In this document: piece by piece, positions 1-64,000 of the stretch
How the letters are laid out: each line of letters begins with the position of its first letter
Numbering within the stretch: the first letter of the stretch is position 1
Source of the DNA: an uncultured Chloroflexia bacterium
GTDB taxonomy: Bacteria; Chloroflexota; UBA6077; JACCZL01
Assembly: GCA_963765765.1 (NCBI GenBank)
Contig: CAVXYC010000010.1
Span: forward strand, 32,001-96,000
Direction: 5' to 3'
Length of the DNA: 64,000 nt
The notes under the pieces: model-generated
The model's input: the letters and a program-made list of their open reading frames with translations, nothing else
Databases searched by the model: none
What the model was told of the DNA's origin: nothing
Position numbers and translations under genes: made by a program

Positions 1-2
1 AG

Positions 3-341
3 GAAGCAGGCGCATTTGCCGTGGTGGTAGAGTGCGTGCCGGCGCCACTGTCGGCGCTCATCAGCCGTAAGCTCGATATCCCCACGATCGGAATTGGCGC
101 CGGGGCCGGCTGTGACGGCCAGGTGCAGGTTATTCATGACATGCTCGGGCTGTTCAATGATTTCATTCCCCGCCACGCTAAGCGATATGCGGAGCTGCGC
201 GACGTGGTTCGCGACGCGGCGAAGCAGTACATTGCCGACGTTCAGTCCGGCGCATTTCCCACGGACGCTCAAAGCTTCACCATGAACGAATCGATCCTGG
301 ACGAGCTTCGGTCCGACGAGCAGATCCGCGCGCCAGCCTGA
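3..341 (+). CDS. panB: 3-methyl-2-oxobutanoate hydroxymethyltransferase, 5'-truncated by window edge
   Basis: EAGAFAVVVECVP...IPTIGIGAGAGCDGQVQVIHDMLG C-terminal PanB motifs; directly upstream of panC. Confidence 0.95.
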   Translation, partial: EAGAFAVVVECVPAPLSALISRKLDIPTIGIGAGAGCDGQVQVIHDMLGLFNDFIPRHAKRYAELRDVVRDAAKQYIADVQSGAFPTDAQSFTMNESILDELRSDEQIRAPA

Positions 342-343
342 TC

Positions 344-1228
344 ATGCGCATCGTCACGACGCTATCCGAGGCGCGTCGGTGCCTGGAGGCACTGCCGCGG
401 CCTCATGGGCTCGTGCCTACGATGGGCTACTTGCATGAGGGACATCTCAGTCTAGTTCGCCGCGCCCGAGCCGAAAACGCGGTCGCAGCGGCAACGATCT
501 TCGTGAACCCTACCCAGTTTGGCCCGAATGAAGACCTCTCCACATACCCGCGTGATATGCCGCGCGATCTTGCGCTGCTCGAGACTGAGGGTGTGCAAAT
601 CGTGTTTACCCCCTCGGTCGAGGAGATGTATCCGCCGGGAGGAGAGACAGTAGTCTCTGTTGGAGCTCTCAGCCGCAAGCTCGAGGGAGTGGCGCGTCCA
701 GGGCATTTCGATGGCGTGGTAACCGTCGTGACAAAGCTCTTTCACGTCATGGCGCCAGATCGTGCCTATTTCGGTCAGAAGGATGCGCAGCAGACAGTTG
801 TTATCAGGCGCATGGTACGGGACCTCCGGTTTCCGGTTGAGATCGTTGTTTGCCCGACCGTTCGGGAGTCAGACGGCCTGGCATTGAGTAGCCGAAACGC
901 GTACCTCGACACCCAGGAGCGCGGGGCTGCATTGGTGCTCTCCCACGCGCTCGTGCGGGCTCAAATGCTCCACGCGAAGGGTGAGCACAGCGCCGAGCGC
1001 ATTCGATTGGAGATGCTCTCGATTCTGCGAGACGAGCCGCTTGCAGACGTGGACTATGTGAGCGTGGCCGATCCCGAAACATTGGATGAGCAGCTTTGTT
1101 CCGGAGCCGGCTCGCTGGTCTCGCTCGCAGTGCGGATCGGTCGGACGCGTTTGATCGACAATGTTGTGCTGGGTGTGACTCCCGATCTCATCGATGACGT
1201 CCGCACAATCGCCTACCGCACGCGCTAG
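344..1228 (+). CDS. panC: pantoate--beta-alanine ligase
   Basis: VPTMGYLHEGH, FVNPTQF, RPGHFDGV, FGQKDAQQ, GLALSSRN, RLIDN motifs. Confidence 0.97.
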   Translation: MRIVTTLSEARRCLEALPRPHGLVPTMGYLHEGHLSLVRRARAENAVAAATIFVNPTQFGPNEDLSTYPRDMPRDLALLETEGVQIVFTPSVEEMYPPGGETVVSVGALSRKLEGVARPGHFDGVVTVVTKLFHVMAPDRAYFGQKDAQQTVVIRRMVRDLRFPVEIVVCPTVRESDGLALSSRNAYLDTQERGAALVLSHALVRAQMLHAKGEHSAERIRLEMLSILRDEPLADVDYVSVADPETLDEQLCSGAGSLVSLAVRIGRTRLIDNVVLGVTPDLIDDVRTIAYRTR

Positions 1229-1317
1229 AATACCCGCAATGCTTCATGGCGCTGACGGGCTGGAATTCGGCTCTCCAGCGCCTTGTACGCGAATGTCGGA
1301 CCGATGGTGGAGGAGTC

Positions 1318-2676
1318 ATGCTGAATCGATCAGACAATGAGCTGATGTGCCGCGTTGGGCCCAAGACACCGATGGGGAATGTGCTCAGGCAATATTGGCA
1401 CCCCATTCTTTTGCAGTCTGAGCTGGCCGAGAACGACGGTGCGCCTTTACGTGTGCGCCTGCTGGGTGAGGATCTCGTGGCGTTCCGGGACACCAACGGT
1501 GATGTTGGCCTAGTTGCCGAGAATTGCCCCCACCGTGGTGCATCGCTGTTTTTTGGGCGCAATGAGGAAGAGGGACTTCGGTGCGTGTACCATGGCTGGA
1601 AGTTCGAGACTTCTGGCGCGTGCGTGGACATGCCCAATGAGCCACCGGAGAGTAACTTCAAGCAGAAGGTAAAGGTCACTGCATACCGCACACGAGAGCG
1701 CGGCGGAGTGATCTGGGCTTATATGGGGACGCGCGAGACGCCTCCGGAGCTGCCGTCGCTGGAGTGGAACCTGGTTCCGGCCGAGCAGGTTTACGTCTCC
1801 AAGCGATACTCGGAATGCAATTGGGTTCAGGGCGTCGAGGGCGGCGTCGACTCCAGTCACTCCGGGTTTTTGCACAGTCCACTGAGCTCGCACCGAGTCA
1901 AGGAAGAGAGCGAGCACGAGAACAACGCGGAGCTACGGACCGACGGCGGATCGCGCGGCATGATCTACAAGGCCAAGGATAAGCATCCGCACTTCGAGGT
2001 CGTGGACACGGAGTACGGGGTCTTGGTTGGTGCTCGTCGCCGCGCCGAAGAAGACTCCTGGTATTGGCGGATCACGCAGTTTCTTATGCCCTACTTCTCA
2101 ATGATTCCTTCGTACGGTGAGAGTCCAAAGATTAGCGGCCACGCCTGGGTGCCGATCGACGACAACACCACGATGGCCTGGACGGCGACCTGGCATCCAA
2201 CGCGCCCCCTCACGGAAAAGGAAGTCGAGCGCATGCACTATGGATGGGGTCTCCATCTTGGTGTGGACACGCTCGACACTCCAATCCCCGGCAAGCCAGG
2301 AAGCGAGTGGCGGCCCAAAGCAAACGCTTCGAACGACTATCTCATCGATTGGGATGCACAGCGTACGAAGGTCTTCTCAGGTCTGCCCGGTACGGCCATG
2401 CAGGATCAAGCCCTTCAGGAGACGATGGGTGCGATTTACGAGCGCTGGCACGAGCATCTCGGGACCAGCGACACGGGGATCATCCAGATGCGTCGACGCT
2501 GGCTGGCGGCAGTTCGCGAGCTCGAGGCGAATGGGACCGTGCCGACCGGTGTAGACGCTCCCGAGTCGTACCTCGTTCGGTCCGCCGGCGTGGTGCTGCC
2601 ACGAAACGTTCAATGGGTGGAAGCATCCCGCGAGTTTGTTACTGCCACGCCGGGCGTGCATCACGCATCGGCCTAG
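1318..2676 (+). CDS. Rieske non-heme iron oxygenase alpha subunit (phthalate 4,5-dioxygenase/LigXa-like), copy 1
   Basis: CPHRG...CVYHGW Rieske motif; EGGVDSSHSGFLH mononuclear Fe motif; GGAGGAG RBS before ATG 1318. Confidence 0.92.
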   Translation: MLNRSDNELMCRVGPKTPMGNVLRQYWHPILLQSELAENDGAPLRVRLLGEDLVAFRDTNGDVGLVAENCPHRGASLFFGRNEEEGLRCVYHGWKFETSGACVDMPNEPPESNFKQKVKVTAYRTRERGGVIWAYMGTRETPPELPSLEWNLVPAEQVYVSKRYSECNWVQGVEGGVDSSHSGFLHSPLSSHRVKEESEHENNAELRTDGGSRGMIYKAKDKHPHFEVVDTEYGVLVGARRRAEEDSWYWRITQFLMPYFSMIPSYGESPKISGHAWVPIDDNTTMAWTATWHPTRPLTEKEVERMHYGWGLHLGVDTLDTPIPGKPGSEWRPKANASNDYLIDWDAQRTKVFSGLPGTAMQDQALQETMGAIYERWHEHLGTSDTGIIQMRRRWLAAVRELEANGTVPTGVDAPESYLVRSAGVVLPRNVQWVEASREFVTATPGVHHASA

Positions 2677-2688
2677 CAACAACGTCAT

Positions 2689-2754
2689 GGTCCCATTTGT
2701 CCCATCCGTTCGATTTATCTTTGACGTAGAGGGACGGACGAGACAAATGGGACC
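2689..2754. repeat. intergenic inverted repeat (21-bp arms, 2 mismatches)
   Basis: ggtcccatttgtcccatccgt ... acggacgagacaaatgggacc. Confidence 0.7.
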
Positions 2755-2800
2755 CATAGAATTCCGCGTTAAGAGCGGGCATGGCGGAGATACATAGAAC

Positions 2801-3124
2801 ATGTTGACGTTGATGGTGAAGCTCTCAGTCAAGCCTGAGAAGGTGGATGAATTCCTGGCTGCGCTCGAGGTGAATGGCCGCTCGGCCGTTCGTGACGAGC
2901 CCGGTTGCTATCGTTTTGACGTGAGCCGCGGAATCGACAATCCGTCGATCATCTACCTCTACGAGGTCTATGCCGACGAGGGAGCCCTCGATGCCCATCG
3001 CGAGGCGCCGCATTTCATCAAGTGGCGCGATACCGTGAAGGACTGGTATTCGGCTGATGCCGAGCGGACGCTCGCGACCACGGTTGTACCGACCGACGCG
3101 GAGTGGAGATCGGGCAAGAGCTAG
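2801..3124 (+). CDS. antibiotic biosynthesis monooxygenase (ABM/LsrG-like) family protein
   Basis: EPGCYRFDV, YLYEVYAD, AHREAPHF dimeric alpha+beta barrel motifs. Confidence 0.88.
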   Translation: MLTLMVKLSVKPEKVDEFLAALEVNGRSAVRDEPGCYRFDVSRGIDNPSIIYLYEVYADEGALDAHREAPHFIKWRDTVKDWYSADAERTLATTVVPTDAEWRSGKS

Positions 3125-3204
3125 CAAGTCTGGGACTGCGGGCAGGACGATCGCGGTCCCAGCACTTATCATCCTTTTAGGATCCCGCGACAGGTGATGC
3201 AGAC

Positions 3205-3753
3205 ATGACCGTGCCCCCAACTGGAGAGATCGCAACCTTAGCTGGTGGTTGCTTCTGGTGCCTCGAAGCCGTCTATGACGAGCTCAAGGGCGTCGTCGAC
3301 GTCACTTCTGGATACGCCGGCGGGCAGGTTGTGAATCCTACGTACCAGCAGGTCTGTGGTGGTGACACAGGGCATGCCGAAGTCGTCCGCATCGCGTTCG
3401 ATCCAGCCAAGATCTCGTTCCGCGAAATCCTGGAGGTCTTTTTCACAATCCACGACCCCACGACGCTGAATCGTCAGGGCGCGGATGTGGGTACGCAGTA
3501 TCGATCAGCGATCTTCTATCACTCCGATGAACAAAAGCGCGTGGCGGAAGAAGTCATCGCGGAGATCGCATCGTCAGGTATCTGGAAAAACCCCATCGTC
3601 ACCGAGGTCACCCCAGTGCCTGAGTTCTATTCCGCGGAGGACTATCACCAGGAGTACTTCGCCCGGAATCCGAACCAGGGATACTGCCAGGTTGTAGTAG
3701 CGCCGAAGGTCGCCAAGTTTCGATCGAAGTTCCTCGCGAAGCTTCGCGGGTAA
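3205..3753 (+). CDS. msrA: peptide-methionine (S)-S-oxide reductase
   Basis: GGCFWC, GHAEVV, HDPTTLNRQGADVGTQYRSAI, AEDYHQ. Confidence 0.97.
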   Translation: MTVPPTGEIATLAGGCFWCLEAVYDELKGVVDVTSGYAGGQVVNPTYQQVCGGDTGHAEVVRIAFDPAKISFREILEVFFTIHDPTTLNRQGADVGTQYRSAIFYHSDEQKRVAEEVIAEIASSGIWKNPIVTEVTPVPEFYSAEDYHQEYFARNPNQGYCQVVVAPKVAKFRSKFLAKLRG

Positions 3754-3894
3754 CATCGCCCGAGCGCGCCCTTCGTTCCAGAAAATCCTACCCTCGAGAT
3801 CATGGATCGAGTACACCGGTAGAGCCTGAGCGGTAATTGGTCGATTCAGGCGAGAGTCTGTCGGTACACTCTCGCCAGCTTACGGAGGGTGCGC

Positions 3895-5637
3895 ATGGCT
3901 TCGGCTGCTCCAACTGTCGCCAATCGCGGTTTACTCGAGCGCGGACGAGGGATCTCGATCAGCGGATTGGGACTTGTGTTCGCGCTGCTGCTCGCTCTGG
4001 TGGCGTTTGTGGTCCTCTACCCGATTTTGCTGCTCGTCGTGAATAGCTTCCAGGTCGGTGTCTTCGGTCGAGAGACGACCTGGGGTCTGGACAACTGGCG
4101 CACCGCGCTGAGCGAACCCAAGTTTCGCGAGGCCATTTTTAACACGCTTGGCCTGACCGCCATCCGCCAGTTCCTTGCGTTCGGTTTCGGCGTCTGCCTG
4201 GCCTGGCTCTTTGCTCGGACGAACCTCCCTGGCAAGAGCATCCTCGAGTTTGGATTCTGGGTGGCGTTCTTTTTGCCGACCCTCACGGTCACGCTAGGCT
4301 GGATCCTGGTATTCGATGGCGAGCGTGGATTGGCCAACAGAGCGCTCATGAACTTGCCCTTCGTTCAAGGCCCCGTGTTCGACATCTACTCGTGGTGGGG
4401 AATCATCTTTGTTCACCTCGTCACGGGTACTCTGGCATCAAAAGTCATTCTGCTTACCCCGGCGTTCCGAAATCTCGACTCATCGCTGGAGGAGGCGTCG
4501 ATTGCGTCCGGCGCCAGCACGTTGAGCACACTCTTCCGCATCGTCGTCCCGGTCATGGCTCCTGCGCTGATGATCGTGATGCTGCTCGGAACGATACGAT
4601 CGCTCGAGTCGTTCGAAGTAGAGTTGATTCTTGGAGCTCCGCAGCACATCGACGTCTACAGCACCCTCATCTACCGTCAGGTTCAACAGCAGCCGCCGCT
4701 TTATGGAAACGCCACCGTCCTGAGTCTGGTGGTACTAGCTCTCATTCTGCCCTTCGTGCTTGCTCAGCAATGGATGACCAACAAGCGCAGTCACGCGACG
4801 GTGTCGGGGAAGTACGCGGCACGATTGCAGAACCTTGGCAAATGGCGATGGCCGCTCTTCTATATGGTCCTGACTGTGGTGATCATTGTGGACGTGGTAC
4901 CCATAGTCTTCATCATCATGAGCACATTCATGAAGCTCTTCGGCTTCTTTACGGTGTCAGACCCATGGACGCTGAGACACTGGCAAGAAGCGCTACGCGA
5001 TCCCAATCTACTCTCCGCCTTTAGGAACACCCTGATCCTCGGAATAGGCGCGGCGGCGCTAGCCATGTTCCTTTATATGCTTATTGCCTACATGTCAGTC
5101 CGGACTCGCTTTCGCGGGCGTGGCGCACTCGACTTCCTCACCTGGCTCCCTACAACACTCCCCGGTATCGTGATCAGCCTGGGCTTTCTCTGGCTGTTCC
5201 TCGGAACCCCGGTGTTTCGACCGATGTATGGGACGTTGTGGATCCTTATCATTGCGGTGACGCTGAGCAGCATGACAGTGGGTGTTCAGATCATCAAGTC
5301 TAATATGGTGCAGCTTGGCGCGGAGCTTGAAGAGGCCTCCTGGGCGAGTGGTGGATCGTGGTGGTATACGCTCCGCCGCGTTGTCATTCCACTGGTGGCT
5401 CCCGTGGTGGCGGTTGTAGGCGTACTTACATTTGCAACGGCCGCGCGGGCGACGAGTGTCGTCGCGTTGCTATCGAGTCGCAATATCCAGCCGCTGTCTA
5501 TGTTGCAGCTCGATCACATGTCGGATGGCGCGTTCGAGCGTGCGTCGGTGATCGGCGTGCTGATCCTTTTCCTCACCACTGGCGTAGCGCTGATTGGTCG
5601 ATACATTGGATCGAAGTCAGGGATCACCGCACGCTAA
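3895..5637 (+). CDS. ABC transporter permease, fused double domain (FbpB-like)
   Basis: Multiple TM helices and two EAA loops (LEEASIASGA; LEEASWASGG). Confidence 0.9.
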   Translation: MASAAPTVANRGLLERGRGISISGLGLVFALLLALVAFVVLYPILLLVVNSFQVGVFGRETTWGLDNWRTALSEPKFREAIFNTLGLTAIRQFLAFGFGVCLAWLFARTNLPGKSILEFGFWVAFFLPTLTVTLGWILVFDGERGLANRALMNLPFVQGPVFDIYSWWGIIFVHLVTGTLASKVILLTPAFRNLDSSLEEASIASGASTLSTLFRIVVPVMAPALMIVMLLGTIRSLESFEVELILGAPQHIDVYSTLIYRQVQQQPPLYGNATVLSLVVLALILPFVLAQQWMTNKRSHATVSGKYAARLQNLGKWRWPLFYMVLTVVIIVDVVPIVFIIMSTFMKLFGFFTVSDPWTLRHWQEALRDPNLLSAFRNTLILGIGAAALAMFLYMLIAYMSVRTRFRGRGALDFLTWLPTTLPGIVISLGFLWLFLGTPVFRPMYGTLWILIIAVTLSSMTVGVQIIKSNMVQLGAELEEASWASGGSWWYTLRRVVIPLVAPVVAVVGVLTFATAARATSVVALLSSRNIQPLSMLQLDHMSDGAFERASVIGVLILFLTTGVALIGRYIGSKSGITAR

Positions 5638-5673
5638 GAGCGCACCAATTTTCAAAAGCCAGGAGCACTTGAA

Positions 5674-6465
5674 ATGAGCTCAGGAGTGGACTTCCGGTTA
5701 GATGGCAGAGTTGCCATCATCACGGGCGGTAGCACGGGGATTGGCCTCGGGATTGCTGAAGCGATGGCGCAGGCCGGTGCGAGCGTTGTCATCGCCGCTC
5801 GACGGCCGGAGGTGGTTGACGAGGCTTGTCAAGCGATTGCATCGCAGGGTGGAACTGCCGTTGGTATCCCAACCGATGTCTCGGACTCCGAGCAAGTGCA
5901 CCGTCTCGTCGCGAATACTCGTGAGAAGCTCGGTCGCATCGATATCCTTGTGAACAATGCTGGCGGTACGTTTGGGCCAACGTTCAAGCGGGGCCCGCTG
6001 CTAGAGATGGAAGATGCCGATTTCGAAGAGTGTTGGGCTGTGAACGTCAAGAGCGCGTTTATGTGCTCCAAAGCCGCCGTTCCGCACATGATGGAAGGCG
6101 GTAACGGTTCGATCATCAACATCTCGTCTGTCAGCGGTCGAGAGAATACCGCGCCGATGGTGGGTTTTTCAGCGTATGGGTCGGCCAAATCGGCGCTGAT
6201 CGGCCTGACGCGCGGGATGTCTGTGGAGTGGGCGCCAGCAATTCGAGCGAACGTGATCGCGGCAGGCATGATAGACACGCCGCGAGTGACGGCAAGTCGG
6301 GCCGGCGATGACATGAGCGCGTGGTTGCAGACTATCGCCATGGGTCGGGCCGGACTGCCAGTTGATGTTGCTGGGGCGGCCGTGTTCCTGGCTTCGGATG
6401 CCGCGAGCTGGATGACCGGATCATGTATCGATATTCACGGTGGATTGAAAAGGTCGGTGAGCTAG
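5674..6465 (+). CDS. short-chain dehydrogenase/reductase
   Basis: TGGSTGIG, NNAG, YGSAK catalytic motif. Confidence 0.93.
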   Translation: MSSGVDFRLDGRVAIITGGSTGIGLGIAEAMAQAGASVVIAARRPEVVDEACQAIASQGGTAVGIPTDVSDSEQVHRLVANTREKLGRIDILVNNAGGTFGPTFKRGPLLEMEDADFEECWAVNVKSAFMCSKAAVPHMMEGGNGSIINISSVSGRENTAPMVGFSAYGSAKSALIGLTRGMSVEWAPAIRANVIAAGMIDTPRVTASRAGDDMSAWLQTIAMGRAGLPVDVAGAAVFLASDAASWMTGSCIDIHGGLKRSVS

Positions 6466-6529
6466 AGTCAGCAGCTCGGCTCGCCAATGTGCCGATGACT
6501 GAGAAAGCGTAGGGAAAGGAGCATTGAGC

Positions 6530-7752
6530 ATGAATCGACGTGGATTGAATGCAGTGTTCGCATCAATGGCCGCAAGCCTGATGGTGGCCGCGTGCGGCCC
6601 CGCGGCGACGCCAGCGTCTTCGCCGGCAAAATCGGAAGCCGCCAAGACTGAAGCCCCGGCAGCGAAGGCCGAGGCTCCTGCCGCCAAAACAGAGGCCGGC
6701 AAGCCCGCTGCTCAGGCACCGGCGTCAAGTGCAGACTGGCAGACCGAATGGCAGAACGTTGTAGAAGCTGCCAAAAAAGAAAAGCTGGTCATCGTCTCCC
6801 ATCCGGGCAGCGACTACCAGGCGCTCATGGAGAGCTTCAAGAAGGACTTTCCGGGTATCGAAGTCGAGCACTCCGGGCAGCGGCCGAGCGACATTTCGCC
6901 CAAGATCATCACCGAGCAGCAGAACGGCGTGTTTAACTGGGACGTCATGGCAGCGACAACGAGCAACATGAACAACGTGCTGCTGCCGGCAAACGCGTTT
7001 CAGGACATCGAGCCGTTTTTTGTACGCCGTGATGTGATGGACGACAACGTTTGGGGCGGCGGCAAATTCGAGATGTACACCTCGAATGATCAGAAGTCGA
7101 TTCTGGTCCACAACGCTTGGCTAGCAAGCCGCGTCTACGTCAACCGCGAGAAGGTGGGCGCGGACAAGCTCAATTCCATTGATGATCTACTCAAGCCGGA
7201 GTTTCAGGGACAGATTGTGGTGGACGATTGCACCGTTCCGCGCATGGTATGGGCGCCCTGGTGGGCATCTGGCAAACGAAGGGCGAGGATTTCGTACGCA
7301 CGTTACTCTCGCAGCAAAAGCCCGTGTTCCAGGATACCGTCCGTATCACGACGGAGTGGGTCGCGACCTCGCGCTATCCTATCGGCATCGGCGTTGATTC
7401 GCCGGAGCTTCGAAAGCTCCAGTCCAATGGCATAGGTACGCAGGTCGAGGTGCTGAACTTCCAGGGCGGGAACATCTCTACCCAGGGTGCCGCGGTGTTC
7501 AAGAACGCACCTCACCCGAATGCGGCCAAAGTCTTTCTGAACTGGCTGTGGTCCAAAGAAGGACAGACGGCCTTCGTTGACGCCTTCAAAGCCAGTGAGT
7601 CACCCAATAGTCGCCGGCTGGACGTGCCGGTCGTTGCCCCGGACGTCGTTCCAGATTACAAGAACTTCGGCCAGTACGTCTCGTGGTCCATGGACAATGG
7701 TCGACCAATCGTCGACCAGGTCTCCAAGCTTTGCAAGGAGATGCGTGGCTAA
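6530..7752 (+). CDS. ABC transporter substrate-binding lipoprotein, frameshifted at ~7240
   Basis: NRR plus LMVAAC lipobox, Ala/Pro/Lys linker; frame change in ...ACCGTTCCG|CGCATGG; C-terminal part has NAPHPNAAKVFLNWLWS. Confidence 0.85.
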
Positions 7753-7783
7753 TGCTCAGGGGTTCTGTGTTGAGGATGATCCT

Positions 7784-9076
7784 ATGTTGACGCGCGCCGA
7801 CAACGAGCTTCTGACTCAGACACACGCGGAAGCTCCGATGGGTGCATTCCTGCGGCGGTACTGGATTCCGGCACTTCTTCCCGAAGAGCTGCCGGAGCCG
7901 GATTGCCCGCCGGTGCGCCTGAAGCTTCTCGGAGAAAACCTCGTTGCGTTTAGAGATACCGCTGGGCGCATAGGCGTCGTCGGCGAGAACTGTCCTCACC
8001 GCGGTGCTTCCATGTTCTTCGGTCGCAACGAAGAGTCGGGCCTCCGCTGCGTCTATCACGGCTGGAAGTTCGATGCCACTGGCACCTGCGTCGATATGCC
8101 CAATGAGCCTCCCGAAAGCAATTTTAAGCACAAGGTGCGCATTACTGCGTATCCCGCGCAGGAGCTTGGCGGCGTGATCTGGATTTACATGGGGCCGCCA
8201 GAACTGCAGCCCGATGTTCCAGCCCTGGAATGGGCTCTGGTTCCAGAATCACATCGATACCACACGAAGCGTATACAGGCGTGCAATTGGGCTCAGGCGC
8301 AGGAGGGTGGAATAGACTCGAGTCATATTTCCTTCCTGCATCGCGATCAGGGGCCTGGTACGGCCAATCTCACACGCCGTCAGGTAGGTGGTACGGCACT
8401 CTCGCTGCGAGATTCAGCTCCACACTTCGAGATCGTCGGCGCACCGTACGGACTGCTGATTGGCGCTCGCCGGAACGCCGATGAGGACCATTACTACTGG
8501 CGTATTACCCAATGGATAGCGCCGTGGTACACGATGATCCCACCCTTTGGAGACAATCCCATTGGTGGGCACGCGTGGGTGCCGATTGACGACGAAACGT
8601 GCCTCACCTGGAGCTTCCAGTGGCATCCGGCGCGTCCGCTGAGCGAGGAAGAATTGAAACCTATGCGGGCGGGGTTGGGCATCCACATGGAGCTGATACC
8701 GGGAACATATGACCCGGTTCGCAATAGGGCGAATGACTACTTGATCGATCGCGATGCACAGAAGAGCGGTGCGTCATTCACTGGGATCCGAGGCATTTCC
8801 GCGCAGGACAACGCTATGCAGGAAAGCATGGGCAAAGTGTTCGACCGCACAAAGGAGCATCTGGGATCATCCGACACCGCGATCATCCAGGTACGGCGGT
8901 TTTTGATCAGCAATGCTCGGAAGGTGAGTGAAGGAGGAGCCCCGCCCGGTCTCAGTGCCGATCAGCAAAGAGTACGATCGGTATCGATAGTTATCCCGAA
9001 GTCAGTAACGGCCTGGCCGGAGGCGGCCAAGGACGCGCTGGTCGCTAGCCCCGATAATTTCTTCGTATCAGCCTAA
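7784..9076 (+). CDS. Rieske oxygenase alpha subunit, copy 2
   Basis: CPHRG...CVYHGW; EGGIDSSHISFLH; close paralogue of 1318-2676. Confidence 0.92.
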   Translation: MLTRADNELLTQTHAEAPMGAFLRRYWIPALLPEELPEPDCPPVRLKLLGENLVAFRDTAGRIGVVGENCPHRGASMFFGRNEESGLRCVYHGWKFDATGTCVDMPNEPPESNFKHKVRITAYPAQELGGVIWIYMGPPELQPDVPALEWALVPESHRYHTKRIQACNWAQAQEGGIDSSHISFLHRDQGPGTANLTRRQVGGTALSLRDSAPHFEIVGAPYGLLIGARRNADEDHYYWRITQWIAPWYTMIPPFGDNPIGGHAWVPIDDETCLTWSFQWHPARPLSEEELKPMRAGLGIHMELIPGTYDPVRNRANDYLIDRDAQKSGASFTGIRGISAQDNAMQESMGKVFDRTKEHLGSSDTAIIQVRRFLISNARKVSEGGAPPGLSADQQRVRSVSIVIPKSVTAWPEAAKDALVASPDNFFVSA

Positions 9077-9168
9077 TGCGTTACGCTGGACGGGGCAGAA
9101 TTCCCATGGGGTTCGGTCCCGGCGGTATTTCCCGATTTACATGCTGAACTGTCAAAGGAGATAGCTCC

Positions 9169-10314
9169 ATGGCGATTTCGAGCCCCGCCGCATCAGCGGC
9201 GAGCACTGCGCAGAGATCGAGTGACGTGGTCCTCGAGCTTGATACGGTCACCAAGTTTTACGGGACCGTGAAGGCTGTTGATGCTATTAGCATCAACGTC
9301 AACAAGGGCGAAGTGCTTACGCTGCTCGGACCATCGGGCTGCGGAAAAACGACGACGCTCCGAATGGTGATTGGCCTGGAGCGTGTCTCCGGCGGAGAGA
9401 TCCGTTACCGCGATCGCGTCATGGATTCCGGGAATGGTCGATCATATGTGCCCACCCACAAGCGCAACATGGGCATGGTGTTTCAGAGTTACGCCATTTG
9501 GCCACACATGACGGTGTTCGAGAATGTAGCCTATCCCCTTCGGGTACGCCGCACGCCGAACAACGTGGTGTCTGAAAAGGTCGAGCGGGCGCTGGATCAG
9601 GTCGGTCTCGGAGGCCTAGGCGGCCGCGGTGCCACCCAGCTCTCCGGTGGTCAGCAGCAGCGCGTCGCGCTTGCCCGAAGCCTTGTCTTCGAGCCGGAGC
9701 TACTCCTACTCGATGAGCCGTTCAGCAATCTGGACGCCAAGCTACGCGAGCAGATGCGCGGCGAGCTCAAGATCCTCCAGCGACGCCTGGGCATCACGGT
9801 CCTCTTCGTCACTCACGATCAGATTGAGGCGCTGAGTCTTTCCGACCGGATCGCGGTGATGAACCTGGGCAACATTGAACAGCTCGGTCGACCCCTGGAG
9901 CTCTACAACGCGCCCAAAAGCGCCATGGTTCGAGACTTTCTCGGAAGAACGCTCATACTCGATGGTGAGGTGGCGGAGCGTCGCGGAGAGACCGTGGTGG
10001 TGAGACTGAACCAGGGCGGCGTGATCGAATCGAACAATGCGTCTGAGGATCTGGGTGTCGGTACTCCATGTCAGGTGGCTGTGCGCCCGGAGAAGGTCGC
10101 CGTTCGGCCTGACCTGGCCGCTGGCGGCACGAATCGAATCAAAGGCATCCTGGAGGCCCTGCTCTTCATTGGCGATCGTTACGAGGCACGCGTGAGCATG
10201 GGTGGCAGCAACGAAGATGTCACTGTGTACATGGAAGCCGGAGCCAACTGGCAGGAAGGCCAGGAGGTGAGCCTGGAGTTCCCGGCAAACGAGCTCCGTG
10301 TCTGGCCGGTCTAG
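9169..10314 (+). CDS. ABC transporter ATP-binding protein (PotA/FbpC-like, TOBE domain)
   Basis: GPSGCGKT Walker A, LSGGQQQR signature, LLLLDEP. Confidence 0.95.
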   Translation: MAISSPAASAASTAQRSSDVVLELDTVTKFYGTVKAVDAISINVNKGEVLTLLGPSGCGKTTTLRMVIGLERVSGGEIRYRDRVMDSGNGRSYVPTHKRNMGMVFQSYAIWPHMTVFENVAYPLRVRRTPNNVVSEKVERALDQVGLGGLGGRGATQLSGGQQQRVALARSLVFEPELLLLDEPFSNLDAKLREQMRGELKILQRRLGITVLFVTHDQIEALSLSDRIAVMNLGNIEQLGRPLELYNAPKSAMVRDFLGRTLILDGEVAERRGETVVVRLNQGGVIESNNASEDLGVGTPCQVAVRPEKVAVRPDLAAGGTNRIKGILEALLFIGDRYEARVSMGGSNEDVTVYMEAGANWQEGQEVSLEFPANELRVWPV

Positions 10315-10403
10315 AGACCAGTTGCCCGGATTCCGGCCCTGACCTAAACTACATTTATGCGGGCCCAGAGCCCGCCCTCACCGTTGAATTGGAGGCGGCG
10401 AAC

Positions 10404-10724
10404 ATGAGCATGAGCCCCGAAGAGTACCTGGCGATTCCCTACGTGCTCGTCATGGAGTCCGTCGAGAAAGACGATGGCGACTGGATTCGCCGCGCAGAGT
10501 ATCCGGAGCTTCCGGGCTGCGTCGCGGAGGCGTTCTCGCCGCTGGATGCCATTGACCAGCTGGAGGAGAAGCGGGTGCGCTTCATCATGGAGCGGTTGGA
10601 ACGCGGCGAGCCGATTCCCGTACCGCGCGCACCTCTACGGGCAGGCGTAGAAGGCCCAGATCCCGACAAGCTCGGATTCGCCAAGTGGCTCGTGGATCAA
10701 GACCGCATCTCGGATAAACGCTAA
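10404..10724 (+). CDS. HicB-like domain protein (no DNA-binding domain, no hicA nearby)
   Basis: W..AEYPELPGCVAEA.S..DA...L...R...I...LERGEPIPVP is the HicB N-terminal pattern; GGAGG RBS. Confidence 0.75.
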   Translation: MSMSPEEYLAIPYVLVMESVEKDDGDWIRRAEYPELPGCVAEAFSPLDAIDQLEEKRVRFIMERLERGEPIPVPRAPLRAGVEGPDPDKLGFAKWLVDQDRISDKR

Positions 10725-10748
10725 CAGGTGACATCCCGCGCTAGCGTG

Positions 10749-10785
10749 AGCGGACCGTTCTCTCGAGGGAACGGTCCGCTTTTCC
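10749..10785 (+). terminator. rho-independent terminator
   Basis: agcggaccgttc-N8-gaacggtccgct followed by tttccattt. Confidence 0.75.
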
Positions 10786-10810
10786 ATTTGTTGAAAGTGA
10801 GAAATTTGCC

Positions 10811-11623
10811 GTGACGATTGACATGTCAAATATCAGTGAGAAATGGGTGGAGCTCAGCCACGGAAAGACCCGCTATCTGGAGTCGGGCTCGGGCGAGCCA
10901 ACCATCTTTCTGCACGGTGTTGGCTACGTCCAGGCCGCGCACACCTGGCGACCCAATCTTGGTCCCATCGGGCAGAAGACAAGAGCAATCGCCGTTGATT
11001 GCCTTGGGTGGGGGCTCGGCGATCGCCTCGATATGGAGTACTCGTTCGCCTACATCGTGGATTTCGTACGCGAGTTTCAAGATGCACTGGGCATCGAGCG
11101 CTCGAACATCGTGGGCCACTCAATGGGTGGCTGGTTAGCTTCGCTGTTTGCATATGAGAGTCCGAACCGAGTCAACAAGCTGGTGCTGGTTGGAAGTGGG
11201 GGGACACGGACCCGGACGATTCCGTCCATGACCGAGTTTCAACCGCCATCCGAGGAGCAGGTGAGGGATAGCCTCAAGAACCAATTCCATCTCTCCAATG
11301 AATGGGTCGATGCACTCCTTCCCGAGTGCTGGGCCGTGACGGACGTACCGAATGCGCTGGATGTCTACCGAAAGATCCTGAAGCACATGAACAATCAGGC
11401 GACACGCGATAAGTATGGGACCGTTCGGCGACTACCGAAAGTGACGGCGCCCACGCTGGTTGTCTGGGGCGCCAATGACGAGGTCAATGCGCTCGAGATG
11501 GGTCAGCTCACGGCCGAGCTCGTTCCGAATTCGAAGCTGGTTGTCTTGGAGAATACCGGGCACTTTGCGCCAACGCAGCGTATCGACGAGTTCAACAGCG
11601 CGGTACTAAACTTTTTGTCATAA
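10811..11623 (+). CDS. alpha/beta fold hydrolase (meta-cleavage hydrolase-like)
   Basis: FLHG, GHSMGG nucleophile elbow, WGAND acid, GHF catalytic His. Confidence 0.9.
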   Translation: MTIDMSNISEKWVELSHGKTRYLESGSGEPTIFLHGVGYVQAAHTWRPNLGPIGQKTRAIAVDCLGWGLGDRLDMEYSFAYIVDFVREFQDALGIERSNIVGHSMGGWLASLFAYESPNRVNKLVLVGSGGTRTRTIPSMTEFQPPSEEQVRDSLKNQFHLSNEWVDALLPECWAVTDVPNALDVYRKILKHMNNQATRDKYGTVRRLPKVTAPTLVVWGANDEVNALEMGQLTAELVPNSKLVVLENTGHFAPTQRIDEFNSAVLNFLS

Positions 11624-11659
11624 CTTTGCGAGGCTAGGGAAAGAATGGACGGCGCCCGC

Positions 11660-11753
11660 GGTTTGTAGTGCGGAATTTATTCCGCCGTGCACACTTGAAC
11701 GCACCGAGCAGATATCGCAAGAGGACGGCGGAATAAATTCCGCACTGTAAACC
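11660..11753. repeat. GTAG-type REP doublet (REPIN-like)
   Basis: ggtttGTAGtgcggaatttattccgccgt ... acggcggaataaattccgcactgtaaacc; each arm is itself palindromic. Confidence 0.75.
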
Positions 11754-11789
11754 GGTGGCCATGCTTCCGTCAGCATAAGAGGAGCAACC

Positions 11790-13109
11790 ATGCTCACGCG
11801 TGAAGAGAATGATCTATTAACGCGAATCGGTCCCGGTACCCCGATGGGGGACATGATGAGGCGCTACTGGCTTCCGGCCGCGCTTTCAAGCGAGATCGCT
11901 GAGCCAGACGGAACACCGAAGCGAGTTCGTTTGCTCGGCGAGAACCTGGTTGCGTTTCGAGATTCATCCGGGCCAGCCGGCGTTATGGACGAGCTCTGTC
12001 CGCATCGTGGCGCATCGTTGGTTCTCGCGCGAAACGAGAACAACGCGCTCCAGTGCCTCTATCACGGCTGGAGAATTGCCGCGGACGGTGAAATCCTGGA
12101 GACTCCGTGCGAGCCAGAAGATAGCGACTTCAAAGATCGGATTCGCCATGTAGCATTCCCGGTCCGAGAGTTTGGTGGCATGGTCTGGGTCTACATGGGC
12201 CCTCCCGGGACAGTGCCCGAGGAGCCGCGATTTGCCTGGACGGAGCTGCCTCCAGAAAACGTCTCGCTCATCAAGATGCGTATCGAGTGCAACTGGGCTC
12301 AAGGCCTGGAGGGGGTTATCGATTCCGCTCATTCAAACTTTCTGCATTCGAGTGAGATCGTTCCCTCGGCCGCCGCGTCGTCGCTCGGCGGCGCGTCTAT
12401 CTTTCGCAATTCGGACGAGACGCGGCAGCTCGATCGGCCTTCGAATGATGGACGCCCTCGTATGGAGACGCAGGACACTTCGTACGGCTTTCGCTACGCG
12501 GCGATTCGGAAACCTATGCGGGATGCCGATAAGAACAAGTACATCCGCGTGAGCTTGTTCGCAGCGCCGTTCTACGGTTTCTTCCCGACGCCTGATGGCT
12601 TTGGCGCGATGCAGGCCTTTGTGCCGGTGGATGACGAGACGACTCATTTCTACTTCGCCCAGTATTCGCTTAGCGGTCCGGTAGATAAGGAAAACTATGC
12701 CTACCGATCGGGTGCCAGAATGGGCATTGACCTGGACGAAGACTTCCGCAAGATCCGCACGGTGGAGAACAACTTCCTGCAGGATCGTGAGCTGATGAAG
12801 AGCGGCAAGAGCTTCTCCGGCATTTTTGGCGTGAACGTCCAGGACATGGCCGTTCAGGAGAGCATGGGCAAAATCTACGATCGTACGCGTGAGCACCTTG
12901 GCGTCAGCGATGTCGCGGTGATTCGCTTCCGACGCATCATGCTGGACGCGGCTCGAAAATTTGCCGAGAGTGGCCAGACCCCGCCGTCGCTACAGGGTGG
13001 CGTGCCTTACGGGCAGCTCCGAGCTCAGGAGAAGATCATCCCAATTCAGGACTCCTGGTTGCCGGTCGGCGCGTTCGCCGGCGAGCTGACCGAGGTCGGT
13101 GGTCGCTGA
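11790..13109 (+). CDS. Rieske oxygenase alpha subunit, copy 3
   Basis: CPHRG...CLYHGW; EGVIDSAHSNFLH; QDMAVQESMG. Confidence 0.92.
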   Translation: MLTREENDLLTRIGPGTPMGDMMRRYWLPAALSSEIAEPDGTPKRVRLLGENLVAFRDSSGPAGVMDELCPHRGASLVLARNENNALQCLYHGWRIAADGEILETPCEPEDSDFKDRIRHVAFPVREFGGMVWVYMGPPGTVPEEPRFAWTELPPENVSLIKMRIECNWAQGLEGVIDSAHSNFLHSSEIVPSAAASSLGGASIFRNSDETRQLDRPSNDGRPRMETQDTSYGFRYAAIRKPMRDADKNKYIRVSLFAAPFYGFFPTPDGFGAMQAFVPVDDETTHFYFAQYSLSGPVDKENYAYRSGARMGIDLDEDFRKIRTVENNFLQDRELMKSGKSFSGIFGVNVQDMAVQESMGKIYDRTREHLGVSDVAVIRFRRIMLDAARKFAESGQTPPSLQGGVPYGQLRAQEKIIPIQDSWLPVGAFAGELTEVGGR

Positions 13110-13114
13110 GCGGC

Positions 13115-13360
13115 ATGTCGAAAGCCGAGAGCGCCGCTGTTCCCTCAATCGCAGAACTACTCGACCGCACGCGCGAGCTTATCGTCGATGCGTGGGACCG
13201 AAACGAGCGGCCCGAGTATCTACTGGTGAATCCTTCGGTGTACGAGGCAGTGCTGGCAGCCAAAGCGCGCGAGTACCACTTCGGCCGTCCGATACGGCTA
13301 CTGGGCCTTCTGGTGGTGAGCTCGCCGGATGTGGCGGTCGATTCCGCGCAGGTGGCGTAG
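13115..13360 (+). CDS. small protein resembling an isolated HK97-fold A-domain (Family 4 encapsulin-like)
   Basis: Starts 5 nt after the Rieske stop; helix-PEYLLVNPSVYEAV-...GRPIRLLGLLVVSS pattern; fold assignment is inference. Confidence 0.55.
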   Translation: MSKAESAAVPSIAELLDRTRELIVDAWDRNERPEYLLVNPSVYEAVLAAKAREYHFGRPIRLLGLLVVSSPDVAVDSAQVA

Positions 13361-13389
13361 GATCGCCTCGATTTCAACTCCCTAACCGA

Positions 13390-13471
13390 CTCCCTTGCCC
13401 TTTGGGAGAGGGTTGGGGCGAGGGGCCCGAGATGGGGAAATGCATCTACCCTCTCCAAAAGGGCGAGGGAG
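13390..13471. repeat. CCCTCTCCC/GGGAGAGGG-type palindromic repeat, inverted doublet
   Basis: ctcccttgccctttgggagagggt ... accctctccaaaagggcgagggag; related copy at 56175-56209. Confidence 0.75.
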
Positions 13472-13490
13472 CCGGCTAGGAGTTTGCATC

Positions 13491-14252
13491 ATGCGTCTAC
13501 AAGGCAAAGTCATCATCGTCACCGGCGGCGGCAAAGGACTTGGACGGGTCTATTCAAAGGGCCTTGTGGCAGAGGGCGCAACAGTTGTCATTGCTGAGAT
13601 CGATGCGAAGGCCTCAGCCCGCACGGCCGACGAGATCAAGTCAGATGGCGGCAACGTGCGTTCAATCCCAACGGACGTCTCGAGCCTCGAGAGTGTTCGG
13701 GCACTGGTCGATCAAACCGTGAGCGAATTCGACCGCATCGATGTCCTGGTGAACAACGCTGCGCTCTTTGCGGACCTTCCAAGCCGTCCGTGGCAGGAGA
13801 TCACACCCGATGAATGGGACCAGGTGATGTCGGTCAATATGCGCGGCGTCTTCCTGTGCTGCCAGGCGGTCATCCCCGTGATGGCGCGCAACGGCGGCGG
13901 CAGCATTGTAAACGTGTCCTCCAGCACCATCATCAATGGCGGTCGCGGCTCCATCCACTACACCGCCTCAAAAGCGGGCGTGATGGGCATCACCCGATCG
14001 TTTGCCAGGCAAGTCGGCGACCTCGGCGTGCGGGTCAATACCCTCGCGCCCGGCGGCACCGCCAGCGACACCCTCATGGCAGCGCATGACAACGATCCCT
14101 CATTTTTCGATCGAAACGTGCCCTTGCGGAGCATCAAGCGCTGGGAGCAGCCTGAAGATTTGTTGGGCACGATCATCTTCCTCGCCTCAGACGACAGTGC
14201 CTTCCTGACAGGCCAGATGATCGTGGTGGACGGCGGCAAGGACTTCCACTAA
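13491..14252 (+). CDS. short-chain dehydrogenase/reductase
   Basis: TGGGKGLG, NNAA, YTASK; AGGAG RBS before ATG 13491. Confidence 0.93.
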   Translation: MRLQGKVIIVTGGGKGLGRVYSKGLVAEGATVVIAEIDAKASARTADEIKSDGGNVRSIPTDVSSLESVRALVDQTVSEFDRIDVLVNNAALFADLPSRPWQEITPDEWDQVMSVNMRGVFLCCQAVIPVMARNGGGSIVNVSSSTIINGGRGSIHYTASKAGVMGITRSFARQVGDLGVRVNTLAPGGTASDTLMAAHDNDPSFFDRNVPLRSIKRWEQPEDLLGTIIFLASDDSAFLTGQMIVVDGGKDFH

Positions 14253-14399
14253 GTCCCCAAGAGGCGCCCGCTTCGCCGTTGACGGGATAGTAGATAGAGC
14301 CATCCGAAATGTCACCCATCCCCTTCGGGCCTTCTACGCGCACCTTGGAAAGCGGGAGCTGCTGCGACTTTCTTCCGGCTGGGGCTACCAGATATTTAA

Positions 14400-14705
14400 A
14401 TGCATCGGAATTCGCCGCTGAACCGAGACGCCTTGCAGGTCGGCGAAGTGCGCCCGGGAATGGTTCGGATGCGGGCCGAGGGAAATAATCCGTCGGGAAC
14501 TCCCGCCGCTATTGCAAAGCTCCAAGCGACCCAGCGAAAGCGTGCTGTGGCTCGGACGGAATGGGAGCTATCTCATCCAGAGGAGCAGCACTCGGCAGAA
14601 GAGTTCGGGCGAGAGCCAATCACCAACTACCCCTCTGCGGTCGGTTCAGCGGTAAAGCCACCCTTGACGCCGCGTAGTCCTCAAGACAAGTTACAAGCAG
14701 CTTGA
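14400..14705 (+). pseudogene. probable gene remnant (unknown; possibly the tail of a solo Cas1-like protein)
   Basis: RMRAEGNNP...QRKR...EWE..H.....EEF.RE resembles such tails from memory only; no RBS. Confidence 0.25.
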
Positions 14706-14709
14706 CACC

Positions 14710-14970
14710 CTAGCTACTGCGGACACGGTCCGGACAGGTGTCCGCAACGGACTTGTGGTTCGCCAGCTTGGAACGAAGCCAGCGGAACATCCTGGTGGAA
14801 TCATCGTCCGTGTGTCCCGCAGCCCGATACTCCGCTCGGAGTCTGTCTAAGATGGGAGCCGCGGCCAATCGTAGTTCTCCGACAGCCTCGTCCGACGGAC
14901 GACGCTCAACGGTGCCAAGCGCCACCCGGAATTGCTCGATCTGTTCGTATCTGACCTGGTTGTTCATCAT
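14710..14970 (-). CDS. hypothetical small helical protein
   Basis: MMNNQVRYEQIEQFRVAL...MFRWLRSKL, protein-like composition; no family recognised. Confidence 0.5.
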   Translation of the reverse strand: MMNNQVRYEQIEQFRVALGTVERRPSDEAVGELRLAAAPILDRLRAEYRAAGHTDDDSTRMFRWLRSKLANHKSVADTCPDRVRSS

Positions 14971-15428
14971 AAACCTGCTCAGAGTCACCATCGAACAGCG
15001 CGGGCCGGCCGGCGCTGTTCGATGGTGAGCGTGGATCAATGTCGTGGTGACGAGCCGGTCGCCCTGCTACGACCACGAGAGTGGCTACCTCTTCGTCTCT
15101 TGGGCGGATCTACTCGCCGGTAGAAGTCGTTCGGTCGACTTGTCGTGCCATTATACATAGGTTCCCCGTGTAGATATACATGCTCGTGAGTGCACCGCCT
15201 TCGTTGCATGACTACTGCGGCACACCGGCGAAGCGGCTGACTCCGCGGCATGAGCGCGTGCCGATTGCGGGAGCGATCTGAGCGATAGCAGCTCGATAGC
15301 GAGCCACCGGGGCTCGACTCTTTCAATGCAGCCAGCGAGCAGGACCAGGGGACGGTGGCTCCCTTTGCGATCCGAAGCGGCGGAGAGCGCATCCGCCTGG
15401 ATAACCGACTGAGACTGGACCGGGCGTG

Positions 15429-16103
15429 TTAGTCGAACAGTCCCAATCGCGCCGCCCGAGCCACCGCTTCCAGGCGGGAATGCGCGTCGAGTTTCGCCAG
15501 CACCGCCGCGATGTGTGTCTGAATGGTGGTTCGACCCAGCACCAGCCGGTCGGCGATCCTCTGGTTATCACATCCTTCCGCCACGAGACGGAGGACCTCG
15601 ATCTCGCGGGCAGTCAGACGTTCCGCGAGCTCTTTGTCCGCATCCCGCCGCCGCCGATCACGAAGGGCCGCGGTGACGCGCGTCATGACCGCGGGAGGCA
15701 TGAGTACTTCCCCTCGTGCCGCCTGGCGCACCGCTTCCACCACCGTATGCAACCCGGATTGCTTGAGCAGCACGCCGCTCGCCCCGGCTTCGACCGCATC
15801 CAGGAGGACCTGGTCCGAATCGTCTCGGGTCAGCATCACCACCCGGATGTCCGGAAATTCTGTCGTCACGGCAAACGCCACCGCGACACCCGTCATATCT
15901 GGAAGGTGGTGCTCCATGAGAATGAGGTCCGGGCGCATCGAACCGACGACTGCGAGAGCGTCGGCGCCGGTCAGGGCGATACCCCCGAGGTCGATGTCAG
16001 AGTCGGGCCCCCACATCGTCGCGAGGAGGTCCGCCAGAACGACATCGTCGTCCACGATCATGACGCACGTGCGCTGATGACTGGTCAAATTTGGCTCTTT
16101 CAT
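15429..16103 (-). CDS. NarL/LuxR-family response regulator with atypical receiver (Asp to Glu)
   Basis: MIVDDD...PDLILMEHHLP receiver; LTAREIEVLRLVAEG...TIQTHI LuxR HTH. Confidence 0.9.
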   Translation of the reverse strand: MKEPNLTSHQRTCVMIVDDDVVLADLLATMWGPDSDIDLGGIALTGADALAVVGSMRPDLILMEHHLPDMTGVAVAFAVTTEFPDIRVVMLTRDDSDQVLLDAVEAGASGVLLKQSGLHTVVEAVRQAARGEVLMPPAVMTRVTAALRDRRRRDADKELAERLTAREIEVLRLVAEGCDNQRIADRLVLGRTTIQTHIAAVLAKLDAHSRLEAVARAARLGLFD

Positions 16104-16544
16104 TGGGGAACGAGCTGATGGGGATCAACGGAAGCGGTCGGTGGATGGGGCACCGTGTTCGAGCTGGGTCTCGGCCCGGAGGCGACCACCATGAAGCGCG
16201 GCGACCTGGCGGACACCGGTAGGAGTAGCCCAATTGCCATCGGAGATCATTCGGAACTGGGGGAGTCGCTGCGTCCGGCTCAGCGCTCGGCGGGCGTTGA
16301 CCACGCCTGAGCAGCCAATTGCGCCGCCAGAAGGGGTCTGCCACCAATGGACTCGATGTGGCTTGGGATCTATCTGCGAGAGAAATGCGGCGGCATTCTA
16401 CAGAAAGATTCACTCCTAACAACGACCCATTCTTAGATACTACACTCCGAGAGCCGTCTTGGGAACGTGTATATGGACATAACCCCGGACGTTCTAGGGT
16501 CTGATCGGTGTTCCAAGTTGCACCGGTCGCTGTCTAAGCCGGAG

Positions 16545-16680
16545 GCTCTCTCCGCGGAGCGTCACGCTGAAACGGCTACCCGGGTCCTCACCATCACTCG
16601 CCGCGCTGAGGTACCGCGGCTCGTCTCGACCACCGCCCAGCCCTCGCTCGCGGGCGAGCTCAAGCGAGGCCCGCTTCCGC
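16545..16680 (-). pseudogene. histidine kinase HATPase C-terminal remnant
   Basis: Manual translation across one shift: AVVETSRGT/LSAASDGEDPGSRFSVTL. Confidence 0.5.
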
Positions 16681-16765
16681 AGCGTGCGGATCGGGCAGCA
16701 GGCGGCCTTGACCGCTTTCGGAGCGTGGCGCGGGACGGTTCAAGCGAAGGAGCGAGTGCTAGCGC

Positions 16766-16950
16766 TCAGATGCGTCGCGTGACTTGCGAAACACGACCGC
16801 GGTTCATTCGCCAGATTCGGAAATTCAGCGCGAACGCGAAGCTCACCCAGGCAAAGTAGGGCGCAAAGAGCCAGGTAGCGACACGCCAGGCGGCCGAGCT
16901 CATCCAGTAGGCGCTTGGGCCCATCAGCGCCTAGTACGGGGCCGGGAATG
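16766..16950 (-). pseudogene. TspO/MBR family remnant with internal deletions
   Basis: Manual translation: GPV...ALMGPSAY...WLFAPYFAWVSFAFALNFRIWRMN, the TspO C-terminal signature. Confidence 0.7.
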
Positions 16951-16965
16951 AGATATCCGGGCATC

Positions 16966-17116
16966 ATTCGTTCCGATAACCCCCAATTATCGGAACGAAT
17001 CCGTGGCGAATTTCAACTGTAGGTTTTTTCGCTTGGTTCCAGATAATGGCTCATTACATGATTATCGGAACCCCCTACGTGAAAGCTTCTGTCACGTCAT
17101 ATCATCACGTCATATC
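16966..17116. promoter_or_regulatory. two palindromes sharing a GTTCC(A)GATAA half-site plus a 12-bp direct repeat (res/att-like protein-binding array)
   Basis: attcgttccgataa-N7-ttatcggaacgaat (16966-17000); ggttccagataat-N13-attatcggaacc (17035-17072); tcacgtcatatc x2 (17092, 17105). Confidence 0.55.
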
Positions 17117-17133
17117 GCGTCCTAGTTGACCAC

Positions 17134-17256
17134 TTAGCTGACTCCATCGCGGATGCCTGTGAAGTACGATTGATGGACTTGCCGCTTACCGCGGAGCGAA
17201 TTCGAGCCGGACTGGCGGAAAGATCTGGAGCTCTCGCCGGAGTGGAGCGACGGTGA
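17134..17256 (+). pseudogene. 3' end of a xanthine dehydrogenase-family molybdopterin-binding subunit
   Basis: LADSIADACEVRLMDLPLTAERIRAGL...stop resembles the AIANAIxDAxGVRxxDLPLTxERV C-terminus; no start or upstream body. Confidence 0.65.
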
Positions 17257-17272
17257 GACTCGGAGGTTCACG

Positions 17273-18211
17273 ATGAATGGTCTGATCGATTGGCACTCAC
17301 ACCACACCGCGCCAGAATACGCCGAGCATTGCATTTCACTCGGTCTCGGGTCACCCGGAGTAGATCCCGAAGATTCGACGGATTTCGTGGGTCGACGAGC
17401 GGCCATGGATGCTGCTGGCGTCGACCTTCAGCTTGTCAGTCAAACGGCCAGGGCGGGCGTCGATGCGCTCAGCGTCGAGGACGAGATGGCGCTCATCCGT
17501 ACTTCCAACGACGCCATCGCGGAGCGTATCGCCACGGCCCCTGATCGATTCATAGGCTCGGTCGCGGTGTCATTCCGAGACGTACCCGGATCAATCGCGG
17601 AGATCGACCGACTGCAGACTCGTGGCTTCCGCGCGGTCTTGATCTATCCACAGGTAGCGGGGCAGTTCCTGGCCGATCGCCCGGAATCACAGCCGCTCTT
17701 TGCCAGAATCGCCGAGCTGGGACTGCCCATCTTCATGCATGGTGGCGGCACCCGCGGCGCCTCGCCTGACATGGCGCATCTCGAAGATGAAGGCATGGGT
17801 GTGGCCGCCAGCATCTACGCCGACGCAGCCGTCACAGAATCCGTTGTCCGCCTCATCGCCGCCGGCACGTTCGACCGACATCCCAATCTCCGCATTGTCA
17901 TCCGCAGCGCTGGTGGTGGACTCCCACTGCTGCTCAAGAAGATGAGCTGGCGACACAAGGGGGAAGGCGAGTCCAAGAAGTACTCCGAGATGTTCCTGGA
18001 GCACTTCTTGATCGACTGCGCCAGCGTCAATGCACGCACGCTCGAGTTCTTCATCGATACGCTCGGCGAGCGAAGCGTTGTATTCGGCTCCGACTATTGC
18101 GGCGGGCTCGGCCCTCTGAGTCGCGCCATGCCAGTCATCAACGATCAATCCAGCCCCGAGCGCTATCGCACCATACTCAACCGGAATTCGCGCGAGCTGT
18201 TAGGCATCTAG
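17273..18211 (+). CDS. amidohydrolase family 2 protein (ACMSD/decarboxylase-like)
   Basis: IDWHSHH, PIFMH, FDRHPNL, VFGSDY. Confidence 0.88.
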   Translation: MNGLIDWHSHHTAPEYAEHCISLGLGSPGVDPEDSTDFVGRRAAMDAAGVDLQLVSQTARAGVDALSVEDEMALIRTSNDAIAERIATAPDRFIGSVAVSFRDVPGSIAEIDRLQTRGFRAVLIYPQVAGQFLADRPESQPLFARIAELGLPIFMHGGGTRGASPDMAHLEDEGMGVAASIYADAAVTESVVRLIAAGTFDRHPNLRIVIRSAGGGLPLLLKKMSWRHKGEGESKKYSEMFLEHFLIDCASVNARTLEFFIDTLGERSVVFGSDYCGGLGPLSRAMPVINDQSSPERYRTILNRNSRELLGI

Positions 18212-18240
18212 TCGCCCCAACGCGAAATCGGACCAATCCC

Positions 18241-18349
18241 CTGTAGCGCGGCGGTCTTGTGCCCCGCGCCGACGAACGCCATAGCCTCGAACACCGATAT
18301 TTGCCACGGATGTCGTCCGGGCGCGGGGCACAAGACCGCCGCGCTACAG
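18241..18349. repeat. GTAG-type REP doublet, perfect 30-bp arms
   Basis: ctGTAGcgcggcggtcttgtgccccgcgcc ... ggcgcggggcacaagaccgccgcgCTACag. Confidence 0.85.
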
Positions 18350-18460
18350 AGGACACTAGATGTCCTTCATTCCGACTGTGCTTCGGTGGGACGTAGTCTT
18401 TGACTCATCGTTGGCAAAGCATCAGAATGCAGCGGGCAGGCAGGAATCTCGGAGGATGCT

Positions 18461-19901
18461 TTGACTACGCGCGAGTGTGACGTTCTGGTGATTGGCTACG
18501 GCGGCGCTGGGGCGTCAGCCGCCATCGAGGCGCACGATGTCGGCGCGGACGTCCTGGTGGTCGAGCGCGCTGCCGAGGGCGGTGGGAACACGCGCGATTC
18601 TGGTGGCAGCCTGCGAACGATCGTGGATGAGAAGCTCGCGGCCGACCACTTTGAGGCAGTTACCTATGGTTCCACTCCCCGCGACGTCATTGACGTCTTC
18701 GTACGGGGAATCGAGCCCATGCTCCAATGGCTTGTTGCGAATGGCGCCGAGCTGAGCTCCTGGGTTGGTATTGGTGGATTTCCGAGTCGGCGTCGAGACA
18801 CCGCGTATCCCGGCATTCCAGGTAGCGAGGGTTTGGGGCATCGCATGCGCGTCAAGCCGAAGGGCGATGAGGCTGGAGGCGGCCAGGCACTCTGGGACGT
18901 ACTCGATGACGCTGTAAGATCGCGCGGGATTCCCGTGCTGCACGAGGTGCGGGCCAGACGTCTCGTGCGTGATTCGGATGCACGCATCACGGGAGCGCGA
19001 CTGGAGACAGATGGTGGCCCCATGGAGGTGGTGGCGCGACGTGGAATCGTCCTGGCCTGCGGCGGTTACAGCTATTCCCCGGAGATGCAGAAGCAGTTCA
19101 TTGGAATGGAGCTTCCCGCGTTCGGGCCGCCCGGTCGAAAACGCCGGCGACGGCGTCAAGATGGCGCAGGACATCGGAGCCGATCTCTGGCACATGAACG
19201 CCGCCGCGGCCGTGTTTGGCTACATCGTCCCCGGACGTGAGGCTGCTTACCAGCATCGGATGCCCTCTCCCGGCTACATCTACGTGGATCATCATGGCGC
19301 TCGATTCGTTGATGAGGCTGGGCTGGATAACCACGCAATGGGAAAGATGCTGCTTCAGTTCGATCCCACGCGGGGCGAGTATCCGCGCATCCCAAGCTAC
19401 ATCGTGTTTGATGAAACGACGCGCCTTTCAGGGCCGGTGTGCCACATTCGCGGTGGCTATAACCGCCGCTTCGGCTGGAGCGCGGATAACTCAGAGGAGA
19501 TCGAGCGCGGCTGGATTCAGCGCGCCGAGACGGTTGCCGAGCTAGCTGAGCAAATCGGCCTTGACGGTGCAGTTCTGACGGCCACGGTGGAGAGATACAA
19601 CGAGCATTGCCGCGAGGGTGTCGATGCGGATTTCGGTCGTTCGGATGGCCTGGAAGAGCTGAAGTCGGCTCCTTTCTACGCAATCAAGGCCGAGCCATGC
19701 CTGCTAAACACCCAGGGTGGTCCACGACGAGATGCTCGAGCGCGAGTCTTGGATGTGTTCGGCGAACCAATTTCGGGGCTGTACGCGGCCGGTGAGCTGG
19801 GCTCTATCTGGAGCACGTTGTATCCCGGCTCTGGGAACATCAGTGAGGCGCTCGTCTTCGGACGTATTGCCGGCCGGGAGGCTGCGCAGCGGACCGATTA
19901 G
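18461..19901 (+). CDS. FAD-dependent oxidoreductase (3-ketosteroid dehydrogenase/flavocytochrome c family), frameshift at ~19140
   Basis: VIGYGGAG, VLACGG, N.GDG, TQGG, GLYAAGE, FGRIAG; extra A in the cgAAAAcgcc homopolymer. Confidence 0.88.
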
Positions 19902-20075
19902 CGATCATCCTGGAGTGGCACGTTGGCACTACAATGGCCAGTGCGAATCGTCCATTTTCCGACTCAACACCTGACTTACTTTTCCTAAACGGGAGCTACG
20001 CGGAGGATTGCGGCGCACCCCGCTCTCGCTCGGATCGGCTGTTGAGCATGCTCGCATAACCGGAGGCACCTAGAC

Positions 20076-21230
20076 GTGGATTTCAGCTTTACGCCAGAGC
20101 AAGAGAGCATCCGACAGCTTGCGCGCGAATTTGCACGGGACCGTATCGCGCCGCTCGTCCAGACGTATGACCGCGAGGAGCGACTTCCTAAGGAGCTGGT
20201 CCAGGAAGCTGGCAAGCTCGGGCTCACTGGCGGTGTCGTGCCAGTTGAGTACGGCGGAGCTGGGCTCGACTACGTCACCATGACGATGGTCGTGGAAGAG
20301 ATCTCCAAGGTTTGCCACGTCATGGGCACGCTGGTCAGCTTTCCCAGCGGTCTGGCCGGTTCAGGACTGTTGCTCTATGGCTCGGAAGAGCAGAAGCAGC
20401 AATACCTCGCTCCGTTAGCCCGAGGCGAGATCATGGCCGGCGCCGGCGTGACCGAACCTGGATCGGGCACCGATGTCGCGGGGATGAAAACACGCGTCCG
20501 CAAAGAAGGCGGGGATTACATCCTCAGCGGCTCCAAGATGTGGATCTCCAACTTGCTCGATTCGAGCTGGTTCATCACATTCGCTCAGATGGACCCGGCC
20601 CTGAAGCATCGTGGGATATCGGCGTTCATCGTGCCGGCAGATGCACCAGGAGTTGAGGTACACCCGGTCAAGAACAAGACTGGCTTCCGTCCGTTGGCCA
20701 CGGGTGAGCTGGTGTTGAACGACGTTCGTCTCCCAAAGGAGCAGCTCGTAGGACAGGAAGGCGACGGGTTCAAGGTGGCCATGTGCGCCGTGGAGAATGG
20801 GCGCCTCGGTGTGGCAGCACGAGCGGTGGGTGTGCTCCAGGCTAGTCTTGACGAGTCCCTCAACTATGCGCGACAGCGCGAGACGTTTGGCCAGCCGATC
20901 GGGAAATATCAACTGGTCCAATCGCACATAACTGACATAGCCCTGGCGCTCGAAACATCGAGACTGCTCACCTACAAGCTCGCCTGGATCAAGGATCAGG
21001 GCAACGTTCGCGCGCGGCTCGCATCCTCAATGGCCAAGCTCCATGCTAGCGACCAGCTCATGCAAGCCACACTCAAGGCGGCGCAGATATTCGGTGCCTA
21101 CGCATGCTCGGATGAGTTCCCGGTAAGCCGCTATTTCCGAGATGCGAAATTCTTCCAGGTGGTCGAAGGCACCTCCGAGCTGCATCGCGTTCTCATCGCG
21201 GAGCACCTACTCGGGTACCGCAGCGAGTAG
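20076..21230 (+). CDS. acyl-CoA dehydrogenase
   Basis: TEPGSGTD, GSKMWISN, RETFGQPI, RYFRDAK...EGTSE. Confidence 0.95.
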   Translation: MDFSFTPEQESIRQLAREFARDRIAPLVQTYDREERLPKELVQEAGKLGLTGGVVPVEYGGAGLDYVTMTMVVEEISKVCHVMGTLVSFPSGLAGSGLLLYGSEEQKQQYLAPLARGEIMAGAGVTEPGSGTDVAGMKTRVRKEGGDYILSGSKMWISNLLDSSWFITFAQMDPALKHRGISAFIVPADAPGVEVHPVKNKTGFRPLATGELVLNDVRLPKEQLVGQEGDGFKVAMCAVENGRLGVAARAVGVLQASLDESLNYARQRETFGQPIGKYQLVQSHITDIALALETSRLLTYKLAWIKDQGNVRARLASSMAKLHASDQLMQATLKAAQIFGAYACSDEFPVSRYFRDAKFFQVVEGTSELHRVLIAEHLLGYRSE

Positions 21231-21261
21231 CTGTCTATTGGCATCTGGACGAAGTATAGCA

Positions 21262-23413
21262 ATGGCCGTAGCTTCTCTCCAGCCGCTGCTTGCCCCGCGA
21301 TCGATCGCACTCGTCGGTGCGTCCGCCGATCATACGAAGCTCAGCGGGCTCCCACTCTTCTTTCTGCAAAAGCATGGCTACGCCGGCTCGCTCTATCCGA
21401 TTAACCCGCGCTCGAGCGAAGTGAATGGCCTACGTTGTTACTCCAGCCTGCGCGACATTCACGCGTCGATAGATCTCGCATTCCTTCTCGTAGGCGCGGA
21501 GCGGGTGCTCGATGTCATCGACGAGTGCATTGAGGCAGGTGTCCAAAGCGCCATAGTCGCGGCTTCTGGCTTCGCTGAAGTCGGTGGGGAGGGCGCGGTC
21601 ATGCAAGCGGCTCTTGTCGAGCGCATCCGCGGTTCAAGCCTGCGCGTGCTCGGTCCAAACTGCATGGGCCTGGTAAACGTGCACGCCCGAGTCGCCGCCA
21701 GTTTCAGTCAGTCACTGCACGTTGATCGGCTGATACCTGGGAACCTTGCATTCTTCAGTCAGAGTGGCGCCATTGGCGGTTCAACGCTAGACATGGCCCA
21801 TTCGCGCGGCATAGGTCTCTCCCACTGGGTCTCCACGGGTAACCAGGCCGATATCGACGTTGTCGAGTGCGCGTTGGCCGTCATCGACGATCCCGAAGTC
21901 AAAGTCATCGGCCTGTATCTGGAGAGCCTTCTCGATCCGGGCTCCTACATTCATCTGCTTGAGAAGGCACGTGAGCTCCAGAAAGCCGTTGTCGTGCTCA
22001 AGAGCGGCCAGTCGGACGCTGGGGCGCAGGCAGCGATCTCGCACACGGCCGCGATCGTGGGAGATGCCGCGGTGTTCCAGGCGGTCTCCCGCCAGTTTGG
22101 AGCGGTGTTAGCTCAAGATCTCGAGGAGCTCCTGGATCGTGCCTCCGGCTTTCTTACAGGCCGCACGGCCCACGGGATACGCGTTGGTGTGGTGAGCTCA
22201 TCCGGCGGTGTCGGAGTTATTCTCGCGGATGAGATCGAACGGCAGGGCTTGTCCGTGGCCCAGCTTACGCCGCGGACCCGCGAGCGCCTTGCCAGAGTCG
22301 TTCCGGAATACGGCTCGACGAACAATCCAGTGGATGCAACGGCAACGCTCGTAGCCAGGATGATTGGCGGAGAGCATGGACTCTGGACTGAATGCTTCTC
22401 CGCTCTCGCAGATGATCCAAACGTCGATCAGCTTATCGTTGGACTGACGATGATCACGGGCCAGGCTGGCGCAACGCTGGCCGACGAGGTCATTGCCACC
22501 CTCGATCGCACTGAGAAGCCGATCGTAGTTTCATGGCTTGGAGCCAATTTGTGTCGTGATGCATTCCAACGGCTCCGCTCAGCGGGCGTGCCGATGTTTT
22601 CGAGCACCGCCCGCGCAGTCCGAGTCGCGGCCTCGCTCGCGGAACGGCTTCGGCCCATGGACCGTAAACCGGCAAATCTAGTCATCGGAGCTTCGATTGG
22701 TGAAGACTCAGACCGGTCGGTGTTCACAGAATGGCAGTCACAGGAGCTTTTGAAAGCCTACGGAATTCGATGCCCGACGGCATATCTGGTGGTTGATTCG
22801 ACCTCGATTGCTACGCTCCCGATGGCGGCCGGGGCTCGGTATGCCGTGAAGGTACAGTCCCCAGATATCGTGCACAAGTCTGGCGCCGGCGCGGTGATGC
22901 TAGCCGTGGACCCTGACGATATCGATGAAACTATCCGGACTGTGCTGCACAATGCGAAATCCAGTGTGCCTGACGCTCGGATAGACGGCGTCATGGTGCA
23001 AGAGATGGTCCCAAAGGGCCTTGAGATCCTGGTGAGCGTCGTACGGGATCCGTGGTTCGGCCCCATGCTCACAGCTCGGGATCGGTGGTACCTTGACCGA
23101 GCTCCTGAACGACGTTGCCCTACGCCTTTTGCCGGTGAATCCAGAAGAGGTGCGCTCAATGCTGACCGAGCTGCGCGGTGCTGCCCTTCTGGAAGGCTCG
23201 CGCGGCGGGGTCCCCCGAGATACGGAAGCATTGATCGATGCAGTCTGTCGGATTGCTGCGCTGGCTCAGTCCCTCGGTGACCGACTGGAGGAGCTCGAGA
23301 TCAACCCGCTGATCGTCTTGCCGCGCGGAGAGGGGACGGTGGCCGCGGATTGTCTTATTCGACTGAGGCCCGCTTCGCCCGGCAATCTGAGCGAAAAGGA
23401 CTCTGAGACGTAG
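21262..23413 (+). CDS. acetate/acyl--CoA ligase (ADP-forming) family, fused alpha-beta, frameshift at ~23074
   Basis: PRSIALVGAS, GPNCMG, SQSG, SHTAA, NPVD, HKS.AGAV, ELEINPL. Confidence 0.9.
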
Positions 23414-23570
23414 GTCGATGCTGATCGGGCGGGGGTCGATCACTGACCGGCTGCTATTTGTGTCCGGGATTGGGTCTCTATTGCGCGATCTGCGAACCGC
23501 TGGCGGGACGGCACGCCTTAAGAAGTATCAGGCTGATTCCTGCTGCACAAATTAGCTCTTCCACTGCAGT

Positions 23571-23663
23571 GTCCTTGTCACCTGGAGCGCAGCGAAGGAT
23601 CTTCCCCGCCGAATTCAGGCGCCGGTGGGGAAATCCTTCGCTGCGCTCCAGGATGACAAGGAC
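23571..23663. repeat. TGTCA...GAGCGCAGCGAAGGAT-type (CGTC-like) palindromic repeat
   Basis: gtccttgtcacctggagcgcagcgaaggat ... atccttcgctgcgctccaggatgacaaggac. Confidence 0.8.
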
Positions 23664-23755
23664 GTCTAAGAGAATGGCGTGTCCGCTAACAGCCTGTTCG
23701 CATTAGAGAGACGAAGCATCTCTACTTCAGGCACAGAATGAGCGATCGGGCCTCG

Positions 23756-24217
23756 CTACTTCTCTTCACCAATCAGCGTCCCACACCTGCGGCAGATCCA
23801 GCGGGTGGCGCCTTTGCTCGCTCGCTTCAGCGTGAGGACCAATATCACTCCGCCAAACGTGAGCAGCCCTGTACCAGTGCTTAGAGACGAGAGGATGTCG
23901 CGTCCGCCTGGAGCATTTACGGTTGCACCTGGGTCAATCAGCGCGCCCGTCGGATCGATGGCGACGGTGACCAGCATGACGCTACCGAGAATGAGAAAGA
24001 ACAGCGCGAACGGGGTTGTCATTGGCGGCGGCGGGTCACTGGGATAGGGAGGCAGCTTTGATCCGCAGCGTGGACATCCGAAGAACCCTGTACCCAGCTT
24101 GAAGAGTGCTGTCAGAGTCATCGACATGTCAGGCTCCGCATGGGCTCTTGGCCTGAACCGCTCGCGGCGCGAGAGTGGCAAAGTCGGGCCCGCACAGCAC
24201 CAAGTGATGCCGCTCAT
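23756..24217 (-). CDS. membrane protein with split zinc knuckle (CPRCG ... CRRCG)
   Basis: ATGA overlap with the upstream gene; two hydrophobic segments between two CxxC pairs. Confidence 0.65.
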   Translation of the reverse strand: MSGITWCCAGPTLPLSRRERFRPRAHAEPDMSMTLTALFKLGTGFFGCPRCGSKLPPYPSDPPPPMTTPFALFFLILGSVMLVTVAIDPTGALIDPGATVNAPGGRDILSSLSTGTGLLTFGGVILVLTLKRASKGATRWICRRCGTLIGEEK

Positions 24218-26317
24218 CGAATGGAAATTGGCTCGAGCATTACACGATCGTCGGCGCGATCCTGCGAGAGCGATACCCGGGCACGTTGGAGCGACGTAGG
24301 TTCGTACACACCTATCGTTGGTGTGAGGCGTGCTCCGTCCTTGTCTTGGGGAATCGGCATCGTGACGCGTCGGACGAGCAGGTCTCCATTGCGCCAGGCG
24401 GTAGACGGCAAACCCAGCCCATCTGATTGCGCGACAATCGATCCATCCTGATCAAGGAGATGAAAAAAGACTGAGTAATCTTGAGCTCCACTCGTGGGCG
24501 AGTATCCAGTGAAGGTCCAGTAGGTGGTAAGCGCAAGCGTCTCACCCGGCTCCAGTCGCTGTGGGGAATCGTAGGACACAAGCTGCAGTCCGGGTTCAAA
24601 GCTGGCTTGAATAGATCGTCGACCGAGTGATTGGTCACGCAACGCCCGTGCTGGCACCTGTACAAGGCGAGTCGCATCACGAGTCCCCGGCGTGGGCACT
24701 TCCAGCAGGCGTTCGGGGTTGCGAATTGTACGCGGCAGCTCGACGCCTGGAAGCTGCAGCGTAAGCCCCGGTTTCTCCAGCGGAAGCACCACCGTACCTT
24801 CGAACGGAAAGCGGGCGGTGATCCTGGGCCCAAGCATGTAATCGAGCGCCATGCGCCGCCGGTCCACGTACAGCTCATAGGGATCGCTGAGACTGGTGTA
24901 GACCGTCACCGTGTTGATCTCCCGTTGCGTGCTCGTCGATCCAATCGCCGATGAAAGCTCTCGCCAGTAGCTGAGCGGAGTGCCGAACAAATCGCCAATT
25001 CCAGAAGCGCGAGTGAGCTGCTGCTGGTCATTCAGCCGCGTCTGCCGCTCCACCGCGCTGACCTGGTCAGTTGGAAGGGATGCCTCCACCCTCACTCCCT
25101 GCAGGAGGGCGCTGAAGAGCACCTGATGCACCACCCCGATTGCGATGAGACATGCGAAGGCGACAATCCCGAGCAGCCGGTGCAGTCTGAACGCAGCACT
25201 GAACGGCAGCGCCGCCAGGAGAAAACATGACGGCACTACCGCCGTCATGTAGTGAATGTAGACCGGGCGAGACTGAAGCATGGCTGCCCCGAGCGGCGCC
25301 GCCAACCAGATGATGGCCAGGGCGTAGCCTTTCCATCCGGGCGCTCTCCCAATACACAGTGCCACCGCCAGGACAAGTCCCACGACCATCGCAATGATCA
25401 GAGCCATGCTAGTGATGTTTTGCGCGAGACCGAGCGAACGGAACGCTTCGGCTCCCTCAGTGAGCTTTGCCTGAAGCTCGGAGCCCCCGACGAACCACCC
25501 GAGCAGACGCGGAGCGTCCATCGGCGTATTCGGAGTCACTGGCGCAATCGCGGCTGGCGCGCCAGTAGACTGGTGCCGCACCTACGAGCGTGCTCTGGAC
25601 CGAGTCCTTGAGCTCCCAGAGATGGATCGCGAACGGCGCATTGATCGCAGCCACGATCACGACGCCCGGAATGATCGAGATTCCCCACGAGCGTACGAAT
25701 CCTAGAACTGTGAGCACGGCCGGTAGCACGAGCACGGCGCCCAGCAGGTGCGTCTGCATCTGGAGCCCGAGTGCCAGAAAGAAGAGCAGGCTCCAGCGTC
25801 GCTCACCATACTGCACCACGCGGGTAGCACTTAGGAGCATGAGGCTGGTCAGCACCGGCTGAGCGTTCACCCAGGGCTGACGCCCAAAGTAGATGGCCCA
25901 GGGACTACACGCGTAGAGCAACGCGGTTCCGAACCCAAGCGCGCTGCCCCCCACTGAGCGACCCCAGAAGTAGGCCAGAAGCACCGAGACTGTGTTAACC
26001 GCACCGAGGAGCCAGGTGCGAGCTATCGTCGGGTCAGATACCGCCTCGACAACGGCGTAGACGTAGAGCATCAGCGCGGGGTCTGGCAGTAACCATGAGG
26101 TGACCTCGTTGGCAACCGGACGAGCACCCAGCGCAATGGCGCGTGCGCGCAACGCCTCCAGGGCCTCGTCATACCCAAAGGGGACGAGCTCCGGTGCAAT
26201 GAACCGAGGCAGAGCCGCGATAAACACAAGAAGCGCCACGCCGATCGACTCGGCGACAAGCCACCCAAACTGAGCGGACTTGGGACTTCTAGCTGAGAGC
26301 TCCTCTGCCCCTACCAC
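24214..26317 (-). CDS. GT-C (ArnT/PMT-like) membrane glycosyltransferase with extracellular C-terminal domain, frameshift at ~25580
   Basis: RF...PFGYDEA, LLYACSPWAIYFGR.PW, YIHY; C-terminal YSVFFHLLD..G..VAQSD....T..W..GD domain. Confidence 0.75.
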
Positions 26318-26362
26318 TGATCAATCGGACGGGCGCCGTACTGATCGCTGACTGACACTGAG

Positions 26363-26755
26363 TTAGTCACTCCGACCAAATTGCCCCTGGACTTTACCGT
26401 CGGCGAATGTTCGAGTCACGTTCGTGGACCCGTAAATCCAGAGTATCTTCAACGGGCCATTGCCAACATTGACAAATCGATGAGGGATTCCAGACGGAAT
26501 GTACGTGGTATCGAATGCCTTGACGCGATGCCGCTCGCCATTCACCTCGCACTCGGCCTCGCCCTCGAGCGTGGTGATCGATTCTTCGGTGTTGTGGCTA
26601 TGCATCTCCAGCGACCCACCCGGCGGAAAGACTGTGATACCCGTCGAGAAGCTCTGGGCGTCAGTTTTCGTGCCTGTGAGCGGAATGCTCACGATCCCGT
26701 TTCCTCGGTCAACAGTCGCTTGCTCTTCAATATGGAGAATGTGCGCATCAGGCAT
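26363..26755 (-). CDS. cupin domain protein
   Basis: HSHNTEE...IPSGIPHRFVN. Confidence 0.9.
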   Translation of the reverse strand: MPDAHILHIEEQATVDRGNGIVSIPLTGTKTDAQSFSTGITVFPPGGSLEMHSHNTEESITTLEGEAECEVNGERHRVKAFDTTYIPSGIPHRFVNVGNGPLKILWIYGSTNVTRTFADGKVQGQFGRSD

Positions 26756-26788
26756 GTCAGTCCAAACTCCTCGTGGGAATCGATTTGT

Positions 26789-27259
26789 CTAGGTCGCGTT
26801 TTCTGAGACCTTAAGACTGGCCTCACCGATAAACCGGTAGCTTACGGCACCATCGGCCCAGAGAGTTCGGCGGAAGATACCGGTCCCGCCGAGAGTTGAG
26901 CAGCGTCCGTTCGCCTGCACCACCTCCCAGGTGCCGTCATCGCTTGAGTCTAACCGCAAGCGGAGGATGACAGCTCCATCGGAGCCGATCTGAGCCCGCT
27001 CTTCCGCGCCATCGGATTTGAGCTGAAATGGCCCTACCAGACAGCTCACGGTCGTCTCGCTGGAGTTGACGCCGTCCCATGGAACGAATACCTCGACTGT
27101 TTCACCCGTAATGGATCCATCCAGCCCACGGTTACCCATGATGGCGAAGCGAACATCGCCTCCGTCAGGTTGCGCGAAGGCGGCGGGAGCGAACCAGGCT
27201 GGAAGCAACAGCAGTGGCGAGACTGCGCGTCGGAGTATGCGGGTGACATCTATGTTCAT
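26789..27259 (-). CDS. hypothetical secreted protein
   Basis: Signal peptide ending AFA; beta-rich body. Confidence 0.65.
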   Translation of the reverse strand: MNIDVTRILRRAVSPLLLLPAWFAPAAFAQPDGGDVRFAIMGNRGLDGSITGETVEVFVPWDGVNSSETTVSCLVGPFQLKSDGAEERAQIGSDGAVILRLRLDSSDDGTWEVVQANGRCSTLGGTGIFRRTLWADGAVSYRFIGEASLKVSENAT

Positions 27260-27292
27260 CTCATTCGCAGTGAGATTCTGCTTTGTGCGAGA

Positions 27293-28054
27293 TTACTCAA
27301 GTGCGTACTGACCCCTTGGCCCGATCATACCGGGCGCCTGAAAGAACAACATCTCCGCGGCCAGGTCTCCCCGCGGCATGAAAGTGACCCAACCCGTCAC
27401 TGTCTCTTTGGGAGCAAGATTGCCGGATTGCAAAGCCGGCTCCACTGTCGTGCTGGCGGTTGAACGCAGCTCGTTCCCGCCCGAGTCACGCAATCGGAAA
27501 TGGAGATAGCTATATGCCACGGGGCGGTTGGCATTGTTCGTAATTTCCATCTGGTAGGCTACGAACCGGTTCCCCTGAGTCGGTTGAACCAGAGGATAGA
27601 CGGATTTCGCCGGATCACGCGCCTCGAGCAGCGTGACCGTGTAATCGCCCAGGCGTACTGGTTCGCCAGGCTTTGCGGCAGAGGGCGTCGGCGTGGCCGT
27701 TATTCCCCGATTGGGGATAGGCGTGATCTCGCTCACTACGAAGGGCGCAGGAGTTGGTGTGCCACTAACGGCTACCACGGAAGGCGAAGCTGCCGGTTTC
27801 GCAGCGCCTCCGCTGCCCGTTCCTGGGCTCGCTGCGGGCTTGCTGGATCCGCCTTCAACGGTGGTAGCGCTCCCGGGTGATGTCGACGTCGCTGAAAAGG
27901 CAATCGCAATGCCGAGCAGGAGAAGCGCCACGGCAGGGAGCCCAAACCGCACTCTGCGGGGAAGAGCGCTAAAGCGATTCCAGGCACGACGCGGGGCTGA
28001 CTGATCGGACGGGGGATATGGGTTTAGGGGTACCATCAGTGATGTAACGGCCAC
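27293..28054 (-). CDS. DUF4352-like membrane-anchored protein
   Basis: TM anchor, Pro/Thr linker, GNRFV..M.ITN...F.L.D..G, L..G.LAP.ETVTGWVTF. Confidence 0.75.
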   Translation of the reverse strand: MAVTSLMVPLNPYPPSDQSAPRRAWNRFSALPRRVRFGLPAVALLLLGIAIAFSATSTSPGSATTVEGGSSKPAASPGTGSGGAAKPAASPSVVAVSGTPTPAPFVVSEITPIPNRGITATPTPSAAKPGEPVRLGDYTVTLLEARDPAKSVYPLVQPTQGNRFVAYQMEITNNANRPVAYSYLHFRLRDSGGNELRSTASTTVEPALQSGNLAPKETVTGWVTFMPRGDLAAEMLFFQAPGMIGPRGQYALE

Positions 28055-28179
28055 GTCATGCTGTCGGGGACAGCATATCCAGGCCTTGTGTGACGTGGAG
28101 TCCGGGTTTCCGTGCTACACGATTGTGCATTGAAGACGCGTCGCGGCGCCATCGTTTGCTCGCTAACAGGTGATTGCCA

Positions 28180-28833
28180 ATGTCTGAAGAGCATCGACTC
28201 CTTCCCTTGTTTCCGCTGAATGTGGTCCTGTTCCCGGGCATGGTGCTTCCGCTCCATATATTTGAGGAGCGATACAAGCTCATGATGGGTACCTGTATGG
28301 TGGGTGATCAGCTTTTTGGCGTATCGCTCATCCGGGAGGGCGAGGAAGTCGGCGCACCGGCCGTCCCGTTCGATATGGGCACCATTGCCAGGATCACTCG
28401 GCTCCAGAGGCTGCCCGACGGTCGCATGAACCTGCTGGCGACGGGGGAGCAGCGATTCAGACTTCTGGAAGCTCCACGGGCAACGCCTTACCTGGTGGCG
28501 CAAGTGGAGACTATTCCACCGGTGTCAGCCGATCTGCCCGAGGACCTTGCCGCGTCAGCTCGAGATGAGCTCGCACAGTACTTTGCGCTGATGGGGCGTG
28601 ACGTCCCAGATCTCGACGCACCAGGCGATTTTCCAGCCGAGGCGCTCAGCTACCAAGTGGCGTCGGCGCTAAAGATCGATGCGGCAGGACGGCAGGAGTT
28701 GCTTGAGATTGATGATCCCATTGCAAGGCTTCAGGCGGGATTGAAGATACTACGGCAAGAACGTCAGTTCTTGAAGATACTTGCTGAATCGGGCGGCGGC
28801 CCTGATTCGATCGGACCCTTCTCCAAGAATTGA
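28180..28833 (+). CDS. LON peptidase substrate-binding domain protein
   Basis: LPLFPLNVVLFPGMVLPLHIFEERYK. Confidence 0.93.
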   Translation: MSEEHRLLPLFPLNVVLFPGMVLPLHIFEERYKLMMGTCMVGDQLFGVSLIREGEEVGAPAVPFDMGTIARITRLQRLPDGRMNLLATGEQRFRLLEAPRATPYLVAQVETIPPVSADLPEDLAASARDELAQYFALMGRDVPDLDAPGDFPAEALSYQVASALKIDAAGRQELLEIDDPIARLQAGLKILRQERQFLKILAESGGGPDSIGPFSKN

Positions 28834-29768
28834 GTCAGTCCGAGCGTACCCTCCTTGTCTATCGCCCAGGAGCGCTGGGCGATACGCTCGTCTCTCTTCC
28901 CGCTCTTGCAGCAGCCCAAGCGCGTTTCGCCGCGACAAGAACGATATTTGCCGCCTCCTCCGTGGCCGCGCCGCTGCTCAGCGAGAATCAAATTGCCGAT
29001 GTCGTTCTCTCGGCTGATGACCTGCGTTTGCTCCATCTTCTCTCGGGGAACGTAGAAGCACTTACAACCGCGCTCGGTCCTGTTGATATCGCGGTACTGT
29101 GGGGAGGAGAAGCGCTGAAGGTTGCGGCCGCGGCGCTCCGGGAGCGTGGCATTGAGGTGATTCACACGCCGTCGCGCCCGCCAGAGGCCTCTGATCTTCA
29201 TATATCCGACTACCTTGTGAGGACCATCGATGAAGATGCTCCTGGTGCAGGCACTTCGGATCGCCTTCGTCCTCCCTCGGCCGATGAGAGCTGGCTCGCT
29301 GAGCATTTTGGCAACATCGTCTCGCGGCCAACGTTTACGATGCATCCCGGAAGCGGCTCGTCGCGGAAGAACTGGAGCCCTGGCTCGTTCGCGTCGCTAG
29401 CCAATCTGGCGCGGAAGCGCATGGGCGTCCAGTGCGCAATTGTCTCGGGTCCAGCGGATGCGGGCATACTCGAGGAGATCCTTCCCGCGCTCGATGAGCC
29501 TCCCGCGGTTATTGCACGCGACTGGTCACTCGGCCAGGTAGCGGCATTGCTTCACCATTCGTCGATGTACCTGGGGAACGACTCCGGAATCTCGCATCTT
29601 GCAGGGGCGCTCGGTGTTCCGGGGATTGCTCTTTTCGGTCCCACTCGCCCGGAAGTCTGGGCTCCACGGGGAGATTGGATCCGCGCCGTAGGCCGGCCGT
29701 CAGTGCGCGAGCATCAGCCTGAGGACGTGTTCGAGGCGCTGCGGGCTGTCGCGCTCAGCTCCGCGTGA
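28830..29768 (+). CDS. glycosyltransferase family 9 protein
   Basis: RPGALGD, HPGSGS.RKNW, GNDSGISHLA, LFGPT. Confidence 0.92.
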   Translation: MSQSERTLLVYRPGALGDTLVSLPALAAAQARFAATRTIFAASSVAAPLLSENQIADVVLSADDLRLLHLLSGNVEALTTALGPVDIAVLWGGEALKVAAAALRERGIEVIHTPSRPPEASDLHISDYLVRTIDEDAPGAGTSDRLRPPSADESWLAEHFGNIVSRPTFTMHPGSGSSRKNWSPGSFASLANLARKRMGVQCAIVSGPADAGILEEILPALDEPPAVIARDWSLGQVAALLHHSSMYLGNDSGISHLAGALGVPGIALFGPTRPEVWAPRGDWIRAVGRPSVREHQPEDVFEALRAVALSSA

Positions 29769-29923
29769 GCTAGTTCCCTACAGCGAACGTCTCGAGTTCG
29801 CCGGCTCCCTTCGCCGCGGCGCCATCGATGTTTGGCGTGGTGATACGTTCGCTTGCCACCCGCCGACGCTGCAGAAAAGCAACTAGGATCGAAACCAGGC
29901 CGTCCCATGCACGGGAGTTATTA

Positions 29924-30211
29924 ATGGATTGGCCCAAATTAGACGCGCTCGGCGCGGAGTTGAATGCTAGATTGCAACGCGGCGGGCTTCAGGGACTGCA
30001 GCCGGTGACGCTCGAGGGCGGACATGTCATAGAAGCGGAGCTCATGGCGCGGATCGTCCTCGCCGATATCGAGCATATCGAAGAGTGGGATCGTAGGCAC
30101 CCGACGAATCCGACCGGTGAGACGCGGTTGCGGACAGTGGGAACGGAAGCTCGGCAGTTACTCGGACTGCACCGGGACGACCGAGATGCTGCCGCGGACC
30201 AATTTCGCTAA
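29924..30211 (+). CDS. uncharacterised 'DW' family protein, paralogue A
   Basis: GGGAG RBS; MDWPKLD...ARIVLADIEHIEEWDRRHP; homologous to 32393-32697 and 33820-34143. Confidence 0.8.
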   Translation: MDWPKLDALGAELNARLQRGGLQGLQPVTLEGGHVIEAELMARIVLADIEHIEEWDRRHPTNPTGETRLRTVGTEARQLLGLHRDDRDAAADQFR

Positions 30212-30379
30212 TTCCTACCAACTTTCTCGGAAATTCCTGGGGCCATCAACCTTACCGTCTGCTATCCTGAGAATCGGCGGAGTTGCTGGGTCTCAAGCCT
30301 GCCACCGGGGTATCGCGCCTGGCGTGCGTCCTGGTCCGCCGATCACGAAATCCGCTGGCCTGCGAGGAGAAGTGGCGCG

Positions 30380-30622
30380 ATGGGGAGCGACTCCGATCCG
30401 ACCCCGAATCCCGGTGACCAGGGTCGAGGCATGCTTACTCGGCTCCAGGAAAACATTGCCGCACTTGTGGCCCAGGGCCTCTCGAATCGCGAGATTGCCG
30501 AGCGTCTATCCTTGACGCCCGAAACCGCGTCCGACGAGATAGCGCACATTTTCCGGGCGTTAGGACTCACCTCTCGCTTACAGATTGCTCTCTGGGCACT
30601 CGAGCACGGATCGCACCACTAG
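30380..30622 (+). CDS. stand-alone LuxR-type HTH protein
   Basis: LT.LQENIAALVAQGLSNREIAERL...LGLTSRLQIALW. Confidence 0.85.
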   Translation: MGSDSDPTPNPGDQGRGMLTRLQENIAALVAQGLSNREIAERLSLTPETASDEIAHIFRALGLTSRLQIALWALEHGSHH

Positions 30623-30995
30623 TCGTGGTCGAGGCGGACTATATGATGCTGCTCTTTGCAGAGCGTGTCGCGGAAGGCAATCTAGCGGTTCTTGTACGCC
30701 AACTGCGTCGCTGGGTCCCGACAGCGCTCCGTAGCGTCAGCTGATATGCTGGACAGTTGCTCATTGCGCTGAATCGGTTGCTCAGTAGCCCTGTGACCTT
30801 GATCCGGATGGTTCGGCTCCAACACCAACAATCCGATTCTTCAGCGCGAAACGGGCGGCCAATCGTCGTGGTACAGTTTCCGAGATATTCTCGTCAGCCC
30901 TCGGTGGGATCAGGCTCCAGTCGTCACTATGATCATTGGCTGTTCCAGTTGTGTTGATGACGACGCTGCCTATCTTGGATGCAGTTAGGGGCGTC

Positions 30996-32396
30996 ATGCC
31001 GCGCGCGATCCCGACACGCCGCCTTCACCGACCCACCGCAGTCCCGGTGGACTCGGACGGCGGGCACGAGCCTCCGACACGTCAACGCAATGATCCCGAT
31101 AGTGCGGCGACCGCTCTCCCAGTTGTAATCGGCCAGGAGCTGCTTTCGGCCATCTGGGATTCGGCGACCGACGCGATCGCGGTCTCCGATGCGTATGGCA
31201 GAGTGTTAATGGCCAACCCGGCGTATTGTGCGCTGTACGGCTATGGGCTCGATGATGTGATCGGCCGGAGTTTCGCGCTGATCTTCCGTTCGGAGGACCG
31301 AAGCAGGGCTGAGGCGGGCTACCGGGCCACGTTTCACGGTCCTGTCCCGTCTGGCACGGTTGAATCGGCCGTCCAACTCGCCGATGGCTCCGAGCGCACC
31401 GTGGAGGCGCGCTTCCATTTCCTCACCGATGCGGGCGTGCGCACCGCGATGGTGTCCCTCGTCCGGGACATCACTGATCGCAAGCGTTTGGAGCAGAATG
31501 AGCGTGAGTTCCTGGCTATGGTAGCCCACGCGCTGCGGAATCCGCTGGCATCGATTGGCGGCTACACGCAGCGTATGCGACGGACCCGTGAGTACTCGGA
31601 GCACTCGATGGAGGCCGTACTGCGGCAGACGGCGGACCTCAATCGGTTGGTCGGCGACCTGGTCGATGTTGCCGCCCTCGAAGCGGGACATCTACGGCTC
31701 GAACGGCAGGCAGTCCGCCCGGATGAGCTCGCCAAGGCGGTCGCTCGGCAGGCTCAGGCGGGGACCGATCGTCATCGAATCCGCGTGCGGATAGATGGAC
31801 CCATCGACATCGCCATGTGGGACCCCGTGCGCATCGGTCAAGTGTTGGACAATCTGCTCGCTAACGCCATCAAGTATTCGCCTGAGGGCGGCGAGATCCT
31901 AGTCTCGCTGCGCGCCGATGGAAGGTCCGTGCGCCTGTCCGTGAGCGATGCCGGGATCGGAATCTCGGCGCCGCGCCTCCCGCGTCTCTTCGAACGGTTC
32001 TATCGAGTTCCGGATTCGTCCGACAATGCCACTGGTCTGGGATTGGGCCTGGCCATCAGTCGGGCGCTGGTCGTCGCGCACGGCGGGTCGATCGAGGTTG
32101 AGTCGACCGTGGGACGCGGCTCGACGTTCACGATAGTGCTCCCGTTCTCGGGTGACTTCTCGATGCCCCAGGAGACGGCCGCGTTGACCTCACGAGAATT
32201 GGAGGTCGCTCGCCTGATCGCGGCGGCGCACTCGAACCGGGAGATTGGCGAACGGCTCTGCATCACCGCCGGAACCGTCGCGAACCACATCCAACACATC
32301 CTGGCGAAGCTGGGCGTTAGTAACCGCGGTCAGATCACGCTGTGGATCGTGGAGCACGGCCTCCTTGCTGAGTCATCGACCGGTCTCGGGCGCTAG
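30996..32396 (+). CDS. PAS sensor histidine kinase fused to a C-terminal LuxR HTH
   Basis: PAS (NPAYCALYGY...RDITDRK), HisKA (AHALRNPL), NLLANAIKYS, D.GIG, GLGLGL, then LTSRELEVARLIA..SNREI. Confidence 0.9.
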   Translation: MPRAIPTRRLHRPTAVPVDSDGGHEPPTRQRNDPDSAATALPVVIGQELLSAIWDSATDAIAVSDAYGRVLMANPAYCALYGYGLDDVIGRSFALIFRSEDRSRAEAGYRATFHGPVPSGTVESAVQLADGSERTVEARFHFLTDAGVRTAMVSLVRDITDRKRLEQNEREFLAMVAHALRNPLASIGGYTQRMRRTREYSEHSMEAVLRQTADLNRLVGDLVDVAALEAGHLRLERQAVRPDELAKAVARQAQAGTDRHRIRVRIDGPIDIAMWDPVRIGQVLDNLLANAIKYSPEGGEILVSLRADGRSVRLSVSDAGIGISAPRLPRLFERFYRVPDSSDNATGLGLGLAISRALVVAHGGSIEVESTVGRGSTFTIVLPFSGDFSMPQETAALTSRELEVARLIAAAHSNREIGERLCITAGTVANHIQHILAKLGVSNRGQITLWIVEHGLLAESSTGLGR

Positions 32397-32697
32397 CCTT
32401 TGCGTGCGTGTCGGGGGTTCGCACTCGCCGCGGCATGATCTTCCTTCACCAGCCCAAGAAGGGAGCGCGCCCAACACCCCAGATCCTCCAGACGGGCCTT
32501 ACTTGACAGCTCCGCTGGGTGCGTCCGCTCCCAATCGCGGACATGGTCGATGTCCGCGAGGACGAGGTGTGCGAGTACGTTACGGTCTATTGGTCGCTGC
32601 CCATACTTGACGTTATAGGTCCGAGCCCAAGGAACGCGCCGCCCGATACCGCGTCGTTCAATCGAGCAGCCAGCACATTCAATTCGGTCCAGTCCAC
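32393..32697 (-). CDS. uncharacterised 'DW' family protein, paralogue B (1-nt deletion at ~32610)
   Basis: GGAGGG RBS plus GTG: MDWTELNVLAARLNDAVSGGAFLGLGPIT / KYGQRPIDRNVLAHLVLADIDHVRDWERTHP. Confidence 0.75.
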
Positions 32698-32825
32698 CGC
32701 GGCCCTCCGCGCATTCCGTCGCCGTGGCTTGCGGACGCGCCAAGAACTCGGGATGCGAGCGTCAGCGTATCAACCCTGGCTTGCTCCAACTCGCCCGGGC
32801 GCCAAAAAATGTGTACATCAACACA

Positions 32826-33004
32826 TGTCCCCCTTCTCAGCCACCGAACGCCACGTTGGAACGGTGTCCCGCGCGGCGGAGAGGCTCCTGGCCGATGCCG
32901 TGCTGTCCAAGCCGTTCCAGTTAGACGAGCTTCTTCGAGCCATCCTGGACTTGGTCGAGCCACACTCGAAGCCGTGTAAGCCACGTAGCCAATGTTTCTC
33001 CTGA
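32826..33004 (+). pseudogene. receiver-domain C-terminal remnant
   Basis: AAERLLADAVLSKPFQLDELLRAI; N-terminal receiver half absent. Confidence 0.55.
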
Positions 33005-33316
33005 TAGGGCCCATTCGGGGCCGTCTTGTAGAGACGCATTGGTACACCGGCATAGCCCATGCCTTAGGCCTCACTAATCTTGCAAAAGCGATGATCACCT
33101 ACCACAGTGTCACAGCAGGCCAAGTCGGGTCGATGTCGGAGTGCCATCGATGTCGGAATGCCATCAAGGAAAGACGTCCGTAGAACGTCGAGCGCCTGAA
33201 AGCCTCGTCGACGTGAGCACGCGAACCGAAAACGGATGCGGGCTTACTTCCTTTCGTCATTCGCGGCATCCCCGCAATGCTCCACATTCTCGCGCCCGAA
33301 AAGGTGGTCCAATCTG

Positions 33317-33676
33317 ATGCCAAGCGTCTTGGTCGTGGACGACGATCTCGCGTTACGCACGATGATCGCCCAACTGATGTCCGACGAGGGCTGGCAGGTC
33401 CGCGGCGCCTCCGACGGGGCCGATGCGCTCGCGGTGCTCGACACCTGGCTCCCGGATGTGTTGCTCGTCGACCTGACGATGCCGCGCATGGACGGGCGGG
33501 TCTTCATCTCGGAAGTCACCCGCATGAATCGCACGGCGAACATCTCGATAGTAGTCATGTCCGGGCGTGGGGCCGTCCATCCGGCGGCGGCCGAGCTCCG
33601 CGCGGCCGCCGCAATGGAAAAACCGTTCGAGGTTCGGGAGCTCGTTGATACTCTCGCAGCACTCATCCTGAAGTAA
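33317..33676 (+). CDS. single-domain response regulator (CheY-like)
   Basis: VLVVDDD, PDVLLVDLTMPRMDG, MSG, EKPF. Confidence 0.92.
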   Translation: MPSVLVVDDDLALRTMIAQLMSDEGWQVRGASDGADALAVLDTWLPDVLLVDLTMPRMDGRVFISEVTRMNRTANISIVVMSGRGAVHPAAAELRAAAAMEKPFEVRELVDTLAALILK

Positions 33677-33819
33677 GAATCGAGCCGGTTAAGTTCCCGA
33701 AGGAGCCATGGCGACCGGGTATCGTGGCATGCGGTCTCGGAGATATCCCTCAGCGAGCCTTGCCTGGCGGCATAGTCTTTGCAAAAAATGATTCAGCAGC
33801 TTACGCGGGGAGCCCCAGA

Positions 33820-34143
33820 TTGGATTGGTCTGAGCTCGATCGGATTTGCGACCAGCTTGGCCGTGTACAGAGGGAGGGAGCGTTCCGTGGACTCTTACCG
33901 GTTGCACTGCATGCCGGTGACCGTCCAATCGACGCCGATCTTCTTGCGCGAATCATCCTGGCTGATATCGACCATCTACGAACGTGGGAACGGACGCACA
34001 CGCCTCATGAGTCTTCGGATCACCGCCGCGATCAGCTCGGAGCCGAGGCGCAGCGCGTGTTATCAATTCTTCACGATAGACATTTCCCGGCAACCGGAGA
34101 CGATTCTGGAGCAGCCGCGCAGCAAGTTGCGTTCGGCTGCTGA
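33820..34143 (+). CDS. uncharacterised 'DW' family protein, paralogue C
   Basis: GGGGAG RBS plus TTG: MDWSELD...GAFRGLLPVAL..GDRPIDADLLARIILADIDHLRTWERTH. Confidence 0.8.
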   Translation: MDWSELDRICDQLGRVQREGAFRGLLPVALHAGDRPIDADLLARIILADIDHLRTWERTHTPHESSDHRRDQLGAEAQRVLSILHDRHFPATGDDSGAAAQQVAFGC

Positions 34144-34165
34144 ATCTTTGTCTGATCGGTGACAC

Positions 34166-34205
34166 AGCAAGGGGCCCTCGGGAAAGGTCCCGAGGGCCCC
34201 TTGCT
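34166..34205. terminator. 18-bp stem hairpin between convergent genes
   Basis: agcaaggggccctcggga-aagg-tcccgagggccccttgct. Confidence 0.75.
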
Positions 34206-34333
34206 CGCTTCCGGGCAGCGCGATGGCCCCTTAGACGGCGCCGCCTCCGAGTATCGCGAAGCGTTCGATGGTCGACGCCGGGGCCCTCGCTTGCTCTCAC
34301 ATTTGTGATGCGCCGTTGGGTGGGCGACGTCCG

Positions 34334-35161
34334 TTAGGCTTCTCCCGGCTTCCGAGCGCGAACAAAGGCGCTCACCACTCGTCCTTCAGCGTCGACCGGT
34401 TCTGACACCTCACCACCGCAGCAGCCGCCACTCTGCGCGATGTCCGCCATGTTGTAGACGCGCGTGACTTCGAGATCCACCTGGCCGAATCCGGCCTCTG
34501 CCAGGAGGCGCCGATACTCTTGCTCCTCGAGAGCACCGGCGATGCAACCGACCCACGATTCCATGCTCTCGCGGAGCTCGGCCGGCATCTCGCCCTGGGC
34601 CACCACGTCCGACACGGCAAAGAGTCCGCCGGGCTTGAGGACCCGGAATGCCTCCTTCAGGACCTGGCCTTTATCGGTGGACAGGTTGATGACGCAGTTG
34701 GAAATGATGACGTCCACCGTGTCATCGGGGAGAGGTATCGCCTCGATCTGGCCCTTGAGGAACTTGACGTTCTCGGCGCCCGCTTTGAGCCGATTCTGCT
34801 CGGCGAGGTGCAGCATCTCATCGGTCATATCTAATCCGTACGCAAAGCCAGTTGGCCCAACTCGGCGAGCGGAGAGCAGCACATCGATCCCTCCCCCGCT
34901 TCCAAGGTCGAGAACGACCTGACCTGGCTCAAGCGTGGCCAGTGCGGTCGGGTTGCCACACCCGAGCGATGCTTTTGCAGCATCCTCAGGAATCACCGCG
35001 AGCTCCTCCGAAGAATAGAGCGCGGAGGTGATGGCATCGTAGTCGACCTCGCCACCGCAACACGAAGCAGTGCCGCCACCCGCCACGGCCTGCGCACGGG
35101 CCGCGTACTTTTCTCGGACGGTCTCGCGAATGCTCGATGCAGACGATTGTTCAGTGGTCAC
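34334..35161 (-). CDS. arsM: arsenite S-adenosylmethionine methyltransferase
   Basis: SLGCGNP, VLDLGSGGGID, SNCVINL, WVGCIAGA, CC pairs. Confidence 0.95.
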   Translation of the reverse strand: MTTEQSSASSIRETVREKYAARAQAVAGGGTASCCGGEVDYDAITSALYSSEELAVIPEDAAKASLGCGNPTALATLEPGQVVLDLGSGGGIDVLLSARRVGPTGFAYGLDMTDEMLHLAEQNRLKAGAENVKFLKGQIEAIPLPDDTVDVIISNCVINLSTDKGQVLKEAFRVLKPGGLFAVSDVVAQGEMPAELRESMESWVGCIAGALEEQEYRRLLAEAGFGQVDLEVTRVYNMADIAQSGGCCGGEVSEPVDAEGRVVSAFVRARKPGEA

Positions 35162-35175
35162 AGTAAGCTCCTTAT

Positions 35176-35191
35176 ATTGATCATTGTCTAT
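35176..35191. promoter_or_regulatory. ArsR-type operator upstream of arsM
   Basis: Minus strand ATAGAC-AATG-ATCAAT, an imperfect copy of the 35597 palindrome. Confidence 0.55.
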
Positions 35192-35213
35192 GTCACTGTG
35201 TAAAAAAGGGGGC

Positions 35214-35576
35214 TCAGGTAACGCTTTGCACCTCCGGAAGAGTGAGGTAGTGAGAAAGGCTGCTCAGCAGCTCCAGCCCGTTCGGATCCACCGCGTAATA
35301 GGCCCAGGTTCCGCGGCGTGACACCGTGACGAGCCCGGCCTCGCGCAGCACTTTGAGATGGTGCGAAATGGTGGGCTGGGTCAGATTGAACTGGGAGACG
35401 ACGTCACACACGCACAGCGCTTCCGCATGCCCGGCGATCAAACGGAAGACTTCAAGGCGCGTCGGATCACCGAGCGCCCGGAATACCGCGACCAGGCGCT
35501 CCTGCCGCTCAGTCGATAAAGGGCTCGGTGCCGTTACGGGTGGGCAACAGGCTGGCGAGATGACATCCAGATTCAT
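35214..35576 (-). CDS. arsR: ArsR/SmtB family regulator
   Basis: ALGDPTRL, LCVCD, QPTISHHLKVLREAGLV; N-terminal ACCPP. Confidence 0.92.
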   Translation of the reverse strand: MNLDVISPACCPPVTAPSPLSTERQERLVAVFRALGDPTRLEVFRLIAGHAEALCVCDVVSQFNLTQPTISHHLKVLREAGLVTVSRRGTWAYYAVDPNGLELLSSLSHYLTLPEVQSVT

Positions 35577-35596
35577 AAGGTGAGTATAGACTATAA

Positions 35597-35680
35597 ATAG
35601 ACATTTGTCTATATATGGCGATTTATTCAATAACTTGATTCATGCGTGGTCTAGTATCCACAATATCAACGATGGTTGAT
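35597..35680. promoter_or_regulatory. ArsR-type operators in the divergent promoter
   Basis: ATAGAC-ATTT-GTCTAT (35597-35612) and ATCAAC-GATG-GTTGAT (35665-35680). Confidence 0.7.
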
Positions 35681-36049
35681 CTACATGTGCTCACGGTACC
35701 TGCGCGCGACGTCTCCGAGGTCGTCGCGGAGTTCTTGCGACTCGTTAACGATGCCACGAGGCGCCGCATCTTTCTCCTTCTCATGGAGGGAGAGATCTGT
35801 AATTGCGAGCTCTCTGATCGGCTGGCACTTCCCCAAAATCTGATCAGCCACCACATCCGCCAGTTTCGCAATGCCGGACTCGTACAGTCGCGGCGAGACC
35901 CTCAGGACCAGCGCTGGATCTACTTTCGTGTCGATACAATCCTGCTGGCACAGATCCACGAGGAGCTGAGTGCCGTCTTTGACCCGGCCTCTGTCGGCGA
36001 CCGCGCGGCGGAGTGCGGCCCCATGAATCCTCCGCCATCGTCGGAATAG
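35672..36049 (+). CDS. arsR: ArsR/SmtB family regulator (second, divergent; start uncertain)
   Basis: EICNCEL, QNLISHH, GLVQSRRD..D.RWIYF. Confidence 0.88.
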   Translation: MVDLHVLTVPARDVSEVVAEFLRLVNDATRRRIFLLLMEGEICNCELSDRLALPQNLISHHIRQFRNAGLVQSRRDPQDQRWIYFRVDTILLAQIHEELSAVFDPASVGDRAAECGPMNPPPSSE

Positions 36050-36117
36050 GAAAGGACTGAACCGTTGCATCTCGTGGCACCAATACATCAACAGCCATTG
36101 AATCGCTGCTCGATAAC

Positions 36118-37029
36118 GTGCGTTCCGCGCTAATCGGCGAGTTGCTCGGCACGTTTCTCCTGGTCCTTTTCGGCATCGGGTCTGTGGCCTCGGCCGTGCT
36201 CACGGGAGCCCTCCAGGGATTGTGGCAGGTGGCGGTGGTCTGGGGCTTCGGGGTTGCGTTGGCCATCTACTGCTCCGCCTCGCTCTCAGGCGCCCATCTC
36301 AACCCGGCGGTCACGCTGGCGATCGCGGCGCTTCGGCGGGATACATTCCCATTCCGCTTGATCCTTCCCTATTGGGGCGCCCAGCTCGCTGGAGCCATAG
36401 GCGCCGGCCTGGTGGTGCTGGTTGCCTTCGCCCCGTATTTGACGCGCTTCGAGGCGCGCGAAGGCCTCGTCCGTGGGGCCCCGGGCAGTGAACGCGCCGC
36501 GATGATCTTCGGCGAATATTTTCCCAATCCCGCGATCTTCGGTACAGGCCCGGATGCCGCGGCGTTAACCTCGCCCCTCGAAGCGGCCCTGGTGGAGGCG
36601 CTCGGCACGGCGATCCTGGTATTCGTCATCTTCGCCCTGACCGATCCACGCAATCGCACGGCGCCGGCGCCAGGCATGCTGCCGTTCTTCATCGGCTTCA
36701 CGGTGGCGATCTTGATCTGTCTTTTCGCGCCGATCACCCAGGCCGGCTGGAATCCCGCCCGCGACTTCGGACCACGGCTGGTCGCCTGGGCGGCGGGTTT
36801 CGGGGACATCGCGATTCCAGGACCACGAGGCGGTTTCTGGATTTATATCATCGGCCCGCTCATGGGTGGCATCGCGGGCGGGTGGATTTACGATCGCGGG
36901 ATCGGGCCACTGATGCCGCCAAAACGCTTGTCCCCCGACGCCGAATCATCGAGGCGATGTCGACCCCGGGGAGAACCTGGAGTGACGGCCATGGCCTGTA
37001 ATGACGTCGACCCTGAGGCGAGCTTATGA
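36118..37029 (+). CDS. aquaglyceroporin (GlpF/AqpS-like MIP channel)
   Basis: SGAHLNPAVT and WNPARDFGPR (NPA-R-D glyceroporin signature). Confidence 0.92.
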   Translation: MRSALIGELLGTFLLVLFGIGSVASAVLTGALQGLWQVAVVWGFGVALAIYCSASLSGAHLNPAVTLAIAALRRDTFPFRLILPYWGAQLAGAIGAGLVVLVAFAPYLTRFEAREGLVRGAPGSERAAMIFGEYFPNPAIFGTGPDAAALTSPLEAALVEALGTAILVFVIFALTDPRNRTAPAPGMLPFFIGFTVAILICLFAPITQAGWNPARDFGPRLVAWAAGFGDIAIPGPRGGFWIYIIGPLMGGIAGGWIYDRGIGPLMPPKRLSPDAESSRRCRPRGEPGVTAMACNDVDPEASL

Positions 37030-37469
37030 AGCAGCGAATCTTATTCCTGTGCACACACAACTCGGCCCGGTCGCAGATGGCGGAGGGCCTTTTGAGGTTC
37101 CTCGATGGCGAGCACTTCGATGCCTTTTCCGCGGGCACCGAGGCGACCAGGGTCCGACCGCTAGCTATTCAGGCGATGGCGGACGTGGGAATCGACATCT
37201 CTGGGCAGCAAAGCAAGACACTAGACCGCTATCTCAACGAGCCGTTCGACATCGTAATCACGGTCTGCGACCAGGCCAACGAGCAGTGCCCGGTCTTCTT
37301 TGGTGCCAAGGAACGACGACATTGGAGCTTCCCCGATCCATCCCAGGCCAGCGGAACGGACGCCGAGCAGCTCAACGTGTACCGGGACGTCCGCGATGGA
37401 ATCCGCGATCGGATTGAGCGAGAGCTGCTGCACCATGTTGAGTACGAACAGCAAGGCCTTCAGCGCTGA
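37026..37469 (+). CDS. arsC: arsenate reductase (thioredoxin-dependent, LMW-PTP fold)
   Basis: FLCTHNSARSQMAE, ITVCD....CP, HWSFPDP; ATGA overlap with the aquaporin gene. Confidence 0.95.
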   Translation: MKQRILFLCTHNSARSQMAEGLLRFLDGEHFDAFSAGTEATRVRPLAIQAMADVGIDISGQQSKTLDRYLNEPFDIVITVCDQANEQCPVFFGAKERRHWSFPDPSQASGTDAEQLNVYRDVRDGIRDRIERELLHHVEYEQQGLQR

Positions 37470-37968
37470 TTGAGGTCAAATTGCGTGATTCAGGAGTGAC
37501 GACGTGGATGGCCAGCGCCCCCGAAGCCGAAAAGGCGGCGTGCTTCGCGAGCGCTGAGGCAACCCGCAGGCTCGAGTTGGGGGTGAGGAGCTACCGAGAC
37601 TCCGCGCTGGGCCCTCGCTTAGGTCCTGTTCGCTGCCATGGTCGCGCGGCCGGCCTGGGGCTCGCGGCCGATTTCCCGTACGATCCAGATCGTGTAGCCT
37701 GGATTCGCAGTTTGGCGTGGATGATCTGGATGGTCGTCGTTGCCTGGACGATGAAGTTGTGATGGCGGACTAATGCTCATCATCGAAGTCACTAAGCCTC
37801 ATAGCAAACGCGCTCCTATTTTGAATCCGGCCCCCTTCTCTGGCAGTTCAAAGCCCATTTGCCTAAAGCCAGGTGCCGACAGGCAGTTGCCAATCCCATC
37901 CCGTCGTCGGAACCCCGGGTCAGATTCGCCCGTTCAATGAAGCTGTCGTCAATGAGCTGAGATCTATC

Positions 37969-38993
37969 ATGACCAACCAACGTCAACTGACACCGGTAAG
38001 TACTCGGAAAGGGCGGGTTCCTCGGTATCTTGTCTGGTTGGGGAGGATCGTTTCAGTCCTTCTCGGTGTTCATGCTGGGCACGCCTGCGGGATGGCGGCA
38101 GAAGATCGAATGTCCGAGCGTATCCTCCTACAGGTCAATGGTGGGGGTGGGCGGCCATCGACTCCACCTCAACTGCCTGGGTGAAGGCAATCCCACCGTG
38201 GTGATCGATGCGGGTTGGGGTGATTGGTCTGCGTCCTGGAGCAGCTGGGTCCAGCCCGCTGCGGCCAGGACCACGCGAGTGTGTACCTATGATCGCGCCG
38301 GCATGGGCTACAGTGATCCAGGCCCGCTGCCGCGCACGGCCGAGCAATTCGCTCAAGAATTGCACCTTGCACTGAATCACGCGCGCATTCCTGGCCCCTA
38401 CGTGTTAGTTGGTCACTCGGCGGGCGGTTAAACCGAGAGCGTATTCGCGCACGAGTTTGCCACGGAGGTTGCCGGGTGGTGCTCATCGATTCGATGAGCC
38501 CGGGAGAAGCTCGGAATTCTGGCGCGACGACATCACCACCGATGGAGGCGCCGACCGCCACGACTGGATCCTCACACTCCCAGCTCGGATTGGCTTGTTA
38601 CGTGTGTTAGCCGGACCACTGGGAATGAAATCGGGGTTGGCCCCCGACATCGCCGACGCCTACGCCGGGTTCTCAGTGACACCCCGCGCTCTTCAGGCGA
38701 CCATTGATGAAGGCAGGAGTATCTCCGAAAGTTTGGACCAGGCGGGCGCCGTCACGAGCTTTGGCGCGATACCCTTGATCGTGCTGTCGCGCGGACTCGA
38801 TCAGCGGGACGACTGGGAGAGGTTGCAGACGGAGCTCCTCAAACTGTCATCCGATAGTCAGCAATTGATCGCGGACAAGAGCGGTCACAATGTCCAACTT
38901 GACCACCCAGAAGCAGCGGTGAGGGCCATTGTGCAGATGATCGAGCACATCCGCATGCTGGATGACAACGCCCATGGCAGCTCCGCTTCATAA
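37969..38993 (+). pseudogene. alpha/beta hydrolase, multiply frameshifted
   Basis: Fragments LHLNCLGEG.PTVV, YDRAGMGYSD, LVGHS.GG, SGHNVQLD in different frames. Confidence 0.75.
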
Positions 38994-39161
38994 ACAACGG
39001 AAAGGCGCGTGGATCGCGCTCGCACCAGCTCGTGGCCGTCACACTCTCGATGGGTTGCGACCACCACGCTAACGCGTCCTAGTGTTGGCGCGTCGTGGGC
39101 AACACCAGCACGGATATATCGCACGACACGAGTCGCGCGCAGGCAGTGGCGAAACGCCTTC

Positions 39162-39201
39162 CCCAATAATGGGCCAGCCGAAGGGCTGGCCCATTATTGG
39201 G
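39162..39201. terminator. 18-bp stem hairpin
   Basis: cccaataatgggccagcc-gaag-ggctggcccattattggg between convergent genes. Confidence 0.75.
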
Positions 39202-39222
39202 TGTTGCGATGGTCTTCCGGCG

Positions 39223-40059
39223 CTACGGCTCGGTGCGCGTTTTCCCGGACGGCACCCAGAAGACGTGGGTGACCTTCTTGTGGCCATTCCCCTGGTCCAG
39301 CTCGTAAACATTCGGGCGCCCGCTCGGGTCGCTCCGCACCGCCCGGCCCCAGTCTGACGGGGAGTCACCTGGCTCATCGTCGCGGTTCTGAGAGCCGCGC
39401 GTCGAGGGCGCGATTGCCCCGACGGTGGTCGTGCTATCCAGGTGACCGGGAGTGGGCCTGTAAATACTTATCAGCTGATCATAGTCATGCTGGTTCGGAT
39501 GCTGGTTCGTGCTCGGATTGTTGGTGTAGTCCATGCACGTGCCGAGGTTCGCGTTGCTGAAATTCTCGTCCTGGTGGTCCAGCCCGAAGGTGTGGCCGAC
39601 TTCCTGACATGAGACCAGATTCCGCCAGGCCGTGGTGTTATAGGTTGACGTGTTGAAGTACGTGTCGTTGAGTTTCACCGTGCCCTGGGTAATGTGATTG
39701 CCGTTGGCCCAGATTGACGCCACCCCCAGCCAGCCGTTTTTCCCGTAGCTCGCGTTACATACCTCGACGCGTCCCGCGGTAGCTCGACACTGGCGCGCGG
39801 TGGTCGTCCCGGACACGATGGTTGTATTCAGAACTTCTGACTGAGTCCAGTCGCCTGAAGTCGTTCCGAGGATCGGCTTCCAAGTACTGGAGAGGTTGTC
39901 ACCCAGCCTTAACGTGAATGGATTCGCTGTCCGCGCCCAGTGGTAGCCGCCCCATGAGTGGCTTGCTTCTGCCGGGGCTGTGAAGGCCCCGAGCATCGGC
40001 ACACCAAATAGCGTGGCCAAGCCGAGTGAGAACAGCAATCGTCGATACATCAAATCCAT
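39223..40059 (-). CDS. secreted metzincin-like protein with QExxHxxGLxH motif
   Basis: Signal peptide (AEA), CQEVGHTFGLDH, Met-turn TCMDY. Confidence 0.8.
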   Translation of the reverse strand: MDLMYRRLLFSLGLATLFGVPMLGAFTAPAEASHSWGGYHWARTANPFTLRLGDNLSSTWKPILGTTSGDWTQSEVLNTTIVSGTTTARQCRATAGRVEVCNASYGKNGWLGVASIWANGNHITQGTVKLNDTYFNTSTYNTTAWRNLVSCQEVGHTFGLDHQDENFSNANLGTCMDYTNNPSTNQHPNQHDYDQLISIYRPTPGHLDSTTTVGAIAPSTRGSQNRDDEPGDSPSDWGRAVRSDPSGRPNVYELDQGNGHKKVTHVFWVPSGKTRTEP

Positions 40060-40226
40060 CCCCCGTGGTTCGCGGAACGCGCAAACGGCTTTCGCTTAGC
40101 TCGGCGACTTATCGAAGCTGTGATGAGCCGCCTGGTCATCGAGCGCCTAGTATAACGCGCGGGAAGGTTATGGCGGCCCGGAATGAGATTGCGGCGCAGT
40201 CTCGAATGGGTTGAGTTGGCGAGGCG

Positions 40227-40976
40227 CTAAGGCTCGCAGCCGATGCCATTGCCATCCGGGTCGAGCTTGTGAGGGTCGGGCGGCAGCACGACGAACTGGC
40301 GATTCCGGATTTCCTGGCAGCTCAGCATCGGTGGCGGCGGCGGAATGCAAACCGTGGGATATGCTGCGTCACAGACGCGCGGTCGTCCCGGTAGCAGCGT
40401 GGAGGGAGGCGGTGCTGGGTCCCCTGGCGCAGGCGGCACCGGCATGCTTGCCCCTGGCGGACCAGTTCGGCCGCATACAGACCAACGGCCTAGCCCCTGC
40501 TCCCTGGCCGATTGCGCGGCCGAATTAATGCGCTCGGCATACCGGAGATTCGGCGCCACCGGGCGCTCCTCGGCGTAGCCCTCCGCCACCAGGCGCTCAT
40601 TCACCATCCAGCTCTCTGTTAAGTCGTCCGACAGCCAGAGATAGCCGAGAAGACGGCCGGCCCTGTCGCGCCGGTCCGTGTCGAACTCCAGGGTCGCCTC
40701 GCGGGCCTCCACGAGCTCCGTGAGTCGTGCGGATGATTCTGGGCCGAAGCATGGAGGTGGCAAGCCCGGTGCCGGATTCTCCGGAGCGTCGATCCCAATA
40801 AATCGGACGACCTCTTCGGAGCCGTCGGCCAGCACGACCCGAGTGGTAAATCCATCGATAACGGAGATGACAACCACGGCCATACTCTCCCCCGCTTGCG
40901 ACTGTGCTTCACGTGGGAAGTCGCCGGCCAACGCAATGGCTAGGATGATGGAAAGCATGAACCGCAGCATCGCCAT
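40227..40976 (-). CDS. secreted thermonuclease (SNase) family protein with Cys-rich Excalibur-like tail
   Basis: VIDG, VRFIGIDAPE, D..GRLLGY, LVAEGYA; C-terminal CD.AYP.VCIPPP...DPH.LD.DGNGIGCE. Confidence 0.88.
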   Translation of the reverse strand: MAMLRFMLSIILAIALAGDFPREAQSQAGESMAVVVISVIDGFTTRVVLADGSEEVVRFIGIDAPENPAPGLPPPCFGPESSARLTELVEAREATLEFDTDRRDRAGRLLGYLWLSDDLTESWMVNERLVAEGYAEERPVAPNLRYAERINSAAQSAREQGLGRWSVCGRTGPPGASMPVPPAPGDPAPPPSTLLPGRPRVCDAAYPTVCIPPPPPMLSCQEIRNRQFVVLPPDPHKLDPDGNGIGCEP

Positions 40977-41093
40977 TCCTTCGCCGATCTACTCCGATTA
41001 AATCAGACTCGCCCCGATGGAGAGATCCTGCCGTCATTGCACCCCGCTAACGCGGTAGATGCCGACGCAGCCTTATTTTTCGCACGGTTAACT

Positions 41094-41630
41094 TTAACCA
41101 TTGGGTCGCCCTCCGTGAGTCGGGATCACGGTCTCGCCCGCGCCGCTCTCCATGTCCCGGGCGATGCTCCACAGGCTCATTCCGACCATGTATGTGTGGA
41201 TCACCGGGTCGGGCGTGATCTTCAGGAAACAGACCCGCGTCTCTCCTTGACGGCGCGCTTGCGCGTATGCGCTGAGGATCCGTCGACCCATCCAGAATCG
41301 TCGGAAGACCCTTCTTCCCTCTGCGTCCGTCCAGCTCAGGATTTCCGCGCGTCCGTGTAGCTGGAGGGTAGCGGGCGGGAGAAACCAGAGCAGCTTGCGC
41401 GTGATCGGAACGACCAGCGCAATCCGGTGATTTCGGGCTATGTTCCGCGCTTTCGCGAGGTGCGACCGTGTCATCACGTATAGTGCGAGCGGCTGGCCCG
41501 GTGGAGTGACGCCGTAGTTCACTCCGGCCGACTGCGGCTGACCAGACTCGCCTACCGTGGACAGGACCGCGAAATTATGGCCACGGAGCTCGCGCAGCAC
41601 CAGCTCGAATGGCACCGCTCGTGAAGTCAT
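41094..41630 (-). CDS. pyridoxamine 5'-phosphate oxidase-like split-barrel protein
   Basis: FAVLSTV...G.PQS, KARNIARN..IALVV. Confidence 0.8.
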   Translation of the reverse strand: MTSRAVPFELVLRELRGHNFAVLSTVGESGQPQSAGVNYGVTPPGQPLALYVMTRSHLAKARNIARNHRIALVVPITRKLLWFLPPATLQLHGRAEILSWTDAEGRRVFRRFWMGRRILSAYAQARRQGETRVCFLKITPDPVIHTYMVGMSLWSIARDMESGAGETVIPTHGGRPNG

Positions 41631-41683
41631 TTTCCTCATTCTGCGGACCCCACGGGACTCAGGGACAGCCGCGGCATAGCCAG

Positions 41684-42060
41684 CTATTCAATATCGCGGA
41701 GCATCCGCTCAAAGGTGGGCTGGTCGATCTCCCCGCGCGTACCGTCGCTTCAATATCTCGCGAGGTGATTCGGTCGCCACGCCGCCACTGCGCGGGAGCG
41801 CCGCCGCCAGCACGAACAAGAGGACGATCCGAATCATGACTCCCCAGAACGCCACCATCACCAGCCAGCCGAAGCCCATACCCAGGCCCCACATCCAGCC
41901 CGGTGTCACGGGCGCCCTGGGCTCCCCTCCCACATCCCTCCGGGTCCCATCATGATGCCGGGGCCCATCATAGCCCCCATCATCATCGGTCCAATCAAGA
42001 GCAGCACGCATAAGAGGATCAGCAATCAACGGGAAGCGATGATCAGCAGCCATACTCCTC
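41684..42060 (-). CDS. Met/Gly-rich membrane protein with SHOCT domain, frameshifted
   Basis: GPMMMGAMMGPG, TM segment, ESPREILKRRYARG/EIDQPTFERM across a G-run shift. Confidence 0.7.
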
Positions 42061-42325
42061 AGTGGACCTTACGCGCCAGTGGCCCCGTGCCGCCACCCAC
42101 AGCGTTGAAGGCACGAGTAACAGACCTTGTAATCTCAGAGGGGGACACTGATCGTGACCTGGCCCGCCTAGCTGTCCTCGTCTCAACGCCTAGCTCGCCT
42201 GCCCCAGTAACCGACCAGCCCCAAAGTAGAGAAATCATGGCCAAGAGGCTGATAAGTGCCACGAGTCCGATGGCCGAGAGTACATGCCAGATACCTTTGC
42301 GCTTGAGCGCCCTGTCATAGACCAA
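42059..42325 (-). CDS. hypothetical membrane protein
   Basis: One strong TM helix; strong AAGGAGG upstream, start uncertain. Confidence 0.35.
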   Translation of the reverse strand: MVYDRALKRKGIWHVLSAIGLVALISLLAMISLLWGWSVTGAGELGVETRTARRARSRSVSPSEITRSVTRAFNAVGGGTGPLARKVH

Positions 42326-42497
42326 TCATGCGTCTTGATGGATCATCGCATCACCCTCCTTAGGGTGGGAATCAGGTAGGGCGGGCGGGCTTAAAGGGAG
42401 GATCATGAACCTCACCGTCAGACTCGCGGAGACTTGAGTCCAGTGCGATTTAGAGAGACGGCGGCAATCCGCAGACGGCCATCGCCCGGTGCATTGC

Positions 42498-44817
42498 TCA
42501 GCTTCCTGACGCCGCGGACTCGGGGAGCTCCCGCCGCAGTAGGAGTGCGTTGCTCACCACCGTGATGCTGGAAGCGGACATCGCCAACGCGCCAAACTCG
42601 GGCCTGAGCATAAATCCGAACGACGGGTAAAGCGCTCCGGCCGCGACCGGGATGGCGATCACGTTGTAGATCGCTGCCCAGAAGAGGTTCTGCTTCATCT
42701 TGCGTACCGTGGCCTTGGAGAGCTGGATCGCCTGGAGGACATCGGCCGGATCGCTTTTCATCAGGATGATGTCGCCGGTCTCGACAGCCACATCCGTGCC
42801 AGCGCCGATGGCGATGCCCAGGTCGGCCTGGGCCAGCGCAGGCGCGTCATTTACTCCGTCGCCCACCATTGCCACGAATTTCCCTTCGGCTTGCAGCGCC
42901 TTCACGCCTTCGGCCTTGTCCTGGGGTAGCACCTCGGCGAACACTCGCTCGATGCCGACCTGGCGAGCAATCACGTCCGCGGTGGCGCGATTATCCCCGG
43001 TCATCATGACCGGCTGGATGCCCAGCTCCTTGAGCTCCGCGATGGCTTGCGCGGCATTCGGGCGAACGGTGTCAGCGGCGGCGGCAATACCGGCCACCCG
43101 CCCATCCACGGCCACCAGCATCAGCGTCTTGCCCTCTCTCAGAAGGCGCTCAATGTCGCCGGCCAGGATATCGAGGTGGACTCCGCGCTCTTCCATGAGC
43201 CGACGCGTGCCAACCAGCACATCGCGGTCGCCGACACGCGCGCGCACCCCTCGACCGGCGAGGTTCTCGAACTCTTCGATCGCGAGGTCGTTGGCGAGCC
43301 CACGGCGTTCCAGCTCGTCCAGCACGGCGTCAGCGAGCGGGTGCCCGCTGCGCGCCTCGGCCGCGCCTGTCAGTCGGAGAATCTCATCCTCGGATTGATC
43401 ATTGACTGCCAGCACGTCGGTGACCCTGGGCTTGCCCTCCGTGAGGGTTCCCGTCTTGTCAAAGATGATGGCCTGGATGCGGGAGGCAAGCTCCAGGGAG
43501 ACGGCCTGCTTGAAGAGGATGCCGCGGCGGGCGGCCATGTCTGTGGCCACCATGACCGCGGTCGGCGTGGCCAGTCCCAGCGCGTCCGGACAGGCGATCA
43601 CCACGGCGGTCACGGCAAACGTGAGCGCCACCAGCAGCGGCGCCCTGGCTACCAGGAGCCAGACCAGCAGTGTGAGCAGTCCGGATCCAACCGCCACGAT
43701 GACCAGGTAGTGCGCCGCCCGGTCGGCCAGCCGCTGAGCCGGCGCTTTGCTGTTCTGGGCCGTCTCGACGAGACGGACGATCTGTGCCAGGGCGGTGTCC
43801 GAGCCGACCTTGGTCGCACGGAATCGCAGCGACCCGGATTGATTGATGGTGCCAGCGATCACCTCATCAGCGGGATCCTTCTCTACCGGTATGCTCTTCG
43901 CCGGTCACCATGCTCTCGTCAATGGTGCTGTGACCGTCCATCACGGAGCCATCCACCGGAACCTTGTCGCCCGGCTTCAGAATGACCGTGTCGCCCACCA
44001 CGACCTCGGCAAGCGGCACCTCATGGCCACTCCGTCGCGATCCACCGTGGCTTGTTGCGGCGTGAGGTCCAGAAGCTTGCGGACCGAGTCCGACGACCCG
44101 CGCCGCGCCTTCATCTCCATCCAGTGGCCAAAGAGGAGGAACACCGCCAGCATGACGGCGGCCTCGTAGAACGTCTCCTGGCCGGGGGCGAGAAACGTCA
44201 AGCCCACACTGAACAGATACGAGACCAGGATGCCCAGGCTCACCAGGACGCTCATATTCAAGACGCCAGAGCGGAGCGACTGGTACGCGCCGATGTGAAA
44301 GACACTGCTGGTCCAGAGTGCTACGGGCGTGGAGAACGCCAGCAAGATCCACTCATGCGGGAATACCGAAGGGCGTGGGGAGCATGCGGCCGGAAAGCAT
44401 CATGGCCATCGGCGAATAGAGCACTACGGGGATCCCGAGGACCAGGCTGATCCAGAAGCGGCGCCGCATGTCGGCTTCCATCGCCGCGGCCATCCCCGGA
44501 TCCGACATATCGTGCGCGCCGTGGGCCATGCCACCGTGGTCCACGTGAGCGTGCTCATGCGTCGAGACTTCCGGGCCGGGGAGCGGTACCGGATTCCGCT
44601 CCCCGTAGGCCTGCGCGATCAGCTCGGCAAGGTCTTCAACTCGCACGCTGCCGTCATCGACGTCCACGTGTGCCTGATGATTCTTCGCGTCGATATGGAT
44701 CTGCTGCACGTGCGGGTTGGCGCGCAGGCGCGCCTCCACAATCTCCCGACAGCCGTCGCAAGCGATTGGGCCGGTGGGTACGGTGAGCGTGGTTCGGGAG
44801 TGATCGTGGTGGCTCAT
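42498..44817 (-). CDS. copA: heavy-metal (Cu) P1B-type ATPase, several frameshifts between ~43860 and ~44360
   Basis: HMA CDGC, His/Met tract, [32 protein letters not shown] and MSASS. Confidence 0.88.
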
Positions 44818-44918
44818 CGTGTTCTCCGCGATCGGGCGCCGCGCGGGCACACGCGTCCGATCTGCACTAGTCCCGTGGGAGCTCCCGAGTGTGCGGGCGT
44901 CTCATGGGGAAGACTGCG

Positions 44919-45083
44919 TCACATCGACGGTTTGTGGCTCGGATCGAGGTAATTCTTCGGGTCGGCCTCGAACGCTTTCTTGCAACCGGGGGCGCAGAAG
45001 TAAAACGTCGTCCTCTGGTACTCCGCGGTGTGCCGAGCCGTCTGGGGGTCCACCTCCATGCCGCACACGGGGTCTTTTGCCAT
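44919..45083 (-). CDS. YHS domain protein
   Basis: MAKDPVCGMEVD...FYFCAPGCKKAF...P..Y. Confidence 0.9.
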   Translation of the reverse strand: MAKDPVCGMEVDPQTARHTAEYQRTTFYFCAPGCKKAFEADPKNYLDPSHKPSM

Positions 45084-45179
45084 CGTCGTCTCCTCTCTTA
45101 CACGAGGTCTGTTACCTGGCGAATGTATCCAGCCAAGGGGATGGGTAGTCACGTGACTACCTATCCGTTTGCTTGTGAA

Positions 45180-45917
45180 TCAGAGGCCGTACCAGCTCGA
45201 GAGCCAGGTGTTCATGGTGGTGATTTCACCTGACTGGCTCTGGATGATCCCCTGGGCGAGATCCTTGAGATCCTGGTGGGCAGCTCGATCGGGCACCAGG
45301 TTGGCCATCTCCACGGCGCCCTGATGGTGGGGGATCATCATGCTGAGGAACACCGCTTCCAGCCGGGCAGGTGGAAGCTTCCACAAGTCCGCCATCATGG
45401 ACATCTCGCCCATCATCCCCGCGGGCATGCCCTGGGACGACGGCATCATGCCGCCTGGTATCCCCTGACCACCGGGCATCATGCCGCCGGGCATACTGTG
45501 GCCGCTATGGTCCATCCCACCCGGCATCGCGCCGGAACCGGGCATCTGTCCACCGGGTTGCATCATTGCGTCCATCATCGCCACGTGATCGGGAATCTCC
45601 AGCCCGTACCAATCACCAGCCCAGCCGCGCATCTGGGCGATCTCACGTGTCTGATCATCGATGATCGTTGTAGCAAGCTGCTTGAGCTCCGGGTGGGTCG
45701 CATTGCTCGCGACCGGTCGCGCCATCATGACGGCCATGGCGTGGTGCATGCTCATCTGACTAAGGAAGGCTTTATCAAATTCGTCGCCGGAGAGCTGGTC
45801 CAGCGGCTGGGCCATAGTTCCCACCTGCGCCATGGCAGGCATGCCTGTGACCCGAGCCGCTAACAACGCCACGATGGCGACCAGCGGTATGGCAAATACA
45901 ATCAAACGGTAGAACAT
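45180..45917 (-). CDS. DUF305 (CopM-like) secreted metal-binding protein
   Basis: Two FL..M..HH..AV.MA repeats with a Met/Gly-rich linker. Confidence 0.88.
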   Translation of the reverse strand: MFYRLIVFAIPLVAIVALLAARVTGMPAMAQVGTMAQPLDQLSGDEFDKAFLSQMSMHHAMAVMMARPVASNATHPELKQLATTIIDDQTREIAQMRGWAGDWYGLEIPDHVAMMDAMMQPGGQMPGSGAMPGGMDHSGHSMPGGMMPGGQGIPGGMMPSSQGMPAGMMGEMSMMADLWKLPPARLEAVFLSMMIPHHQGAVEMANLVPDRAAHQDLKDLAQGIIQSQSGEITTMNTWLSSWYGL

Positions 45918-45982
45918 GAGTCATTTCTCCTTGTGAATGTTCGTTAGTTGTGGACATAGCGCGGCCGTGCAGCCGCGCCGCT

Positions 45983-46393
45983 CTACAACCGGAACACTTG
46001 AAGGAGCGCTTGCCCATCCGCCCTGGGCGGTGGATCGGGGAACCATGCTGGGCAGATCGACGGAAGCGGGGGGCTTAATTGGCGCCGCTCCTCGTAAGGA
46101 AGCATGGCAACCGTCGCGTGAAGTTCGGAGTGGGCAATGGGTAGCGTGGCTTCGAGCCCGCAAGCGTCCCATTTCGGCGACGTGGGAGCATCTGGGAGCG
46201 GTGAGGTACACGTATCGCAATGTTGAGGCACGGCTGGCTGGTGACCGGCCGCGTGGTGATTCGGCTCACTGGCAGCCATTGCCCCAGCGTGGAGCGGAGA
46301 GGCCATCACCGCGAAGTGGGCCAGCAACGCGAGCAGCAACGCGACCGCGAAATATGTACTCCCGCGATGCAGCCGAGAAAAGATCACCATCAT
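45983..46393 (-). CDS. small exported CxxC protein heading the copper operon (DUF2946/CruR-like candidate)
   Basis: TM/signal segment, His-rich, CDTC, C-terminal PPPRA..ALLQVFRL. Confidence 0.6.
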   Translation of the reverse strand: MMVIFSRLHRGSTYFAVALLLALLAHFAVMASPLHAGAMAASEPNHHAAGHQPAVPQHCDTCTSPLPDAPTSPKWDACGLEATLPIAHSELHATVAMLPYEERRQLSPPLPSICPAWFPDPPPRADGQALLQVFRL

Positions 46394-46644
46394 GTCCGTC
46401 TCTCTACAGTGTACTGACAGGCGTGTATCCGCGCGGCACGGTGACTCTCGCGGCCTCGTGGCTATTAGGGAGGCGTCCGGGCAGCGTACGCTTTATCGCG
46501 CAGTCTCATACATCGGATCGCCGAAGTTTTGAGCCTTCGAGGTGCCCCAGGCACATCTCTTACAAAACCGGGTTTAGAGGCAGTCTCGAACAAAGATAAT
46601 CGGAGAGTGCGGTTCCTGTATGACGGTATGGGAACCAGCGGAAA

Positions 46645-47223
46645 TCAGCGCGGTGGGTGCAATCCAGCCACCACGACCGTGACGAGCCGGTGAACCGCGG
46701 CTAGAGATCGAAGGCTCCTGGCTGCTGCGAGGGCGTGCAGGCAGTAGCTCGCAAGCTCGTCAGGCGAAACATCCCTCCGGATGTCACCGGTGTTGGCAGC
46801 CTCGGTCAGCAGGTCTCGAACCATGTCGCGAAGCTGCTGCTGCGCTCGACCGAGCTGCTCGTCTCGATGTAGGAACGCCGTCAACTCTGTGTTGTGGTGC
46901 CCGTGGGATTGGTACACGATGAGAGCGTAGGCCTCGAGCACGGCTTCGAGCCGCTTGCTCGAGGCCCCAGTTTGGTCTCGGATTTCGGTCAGTTGTTCAA
47001 GGTGGCGAGTGATGGCGCGTTCGTGCCAGGTGAGCAGAATCGTTTCGACATCCGGGAAGTACTTATAGAGCGTCGCCCGTCCGATTCCCGTGGTTTCGGC
47101 GATTTGTGACATCGTCACCGACGCCAGCCCGTGCTCGGTCACCAGCGCCGCCGTGGTATCCAGAATCGCCTCGCGCACAGTTCGGCGGTGCATCTCGATG
47201 GTCTCGTTCCAGAGCTTCGGCAC
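46645..47223 (-). CDS. TetR/AcrR family regulator
   Basis: TMSQIAETTGIGRATLYKYFPD; SHGHH. Confidence 0.92.
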   Translation of the reverse strand: MPKLWNETIEMHRRTVREAILDTTAALVTEHGLASVTMSQIAETTGIGRATLYKYFPDVETILLTWHERAITRHLEQLTEIRDQTGASSKRLEAVLEAYALIVYQSHGHHNTELTAFLHRDEQLGRAQQQLRDMVRDLLTEAANTGDIRRDVSPDELASYCLHALAAARSLRSLAAVHRLVTVVVAGLHPPR

Positions 47224-47263
47224 CAGTCGAGTATACGGGATGACCGGTTAACGACATCCCGAC

Positions 47264-47293
47264 TTGACAGTGACATACTGTCTCGATCAAGAT
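47264..47293 (+). promoter_or_regulatory. promoter overlapping a probable TetR operator
   Basis: TTGACA at 47264 overlapped by palindrome GACAGT-GACAT-ACTGTC (47266-47282); CAAGAT at 18-nt spacing. Confidence 0.55.
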
Positions 47294-47328
47294 CACTTTG
47301 ACACCTGCACGCAAGGATGGCGACTTCC

Positions 47329-47595
47329 ATGGCTGAGCGTCACAATATTCCCGACCGCAGCGACGCCGCCGGCGTTGGGCCGGGCCGCGCGTCGAGCCCC
47401 GCCTATCCCGGCACACCCCTCTGGGTGAAACTGTCCGGGATCCTCGCCCTCGTCCTGATCCTGCTGGTCGTCATCATGATGGCCACCGGCATATTGGTTG
47501 CTGCTGACCACGGATCTGGTCGCCACCTCCCCCCCGGTGGCACCCGTGACTCAGCACCGCCCACGGCGCACGAGGTGCAACAGGCATCATTCTGA
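47329..47595 (+). CDS. small membrane protein
   Basis: PGTPLWVK, TM segment, GSGRH. Confidence 0.65.
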   Translation: MAERHNIPDRSDAAGVGPGRASSPAYPGTPLWVKLSGILALVLILLVVIMMATGILVAADHGSGRHLPPGGTRDSAPPTAHEVQQASF

Positions 47596-48104
47596 CACCC
47601 GGCGTCCGGAAGCTCCTACTCACCGTCCATCTCACGTTTTCGGTTGGCTGGATTGGCGCGGTCGCTGCTTACCTGGCGCTCGGCCTCGCCGCCGTAATCA
47701 GCCGCGATGCTCAGACGGTGCGTGCCGCCTGGATCGCCATGGAGTTAACTGGTTGGTTCGTGATCATCCCGTTGGCCCTGGCCGCTCTCCTGACCGGGCT
47801 GATCATGTCGCTTGGCACGCAGTGGGGGTTGTTCCGGCACTACTGGGTCCTAATCACACTTGGGCTGACCATTTTTTCCGTTACCGTCTTGCTGGTGCAC
47901 ATGCCGACTGTCAGTGCCGCGGCAAACGTGGCTCGAACGACTGACAGTACCAATCTCGGTGCGCTCGGGGGTGATCTCTTCCACGCGGGTGGCGGCCTGC
48001 TAGTGCTGCTCCTAATCACCGTGCTCAACGTCTACAAGCCGCATGGTCTAACCCCATACGGGTGGCGTAGACAACACGATCAGCGGTCGAAGCTCGTGCA
48101 ATAG
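47586..48104 (+). CDS. DUF2269-like membrane protein (ATC at the expected start position)
   Basis: Open frame RKLLLTVHLTFSVGWIG...WGLFRHYWV...LNVYKP.GLTPYG; GAGGTG RBS before 47586. Confidence 0.7.
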   Translation: MILTPGVRKLLLTVHLTFSVGWIGAVAAYLALGLAAVISRDAQTVRAAWIAMELTGWFVIIPLALAALLTGLIMSLGTQWGLFRHYWVLITLGLTIFSVTVLLVHMPTVSAAANVARTTDSTNLGALGGDLFHAGGGLLVLLLITVLNVYKPHGLTPYGWRRQHDQRSKLVQ

Positions 48105-48171
48105 ACCCTGCGGGCACTGTTCCGTTTAGCGGAAGTCGTCGGATTTCCTCTACCCGCTCTCGCCTCGTCTT

Positions 48172-48765
48172 TTAGGAAAAGCTCGAGCCTGCCCGAACCT
48201 GCGCTGGACTGTTGAGAATAAGGCAGCGCATGGCCAGGTAGGCCCGTTGAGGCTGTGCCAGAGGAAATGCGTCGCGATGGGAAAGGCGGAGCAAACCTGG
48301 AGGTCCATCGTGCGGAAGACGAGCGCAAGAAAGTACACACCAGCGGCCGAGAGCAGCAAGTACCGACCGGCCGTCCGCTCCCGCATGTGGTAGACCCGAG
48401 CGCCAATAGGAAGATGAGCGCTGGTGTGTAATAGAACGCCCCGTGCAGAACACCGTCTAGTTGCTGGGCCGACGTCGAGATGACCGGAATGCGACCATCG
48501 ACGCGACCGCCCAGGGCGTCGGTACGCGGGCCACGTCCCGCAGGTAGAGTCAGAAGACACCGACCAGGAAGATCATGATCGGGATGATGTCCAGGGTCAG
48601 CGTCCGCCCATTGGGGACGGTGTGCAGAGTGCGCTCCCGATGCCCACGGACGCGGCCAGCAGTACCAGTACGCGTATGCCGGCCGATACGTGGCCCGTGC
48701 GTGTCGCCAGGAGCCAGGCCGCCCATGGGGCGATCAGGAATGACGCGTTCGCAATACGCATCCAT
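48172..48765 (-). pseudogene. ceramidase-like (CREST) membrane hydrolase, fragmented
   Basis: MDAYCER, GIGSAL.HT, LDIIPI, THFLWHSLNG spread over several frames with an N-terminal deletion. Confidence 0.7.
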
Positions 48766-49061
48766 GGGCAATTCCTCCCGCTGAGCTGGAGTGGATCGAC
48801 TCGTCTCGACCCGCCCACTCCGAGAGATGCATATTTGCGCCTAGGTTACACCCGCCGGAAAAGGGAAGAGAAGCGCGCACCCCAACACAATCACGACTCT
48901 AGTGAGGTGGAGCGCCGAACGTACGTGTTGTTGACGCCTTTGATTCGCGCAAGCGCTGAGCCGCTGAGGATAGCCACGCCCACGTACCGTCGGCCTTGTG
49001 CGAAAAGTTACTCGTGGGCTACCTGCGACCGACCGAAGACTCGGTCTGTCTGCGGATTGAC

Positions 49062-51485
49062 CTAGCGATTGTTGTTGCGCTGAGACGTTGGCTGCGCGGC
49101 GGGTTTTGACGCAGGTGTCGGCTGGCGAGGAGCCTGGGTTGGCGCAGCCCTCGCCTCGGTAGGCCTTGGCGTTGGCTGGTTATTCGGCCGTGCGCTCGTC
49201 GTCGGATTCGACTGAACCTGATTCTGAGGCGGCTGATTTCCCTGTGCCGGACCGGCTTGCGTTGGGACGGCGCCGTTTGTCGTCGTTGTTGGACGGGGAG
49301 CCTCTGGAGCGGGCTGAGCCGTTGCCCGTGGCTGCACGGTTGTCTGTGGCTGTGGCTGCACGTTTGTCCGTGGCTGCACGTTTGTCTGTGGTGGCGGCGC
49401 GGCGCCAGGCAGGTAGACGCGATTCTGTTTTGGCGCCCGCTCATACGGGAATACGTCCTGATAGCACTGAGAGACACCTGGCCGCATCTGTGCGTCGCCG
49501 CAGACCTCGGTGGTGATCAGCCCATCGGGGCGCTGGAAGTCCTCTGGTGGAAGCTGGAGAAGTTCAGCCGATGCATCCAGAGATTCGCGCCACACCTTAC
49601 CAGCGCTCATGGAGCTTAGCACTTCCTTCATTGGATGGCCGTCACTGTTGCCAACCCAGGCGATTACTGCGAGGTTCGGCGTATAACCCGCCGTCCAGGT
49701 ATCCCGGAAGTTGTCCGTCGTCCCCGTCTTGACGGCCGCGGGCCTCGTTGTCTTCAGCATACTGTTGGGACCGTATGTGACCAGACGCGCGTCGTTGTCA
49801 CGCAGAATGTCCGTCACCATGAAGGCCGCTCGGGGATCAACGACTTGCTCGCCCTGGGGAACGCGGTAGTCCTCGATGACGTTTCCGTCCGCATCGATAA
49901 GTTTTGAGATACCAACGAGCGGGATGTAGCGGCCGTTGTTGGCCAGCGTTGAGTAGACACCCGCAAGCTCCAAGGGACGAACCTCGGCGCCGCCTAGTGT
50001 CAGGCTAAGGCCCAGACGCGCGCGATCGTTCCAGGTAGTGATCCCGATCTTCTTGGCGAGCTCCAGGACCCCGTCCAGCCCCACGTGCTCGAGGACCTTC
50101 ACGGCTGGGATGTTGAGTGAGTTACCGAGCGCCGAGCGCAGCGTCACCGATCCGTAGAACCGCCTGTCGAAGTTCAGCGGCCTCCACGAGCGACCCAGAT
50201 CGTCGACGAGATTGATGGGCTCGTCTTTGACCTGGGTGGAGGGCAAGTAATCACGCGCGAACGATGCCATGTAGACGAGGGGCTTGATTGACGATCCGGG
50301 CTGTCGTTCGGAAACGGTCACGTTGACTTGACCGTCGATCTCGTCATTGTTGTAATCGACACTCCCCACCATGGCGAGGACTTCACCCGTTTTGGGGTTC
50401 ACGGCGACGATGGATGTGTTGTTGGCATCGCGCTGGGCAAGCATATCGGCGTTGGATTGGGCCACTTCCTGGAGTCGGTTCTGGAGATCAAGATCGAGGG
50501 TGGTTATGATCTTGAGGCCGCCATACGAGAGGAACTTTGGACCGTACTTTTGCTCGACCTGATCGCGGATGTACATGACCCAGTGCGGAGCCAGAAAGTC
50601 GCGCTTGATCTGTTTGTAGACGAGACGCTCTTGCCTCGCCTGTTCGGATTCGGCCTCAGTGATGAAGCCGTTTCGTTCCATTTGATCGAGCACATAGATC
50701 TGGCGCTCTTTGGCGGCGACTGGATTCCGGTACGGATCGTACCCAGCGGGTGCCTGAGCCAGGCCCGCGATAAGCGCACTCTCGGCGAGTGTCAGGTCCC
50801 GAGCGGATTTCGCAAAATACGTCTCCGCGGCGGCTTCCACCCCATAAGCCATATTTCCGTAGTAGATCTCATTGAGATACATCTGAAGGATTTGGCTCTT
50901 GGTCAGTTTCTGGGTGAGCTGATACGCCAGCAGTGCTTCTTTGACCTTGCGCGACATGCTGCGATCGAACCGCTCTTCGGTCGTCATGAACACGTGACGG
51001 ACAAGCTGCTGAGTGATAGTACTGGCGCCAGAGACTAGCTCCTGCTCAGAGAAGTTCTGCCAGACCGCGCGAGCGATGCCCTTAGGGTCGATGCCGGGGT
51101 TGGTGTAGAAGTTGGCGTCCTCGGCAGCGAGGCTGGCGTCGATCAGCCACTGAGAGATCTCGGAGAGCGGTACAACCGTTCGTCGTCCGCCTTCTGAGTC
51201 ATAGAACTCCCAGAGAAGTTTGCCCTTACGATCATAGATCTGAGCGGTCTTGAATGTCTGCCGATTGTCGATCGTGGAGAGCGCTGGCAGATCCTGGTTC
51301 AGCGTGGCGTATCCGGCTGCCGCGGCCGAGATGGCGCCAAAGATACTGAAAATGACCCCGGACAGGGCAACAATGACACCGACACTGGTGAAGAGAAGCA
51401 GCCATTTCCAGCCGCGGTTGCTGGGCTTTCGCTTCTTCCGCGTTGCTCTTATGCCGTGCCCGTTCGAGCGCATGCGCGTTGCCAT
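49062..51485 (-). CDS. class A penicillin-binding protein (PBP1A family)
   Basis: AAEDANFY, GASTITQQL, RKVKE, QPGSSIKP, SLN, KTGT; Pro/Gln-rich tail. Confidence 0.95.
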   Translation of the reverse strand: MATRMRSNGHGIRATRKKRKPSNRGWKWLLLFTSVGVIVALSGVIFSIFGAISAAAAGYATLNQDLPALSTIDNRQTFKTAQIYDRKGKLLWEFYDSEGGRRTVVPLSEISQWLIDASLAAEDANFYTNPGIDPKGIARAVWQNFSEQELVSGASTITQQLVRHVFMTTEERFDRSMSRKVKEALLAYQLTQKLTKSQILQMYLNEIYYGNMAYGVEAAAETYFAKSARDLTLAESALIAGLAQAPAGYDPYRNPVAAKERQIYVLDQMERNGFITEAESEQARQERLVYKQIKRDFLAPHWVMYIRDQVEQKYGPKFLSYGGLKIITTLDLDLQNRLQEVAQSNADMLAQRDANNTSIVAVNPKTGEVLAMVGSVDYNNDEIDGQVNVTVSERQPGSSIKPLVYMASFARDYLPSTQVKDEPINLVDDLGRSWRPLNFDRRFYGSVTLRSALGNSLNIPAVKVLEHVGLDGVLELAKKIGITTWNDRARLGLSLTLGGAEVRPLELAGVYSTLANNGRYIPLVGISKLIDADGNVIEDYRVPQGEQVVDPRAAFMVTDILRDNDARLVTYGPNSMLKTTRPAAVKTGTTDNFRDTWTAGYTPNLAVIAWVGNSDGHPMKEVLSSMSAGKVWRESLDASAELLQLPPEDFQRPDGLITTEVCGDAQMRPGVSQCYQDVFPYERAPKQNRVYLPGAAPPPQTNVQPRTNVQPQPQTTVQPRATAQPAPEAPRPTTTTNGAVPTQAGPAQGNQPPQNQVQSNPTTSARPNNQPTPRPTEARAAPTQAPRQPTPASKPAAQPTSQRNNNR

Positions 51486-51631
51486 TAAATGATCACTAGT
51501 CCCCGCGGGGCCTTTTAGTAAGCAAGAACGCGGCCGGCCCCCCAGATGTTAGCACGATGGTGTGCGGTCCCTGCCCAATTCGGTCACTGTCGTGACAGCA
51601 CTGTGATGGTTCGGCCAGCACTTGTGCGGCC

Positions 51632-53371
51632 CTAATCAACATCGTCCGGATGCCCGATGATCGTCTGCTCGTTTACATAACGAACGAGTCCTGGAGGGGC
51701 CCCCCGAATTTTGCGAACGTTGCGCACGGCTGTGTGATCCACTGGCACGGCGCCCGCGCTACGTCCACGGGAGTATTTTGCGGCGAGATCCGCGGCCATC
51801 TGGAGCGCGGCTGCGCTTGGTGGATGAGTAGCGCCTCGGAGAATGACGTGCGCGCCGGGCTCACCGCGAGCATGAAACCAGATGTCATCGGGCGCGGCGA
51901 CCTTGAATGTGACTCGCTCGTTCATCGTGCCGTTCGTTCCCACCAGGATCGTGAAGCCATCAGAACTCTGATATCTCCGCGGCTGGGGCTCTTGTGACAC
52001 ACGGCGCTTCTTTGGCGGCTCTTGTGCAGACCCATGAAAGGTGTCTAGCTCCCGCGAGATCTGGCGATGCGTGGATTGCGCGTCGTTCGCTTCGGCCATT
52101 GCCAGCAGGCTCTCCAAATACTCGATTCGATGCGCCGAATGCTCCTGCAGCTCCGGCACATGCGCAGCGGCGTCACGTCGCTTGCGATAGTCGCTGAAGT
52201 ACCCGTTGGCCACTTCGATTGGGCTACGCGGCGGATCAAGCGGAACCGTGAGCCCATTGAACTCGAGCGACGTAGCACCTGCCGGAATCGACGACAACGA
52301 TGCGAAAATCGCCTCACCAAAGAGCCGAAGTCGTTCGATCTCTTCCTCGGCAGGTATCTCGCGTGAGAGCGCGCCCTCGCGTCGCCGCTCCACCTCAATG
52401 ACTTCACGAATCCTACGGCTGACCTCGGCCGCGGAGCGCGAGACGCGTTGACGAGCGGGGCCGACTGAGAATGCTGCCTCGATGGCGGCACTCATGGATT
52501 CATTGACCTGGATGCGGACGTCTGGAGTCGATTCCAGAAAGTACGGGCGGTAGGGTGTCAGCGAGATTGGCGCGTCTTCGAAGTAGGCAACATTCGGTTC
52601 AACGATGCCGGACTCAATTGCCTCCACGAACCCTCGCACGGTTGTGGCGATAGCATCCCACGAGCTCGTATCCCCGATGGTCAATTCGTGCACGTCAGCG
52701 CGATATGCTACCTCGCGCGCGGCGTTGGGGCTGAATCCCGCGACCAAGCGCGCCAGGGCGTCCGAGACGGAAAGGGTCCGCGCCAGATCATTGGCCGCCG
52801 CTTTCAGTTCTTCCGCAAGGTCGGGGTTTGATGGATCGAGCCGATCCTGAGGTGGGGGCGGCACATAGGGCAGACGAGGCAAAACGGGACGCTGAGGTGA
52901 CCTGGATGGCGGCGTGCGACGAAGCGCTTCGAGAATGAGGTCGTTTTCATCCACCAGAATTGCGTTGCTGCGCCTACCCATCGTTTCTATAATCAGCCCA
53001 CACGTGCGAATCTCGCCGTCGTCTTTCGTGGTAACCTCGAAACGGAGAAGCCGTTCGAGTCGTGGCTGCGTAATCTGTACGACCCGACCCCCGCGGACGT
53101 GCTTTCGAAGCTGAAGCAGCATTGGCGATTCGACAACAGCGGACGGCTCAGATTTCTGAGTGGTGAGATGCATTCGGGTCGCATCATCGCCAATGTGACA
53201 GAACAAACGACGACGGAGATGATGGGCGTAAATCTCGAGACTCAACTCATTCGCTCGAACCTCTACTCGCTGCACGGCGCCGCCAAGGACGCCGGCCTCC
53301 AGCTCTTGACGAAGAGCGGTGGCGCACAACGCGTCGAAAGACGGTCGAAGACGACTGAAGTCGAGATTCAT
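51632..53371 (-). CDS. rqcH: Rqc2/NFACT (FbpA) ribosome quality control protein
   Basis: LRKHVRGG, ETMGRRSNAILVD, DIWFHARGEPGAHVIL, PPGLV.Y; real start probably 53371. Confidence 0.88.
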   Translation of the reverse strand: MNLDFSRLRPSFDALCATALRQELEAGVLGGAVQRVEVRANELSLEIYAHHLRRRLFCHIGDDATRMHLTTQKSEPSAVVESPMLLQLRKHVRGGRVVQITQPRLERLLRFEVTTKDDGEIRTCGLIIETMGRRSNAILVDENDLILEALRRTPPSRSPQRPVLPRLPYVPPPPQDRLDPSNPDLAEELKAAANDLARTLSVSDALARLVAGFSPNAAREVAYRADVHELTIGDTSSWDAIATTVRGFVEAIESGIVEPNVAYFEDAPISLTPYRPYFLESTPDVRIQVNESMSAAIEAAFSVGPARQRVSRSAAEVSRRIREVIEVERRREGALSREIPAEEEIERLRLFGEAIFASLSSIPAGATSLEFNGLTVPLDPPRSPIEVANGYFSDYRKRRDAAAHVPELQEHSAHRIEYLESLLAMAEANDAQSTHRQISRELDTFHGSAQEPPKKRRVSQEPQPRRYQSSDGFTILVGTNGTMNERVTFKVAAPDDIWFHARGEPGAHVILRGATHPPSAAALQMAADLAAKYSRGRSAGAVPVDHTAVRNVRKIRGAPPGLVRYVNEQTIIGHPDDVD

Positions 53372-53392
53372 GGCTGGGTGGCGCGCTAACTC

Positions 53393-54046
53393 ATGGACCA
53401 GGAGGCGCCCGTCCGAACCGTCGAGACCGCAAACGGTACAGCTATGGGTGCCAGAGCCAGCGGGCTCGTCTTTATTCTCTCCGGTCCATCGGGTGTTGGC
53501 AAAGACGCCATTCGTGCACAGCTTCAAAAAGAGGATTTTCCAATCACCTTTTGTGTGACGGCAACGAGCCGTGTCCCTCGCCCGGGGGAAATCGATGGCG
53601 TGCACTATCGATTCATCAGGGTCGATGATTTCGAGACGATGGAAGCCTCTGGCGACCTTCTGGAGCATGCCATCGTTCACGGCCGACATTATGGTGTGCC
53701 ACTTCGCCACGTGCGCGAGGGCCTGGAAGTTGGGAAAGACCTTTTTGTTACCGTGGACGTGCAAGGGGGGGAGACAGTGCGGCGCAAGCTCTCCCGAGCG
53801 ATCACGATATTCCTTGCGCCTCCGTCCTTGGATGCATTGCTTCCTCGTTTAGCCAGCCGTGGCACCGAAGACGAAGCGGAACGTGCCGTGCGATTGGCAA
53901 CGGCGGCGAAAGAGATGGAGCGCATGCCGTTTTACGACTACGTCGTAGTGAACGAGCAGGGTCGCTTGCTCGACGCCGTAGAAAAGATCAAGGCGATCAT
54001 CGTCGCCGAACGCTGCCGCGTTCAACCCAGCCTCGTCGAGCTCTAA
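53393..54046 (+). CDS. gmk: guanylate kinase
   Basis: SGPSGVGKD, TSR.PRPGEIDG.HY, DVQG, YDYVVVN. Confidence 0.96.
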   Translation: MDQEAPVRTVETANGTAMGARASGLVFILSGPSGVGKDAIRAQLQKEDFPITFCVTATSRVPRPGEIDGVHYRFIRVDDFETMEASGDLLEHAIVHGRHYGVPLRHVREGLEVGKDLFVTVDVQGGETVRRKLSRAITIFLAPPSLDALLPRLASRGTEDEAERAVRLATAAKEMERMPFYDYVVVNEQGRLLDAVEKIKAIIVAERCRVQPSLVEL

Positions 54047-54056
54047 TCCACGCCCT

Positions 54057-56075
54057 GTGCCCTACCTCGAGATAGGTCTCGATCTCGGTGGAGCCAGGGG
54101 CGACCAGCTCACCTATCGAGCAGCGGAAACGGACGGCCCGGTGGTGGGCTCGTTGGTGCTGGTGTCCGTGCGCGGACGTACATCAATTGGTGTCGTGCTG
54201 CGGGAGGTTGAGCCACCGGATTTCGACACCCGTGAGATCGACCGAATCGCCTCGCCAGTCACAATCCCCAGCACTCACTTAGAGCTCGCAGGCTGGATGT
54301 CAAGGCACTACCGTGTGCCCAGGTTTGAGTGTCTGAAGCTGGCTTTTCCGCCCGGCCTCGAGGCGCGCGCGCGTCGCGGAGCGCCGAATCTCACTTCGTG
54401 GCCTCACTCCGACGATCAGCCGAGCTCGACGACTGAGCTCGGGACGCGTGCCGCATTGAGCCGGGATCAGCAGGACGCCTGCGAATTGATTGCCGCTTCG
54501 ATTCGCGCGCGTCACTCGGATGTATTCGTACTTCACGGCGTCACGGGTAGCGGGAAAACTCACGTCTTCCTCGAAGCGGCGGACGAAGCAATCAAGGTTG
54601 GATCGCAAGTGGTTGTGCTGGTCAGTGATATCTCGCTGACCCCAGAGCTCCTGGCTCGGATCGAGCGAAGGTTTCCCGGTCGGGTTGCCGTGCTCCATAG
54701 CTCGATCGCGGAAGGGGCGCGAGCGCGCACCTGGCGCGCCATTCATGATGGTGCTCTTTCAGTGGTTGTTGGTACGCGCTCAGCGTTGTTTGCTCCGGTG
54801 CATCGTTTAGGCCTCATTGTCCTGGATGAGGAACACGAGCCGAGCTACAAGCAAGATGCCACGCCTCGATATCACGCACGAGATACCGCGATAGAGCTGG
54901 GACGCATCGCCCGAGTGCCGGTGGTGTTGAGTAGCGCCACGCCTGATATCACGACGTACTACCGTGCAGAGCAGAATGAGTATCGACTGCTCACTCTCCC
55001 TGAGCGTGTGAGCGGCTCAAAGCAGGGGCGTATTGTTCGGGCGCCGCTGCCGTACGTTGAGATCGTCGATCTGCGTCAAGAGCTGAGAGCCGGCCACGCC
55101 GGGCTCATCAGTCGATCCTTGCAAGACAACCTGGAACGAACGTTGGCGGCGGGACTCCAGTCGATGCTTTTCCTGAACCGGCGTGGGGCGGCGACTGCGC
55201 TCTCTTGCCGGGCGTGCGGTCAGGCCGTTGAATGTCGACGATGCGCCACCCCGATGGGTTACCACGAATCCCGCGGGATGCTTATCTGTCATCGATGCGG
55301 CCGGAAGCGCGACGTGCCGGACGCATGCCCACAGTGTGCCGAGGCTCGACTGATGCCGCTGGGCGCGGGCGTACAGAAAGTTGAAGCGGAAGCTCGTCGG
55401 AAGTTTCCATCGGCCAGAGTGATTCGCTGGGATCGAGACTCCACGAGCGCTCGAGGAGCGCACCAGGAGCTCTGGCGATCCTTTTCCGCGCACGAGTCTG
55501 ACATCCTGGTGGGCACTCAGATGATCGGAAAAGGACTCGATTTTCCGGACGTCGGCCTGGTTGGCATCGTCCTGGCAGAGTCGCAGCTATTCCTGCCGGA
55601 CTACCGCGCCGCGGAGCGGACATTCGAGATTCTGACGCAGGTGGCGGGACGGGCAGGACGTCGTTCCGAGCAGCCAGGGAGAGTTCTTCTCCAAACGTAC
55701 GTTCCCGAGCACTACGCTATTCGGGCGGCCGCTCGGCATGACTACCTGGATCTGTATCGCCGCGAGCTGGCGTTTCGCCGGCAACAAGCTTATCCGCCGT
55801 TCCGTCCGCTCATTCGACTCTTATATAGCGCCTCAAATGAGGGTGGCGTTCAGGAGGAGGCTGCGCGAATGGGATCGATACTGGAGGCGGAGTCTAAGCG
55901 TCTGGGGCTCGCCGATGTCCAGCTCATCGGACCGGCTCCGTCCTTTATTGCTCGCCTACGTGGCCGATATCGTTGGCACATTGTTCTCGCGGGAGCTGAC
56001 GGGTATCGTCTGCTCGATGCGGTCACGATAGGTCGAGGCTGGGTGGTGGACGTGGACCCGATGGATACCTTGTAG
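54057..56075 (+). CDS. priA: primosomal protein N'
   Basis: HGVTGSGKT, DEEH, LNRRG, four CxxC pairs, GTQMIGKGLDF, QVAGRAGR. Confidence 0.96.
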   Translation: MPYLEIGLDLGGARGDQLTYRAAETDGPVVGSLVLVSVRGRTSIGVVLREVEPPDFDTREIDRIASPVTIPSTHLELAGWMSRHYRVPRFECLKLAFPPGLEARARRGAPNLTSWPHSDDQPSSTTELGTRAALSRDQQDACELIAASIRARHSDVFVLHGVTGSGKTHVFLEAADEAIKVGSQVVVLVSDISLTPELLARIERRFPGRVAVLHSSIAEGARARTWRAIHDGALSVVVGTRSALFAPVHRLGLIVLDEEHEPSYKQDATPRYHARDTAIELGRIARVPVVLSSATPDITTYYRAEQNEYRLLTLPERVSGSKQGRIVRAPLPYVEIVDLRQELRAGHAGLISRSLQDNLERTLAAGLQSMLFLNRRGAATALSCRACGQAVECRRCATPMGYHESRGMLICHRCGRKRDVPDACPQCAEARLMPLGAGVQKVEAEARRKFPSARVIRWDRDSTSARGAHQELWRSFSAHESDILVGTQMIGKGLDFPDVGLVGIVLAESQLFLPDYRAAERTFEILTQVAGRAGRRSEQPGRVLLQTYVPEHYAIRAAARHDYLDLYRRELAFRRQQAYPPFRPLIRLLYSASNEGGVQEEAARMGSILEAESKRLGLADVQLIGPAPSFIARLRGRYRWHIVLAGADGYRLLDAVTIGRGWVVDVDPMDTL

Positions 56076-56174
56076 TGGTCATTCTCGAGGCTGGTTCGAG
56101 GCATGCGGTCGACCCTCATCGAAAGGTTGAGGGGGCCAGCCCGGGGTTATTGGACGAGGCGACTCCCGACCAGG

Positions 56175-56209
56175 CTCCTTCTCCCTTTGGGAGAGGGTTG
56201 GGATGAGGG
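56175..56209. repeat. CCCTTTGGGAGAGGG-type repeat, single copy
   Basis: ctccttctccctttgggagagggttgggatgaggg matches the left arm at 13390. Confidence 0.7.
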
Positions 56210-56217
56210 TGGACCGC

Positions 56218-56766
56218 ATGCCTCAACCGCAAACGGCACTCCTTACCCTGGTCACGGGCGGCATTCGCAGCGGGAAAAGTGAGCTCGCTGAACGCCTCGC
56301 GAGCGAGCTAGGTGAGCGGATCGCCTATGTGGCCACCGGCGCCGCAATTGACGCTGAGATGCGCGAGCGAATCGCGGCACATCAGCACAGGCGGCCATCG
56401 AGCTGGATCACCGTTGAAGCTGAAGGCGGACGGATCGCGGAGCTCATGGAGCCACACTCCGAGCACGTTGCCGGAATCTTGCTTGACGACCTTGGCGGTC
56501 TGGCTTCTTACGCAGTGCTCCACACCGACTCTATCGTAGCGGCCGAAGCATGGATGGAGCGAGAGGAGGAGAGCATCTTTTCGCTGCTGCAGACGAGGGC
56601 TCTTCCTGCAATCGCGGTGACAAGCGAGGTCGGACTCAGCCTCGTTCCGACGAACGACCTTGGCAGGCGTTTTACAGAGGTCCTGGGACGAGCCAATCAG
56701 CGCTGGGCAGGAGTCGCGACGAGCGTCACATTCATGGTCGCGGGGCTGCCCTGGAAACTGAAATAG
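56218..56766 (+). CDS. cobU: adenosylcobinamide kinase/phosphate guanylyltransferase
   Basis: TGGIRSGKS, YVAT, EM..RI..H..RR...W.T.E, EVG.S.VP, GRANQ. Confidence 0.92.
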   Translation: MPQPQTALLTLVTGGIRSGKSELAERLASELGERIAYVATGAAIDAEMRERIAAHQHRRPSSWITVEAEGGRIAELMEPHSEHVAGILLDDLGGLASYAVLHTDSIVAAEAWMEREEESIFSLLQTRALPAIAVTSEVGLSLVPTNDLGRRFTEVLGRANQRWAGVATSVTFMVAGLPWKLK

Positions 56767-56866
56767 GACCATTATTTCGGGCGGAAAATTCGCGATTGCC
56801 GAAATGGGGCAATTGCTACAATAGTCCAGTATTTCCCTTCGAGCCGTTCGCGACGTGAGGAGCAGC

Positions 56867-57385
56867 GTGAGCGCGGTACTCGTTCTCAACCAGAATTACG
56901 AGCCACTAAACGTGTGCAATACGCGACGTGCCGTGGTGCTCGTCGACGGTGGCAAGGCTGAGGTAGTGGAGCATGGGTCGGGGGAGCTGCGCGCGCCGAA
57001 TCGAGTGTTTCTGCGCCCTTCCGTGATCCGCATGGTGTATCTCATCAAGCGACCACGCCCAAAGGTTCGACTGACTCGTCGCGAGATTTTCATTCGAGAT
57101 CGATTCACGTGTCAGTATTGCGGGGTAAAGGGGCGTGACCTGACGCTGGATCATGTCATTCCGCGGCACCGTGGCGGTCGGCACAGTTGGGACAATCTCG
57201 TAAGTGCTTGTCGGTCATGCAATCACCGTAAGGGCGGAAAGATGCTCGAGGAGTCCCGCCTGACGCTCAGCCAGTTTCCGTTTGAGCCAAAAGCCAACAG
57301 CTTTTACCTCTTCGGTCAGTACCTCGACTCGTACGTTGAATGGTCCAAGTTCATCCCCGACGGTGGGCGGCTAAAGGCCAGCTAA
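56867..57385 (+). CDS. HNH endonuclease (McrA-like)
   Basis: VLVLN..YEPL, RD..TCQYCG, TLDHVIP, W.NLV.AC..CN..K. Confidence 0.92.
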   Translation: MSAVLVLNQNYEPLNVCNTRRAVVLVDGGKAEVVEHGSGELRAPNRVFLRPSVIRMVYLIKRPRPKVRLTRREIFIRDRFTCQYCGVKGRDLTLDHVIPRHRGGRHSWDNLVSACRSCNHRKGGKMLEESRLTLSQFPFEPKANSFYLFGQYLDSYVEWSKFIPDGGRLKAS

Positions 57386-57396
57386 TCGTAGGCTGC

Positions 57397-58062
57397 CTAA
57401 TTCGGGGAATCGAAGAACATCGTACGCAGCTCTTCCTCATGAGCGGAGCGAGTGAGCGCCAGCACCTGATCGCCACCTTCGAGCACTGTTGAACCCGTCG
57501 GGAAGATCGGCTGGCCTTCCCGAATAACGATGGCAATGGTACTCTCTCCGGGCATTGGAAGTGAGCGTAGCTCCTTGCCAACGAGCTGAGAGTCCGCCGC
57601 TATATCCGCTTCCACGAGCTCCACGTCCGCGTAACGCAGGTGTAGTAGCGGAATCAGGGAATCGCGCGGTATTTCCTGCTCAATAACCGAGAGCACGACA
57701 TCAGTTGCACTTACGGTGGCGTCGATGCCCAGGAGTCGAAAGATCTCCTGATTCTTCGGGTTGTTGATCCGTGCGATCGTGCGTCCTACGCTGAATCGCT
57801 TCTTTGCTACCTGGCACATCACCAGGTTGTCCTCGTCATCACCGGTCATTGCCAGCATGAGGTCCGCGCGCTCGGTACCCGCTTCGCCCAGCGTTCGCGC
57901 TTCGCACCCATCACCCACCATGACGACGTTTCCCAGCTCGTTGCTGATGATCTCTGCGCGCCGGCTGTCCTGCTCGATGATCAAGACCTCATGGCCCTGC
58001 TCGATAAGCTCTTTGGCAAGGTAGTAGCCGACTTTTCCGCCGCCACCGACAATCGCAAACAC
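57397..58062 (-). CDS. trkA: TrkA family K+ uptake regulatory subunit
   Basis: VGGGKVG, TGDDEDN, ARINNP, TrkA-C domain. Confidence 0.9.
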   Translation of the reverse strand: MFAIVGGGGKVGYYLAKELIEQGHEVLIIEQDSRRAEIISNELGNVVMVGDGCEARTLGEAGTERADLMLAMTGDDEDNLVMCQVAKKRFSVGRTIARINNPKNQEIFRLLGIDATVSATDVVLSVIEQEIPRDSLIPLLHLRYADVELVEADIAADSQLVGKELRSLPMPGESTIAIVIREGQPIFPTGSTVLEGGDQVLALTRSAHEEELRTMFFDSPN

Positions 58063-58066
58063 GGCG

Positions 58067-58480
58067 CTACTCCTCGGCCTTTTCAGCCATCAACCGGTCG
58101 TAGAGACTTTGGGCGCCAATGACTGTTGGAGAGACCGCATCAATACCCAGGGTCTGGTAGGTATCGCTTCGGATCGGGTCATAGATTCGAGTAACCACGC
58201 GTGGTACATGGAAGATGTACTTCGCCATCTGGGAGGCCATAATGTTGCGGTTATCCCCCTGCGTGACAGCCGCGAATGCGTCCACTCGTTCAATTCCCGC
58301 CCGCCGAAGTACGTCGACATCGATGCCGTTGCCGACAAGCGCCGTTCCAGTGAAGCCGGTGGGAAGGCGTTCAAACGCCCGCTCGTTGACGTCCAATACG
58401 GTGACTTCGTGTTGATCTTCGGCCAGGAGCGTGGCAAGTCGAGCGCCGACGCGGCCGCATCCCATGATGATGACTCGCAC
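58067..58480 (-). CDS. TrkA-N domain protein
   Basis: MGCGRVG, TQGDNRN, RIYDP. Confidence 0.9.
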   Translation of the reverse strand: MRVIIMGCGRVGARLATLLAEDQHEVTVLDVNERAFERLPTGFTGTALVGNGIDVDVLRRAGIERVDAFAAVTQGDNRNIMASQMAKYIFHVPRVVTRIYDPIRSDTYQTLGIDAVSPTVIGAQSLYDRLMAEKAEE

Positions 58481-58592
58481 TCAGCTCCTCCAGCCGATTG
58501 TGTAGCAGTTCAGGAATATCGGCGTGCCGAAAGCACTCATAGCTCAGAACCCGCTTCTTGGCTCAACGGCGCGGCCGTTGAATGCCTGATGC

Positions 58593-59042
58593 TTACCCGA
58601 TGGCCTGGCGGCAGATCCAGACGCGGCAGGGCGCATTCTTCAGTACGTAGGGTACCGTTTTGCCCATCGAGAATTCACCAAATCGCTTCTCGTAGTTAAT
58701 CCCCAGGAGGATCAGATCAACTTCTCTGTTGATGGCCTCATCGACGATCGCTGTACCGACGTCGCGCGCCTGGAGAAGCTCCGTCTGGATAGTTTCGTCT
58801 AGCTCGCCAGCTATCTCTTCGGCCCGGTCAAGTACTTCCTCGCCTCGAGAAGCTTCATTGGGCAGATCGGCGTCAAGGGGTAGGGACCGCTTGACCTCGA
58901 TGATGTAGATCGCGTGGACCTCTCCGCGATTGGCTCGGCCAATCTGACAAGCGAGTGCAACCATGTCGCGATCGGTGGGATTGCCATTGACTGGAACCAA
59001 AATCCTGCGGGCTTGGATCGGGTTGTCGTCACGGTTCGCCAT
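58593..59042 (-). CDS. universal stress protein
   Basis: RILVPV, DLILLG, G.T...VLKNAPCRV. Confidence 0.9.
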   Translation of the reverse strand: MANRDDNPIQARRILVPVNGNPTDRDMVALACQIGRANRGEVHAIYIIEVKRSLPLDADLPNEASRGEEVLDRAEEIAGELDETIQTELLQARDVGTAIVDEAINREVDLILLGINYEKRFGEFSMGKTVPYVLKNAPCRVWICRQAIG

Positions 59043-59145
59043 AATGCGTTCCGATTATATCACCGTCAGGAGTGGTTCCCGGCCATGACGGGCCCGTGTG
59101 ACGGAGTGGAGCCGTCGAACTTCCGTTCCGTCACTCGAGTACAAA

Positions 59146-60109
59146 TCATGCCTGCGCGGCGGGCTGCCGTCGACGTCGAAGTTGTCTAACGACCCACCAG
59201 GCTGCGACGCACGGGATTCCGTACATGGGAAGCCAGACAGCCACCCAGATCCCCGCTCGGGCAACCCCCTGGAGTGAGCGAGTCAGGGCGTTTACGGCTT
59301 CCGTCAGCATTGCCCGCGGGCTCCACTCACGTGTCTGGCCTGACGATGCGGCCGAAACGTCGCGCAGTGTCAGAACGTCGCGCAGTGTCAGACTGATTGT
59401 GGTGAACTCACTGCGGCGCTCGAGAAAGCGCGGCGCCCCTCAATGCGCTCATCTGAACCTCGCACGTTGGTCAGCTCGCGTGGACGACGATAACTTCATC
59501 CACCTTCTGAGCGCTCTATCAAGCTGACCCGACGCACCTAAGTCGCCTGCAGATTGCGGAGATCGGATTCGGGGTCCACGAATTCCTCAGTCACGTCCTG
59601 GCTAGAGAGCGACTCTTCGGTTACCCGTACGGCCAGCTTGCGAAGCTGCTCCATAACTGTGTTGTATGTATGCTGATCGGACGAAATTCTAAGGACGGTC
59701 GTTTCGTCCGATCACCCTCCTGCTTGAACCTAGAGCTCGTGAAGCTGCCGCCCACACTATCGGCAATGAGCTCGACCTGCTGGAACGCGTGGGAGACATC
59801 GTCCAAGCGCAGCGCGAGCGTCACTGCACCGATGATCATGTGACCGATCGGCGAGACCGTTACTGCCGCGACGCTACCCGTGGACTGATTAGGTGCTGCC
59901 GGTCGCGTCGCGGCATTGTCCGTGGATGCGTCCGCGCTGGGTGGGGCTGGCGCGGACGCTGCCGAGCGACCTTCGACTGAGCTCGTGAAAGGCGCCTGTG
60001 CCGGGACTGCCTTTGGACTGGTGAGAAATCCACCGATTTGGGGAGCTACCGAGCAAACAGTGACCGCGAGAGCAAGAACAGCGGCCGCGGGTAAGAGGAT
60101 TCGGCGCAT
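59146..60109 (-). pseudogene. DUF4349 domain protein, disrupted
   Basis: SQDVTEEFVD.ES.LRNLQAT* in-frame stop, RELTNVR.QIERIEGR, several shifts, 18-bp tandem duplication at 59356-59391. Confidence 0.8.
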
Positions 60110-60223
60110 TGGTGCCTCCATCCGATTCATTGCTGATCAAGACGCGAGGTAGCTCGAGATGGCTCTCGTGAGATTCCTCCGCGCGACACTGACGTTAGCA
60201 AGGCGCTCTCGTAGGCTGATCCC

Positions 60224-61222
60224 TTGACTCATCGTGTAAAATTTGACAGTGACACGGAGCGCCGATTGACAGCGACAATCCGTCCGATTCGCCCCACGGA
60301 TTTAGCACCGCTATTTCGCTTTCGGCATCAGGCAGAGTCCGCTCAGATTACGGCCCATCATTGGCCGAAGATTCAGCCTGAGAGTCCGCGTTTTCCTCTC
60401 GCCCGATTCATCGCCCAGTCGTTCACTCGTTCGACGGGCCCGCGGATTCTGGCCGCCTGGTCGAATCGGCGAATCGAGGGACTAGTCGTCGGTCGCCCGC
60501 GCAGCGCTGGGGTCGTGTGGGACGTCGAGCGCCTTTATGGTGAGAACGACCAGGTCTGTGCTGACCTTCTGGACCATATTGGTGGCTACGCGGTGCGGGG
60601 CGGCGCGCGGCGTGTGTTCGTGCAGATTCCAGCTGAGAGTCGCGGTCGACTGATCACTCAGAAGGCTGGATATGAGCGATACATGGGTGAGCGTCTATTC
60701 AAGCTCACGCCTCCATTCAACTCAAAGCTTCCAAATCCGTTTCCAGCACGACCGCGGCTTCGTGCTGATGAACACAGTCTCTTTCAGCTTTATTGCGCGG
60801 CTGTGCCAGCGCAGGTGCGCGCGGCAGAGGCGATGACAAGAGAAGAGTGGTTATCGCTACATCACGGTCCACGAATCTGGAAGCCAACCCTATTTGGAGA
60901 CCGACATCAATACGTCTGGCAATTTGGCGAGACAACGGTCTCCTGGGTTGAGATCGTTTATGGAGCGCGTAGTCAATTCATGGAAGTAAACCTGCACCCA
61001 GACTACGAGCGACTCCTTGATGGAATGGTGGCGTACGCGTTAGGGCAGACATCTGAAAAGGCTCCGGTCTATGCGAGTGCGCGCTCATATCAGGACGCAT
61101 GGGCGAGCGGCCTGGAGAGAGTGGGCTTTGTGGAGGTGTCAACAACCGACTTGTATGTACGACAACTGGCGGCTCGTAGCCTGGAGCCTGCACTTGTTCC
61201 GGCGAAATTAGTGAGTGGGTAA
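60224..61222 (+). CDS. hypothetical protein, tandem GNAT-like fold
   Basis: IRPIRPTDL start, QKAGYE and LERVGF GNAT-like motifs. Confidence 0.65.
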   Translation: MTHRVKFDSDTERRLTATIRPIRPTDLAPLFRFRHQAESAQITAHHWPKIQPESPRFPLARFIAQSFTRSTGPRILAAWSNRRIEGLVVGRPRSAGVVWDVERLYGENDQVCADLLDHIGGYAVRGGARRVFVQIPAESRGRLITQKAGYERYMGERLFKLTPPFNSKLPNPFPARPRLRADEHSLFQLYCAAVPAQVRAAEAMTREEWLSLHHGPRIWKPTLFGDRHQYVWQFGETTVSWVEIVYGARSQFMEVNLHPDYERLLDGMVAYALGQTSEKAPVYASARSYQDAWASGLERVGFVEVSTTDLYVRQLAARSLEPALVPAKLVSG

Positions 61223-61243
61223 TGTGAGGTCCACGCGACACGG

Positions 61244-62836
61244 ATGACAGATTCCAAGATATTCAACGCTTCGGGCGGTCGCATCGTCACGGACGACCTT
61301 GACGCTCTTCTCGATGTCTTGCCGCCGCGTATCTCGCAGCCGCTTCTCCAAATCGAGCGACGAGAAGAGCTTCTCGAGGTGGTGATGGACCTTGGCCGTG
61401 AGCCTGAAGGTCGTTTCCCTGAACGTGAAGCGATTCTCTCAAGCGATCCGATCGTTCCCGAAGATCTCGAGTACGTAATTCATCGCATCGGGCTCTTTGG
61501 TGACGATAATCGCGCTGGAATCGAGCGCACACTCCACCGAATTTCGGCAATCCGCAACCGAGCGGACCGGATCGTTGGCCTTACCTGTCGCGTAGGTCGA
61601 GCCGTATTCGGCACGATCACGATCATCAGGGACCTCATTGAGTCAGGCCAGAGTGTGCTCATGATGGGCCGCCCGGGTGTCGGCAAAACCACCATGCTTC
61701 GAGAAGCGGCGCGAGTACTCGCCGACGACCTGAATAAGCGCGTAATCATCGTGGATACGTCCAACGAGATCGGCGGAGATGGCGATATACCGCATCCGGC
61801 GATCGGTCGTGCTCGGCGCATGCAGGTAAAGACACCGGCTTTGCAGCACTCGGTCATGATCGAAGCGGTCGAGAACCACATGCCCGAGGTGATCGTGATC
61901 GACGAGATCGGGACGGAACTCGAGGCGTTGGCATCTCGAACCATTGCGGAGCGCGGCGTCCAGCTCATCGCCACGGCTCACGGCAACACGCTCGAGAACC
62001 TCATCATGAATCCCACGCTGGCCGACCTTATCGGCGGCATCCAGACCGTGACGTTGAGCGATGAGGAAGCGCGGCGCCGTGGAACTCAAAAGTCGGTGCT
62101 CGAGCGCAAGGCGCCCCCCACGTTTGACATGGTCGTAGAGATTCAGGCGTGGGATCGCGTTCGGGTGCATGAAAACGTCGCGGACACCGTGGACGCTGTA
62201 CTACGCGGCCATTCGCCGGCGGCCGCGGTCCGCTCACGCGACGAGCATGGCGATGTGGTGGTCGAGCGCACGCCGCTACGGCGTACTTCGAACCTCACCG
62301 AGCTCGTTCCAGACAACCGCCATGCCGTGGGCGTTCCAATGACGCCGCGCGATATTCGAACCGCGCCGGGAAAGACGGTCCGGATTTATCCATTCGGCGT
62401 CAATCGCTCGAAGATTGAGCAGACGGCGCGGTCGCTCTCCTTGCCTGTCATCGTGGTAGAGGAAGTCGACGAAGCAGACGTAGCCATGACCCTCAAGCCC
62501 TACTACCGCCGCAAGCCGCAGCCATTGCGCGATGCGGAAGCCCGCGGGATCCCCATTTACGTGCTGCGGAGCAACAGTGGTGGTCAGATTGAAGAGGCGC
62601 TGGGCCGTGTTCTGCAGATGGACGTCACTCCCAATCAGGCTGCGCCCCGAGCACTGCAGGAAACGGAAGAGGCGATTGCTCGAGTGCTCGAGACGTCCGA
62701 GCCGGTGGAGCTATCGCCGCAGAATAGCTACATTCGCCGGCTCCAGCACGAGCTTGCCGGCCAGTACAGCCTTGGCTCTGAATCGATGGGTCGCGAGCCC
62801 TATCGACGAGTCCGAATCTTCAAGCCCGCGAGCTAA
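61244..62836 (+). CDS. Ycf45/SpoIIIAA-like AAA ATPase with R3H domain
   Basis: GRPGVGKTT, DTSNEIGGDGD, IDEIG, C-terminal RRLQH...GREP.RRV. Confidence 0.93.
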   Translation: MTDSKIFNASGGRIVTDDLDALLDVLPPRISQPLLQIERREELLEVVMDLGREPEGRFPEREAILSSDPIVPEDLEYVIHRIGLFGDDNRAGIERTLHRISAIRNRADRIVGLTCRVGRAVFGTITIIRDLIESGQSVLMMGRPGVGKTTMLREAARVLADDLNKRVIIVDTSNEIGGDGDIPHPAIGRARRMQVKTPALQHSVMIEAVENHMPEVIVIDEIGTELEALASRTIAERGVQLIATAHGNTLENLIMNPTLADLIGGIQTVTLSDEEARRRGTQKSVLERKAPPTFDMVVEIQAWDRVRVHENVADTVDAVLRGHSPAAAVRSRDEHGDVVVERTPLRRTSNLTELVPDNRHAVGVPMTPRDIRTAPGKTVRIYPFGVNRSKIEQTARSLSLPVIVVEEVDEADVAMTLKPYYRRKPQPLRDAEARGIPIYVLRSNSGGQIEEALGRVLQMDVTPNQAAPRALQETEEAIARVLETSEPVELSPQNSYIRRLQHELAGQYSLGSESMGREPYRRVRIFKPAS

Positions 62837-62872
62837 GCAAAACTGCAGGCGCCTGACGAACCCCGGGCGCTG

Positions 62873-63214
62873 TTACCCCAGAAGCTGCTTGTTCGGCGAA
62901 TACGCTGTAGGCGTAAGAATCAGGCTCTCAACTTTTGCGACAATCGCGCCGGCTTTTTCCGTCTCCGCGCGGTCAGATTGCCACGCCGGGTCCGCCTGGA
63001 ATGCATTCCACTTCTCTTCTCGCTCTGCGAGGCTCTCCCACTCGAGGATGTAGAACATCTTGGCGTTGCTTCCATCGCCAATGGTGACATCCCAGAAAGC
63101 TACGGGTCGGATTCCATGGCGTGCGAAATGACCTAGCGTCATCGTCGAGAATCGTGTGTGCAGCCGCCCCAGTGATCCTGGCGTCACGTGATAGATGCGC
63201 AGCTCATGAACCAT
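62873..63214 (-). CDS. NIPSNAP family protein
   Basis: ELRIY...PG, WESLAEREEKWNAFQADP.W, L.PT.YSP. Confidence 0.92.
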   Translation of the reverse strand: MVHELRIYHVTPGSLGRLHTRFSTMTLGHFARHGIRPVAFWDVTIGDGSNAKMFYILEWESLAEREEKWNAFQADPAWQSDRAETEKAGAIVAKVESLILTPTAYSPNKQLLG

Positions 63215-63343
63215 GACTATCTCCTCAAATCCGAATAGTGCGCATCATAGCAGTCAGTTTTGTGTGCAACGCGCTCTGGACTGCCGCGGTTGACCTGATG
63301 CGGGTGCTAGCGACGAGGCTATCGGCGGCACTATCCTTCCGGG

Positions 63344-63649
63344 ATGGCACTTGAACGCGTCTGGATTGGCGAAGTGGCCGCTGGGCATGAGGCGGATCAT
63401 GACAGCTTCGTGCAGTGGCTGCAGTCTGATGCAGGCGCACGCATGCTCCGACAGTACAGATTGAATCGTTATGAAATGCGACAGTCAGGCAACGGGCTTG
63501 CGGTCACAATGCAAGCCGAAGAGCCTCCGATCATTATTCATTTCCTGCGGAACCACGCAGCCTGGCCGGCGTTCTGGGAGTTTCGATCGAATACTCCGGC
63601 TGATGCACCGCCGGACGCGACACTTCGCTTCGAATGGGCAAAACAATGA
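63344..63649 (+). CDS. hypothetical protein
   Basis: Protein-like ORF directly upstream of the SDR; no family recognised. Confidence 0.65.
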   Translation: MALERVWIGEVAAGHEADHDSFVQWLQSDAGARMLRQYRLNRYEMRQSGNGLAVTMQAEEPPIIIHFLRNHAAWPAFWEFRSNTPADAPPDATLRFEWAKQ

Positions 63650-63665
63650 CGCTTGAGAGGGCACT

Positions 63666-64000
63666 GTGGACCTGGGGTTAAGAGGCAAGGTCGCCATTGT
63701 CACGGGGGGGAGCCGTGGGTTGGGGAAGGCCGCGGCAACGTCACTGGCCCAGGAAGGAGCGTTGGTCTTTATCTGCGCTCGAGGCAAGGAGACGCTCGAT
63801 CAAACGCTCATGGAGCTATCCTCGGCGGAACTCGCGCTACGCGGAGGAGTCGCGGACGTGACGACGGTGGAGGGCTGCGATCAGGTCGTCAAGGGGGCGG
63901 TGGAAGCCTTTGGCGGCGTCGACATTCTGGTCAACAACGTTGGCGGCGGACAGGGACCGTCGGCCATTGGCTCAAGCGACAATGAATGGCAGCAATCGCT
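63666..64000 (+). CDS. short-chain dehydrogenase/reductase, 3'-truncated by window edge
   Basis: Manual translation from GTG 63666: MDLGLRGKVAIVTGGSRGLG...DILVNNVG. Confidence 0.9.
   Translation, partial: MDLGLRGKVAIVTGGSRGLGKAAATSLAQEGALVFICARGKETLDQTLMELSSAELALRGGVADVTTVEGCDQVVKGAVEAFGGVDILVNNVGGGQGPSAIGSSDNEWQQS

Follow-up and report, generated by a model that had tools for sequence, protein, structure and literature searches.

Three copies of a small protein in a signalling gene cluster

The window, a stretch of 64,000 nucleotides from an uncultured Chloroflexia bacterium, contains exactly three copies (A, B and C) of a protein of about 90 amino acids (AA), referred to here as the DW protein. 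All six-frame segments were searched with the family HMM; no further copy was found, and the next match had an E-value of 0.15 or worse. The copies are located in one 4.2-kb cluster together with a PAS kinase-GerE fusion, a GerE solo and a receiver assigned by Pfam (Table 1). Pairwise identities are 37 % between A and C, 41 % between A and B and 43 % between B and C. A preliminary description of this DNA had placed the three copies at these positions, each with its own ribosome binding site and a different start codon, and had named a LuxR solo, a PAS-kinase-LuxR fusion and a single-domain receiver as flanking genes. All of this was confirmed: the flanking genes were found by Pfam, and a Shine-Dalgarno sequence precedes copy A (GGGAG, 6-nt spacer, ATG), copy B (GGAGG, 6-nt spacer, GTG at 32697 on the reverse strand) and copy C (GGGGAG, 7-nt spacer, TTG). 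The coding pattern GC1>GC3>GC2 is present in all pieces of the three copies, as in the neighbouring genes, and is absent from the upstream extensions of longer ORFs, including that of copy C.

Table 1. Features of the DW cluster, with positions counted from the first letter of the window
Feature	Position	Strand	Description
DW copy A	29924..30211	+	95 AA, ATG start, intact, stand-alone; window HMM E=4e-50
LuxR-type HTH-only protein (GerE solo)	30380..30622	+	80 AA; Pfam GerE E=1.3e-9, residues 19-73
PAS-HisKA-HATPase_c-GerE fusion	30936..32396	+	PAS_4 74-184, HisKA 190-251, HATPase_c 296-404, GerE 416-470 (Pfam)
DW copy B	32393..32697	-	GTG start at 32697, two frames
Receiver-end remnant	32858..32956	+	33 AA, includes KPF motif
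Single-domain receiver	33317..33676	+	119 AA from ATG 33317; Pfam Response_reg E=1.9e-19, within ORF 33236-33676
DW copy C	33820..34143	+	107 AA, TTG start, intact; HMM E=2e-39
Inverted repeat	34166..34205	.	perfect 18-nt arms, 4-nt loop, 100% complementary

Copy B was recovered in the HMM search as two pieces in different frames, covering HMM positions 1-33 and 29-94. The N-terminal piece runs from 32697 to about 32611, its frame ending at a stop after 36 codons, and from there the C-terminal piece continues to 32393 in a frame shifted back by one base (open from 32617). When an X is placed at the break, copy B is colinear with A and C. The one-base frame change is what the 1-nt deletion claimed earlier would produce, and a 2-nt insertion would have this effect too. 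Copy B could be a pseudogene or the product of an assembly indel. Frame breaks likewise affect at least two further genes of the window, so the break in copy B could be an assembly error. The stop codon of copy B overlaps that of the PAS-HisKA-HATPase_c-GerE gene.

The product of this convergent gene is a histidine kinase with its own LuxR-type HTH and without a receiver, and its true start may be downstream of the TTG at 30936. The single-domain receiver retains the acidic pocket, the phospho-acceptor Asp, the Ser and the Lys, roles that we take from the receiver consensus. The receiver remnant proposed earlier was only partly borne out. It does resemble the C-terminal end of the neighbouring receiver (13/33 identical residues, 39 %; E=3e-5 in a tblastn search of 661 nt), but it comprises just 33 AA, and the ORF enclosing it has no Pfam match. 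Downstream of copy C, an inverted repeat lies between this gene and a convergent methyltransferase gene and is likely a terminator. Genes for arsenic and heavy-metal functions adjoin the cluster. No Rfam family and no tRNA were found in the window, and neither a sigma-70-like promoter nor an excess of terminators was found in 29600-34400.

The intergenic gaps within the cluster measure about 140-310 nt, and because each is about 140 nt or longer, co-transcription is not evident. No upstream motif is common to A, B and C. Both observations would fit DW proteins that are small structural or otherwise unrelated proteins with no functional tie to their neighbours, the copies being clustered only through local duplication. 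That the evidence from gene order stems from one locus, and that copy B may be decaying, points the same way. Nevertheless, this explanation is unlikely, as the sole domains found fused to DW relatives, namely receiver, PAS and GerE, are of the same three kinds that flank A, B and C.

A rare family with a confidently predicted fold

The DW family is real, rare and previously unclassified. When 1.84 billion representatives were searched exhaustively, 67 clusters (50 % identity) were matched at E<=1e-3, 16 of them at E<=1e-10. Copy A has 17 relatives at 61-95 % identity, and copy C has one at 88 %. Searches of Pfam, NCBIfam, PADLOC and PHROGs returned nothing meaningful for A, C and the C-terminal piece of B, for which no Pfam family was found even at E<=10. 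The best match of the family profile to PDB sequences had an E-value of 0.23. Two pattern scans of the GTDB species genomes gave 101 and 42 matched stretches and 0 confirmed relatives, and a plasmid tblastn search with A, P0055, P0053 and P0030 gave no match. Longer fused forms of 292-2000 AA were not found, by a search that is itself weak evidence. No account of the family was found in the literature, where full-text matches to motif strings were unrelated words and an unnamed family is not reliably searchable. The earlier view of the family as unrecognised thus holds for Pfam, NCBIfam, PDB sequences and Foldseek (PDB, BFVD), and the search of a large sequence set, which had been suggested as a check, revealed a rare family.

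The family tree does not place A, B and C as nearest kin of one another, and the duplications behind them are therefore old. Judged from the tree, the three copies are old paralogues rather than the result of a recent expansion. The preliminary description had spoken of an expansion by local duplication, which is only loosely right. To some extent, the paralogues may be clustered because of the chance location of the duplications.

The AlphaFold2 model of copy A (pLDDT 87.3, pTM 0.77) contains a helix at residues 3-18, a hairpin at 28-35 and further helices at 38-58 and 66-79. The fold is thus confidently predicted as a helix, a beta-hairpin, a long central helix carrying a Leu-Ala-Asp core, and a third helix. 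The same topology is predicted for the DW domain of the receiver fusion P0052 (pLDDT 90-98), where it follows a disordered linker and is therefore an independent module. A DW domain can be defined by its length of about 85 AA, the order helix, hairpin, helix, helix, Gly20 and the Leu46-Ala47-Asp48 core.

Foldseek searches with the model of A gave generic helical bundles throughout, with best E-values of 0.46 against PDB and 0.36 against BFVD, and the P0052 fusion model matched receiver domains only. A feature search of the ESM Atlas with A and P0030 produced no usable match, and the structural neighbours of P0030 in this resource are generic three-helix bundles (FIVAR, DUF1542, Hsp70 lid). The Hpt, DHp or Spo0E fold suggested earlier is not supported, as three helices and a hairpin are predicted and no such fold was matched by Foldseek.

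Conserved residues and candidate activities

The most conserved residue of the family is the near-invariant Asp48 (67/68 sequences); Leu46 is present in 65/68, Ala47 in 62/68 and Gly20 in 61/66. His51, located in the motif L-A-D-I-[DE]-H-[ILV]-R, is found in 53 of 68 sequences and is replaced by Asp in 6, Arg in 5, Tyr in 3 and Ser in 1. Among the 17 close relatives of A, five carry Asp at this position and are otherwise 53-75 % identical to A. Trp55 is present in 20/68 and His59 in 15/44 sequences. The motif LADI[DE]H...W[DE]RxH, described earlier as invariant, is so among A, B and C but not across the wider family. Asp48 is probably buried, since it falls inside the hydrophobic arc of helix 2 in a helical-wheel reading inferred from the alignment columns. 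Together with Leu46, Ala47 and Gly20, it is interpreted here as the structural centre of either the fold or a putative binding site, and not as a phospho-site. The isoelectric point is below 7 in 76 of 81 domains, with a median of 5.46, and this acidity suggests binding of protein rather than of DNA.

A histidine phosphotransfer role via His51 had been proposed on the basis of the sequence motif. Hpt domains (Pfam PF01627) share with DW a length of about 100 AA, a helical structure, a His in the central helix and a position after receivers. A receiver followed by an Hpt domain is a common domain order, which the receiver-DW fusion resembles, and His51 lies mid-helix and is kept in all three copies and in most of the family. 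However, His51 is variable, with Asp in its place even in close relatives of A, and Asp48 instead of a His is the most conserved residue. The predicted three helices and hairpin differ from a four-helix bundle, none of 65 relatives matched the Hpt family in Pfam at E<=0.01, no Foldseek match fell below E=0.46, and no Hpt structure was among the listed Foldseek matches. Phosphotransfer of this type is therefore largely refuted by the variable His51, the different fold and the lack of a profile or fold match, and we regard it as highly improbable. Likewise, Pfam gave no match to HisKA, whose H-box consists of a His followed by an E/D-x-x-T/N motif.

Another possibility is an auxiliary aspartyl-phosphate phosphatase that would dock on a phosphorylated receiver and insert Asp48, assisted by His51, into the active site to accelerate dephosphorylation, in the manner of Spo0E, CheZ and CheX with their acidic and amide residues. 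Spo0E proteins form a helical hairpin with a Spo0E signature motif. Spo0E, CheZ and CheC/CheX are small or helical proteins directed at receivers, with a conserved acidic residue located on a helix. According to PMC3035606, CheZ and CheC/CheX/FliY reach into the active site of the receiver with two side chains, one acidic and one amide, and for Spo0E a role of a conserved Asp is suggested. The DW protein, too, is small and helical and is encoded beside a single-domain receiver, P0052 and P0062 combine it with a receiver in one protein, and Asp48 is located on a long helix with His51 three residues on. On the other hand, a conserved Gln, Asn or Thr partner is missing from the DW alignment, His51 is swapped for Asp, Arg, Tyr or Ser in 15/68 sequences, and Asp48 would probably be buried. 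Neither A, C, the C-terminal piece of B nor the 65 relatives matched Spo0E in Pfam, the fold of three helices and a hairpin differs, and CheZ, CheX and Spo0E are absent from the structural matches. Fusions to GerE and PAS would also be unexpected for such an enzyme, which makes this an improbable role.

The residues Asp48, His51, Trp55 and His59 form a stripe on helix 2, and a small input domain could use it to bind a metal or small molecule and signal to an HTH, PAS or receiver domain that is either attached or encoded nearby. Asp and His at positions i, i+3 and i+11 would share one helix face, His-to-Asp swaps keep the metal-ligand character, and the HTH fusion P0079 is typical of one-component sensors. 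The adjoining arsenic and heavy-metal genes would also be compatible with such a function. Against this, Trp55 and His59 are not conserved family-wide, Cys residues for arsenite are lacking, a strong hairpin lies between copy C and the ars genes, and a sensor located C-terminal to a receiver would be unusual. Overall, a sensory role appears quite unlikely.

Domain fusions and a possible role in two-component signalling

Among the 65 relatives scanned, the only Pfam domains above the cut-off were Response_reg (P0052), PAS (P0051) and GerE (P0079). P0062 aligns colinearly with P0052 (54 % identity) from the end of the receiver through the DW domain, and P0086 (42 %) and P0064 are colinear with P0051. 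The fusions to signalling domains elsewhere suggest that the DW domain serves as a new accessory component of two-component pathways. The signalling link drawn in the preliminary description thus stands, with kinase, receiver and LuxR genes at this locus and fusions to receiver, PAS and LuxR-type HTH domains and nothing else. The genetic association of the family with two-component genes is based on one locus and the fusions. The order of the receiver gene and copy C is the same as the domain order in P0052. The P0052 receiver is only 28 % identical to that of the window, so there is no special kinship between them. Every fusion form falls into clade I of the family tree and A, B and C into clade II; the argument from fusions therefore transfers to the three copies at the family level only. 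A complex prediction for the neighbouring receiver and the DW protein of copy C gave scores of 0.20 and 0.00 (mark 0.32), which speak neither for nor against binding.

Several known systems resemble this arrangement. ANTAR is a three-helix output domain that follows receivers and binds RNA. Like DW, it is a small helical domain connected C-terminally to a receiver via a linker; unlike it, DW is acidic and has no Pfam ANTAR match. In the fold search with P0052, 1sd5 and 6ww6 aligned at an rmsd of 14-15 A, driven by the receiver; these poor matches are Rv1626 and EutV, which we take to be ANTAR proteins. TraM-type anti-activators of LuxR-family regulators are acidic, helical proteins of roughly 100 AA encoded beside their LuxR-type target. 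However, no similarity to them emerged in the PDB sequence or fold searches, and the local LuxR proteins are without an autoinducer-binding domain. Connectors such as PmrD, MgrB and the small DUF1127 proteins acting on PhoR are described as small proteins that occur on their own and are often encoded close to signalling genes; their effect comes from binding to a kinase or a response regulator and not from catalysis. They constitute a functional class and not a family, and DW has no sequence or fold relation to them. A further difference from connectors is that DW can be covalently joined to receivers, to PAS proteins and to a LuxR HTH.

The explanation we tentatively favour, though we would put it at somewhat below an even chance, is that the acidic DW domain binds proteins and serves two-component pathways as an adaptor, accessory or output module. 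In some organisms, it would serve as the C-terminal 'output' of a receiver or be attached to LuxR-type HTH proteins or PAS sensors. At the locus described here, the corresponding parts would be separate genes, namely the single-domain receiver, the HTH-only LuxR protein and the PAS kinase with its own LuxR HTH. Free DW proteins would then be adaptors or connectors that set the output of the pathway by binding. Their partner would be the receiver, in a manner that probably depends on its phosphorylation, the LuxR-type HTH or the kinase, or a combination of these. The family, its confidently predicted fold, the three copies in a signalling cluster and the fusions are observed; the binding of these partners, the choice of partner and the direction of the effect are what we infer from them.

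A more specific version, which is possible but rather doubtful, is that DW is a dedicated coupling module. It would dock on phosphorylated single-domain receivers and relay the signal either to LuxR-type HTH proteins or to PAS kinases, thereby reassembling a 'split' NarL-type regulator whose receiver and HTH are separate genes. An enzymatic variant of this idea would be a new class of receiver phosphatases built around the invariant helix Asp.

Both single-domain receivers and HTH-only LuxR proteins occur widely, and the onward route of their signal is often unknown. Found free beside such proteins and fused elsewhere to receiver, LuxR HTH and PAS domains, the DW domain offers itself as a specific candidate for the coupling component that is missing. 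As the family is rare, with 67 clusters and none found in the GTDB species genomes, the reach of this finding is limited. DW could nevertheless join the catalogue of response-regulator output domains, and the main value lies in the definition of a new domain with a confident fold model and the clear mutational targets Asp48, His51 and Gly20.

A rare family and its three copies

All three copies (A, B and C) of the small protein family called DW after its MDW start were found where the preliminary description had placed them, with both translations and Shine-Dalgarno-like sites present at these loci. When every stop-to-stop segment of the window was searched in six frames with the family HMM, only these three loci matched, and the next-best segment reached E=0.15 or worse. 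Every piece of A, B and C shows GC1>GC3>GC2, as the genes around them do. At A and C, the longer ORFs lack this pattern in the stretch upstream of the 'DW' start, which favours the short starts. A and C are 37% identical, A and B 41%, and B and C 43%, and a repeat search found no DNA-level repeat between the copies.

The first frame of B encodes about 29 family-like residues and ends at a stop after 36 codons, while the remainder is read one base back, through to the gene's stop at 32393. The six-frame search thus returned B as two HMM pieces (positions 1-33 and 29-94). Once the break is written as X, B aligns colinearly and without gaps to A and C, as would be expected if one base were lost near 32611, in agreement with the 1-nt deletion described earlier. 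Frame-splitting also affects at least two further genes of the window, so an indel introduced in assembly could explain this break as readily as a mutation could. The halves of the FAD_binding_2 gene fit consecutive parts of the Pfam model, with the frame change lying between about 19076 and 19131, and for the heavy-metal P-type ATPase gene either decay or indels from assembly would account for the split. Two more overlapping same-strand ORF pairs, in each of which one half only has a Pfam match, may be split genes.

DW is a genuine family, though a rare one, and is known so far essentially from metagenomes. Of 77 candidates for copy A, 17 are relatives at 61-95% identity, with lengths of 91-105 aa, no Pfam domain and 'hypothetical protein' as their sole name; C has one relative at 88% identity among 14 candidates. 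The contigs that carry the proteins P0009 and P0010 measure 398 kb and 893 kb. A profile built from these sequences was run exhaustively against 1.84 billion representatives and returned 67 proteins at E<=1e-3, 16 at E<=1e-10 and 3 at E<=1e-30, nearly all of 60-125 aa. One of the 67, the 1699-aa repeat protein P0069, appears to be a spurious hit and was excluded from later alignments. Fusion partners aside, no Pfam match above the cut-off was obtained for A, C, the C-terminal piece of B or 65 further relatives, and NCBIfam, PADLOC and PHROGs scans gave no match either, which bears out the earlier view of an unrecognised family. No relatives were found in GTDB species genomes by two pattern scans or on plasmids by four tblastn searches, and a full-text literature search with the DW motif strings gave nothing relevant.

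Coordinates of the DW copies, their neighbours and other features of the window
Feature	Position	Strand	Remarks
Rieske / LigXa-C-type oxygenase genes (three paralogues)	1246-2676, 7577-9076, 11790-13109	+	
FAD_binding_2 gene, two overlapping ORFs	18461-19240, 18969-19901	+	Pfam model positions 1-206 and 224-412
Overlapping ORF pair	24214-26317	-	PMT_2-like glycosyltransferase
DW-A	29924-30211	+	95 aa, N-terminus MDWPKLD; GGGAG six bases 5' of ATG
GerE-only protein	30380-30622		80 aa; Pfam
PAS-HisKA-HATPase_c-GerE kinase	30936-32396	+	Pfam; own LuxR-type HTH, no receiver
DW-B	GTG 32697, stop 32393	-	GGAGG and six-base spacer before GTG
Receiver remnant	32858-32956	+	33 residues
Tandem 17-nt direct repeat	33130-33163		94% identical; about 150 nt upstream of receiver gene
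Single-domain receiver	within 33236-33676		Pfam; start most likely ATG 33317
DW-C	33820-34143	+	107 aa; GGGGAG seven bases 5' of TTG start
Perfect 18-nt inverted repeat	34166-34205		cluster end, after C
Arsenic cluster	34334-37469		directly downstream of signalling cluster
Overlapping ORF pair	38030-38993	+	alpha/beta hydrolase
Heavy-metal P-type ATPase	42498-44901	-	at least three reading frames; HMA 44353-44901, E1-E2/hydrolase 42498-43862
YHS-domain gene	44919-45179		beside P-type ATPase gene
DUF305 gene	45180-45917		beside YHS-domain gene

Conservation and predicted fold

Conservation was counted in 68 sequences, comprising the 50%-level representatives together with A and C, in the numbering of A. 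The most conserved positions are Asp48 (67/68), Leu46 (65/68), Ala47 (62/68) and Gly20 (61/66), followed by Arg43 (57/68) and Arg68 (46/59), and on this alignment Gly20 together with the Leu-Ala-Asp core is the family signature. The motif LADI[DE]H...W[DE]RxH, previously regarded as invariant, holds as a property of the subfamily of these copies but not of the whole family, because positions 51 and 59 vary. His51 is found in 53/68 sequences and is replaced by Asp (6), Arg (5), Tyr (3) or Ser (1); Trp55 occurs in 20/68 and His59 in 15/44. Even among the 17 close relatives of A, position 51 is Asp in five and position 59 is Tyr, Asn, Ser or Asp. The Trp3 of 'DW' itself is present in 27/58.

The AlphaFold2 model of A (21-row alignment; pLDDT 87.3, pTM 0.77) consists of a helix (3-18), a short hairpin (28-35), a long helix carrying the motif (38-58), a further helix (66-79) and a disordered tail. 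Foldseek found no significant match for this model, with best values of E=0.46 in PDB and E=0.36 in BFVD; PDB sequences gave nothing significant against the family profile (best E=0.23), and the structural neighbours of the relative P0030 in the Atlas are generic three-helix bundles. An Hpt-like phosphotransfer protein, as suggested in the preliminary description on account of the conserved His/Asp, is therefore highly improbable, since it fails on the fold, the profile match and the conservation of His51.

A helical wheel drawn from alignment columns places Asp48 within the hydrophobic arc of helix 2. On this view Asp48 would more probably be buried, with a structural role or in a pocket, than catalytic at the surface. 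That DW is a small input domain binding a ligand or a metal is quite unlikely. That DW is a Spo0E- or CheZ-style phosphatase acting through the nearly invariant Asp48 is also unlikely: known phosphatases have an acidic-plus-amide mechanism (PMC3035606), and the DW family has no conserved amide residue.

Neighbouring genes and domain fusions

Pfam confirmed the LuxR solo, the PAS-kinase-LuxR fusion and the single-domain receiver reported beside the copies. The receiver remnant is real, with 39% identity to the final helix-strand-helix of the neighbouring receiver, but it is tiny and its enclosing ORF has no Pfam match. The receiverless kinase with a C-terminal GerE HTH is of unusual architecture, and its H-box reads HALRNP, with Ala directly after the His, where the residue is usually acidic. 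The kinase gene and B are convergent, and their stops (32394-32396 and 32393-32395) overlap within the palindrome GCTAGC (32392-32397), so these convergent genes have zero spacer. Spacing between signalling-cluster genes is about 140 nt or more throughout. Simple scans found no promoter in the cluster, and terminator-like sites were not commoner there than in shuffled sequence. A regulator may bind the tandem repeat that precedes the receiver gene.

Upstream of the cluster, Pfam identified a LON substrate-binding-domain protein and a family-9 glycosyltransferase. The arsenic cluster contains an ArsM-like methyltransferase (-), two ArsR genes (- and +), a MIP channel (+) and an LMWPc arsenate-reductase-like phosphatase (+). 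Short-chain dehydrogenases, ABC transporter parts and an alpha/beta hydrolase lie between the oxygenase paralogues, a region that looks like a catabolic island for aromatic or methoxy compounds.

The only extra domains found on family members are signalling domains, namely Response_reg, PAS and GerE, and all three kinds also occur in the genes around A, B and C. One relative, P0052 (264 aa), has Response_reg at 21-130, a linker and DW at 171-254; P0051 (426 aa) has DW at 5-62 followed by two PAS domains, and P0079 (164 aa) has GerE at 7-51 followed by DW at 81-148. P0062 is colinear with P0052 from the end of the receiver through the DW domain (54% identity), and P0086 (42%) and P0064 are colinear with P0051. 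The order of the receiver and DW-C genes in the window is the same as the domain order in P0052. Residues 163-254 of P0052 are predicted with an A-like topology at pLDDT 90-98; given a preceding linker of pLDDT below 50 and a whole-protein pTM of 0.45, DW is predicted to be a separately folding module without confident packing against the receiver.

A quick maximum-likelihood tree (81 rows, 90 columns) was calculated without rows of <60 aligned residues, P0069 and the B fragment P0003. The tree is short and poorly resolved, with 39 open forks among the 78 inner ones. Two clades are supported (SH-aLRT 97 each), a 29-row clade holding all fusion forms and a 52-row clade of stand-alone proteins holding A, B and C. 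Here, A lies with close relatives in a clade of 20 rows, C groups with P0021 and P0023, and B is unplaced, its nearest relative being just 43% identical. The copies are thus apart on the tree, which indicates old paralogues and speaks against a recent local expansion.

A putative role in signalling

Both the flanking genes and the fusions favour the signalling tie that had been proposed, and they support DW as a probable new signalling-associated domain. That DW has no functional link to its neighbouring genes is unlikely to a similar degree as the phosphatase reading. With a median pI of 5.46, DW domains are mostly acidic (76 of 81), which counts against DNA binding. The favoured reading, still tentative, is that DW is an acidic protein-binding adaptor or output module. 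In this role DW proteins would couple receivers of the single-domain type to LuxR-type HTH proteins, PAS kinases or both, in a cluster whose receiver and HTH are encoded separately.
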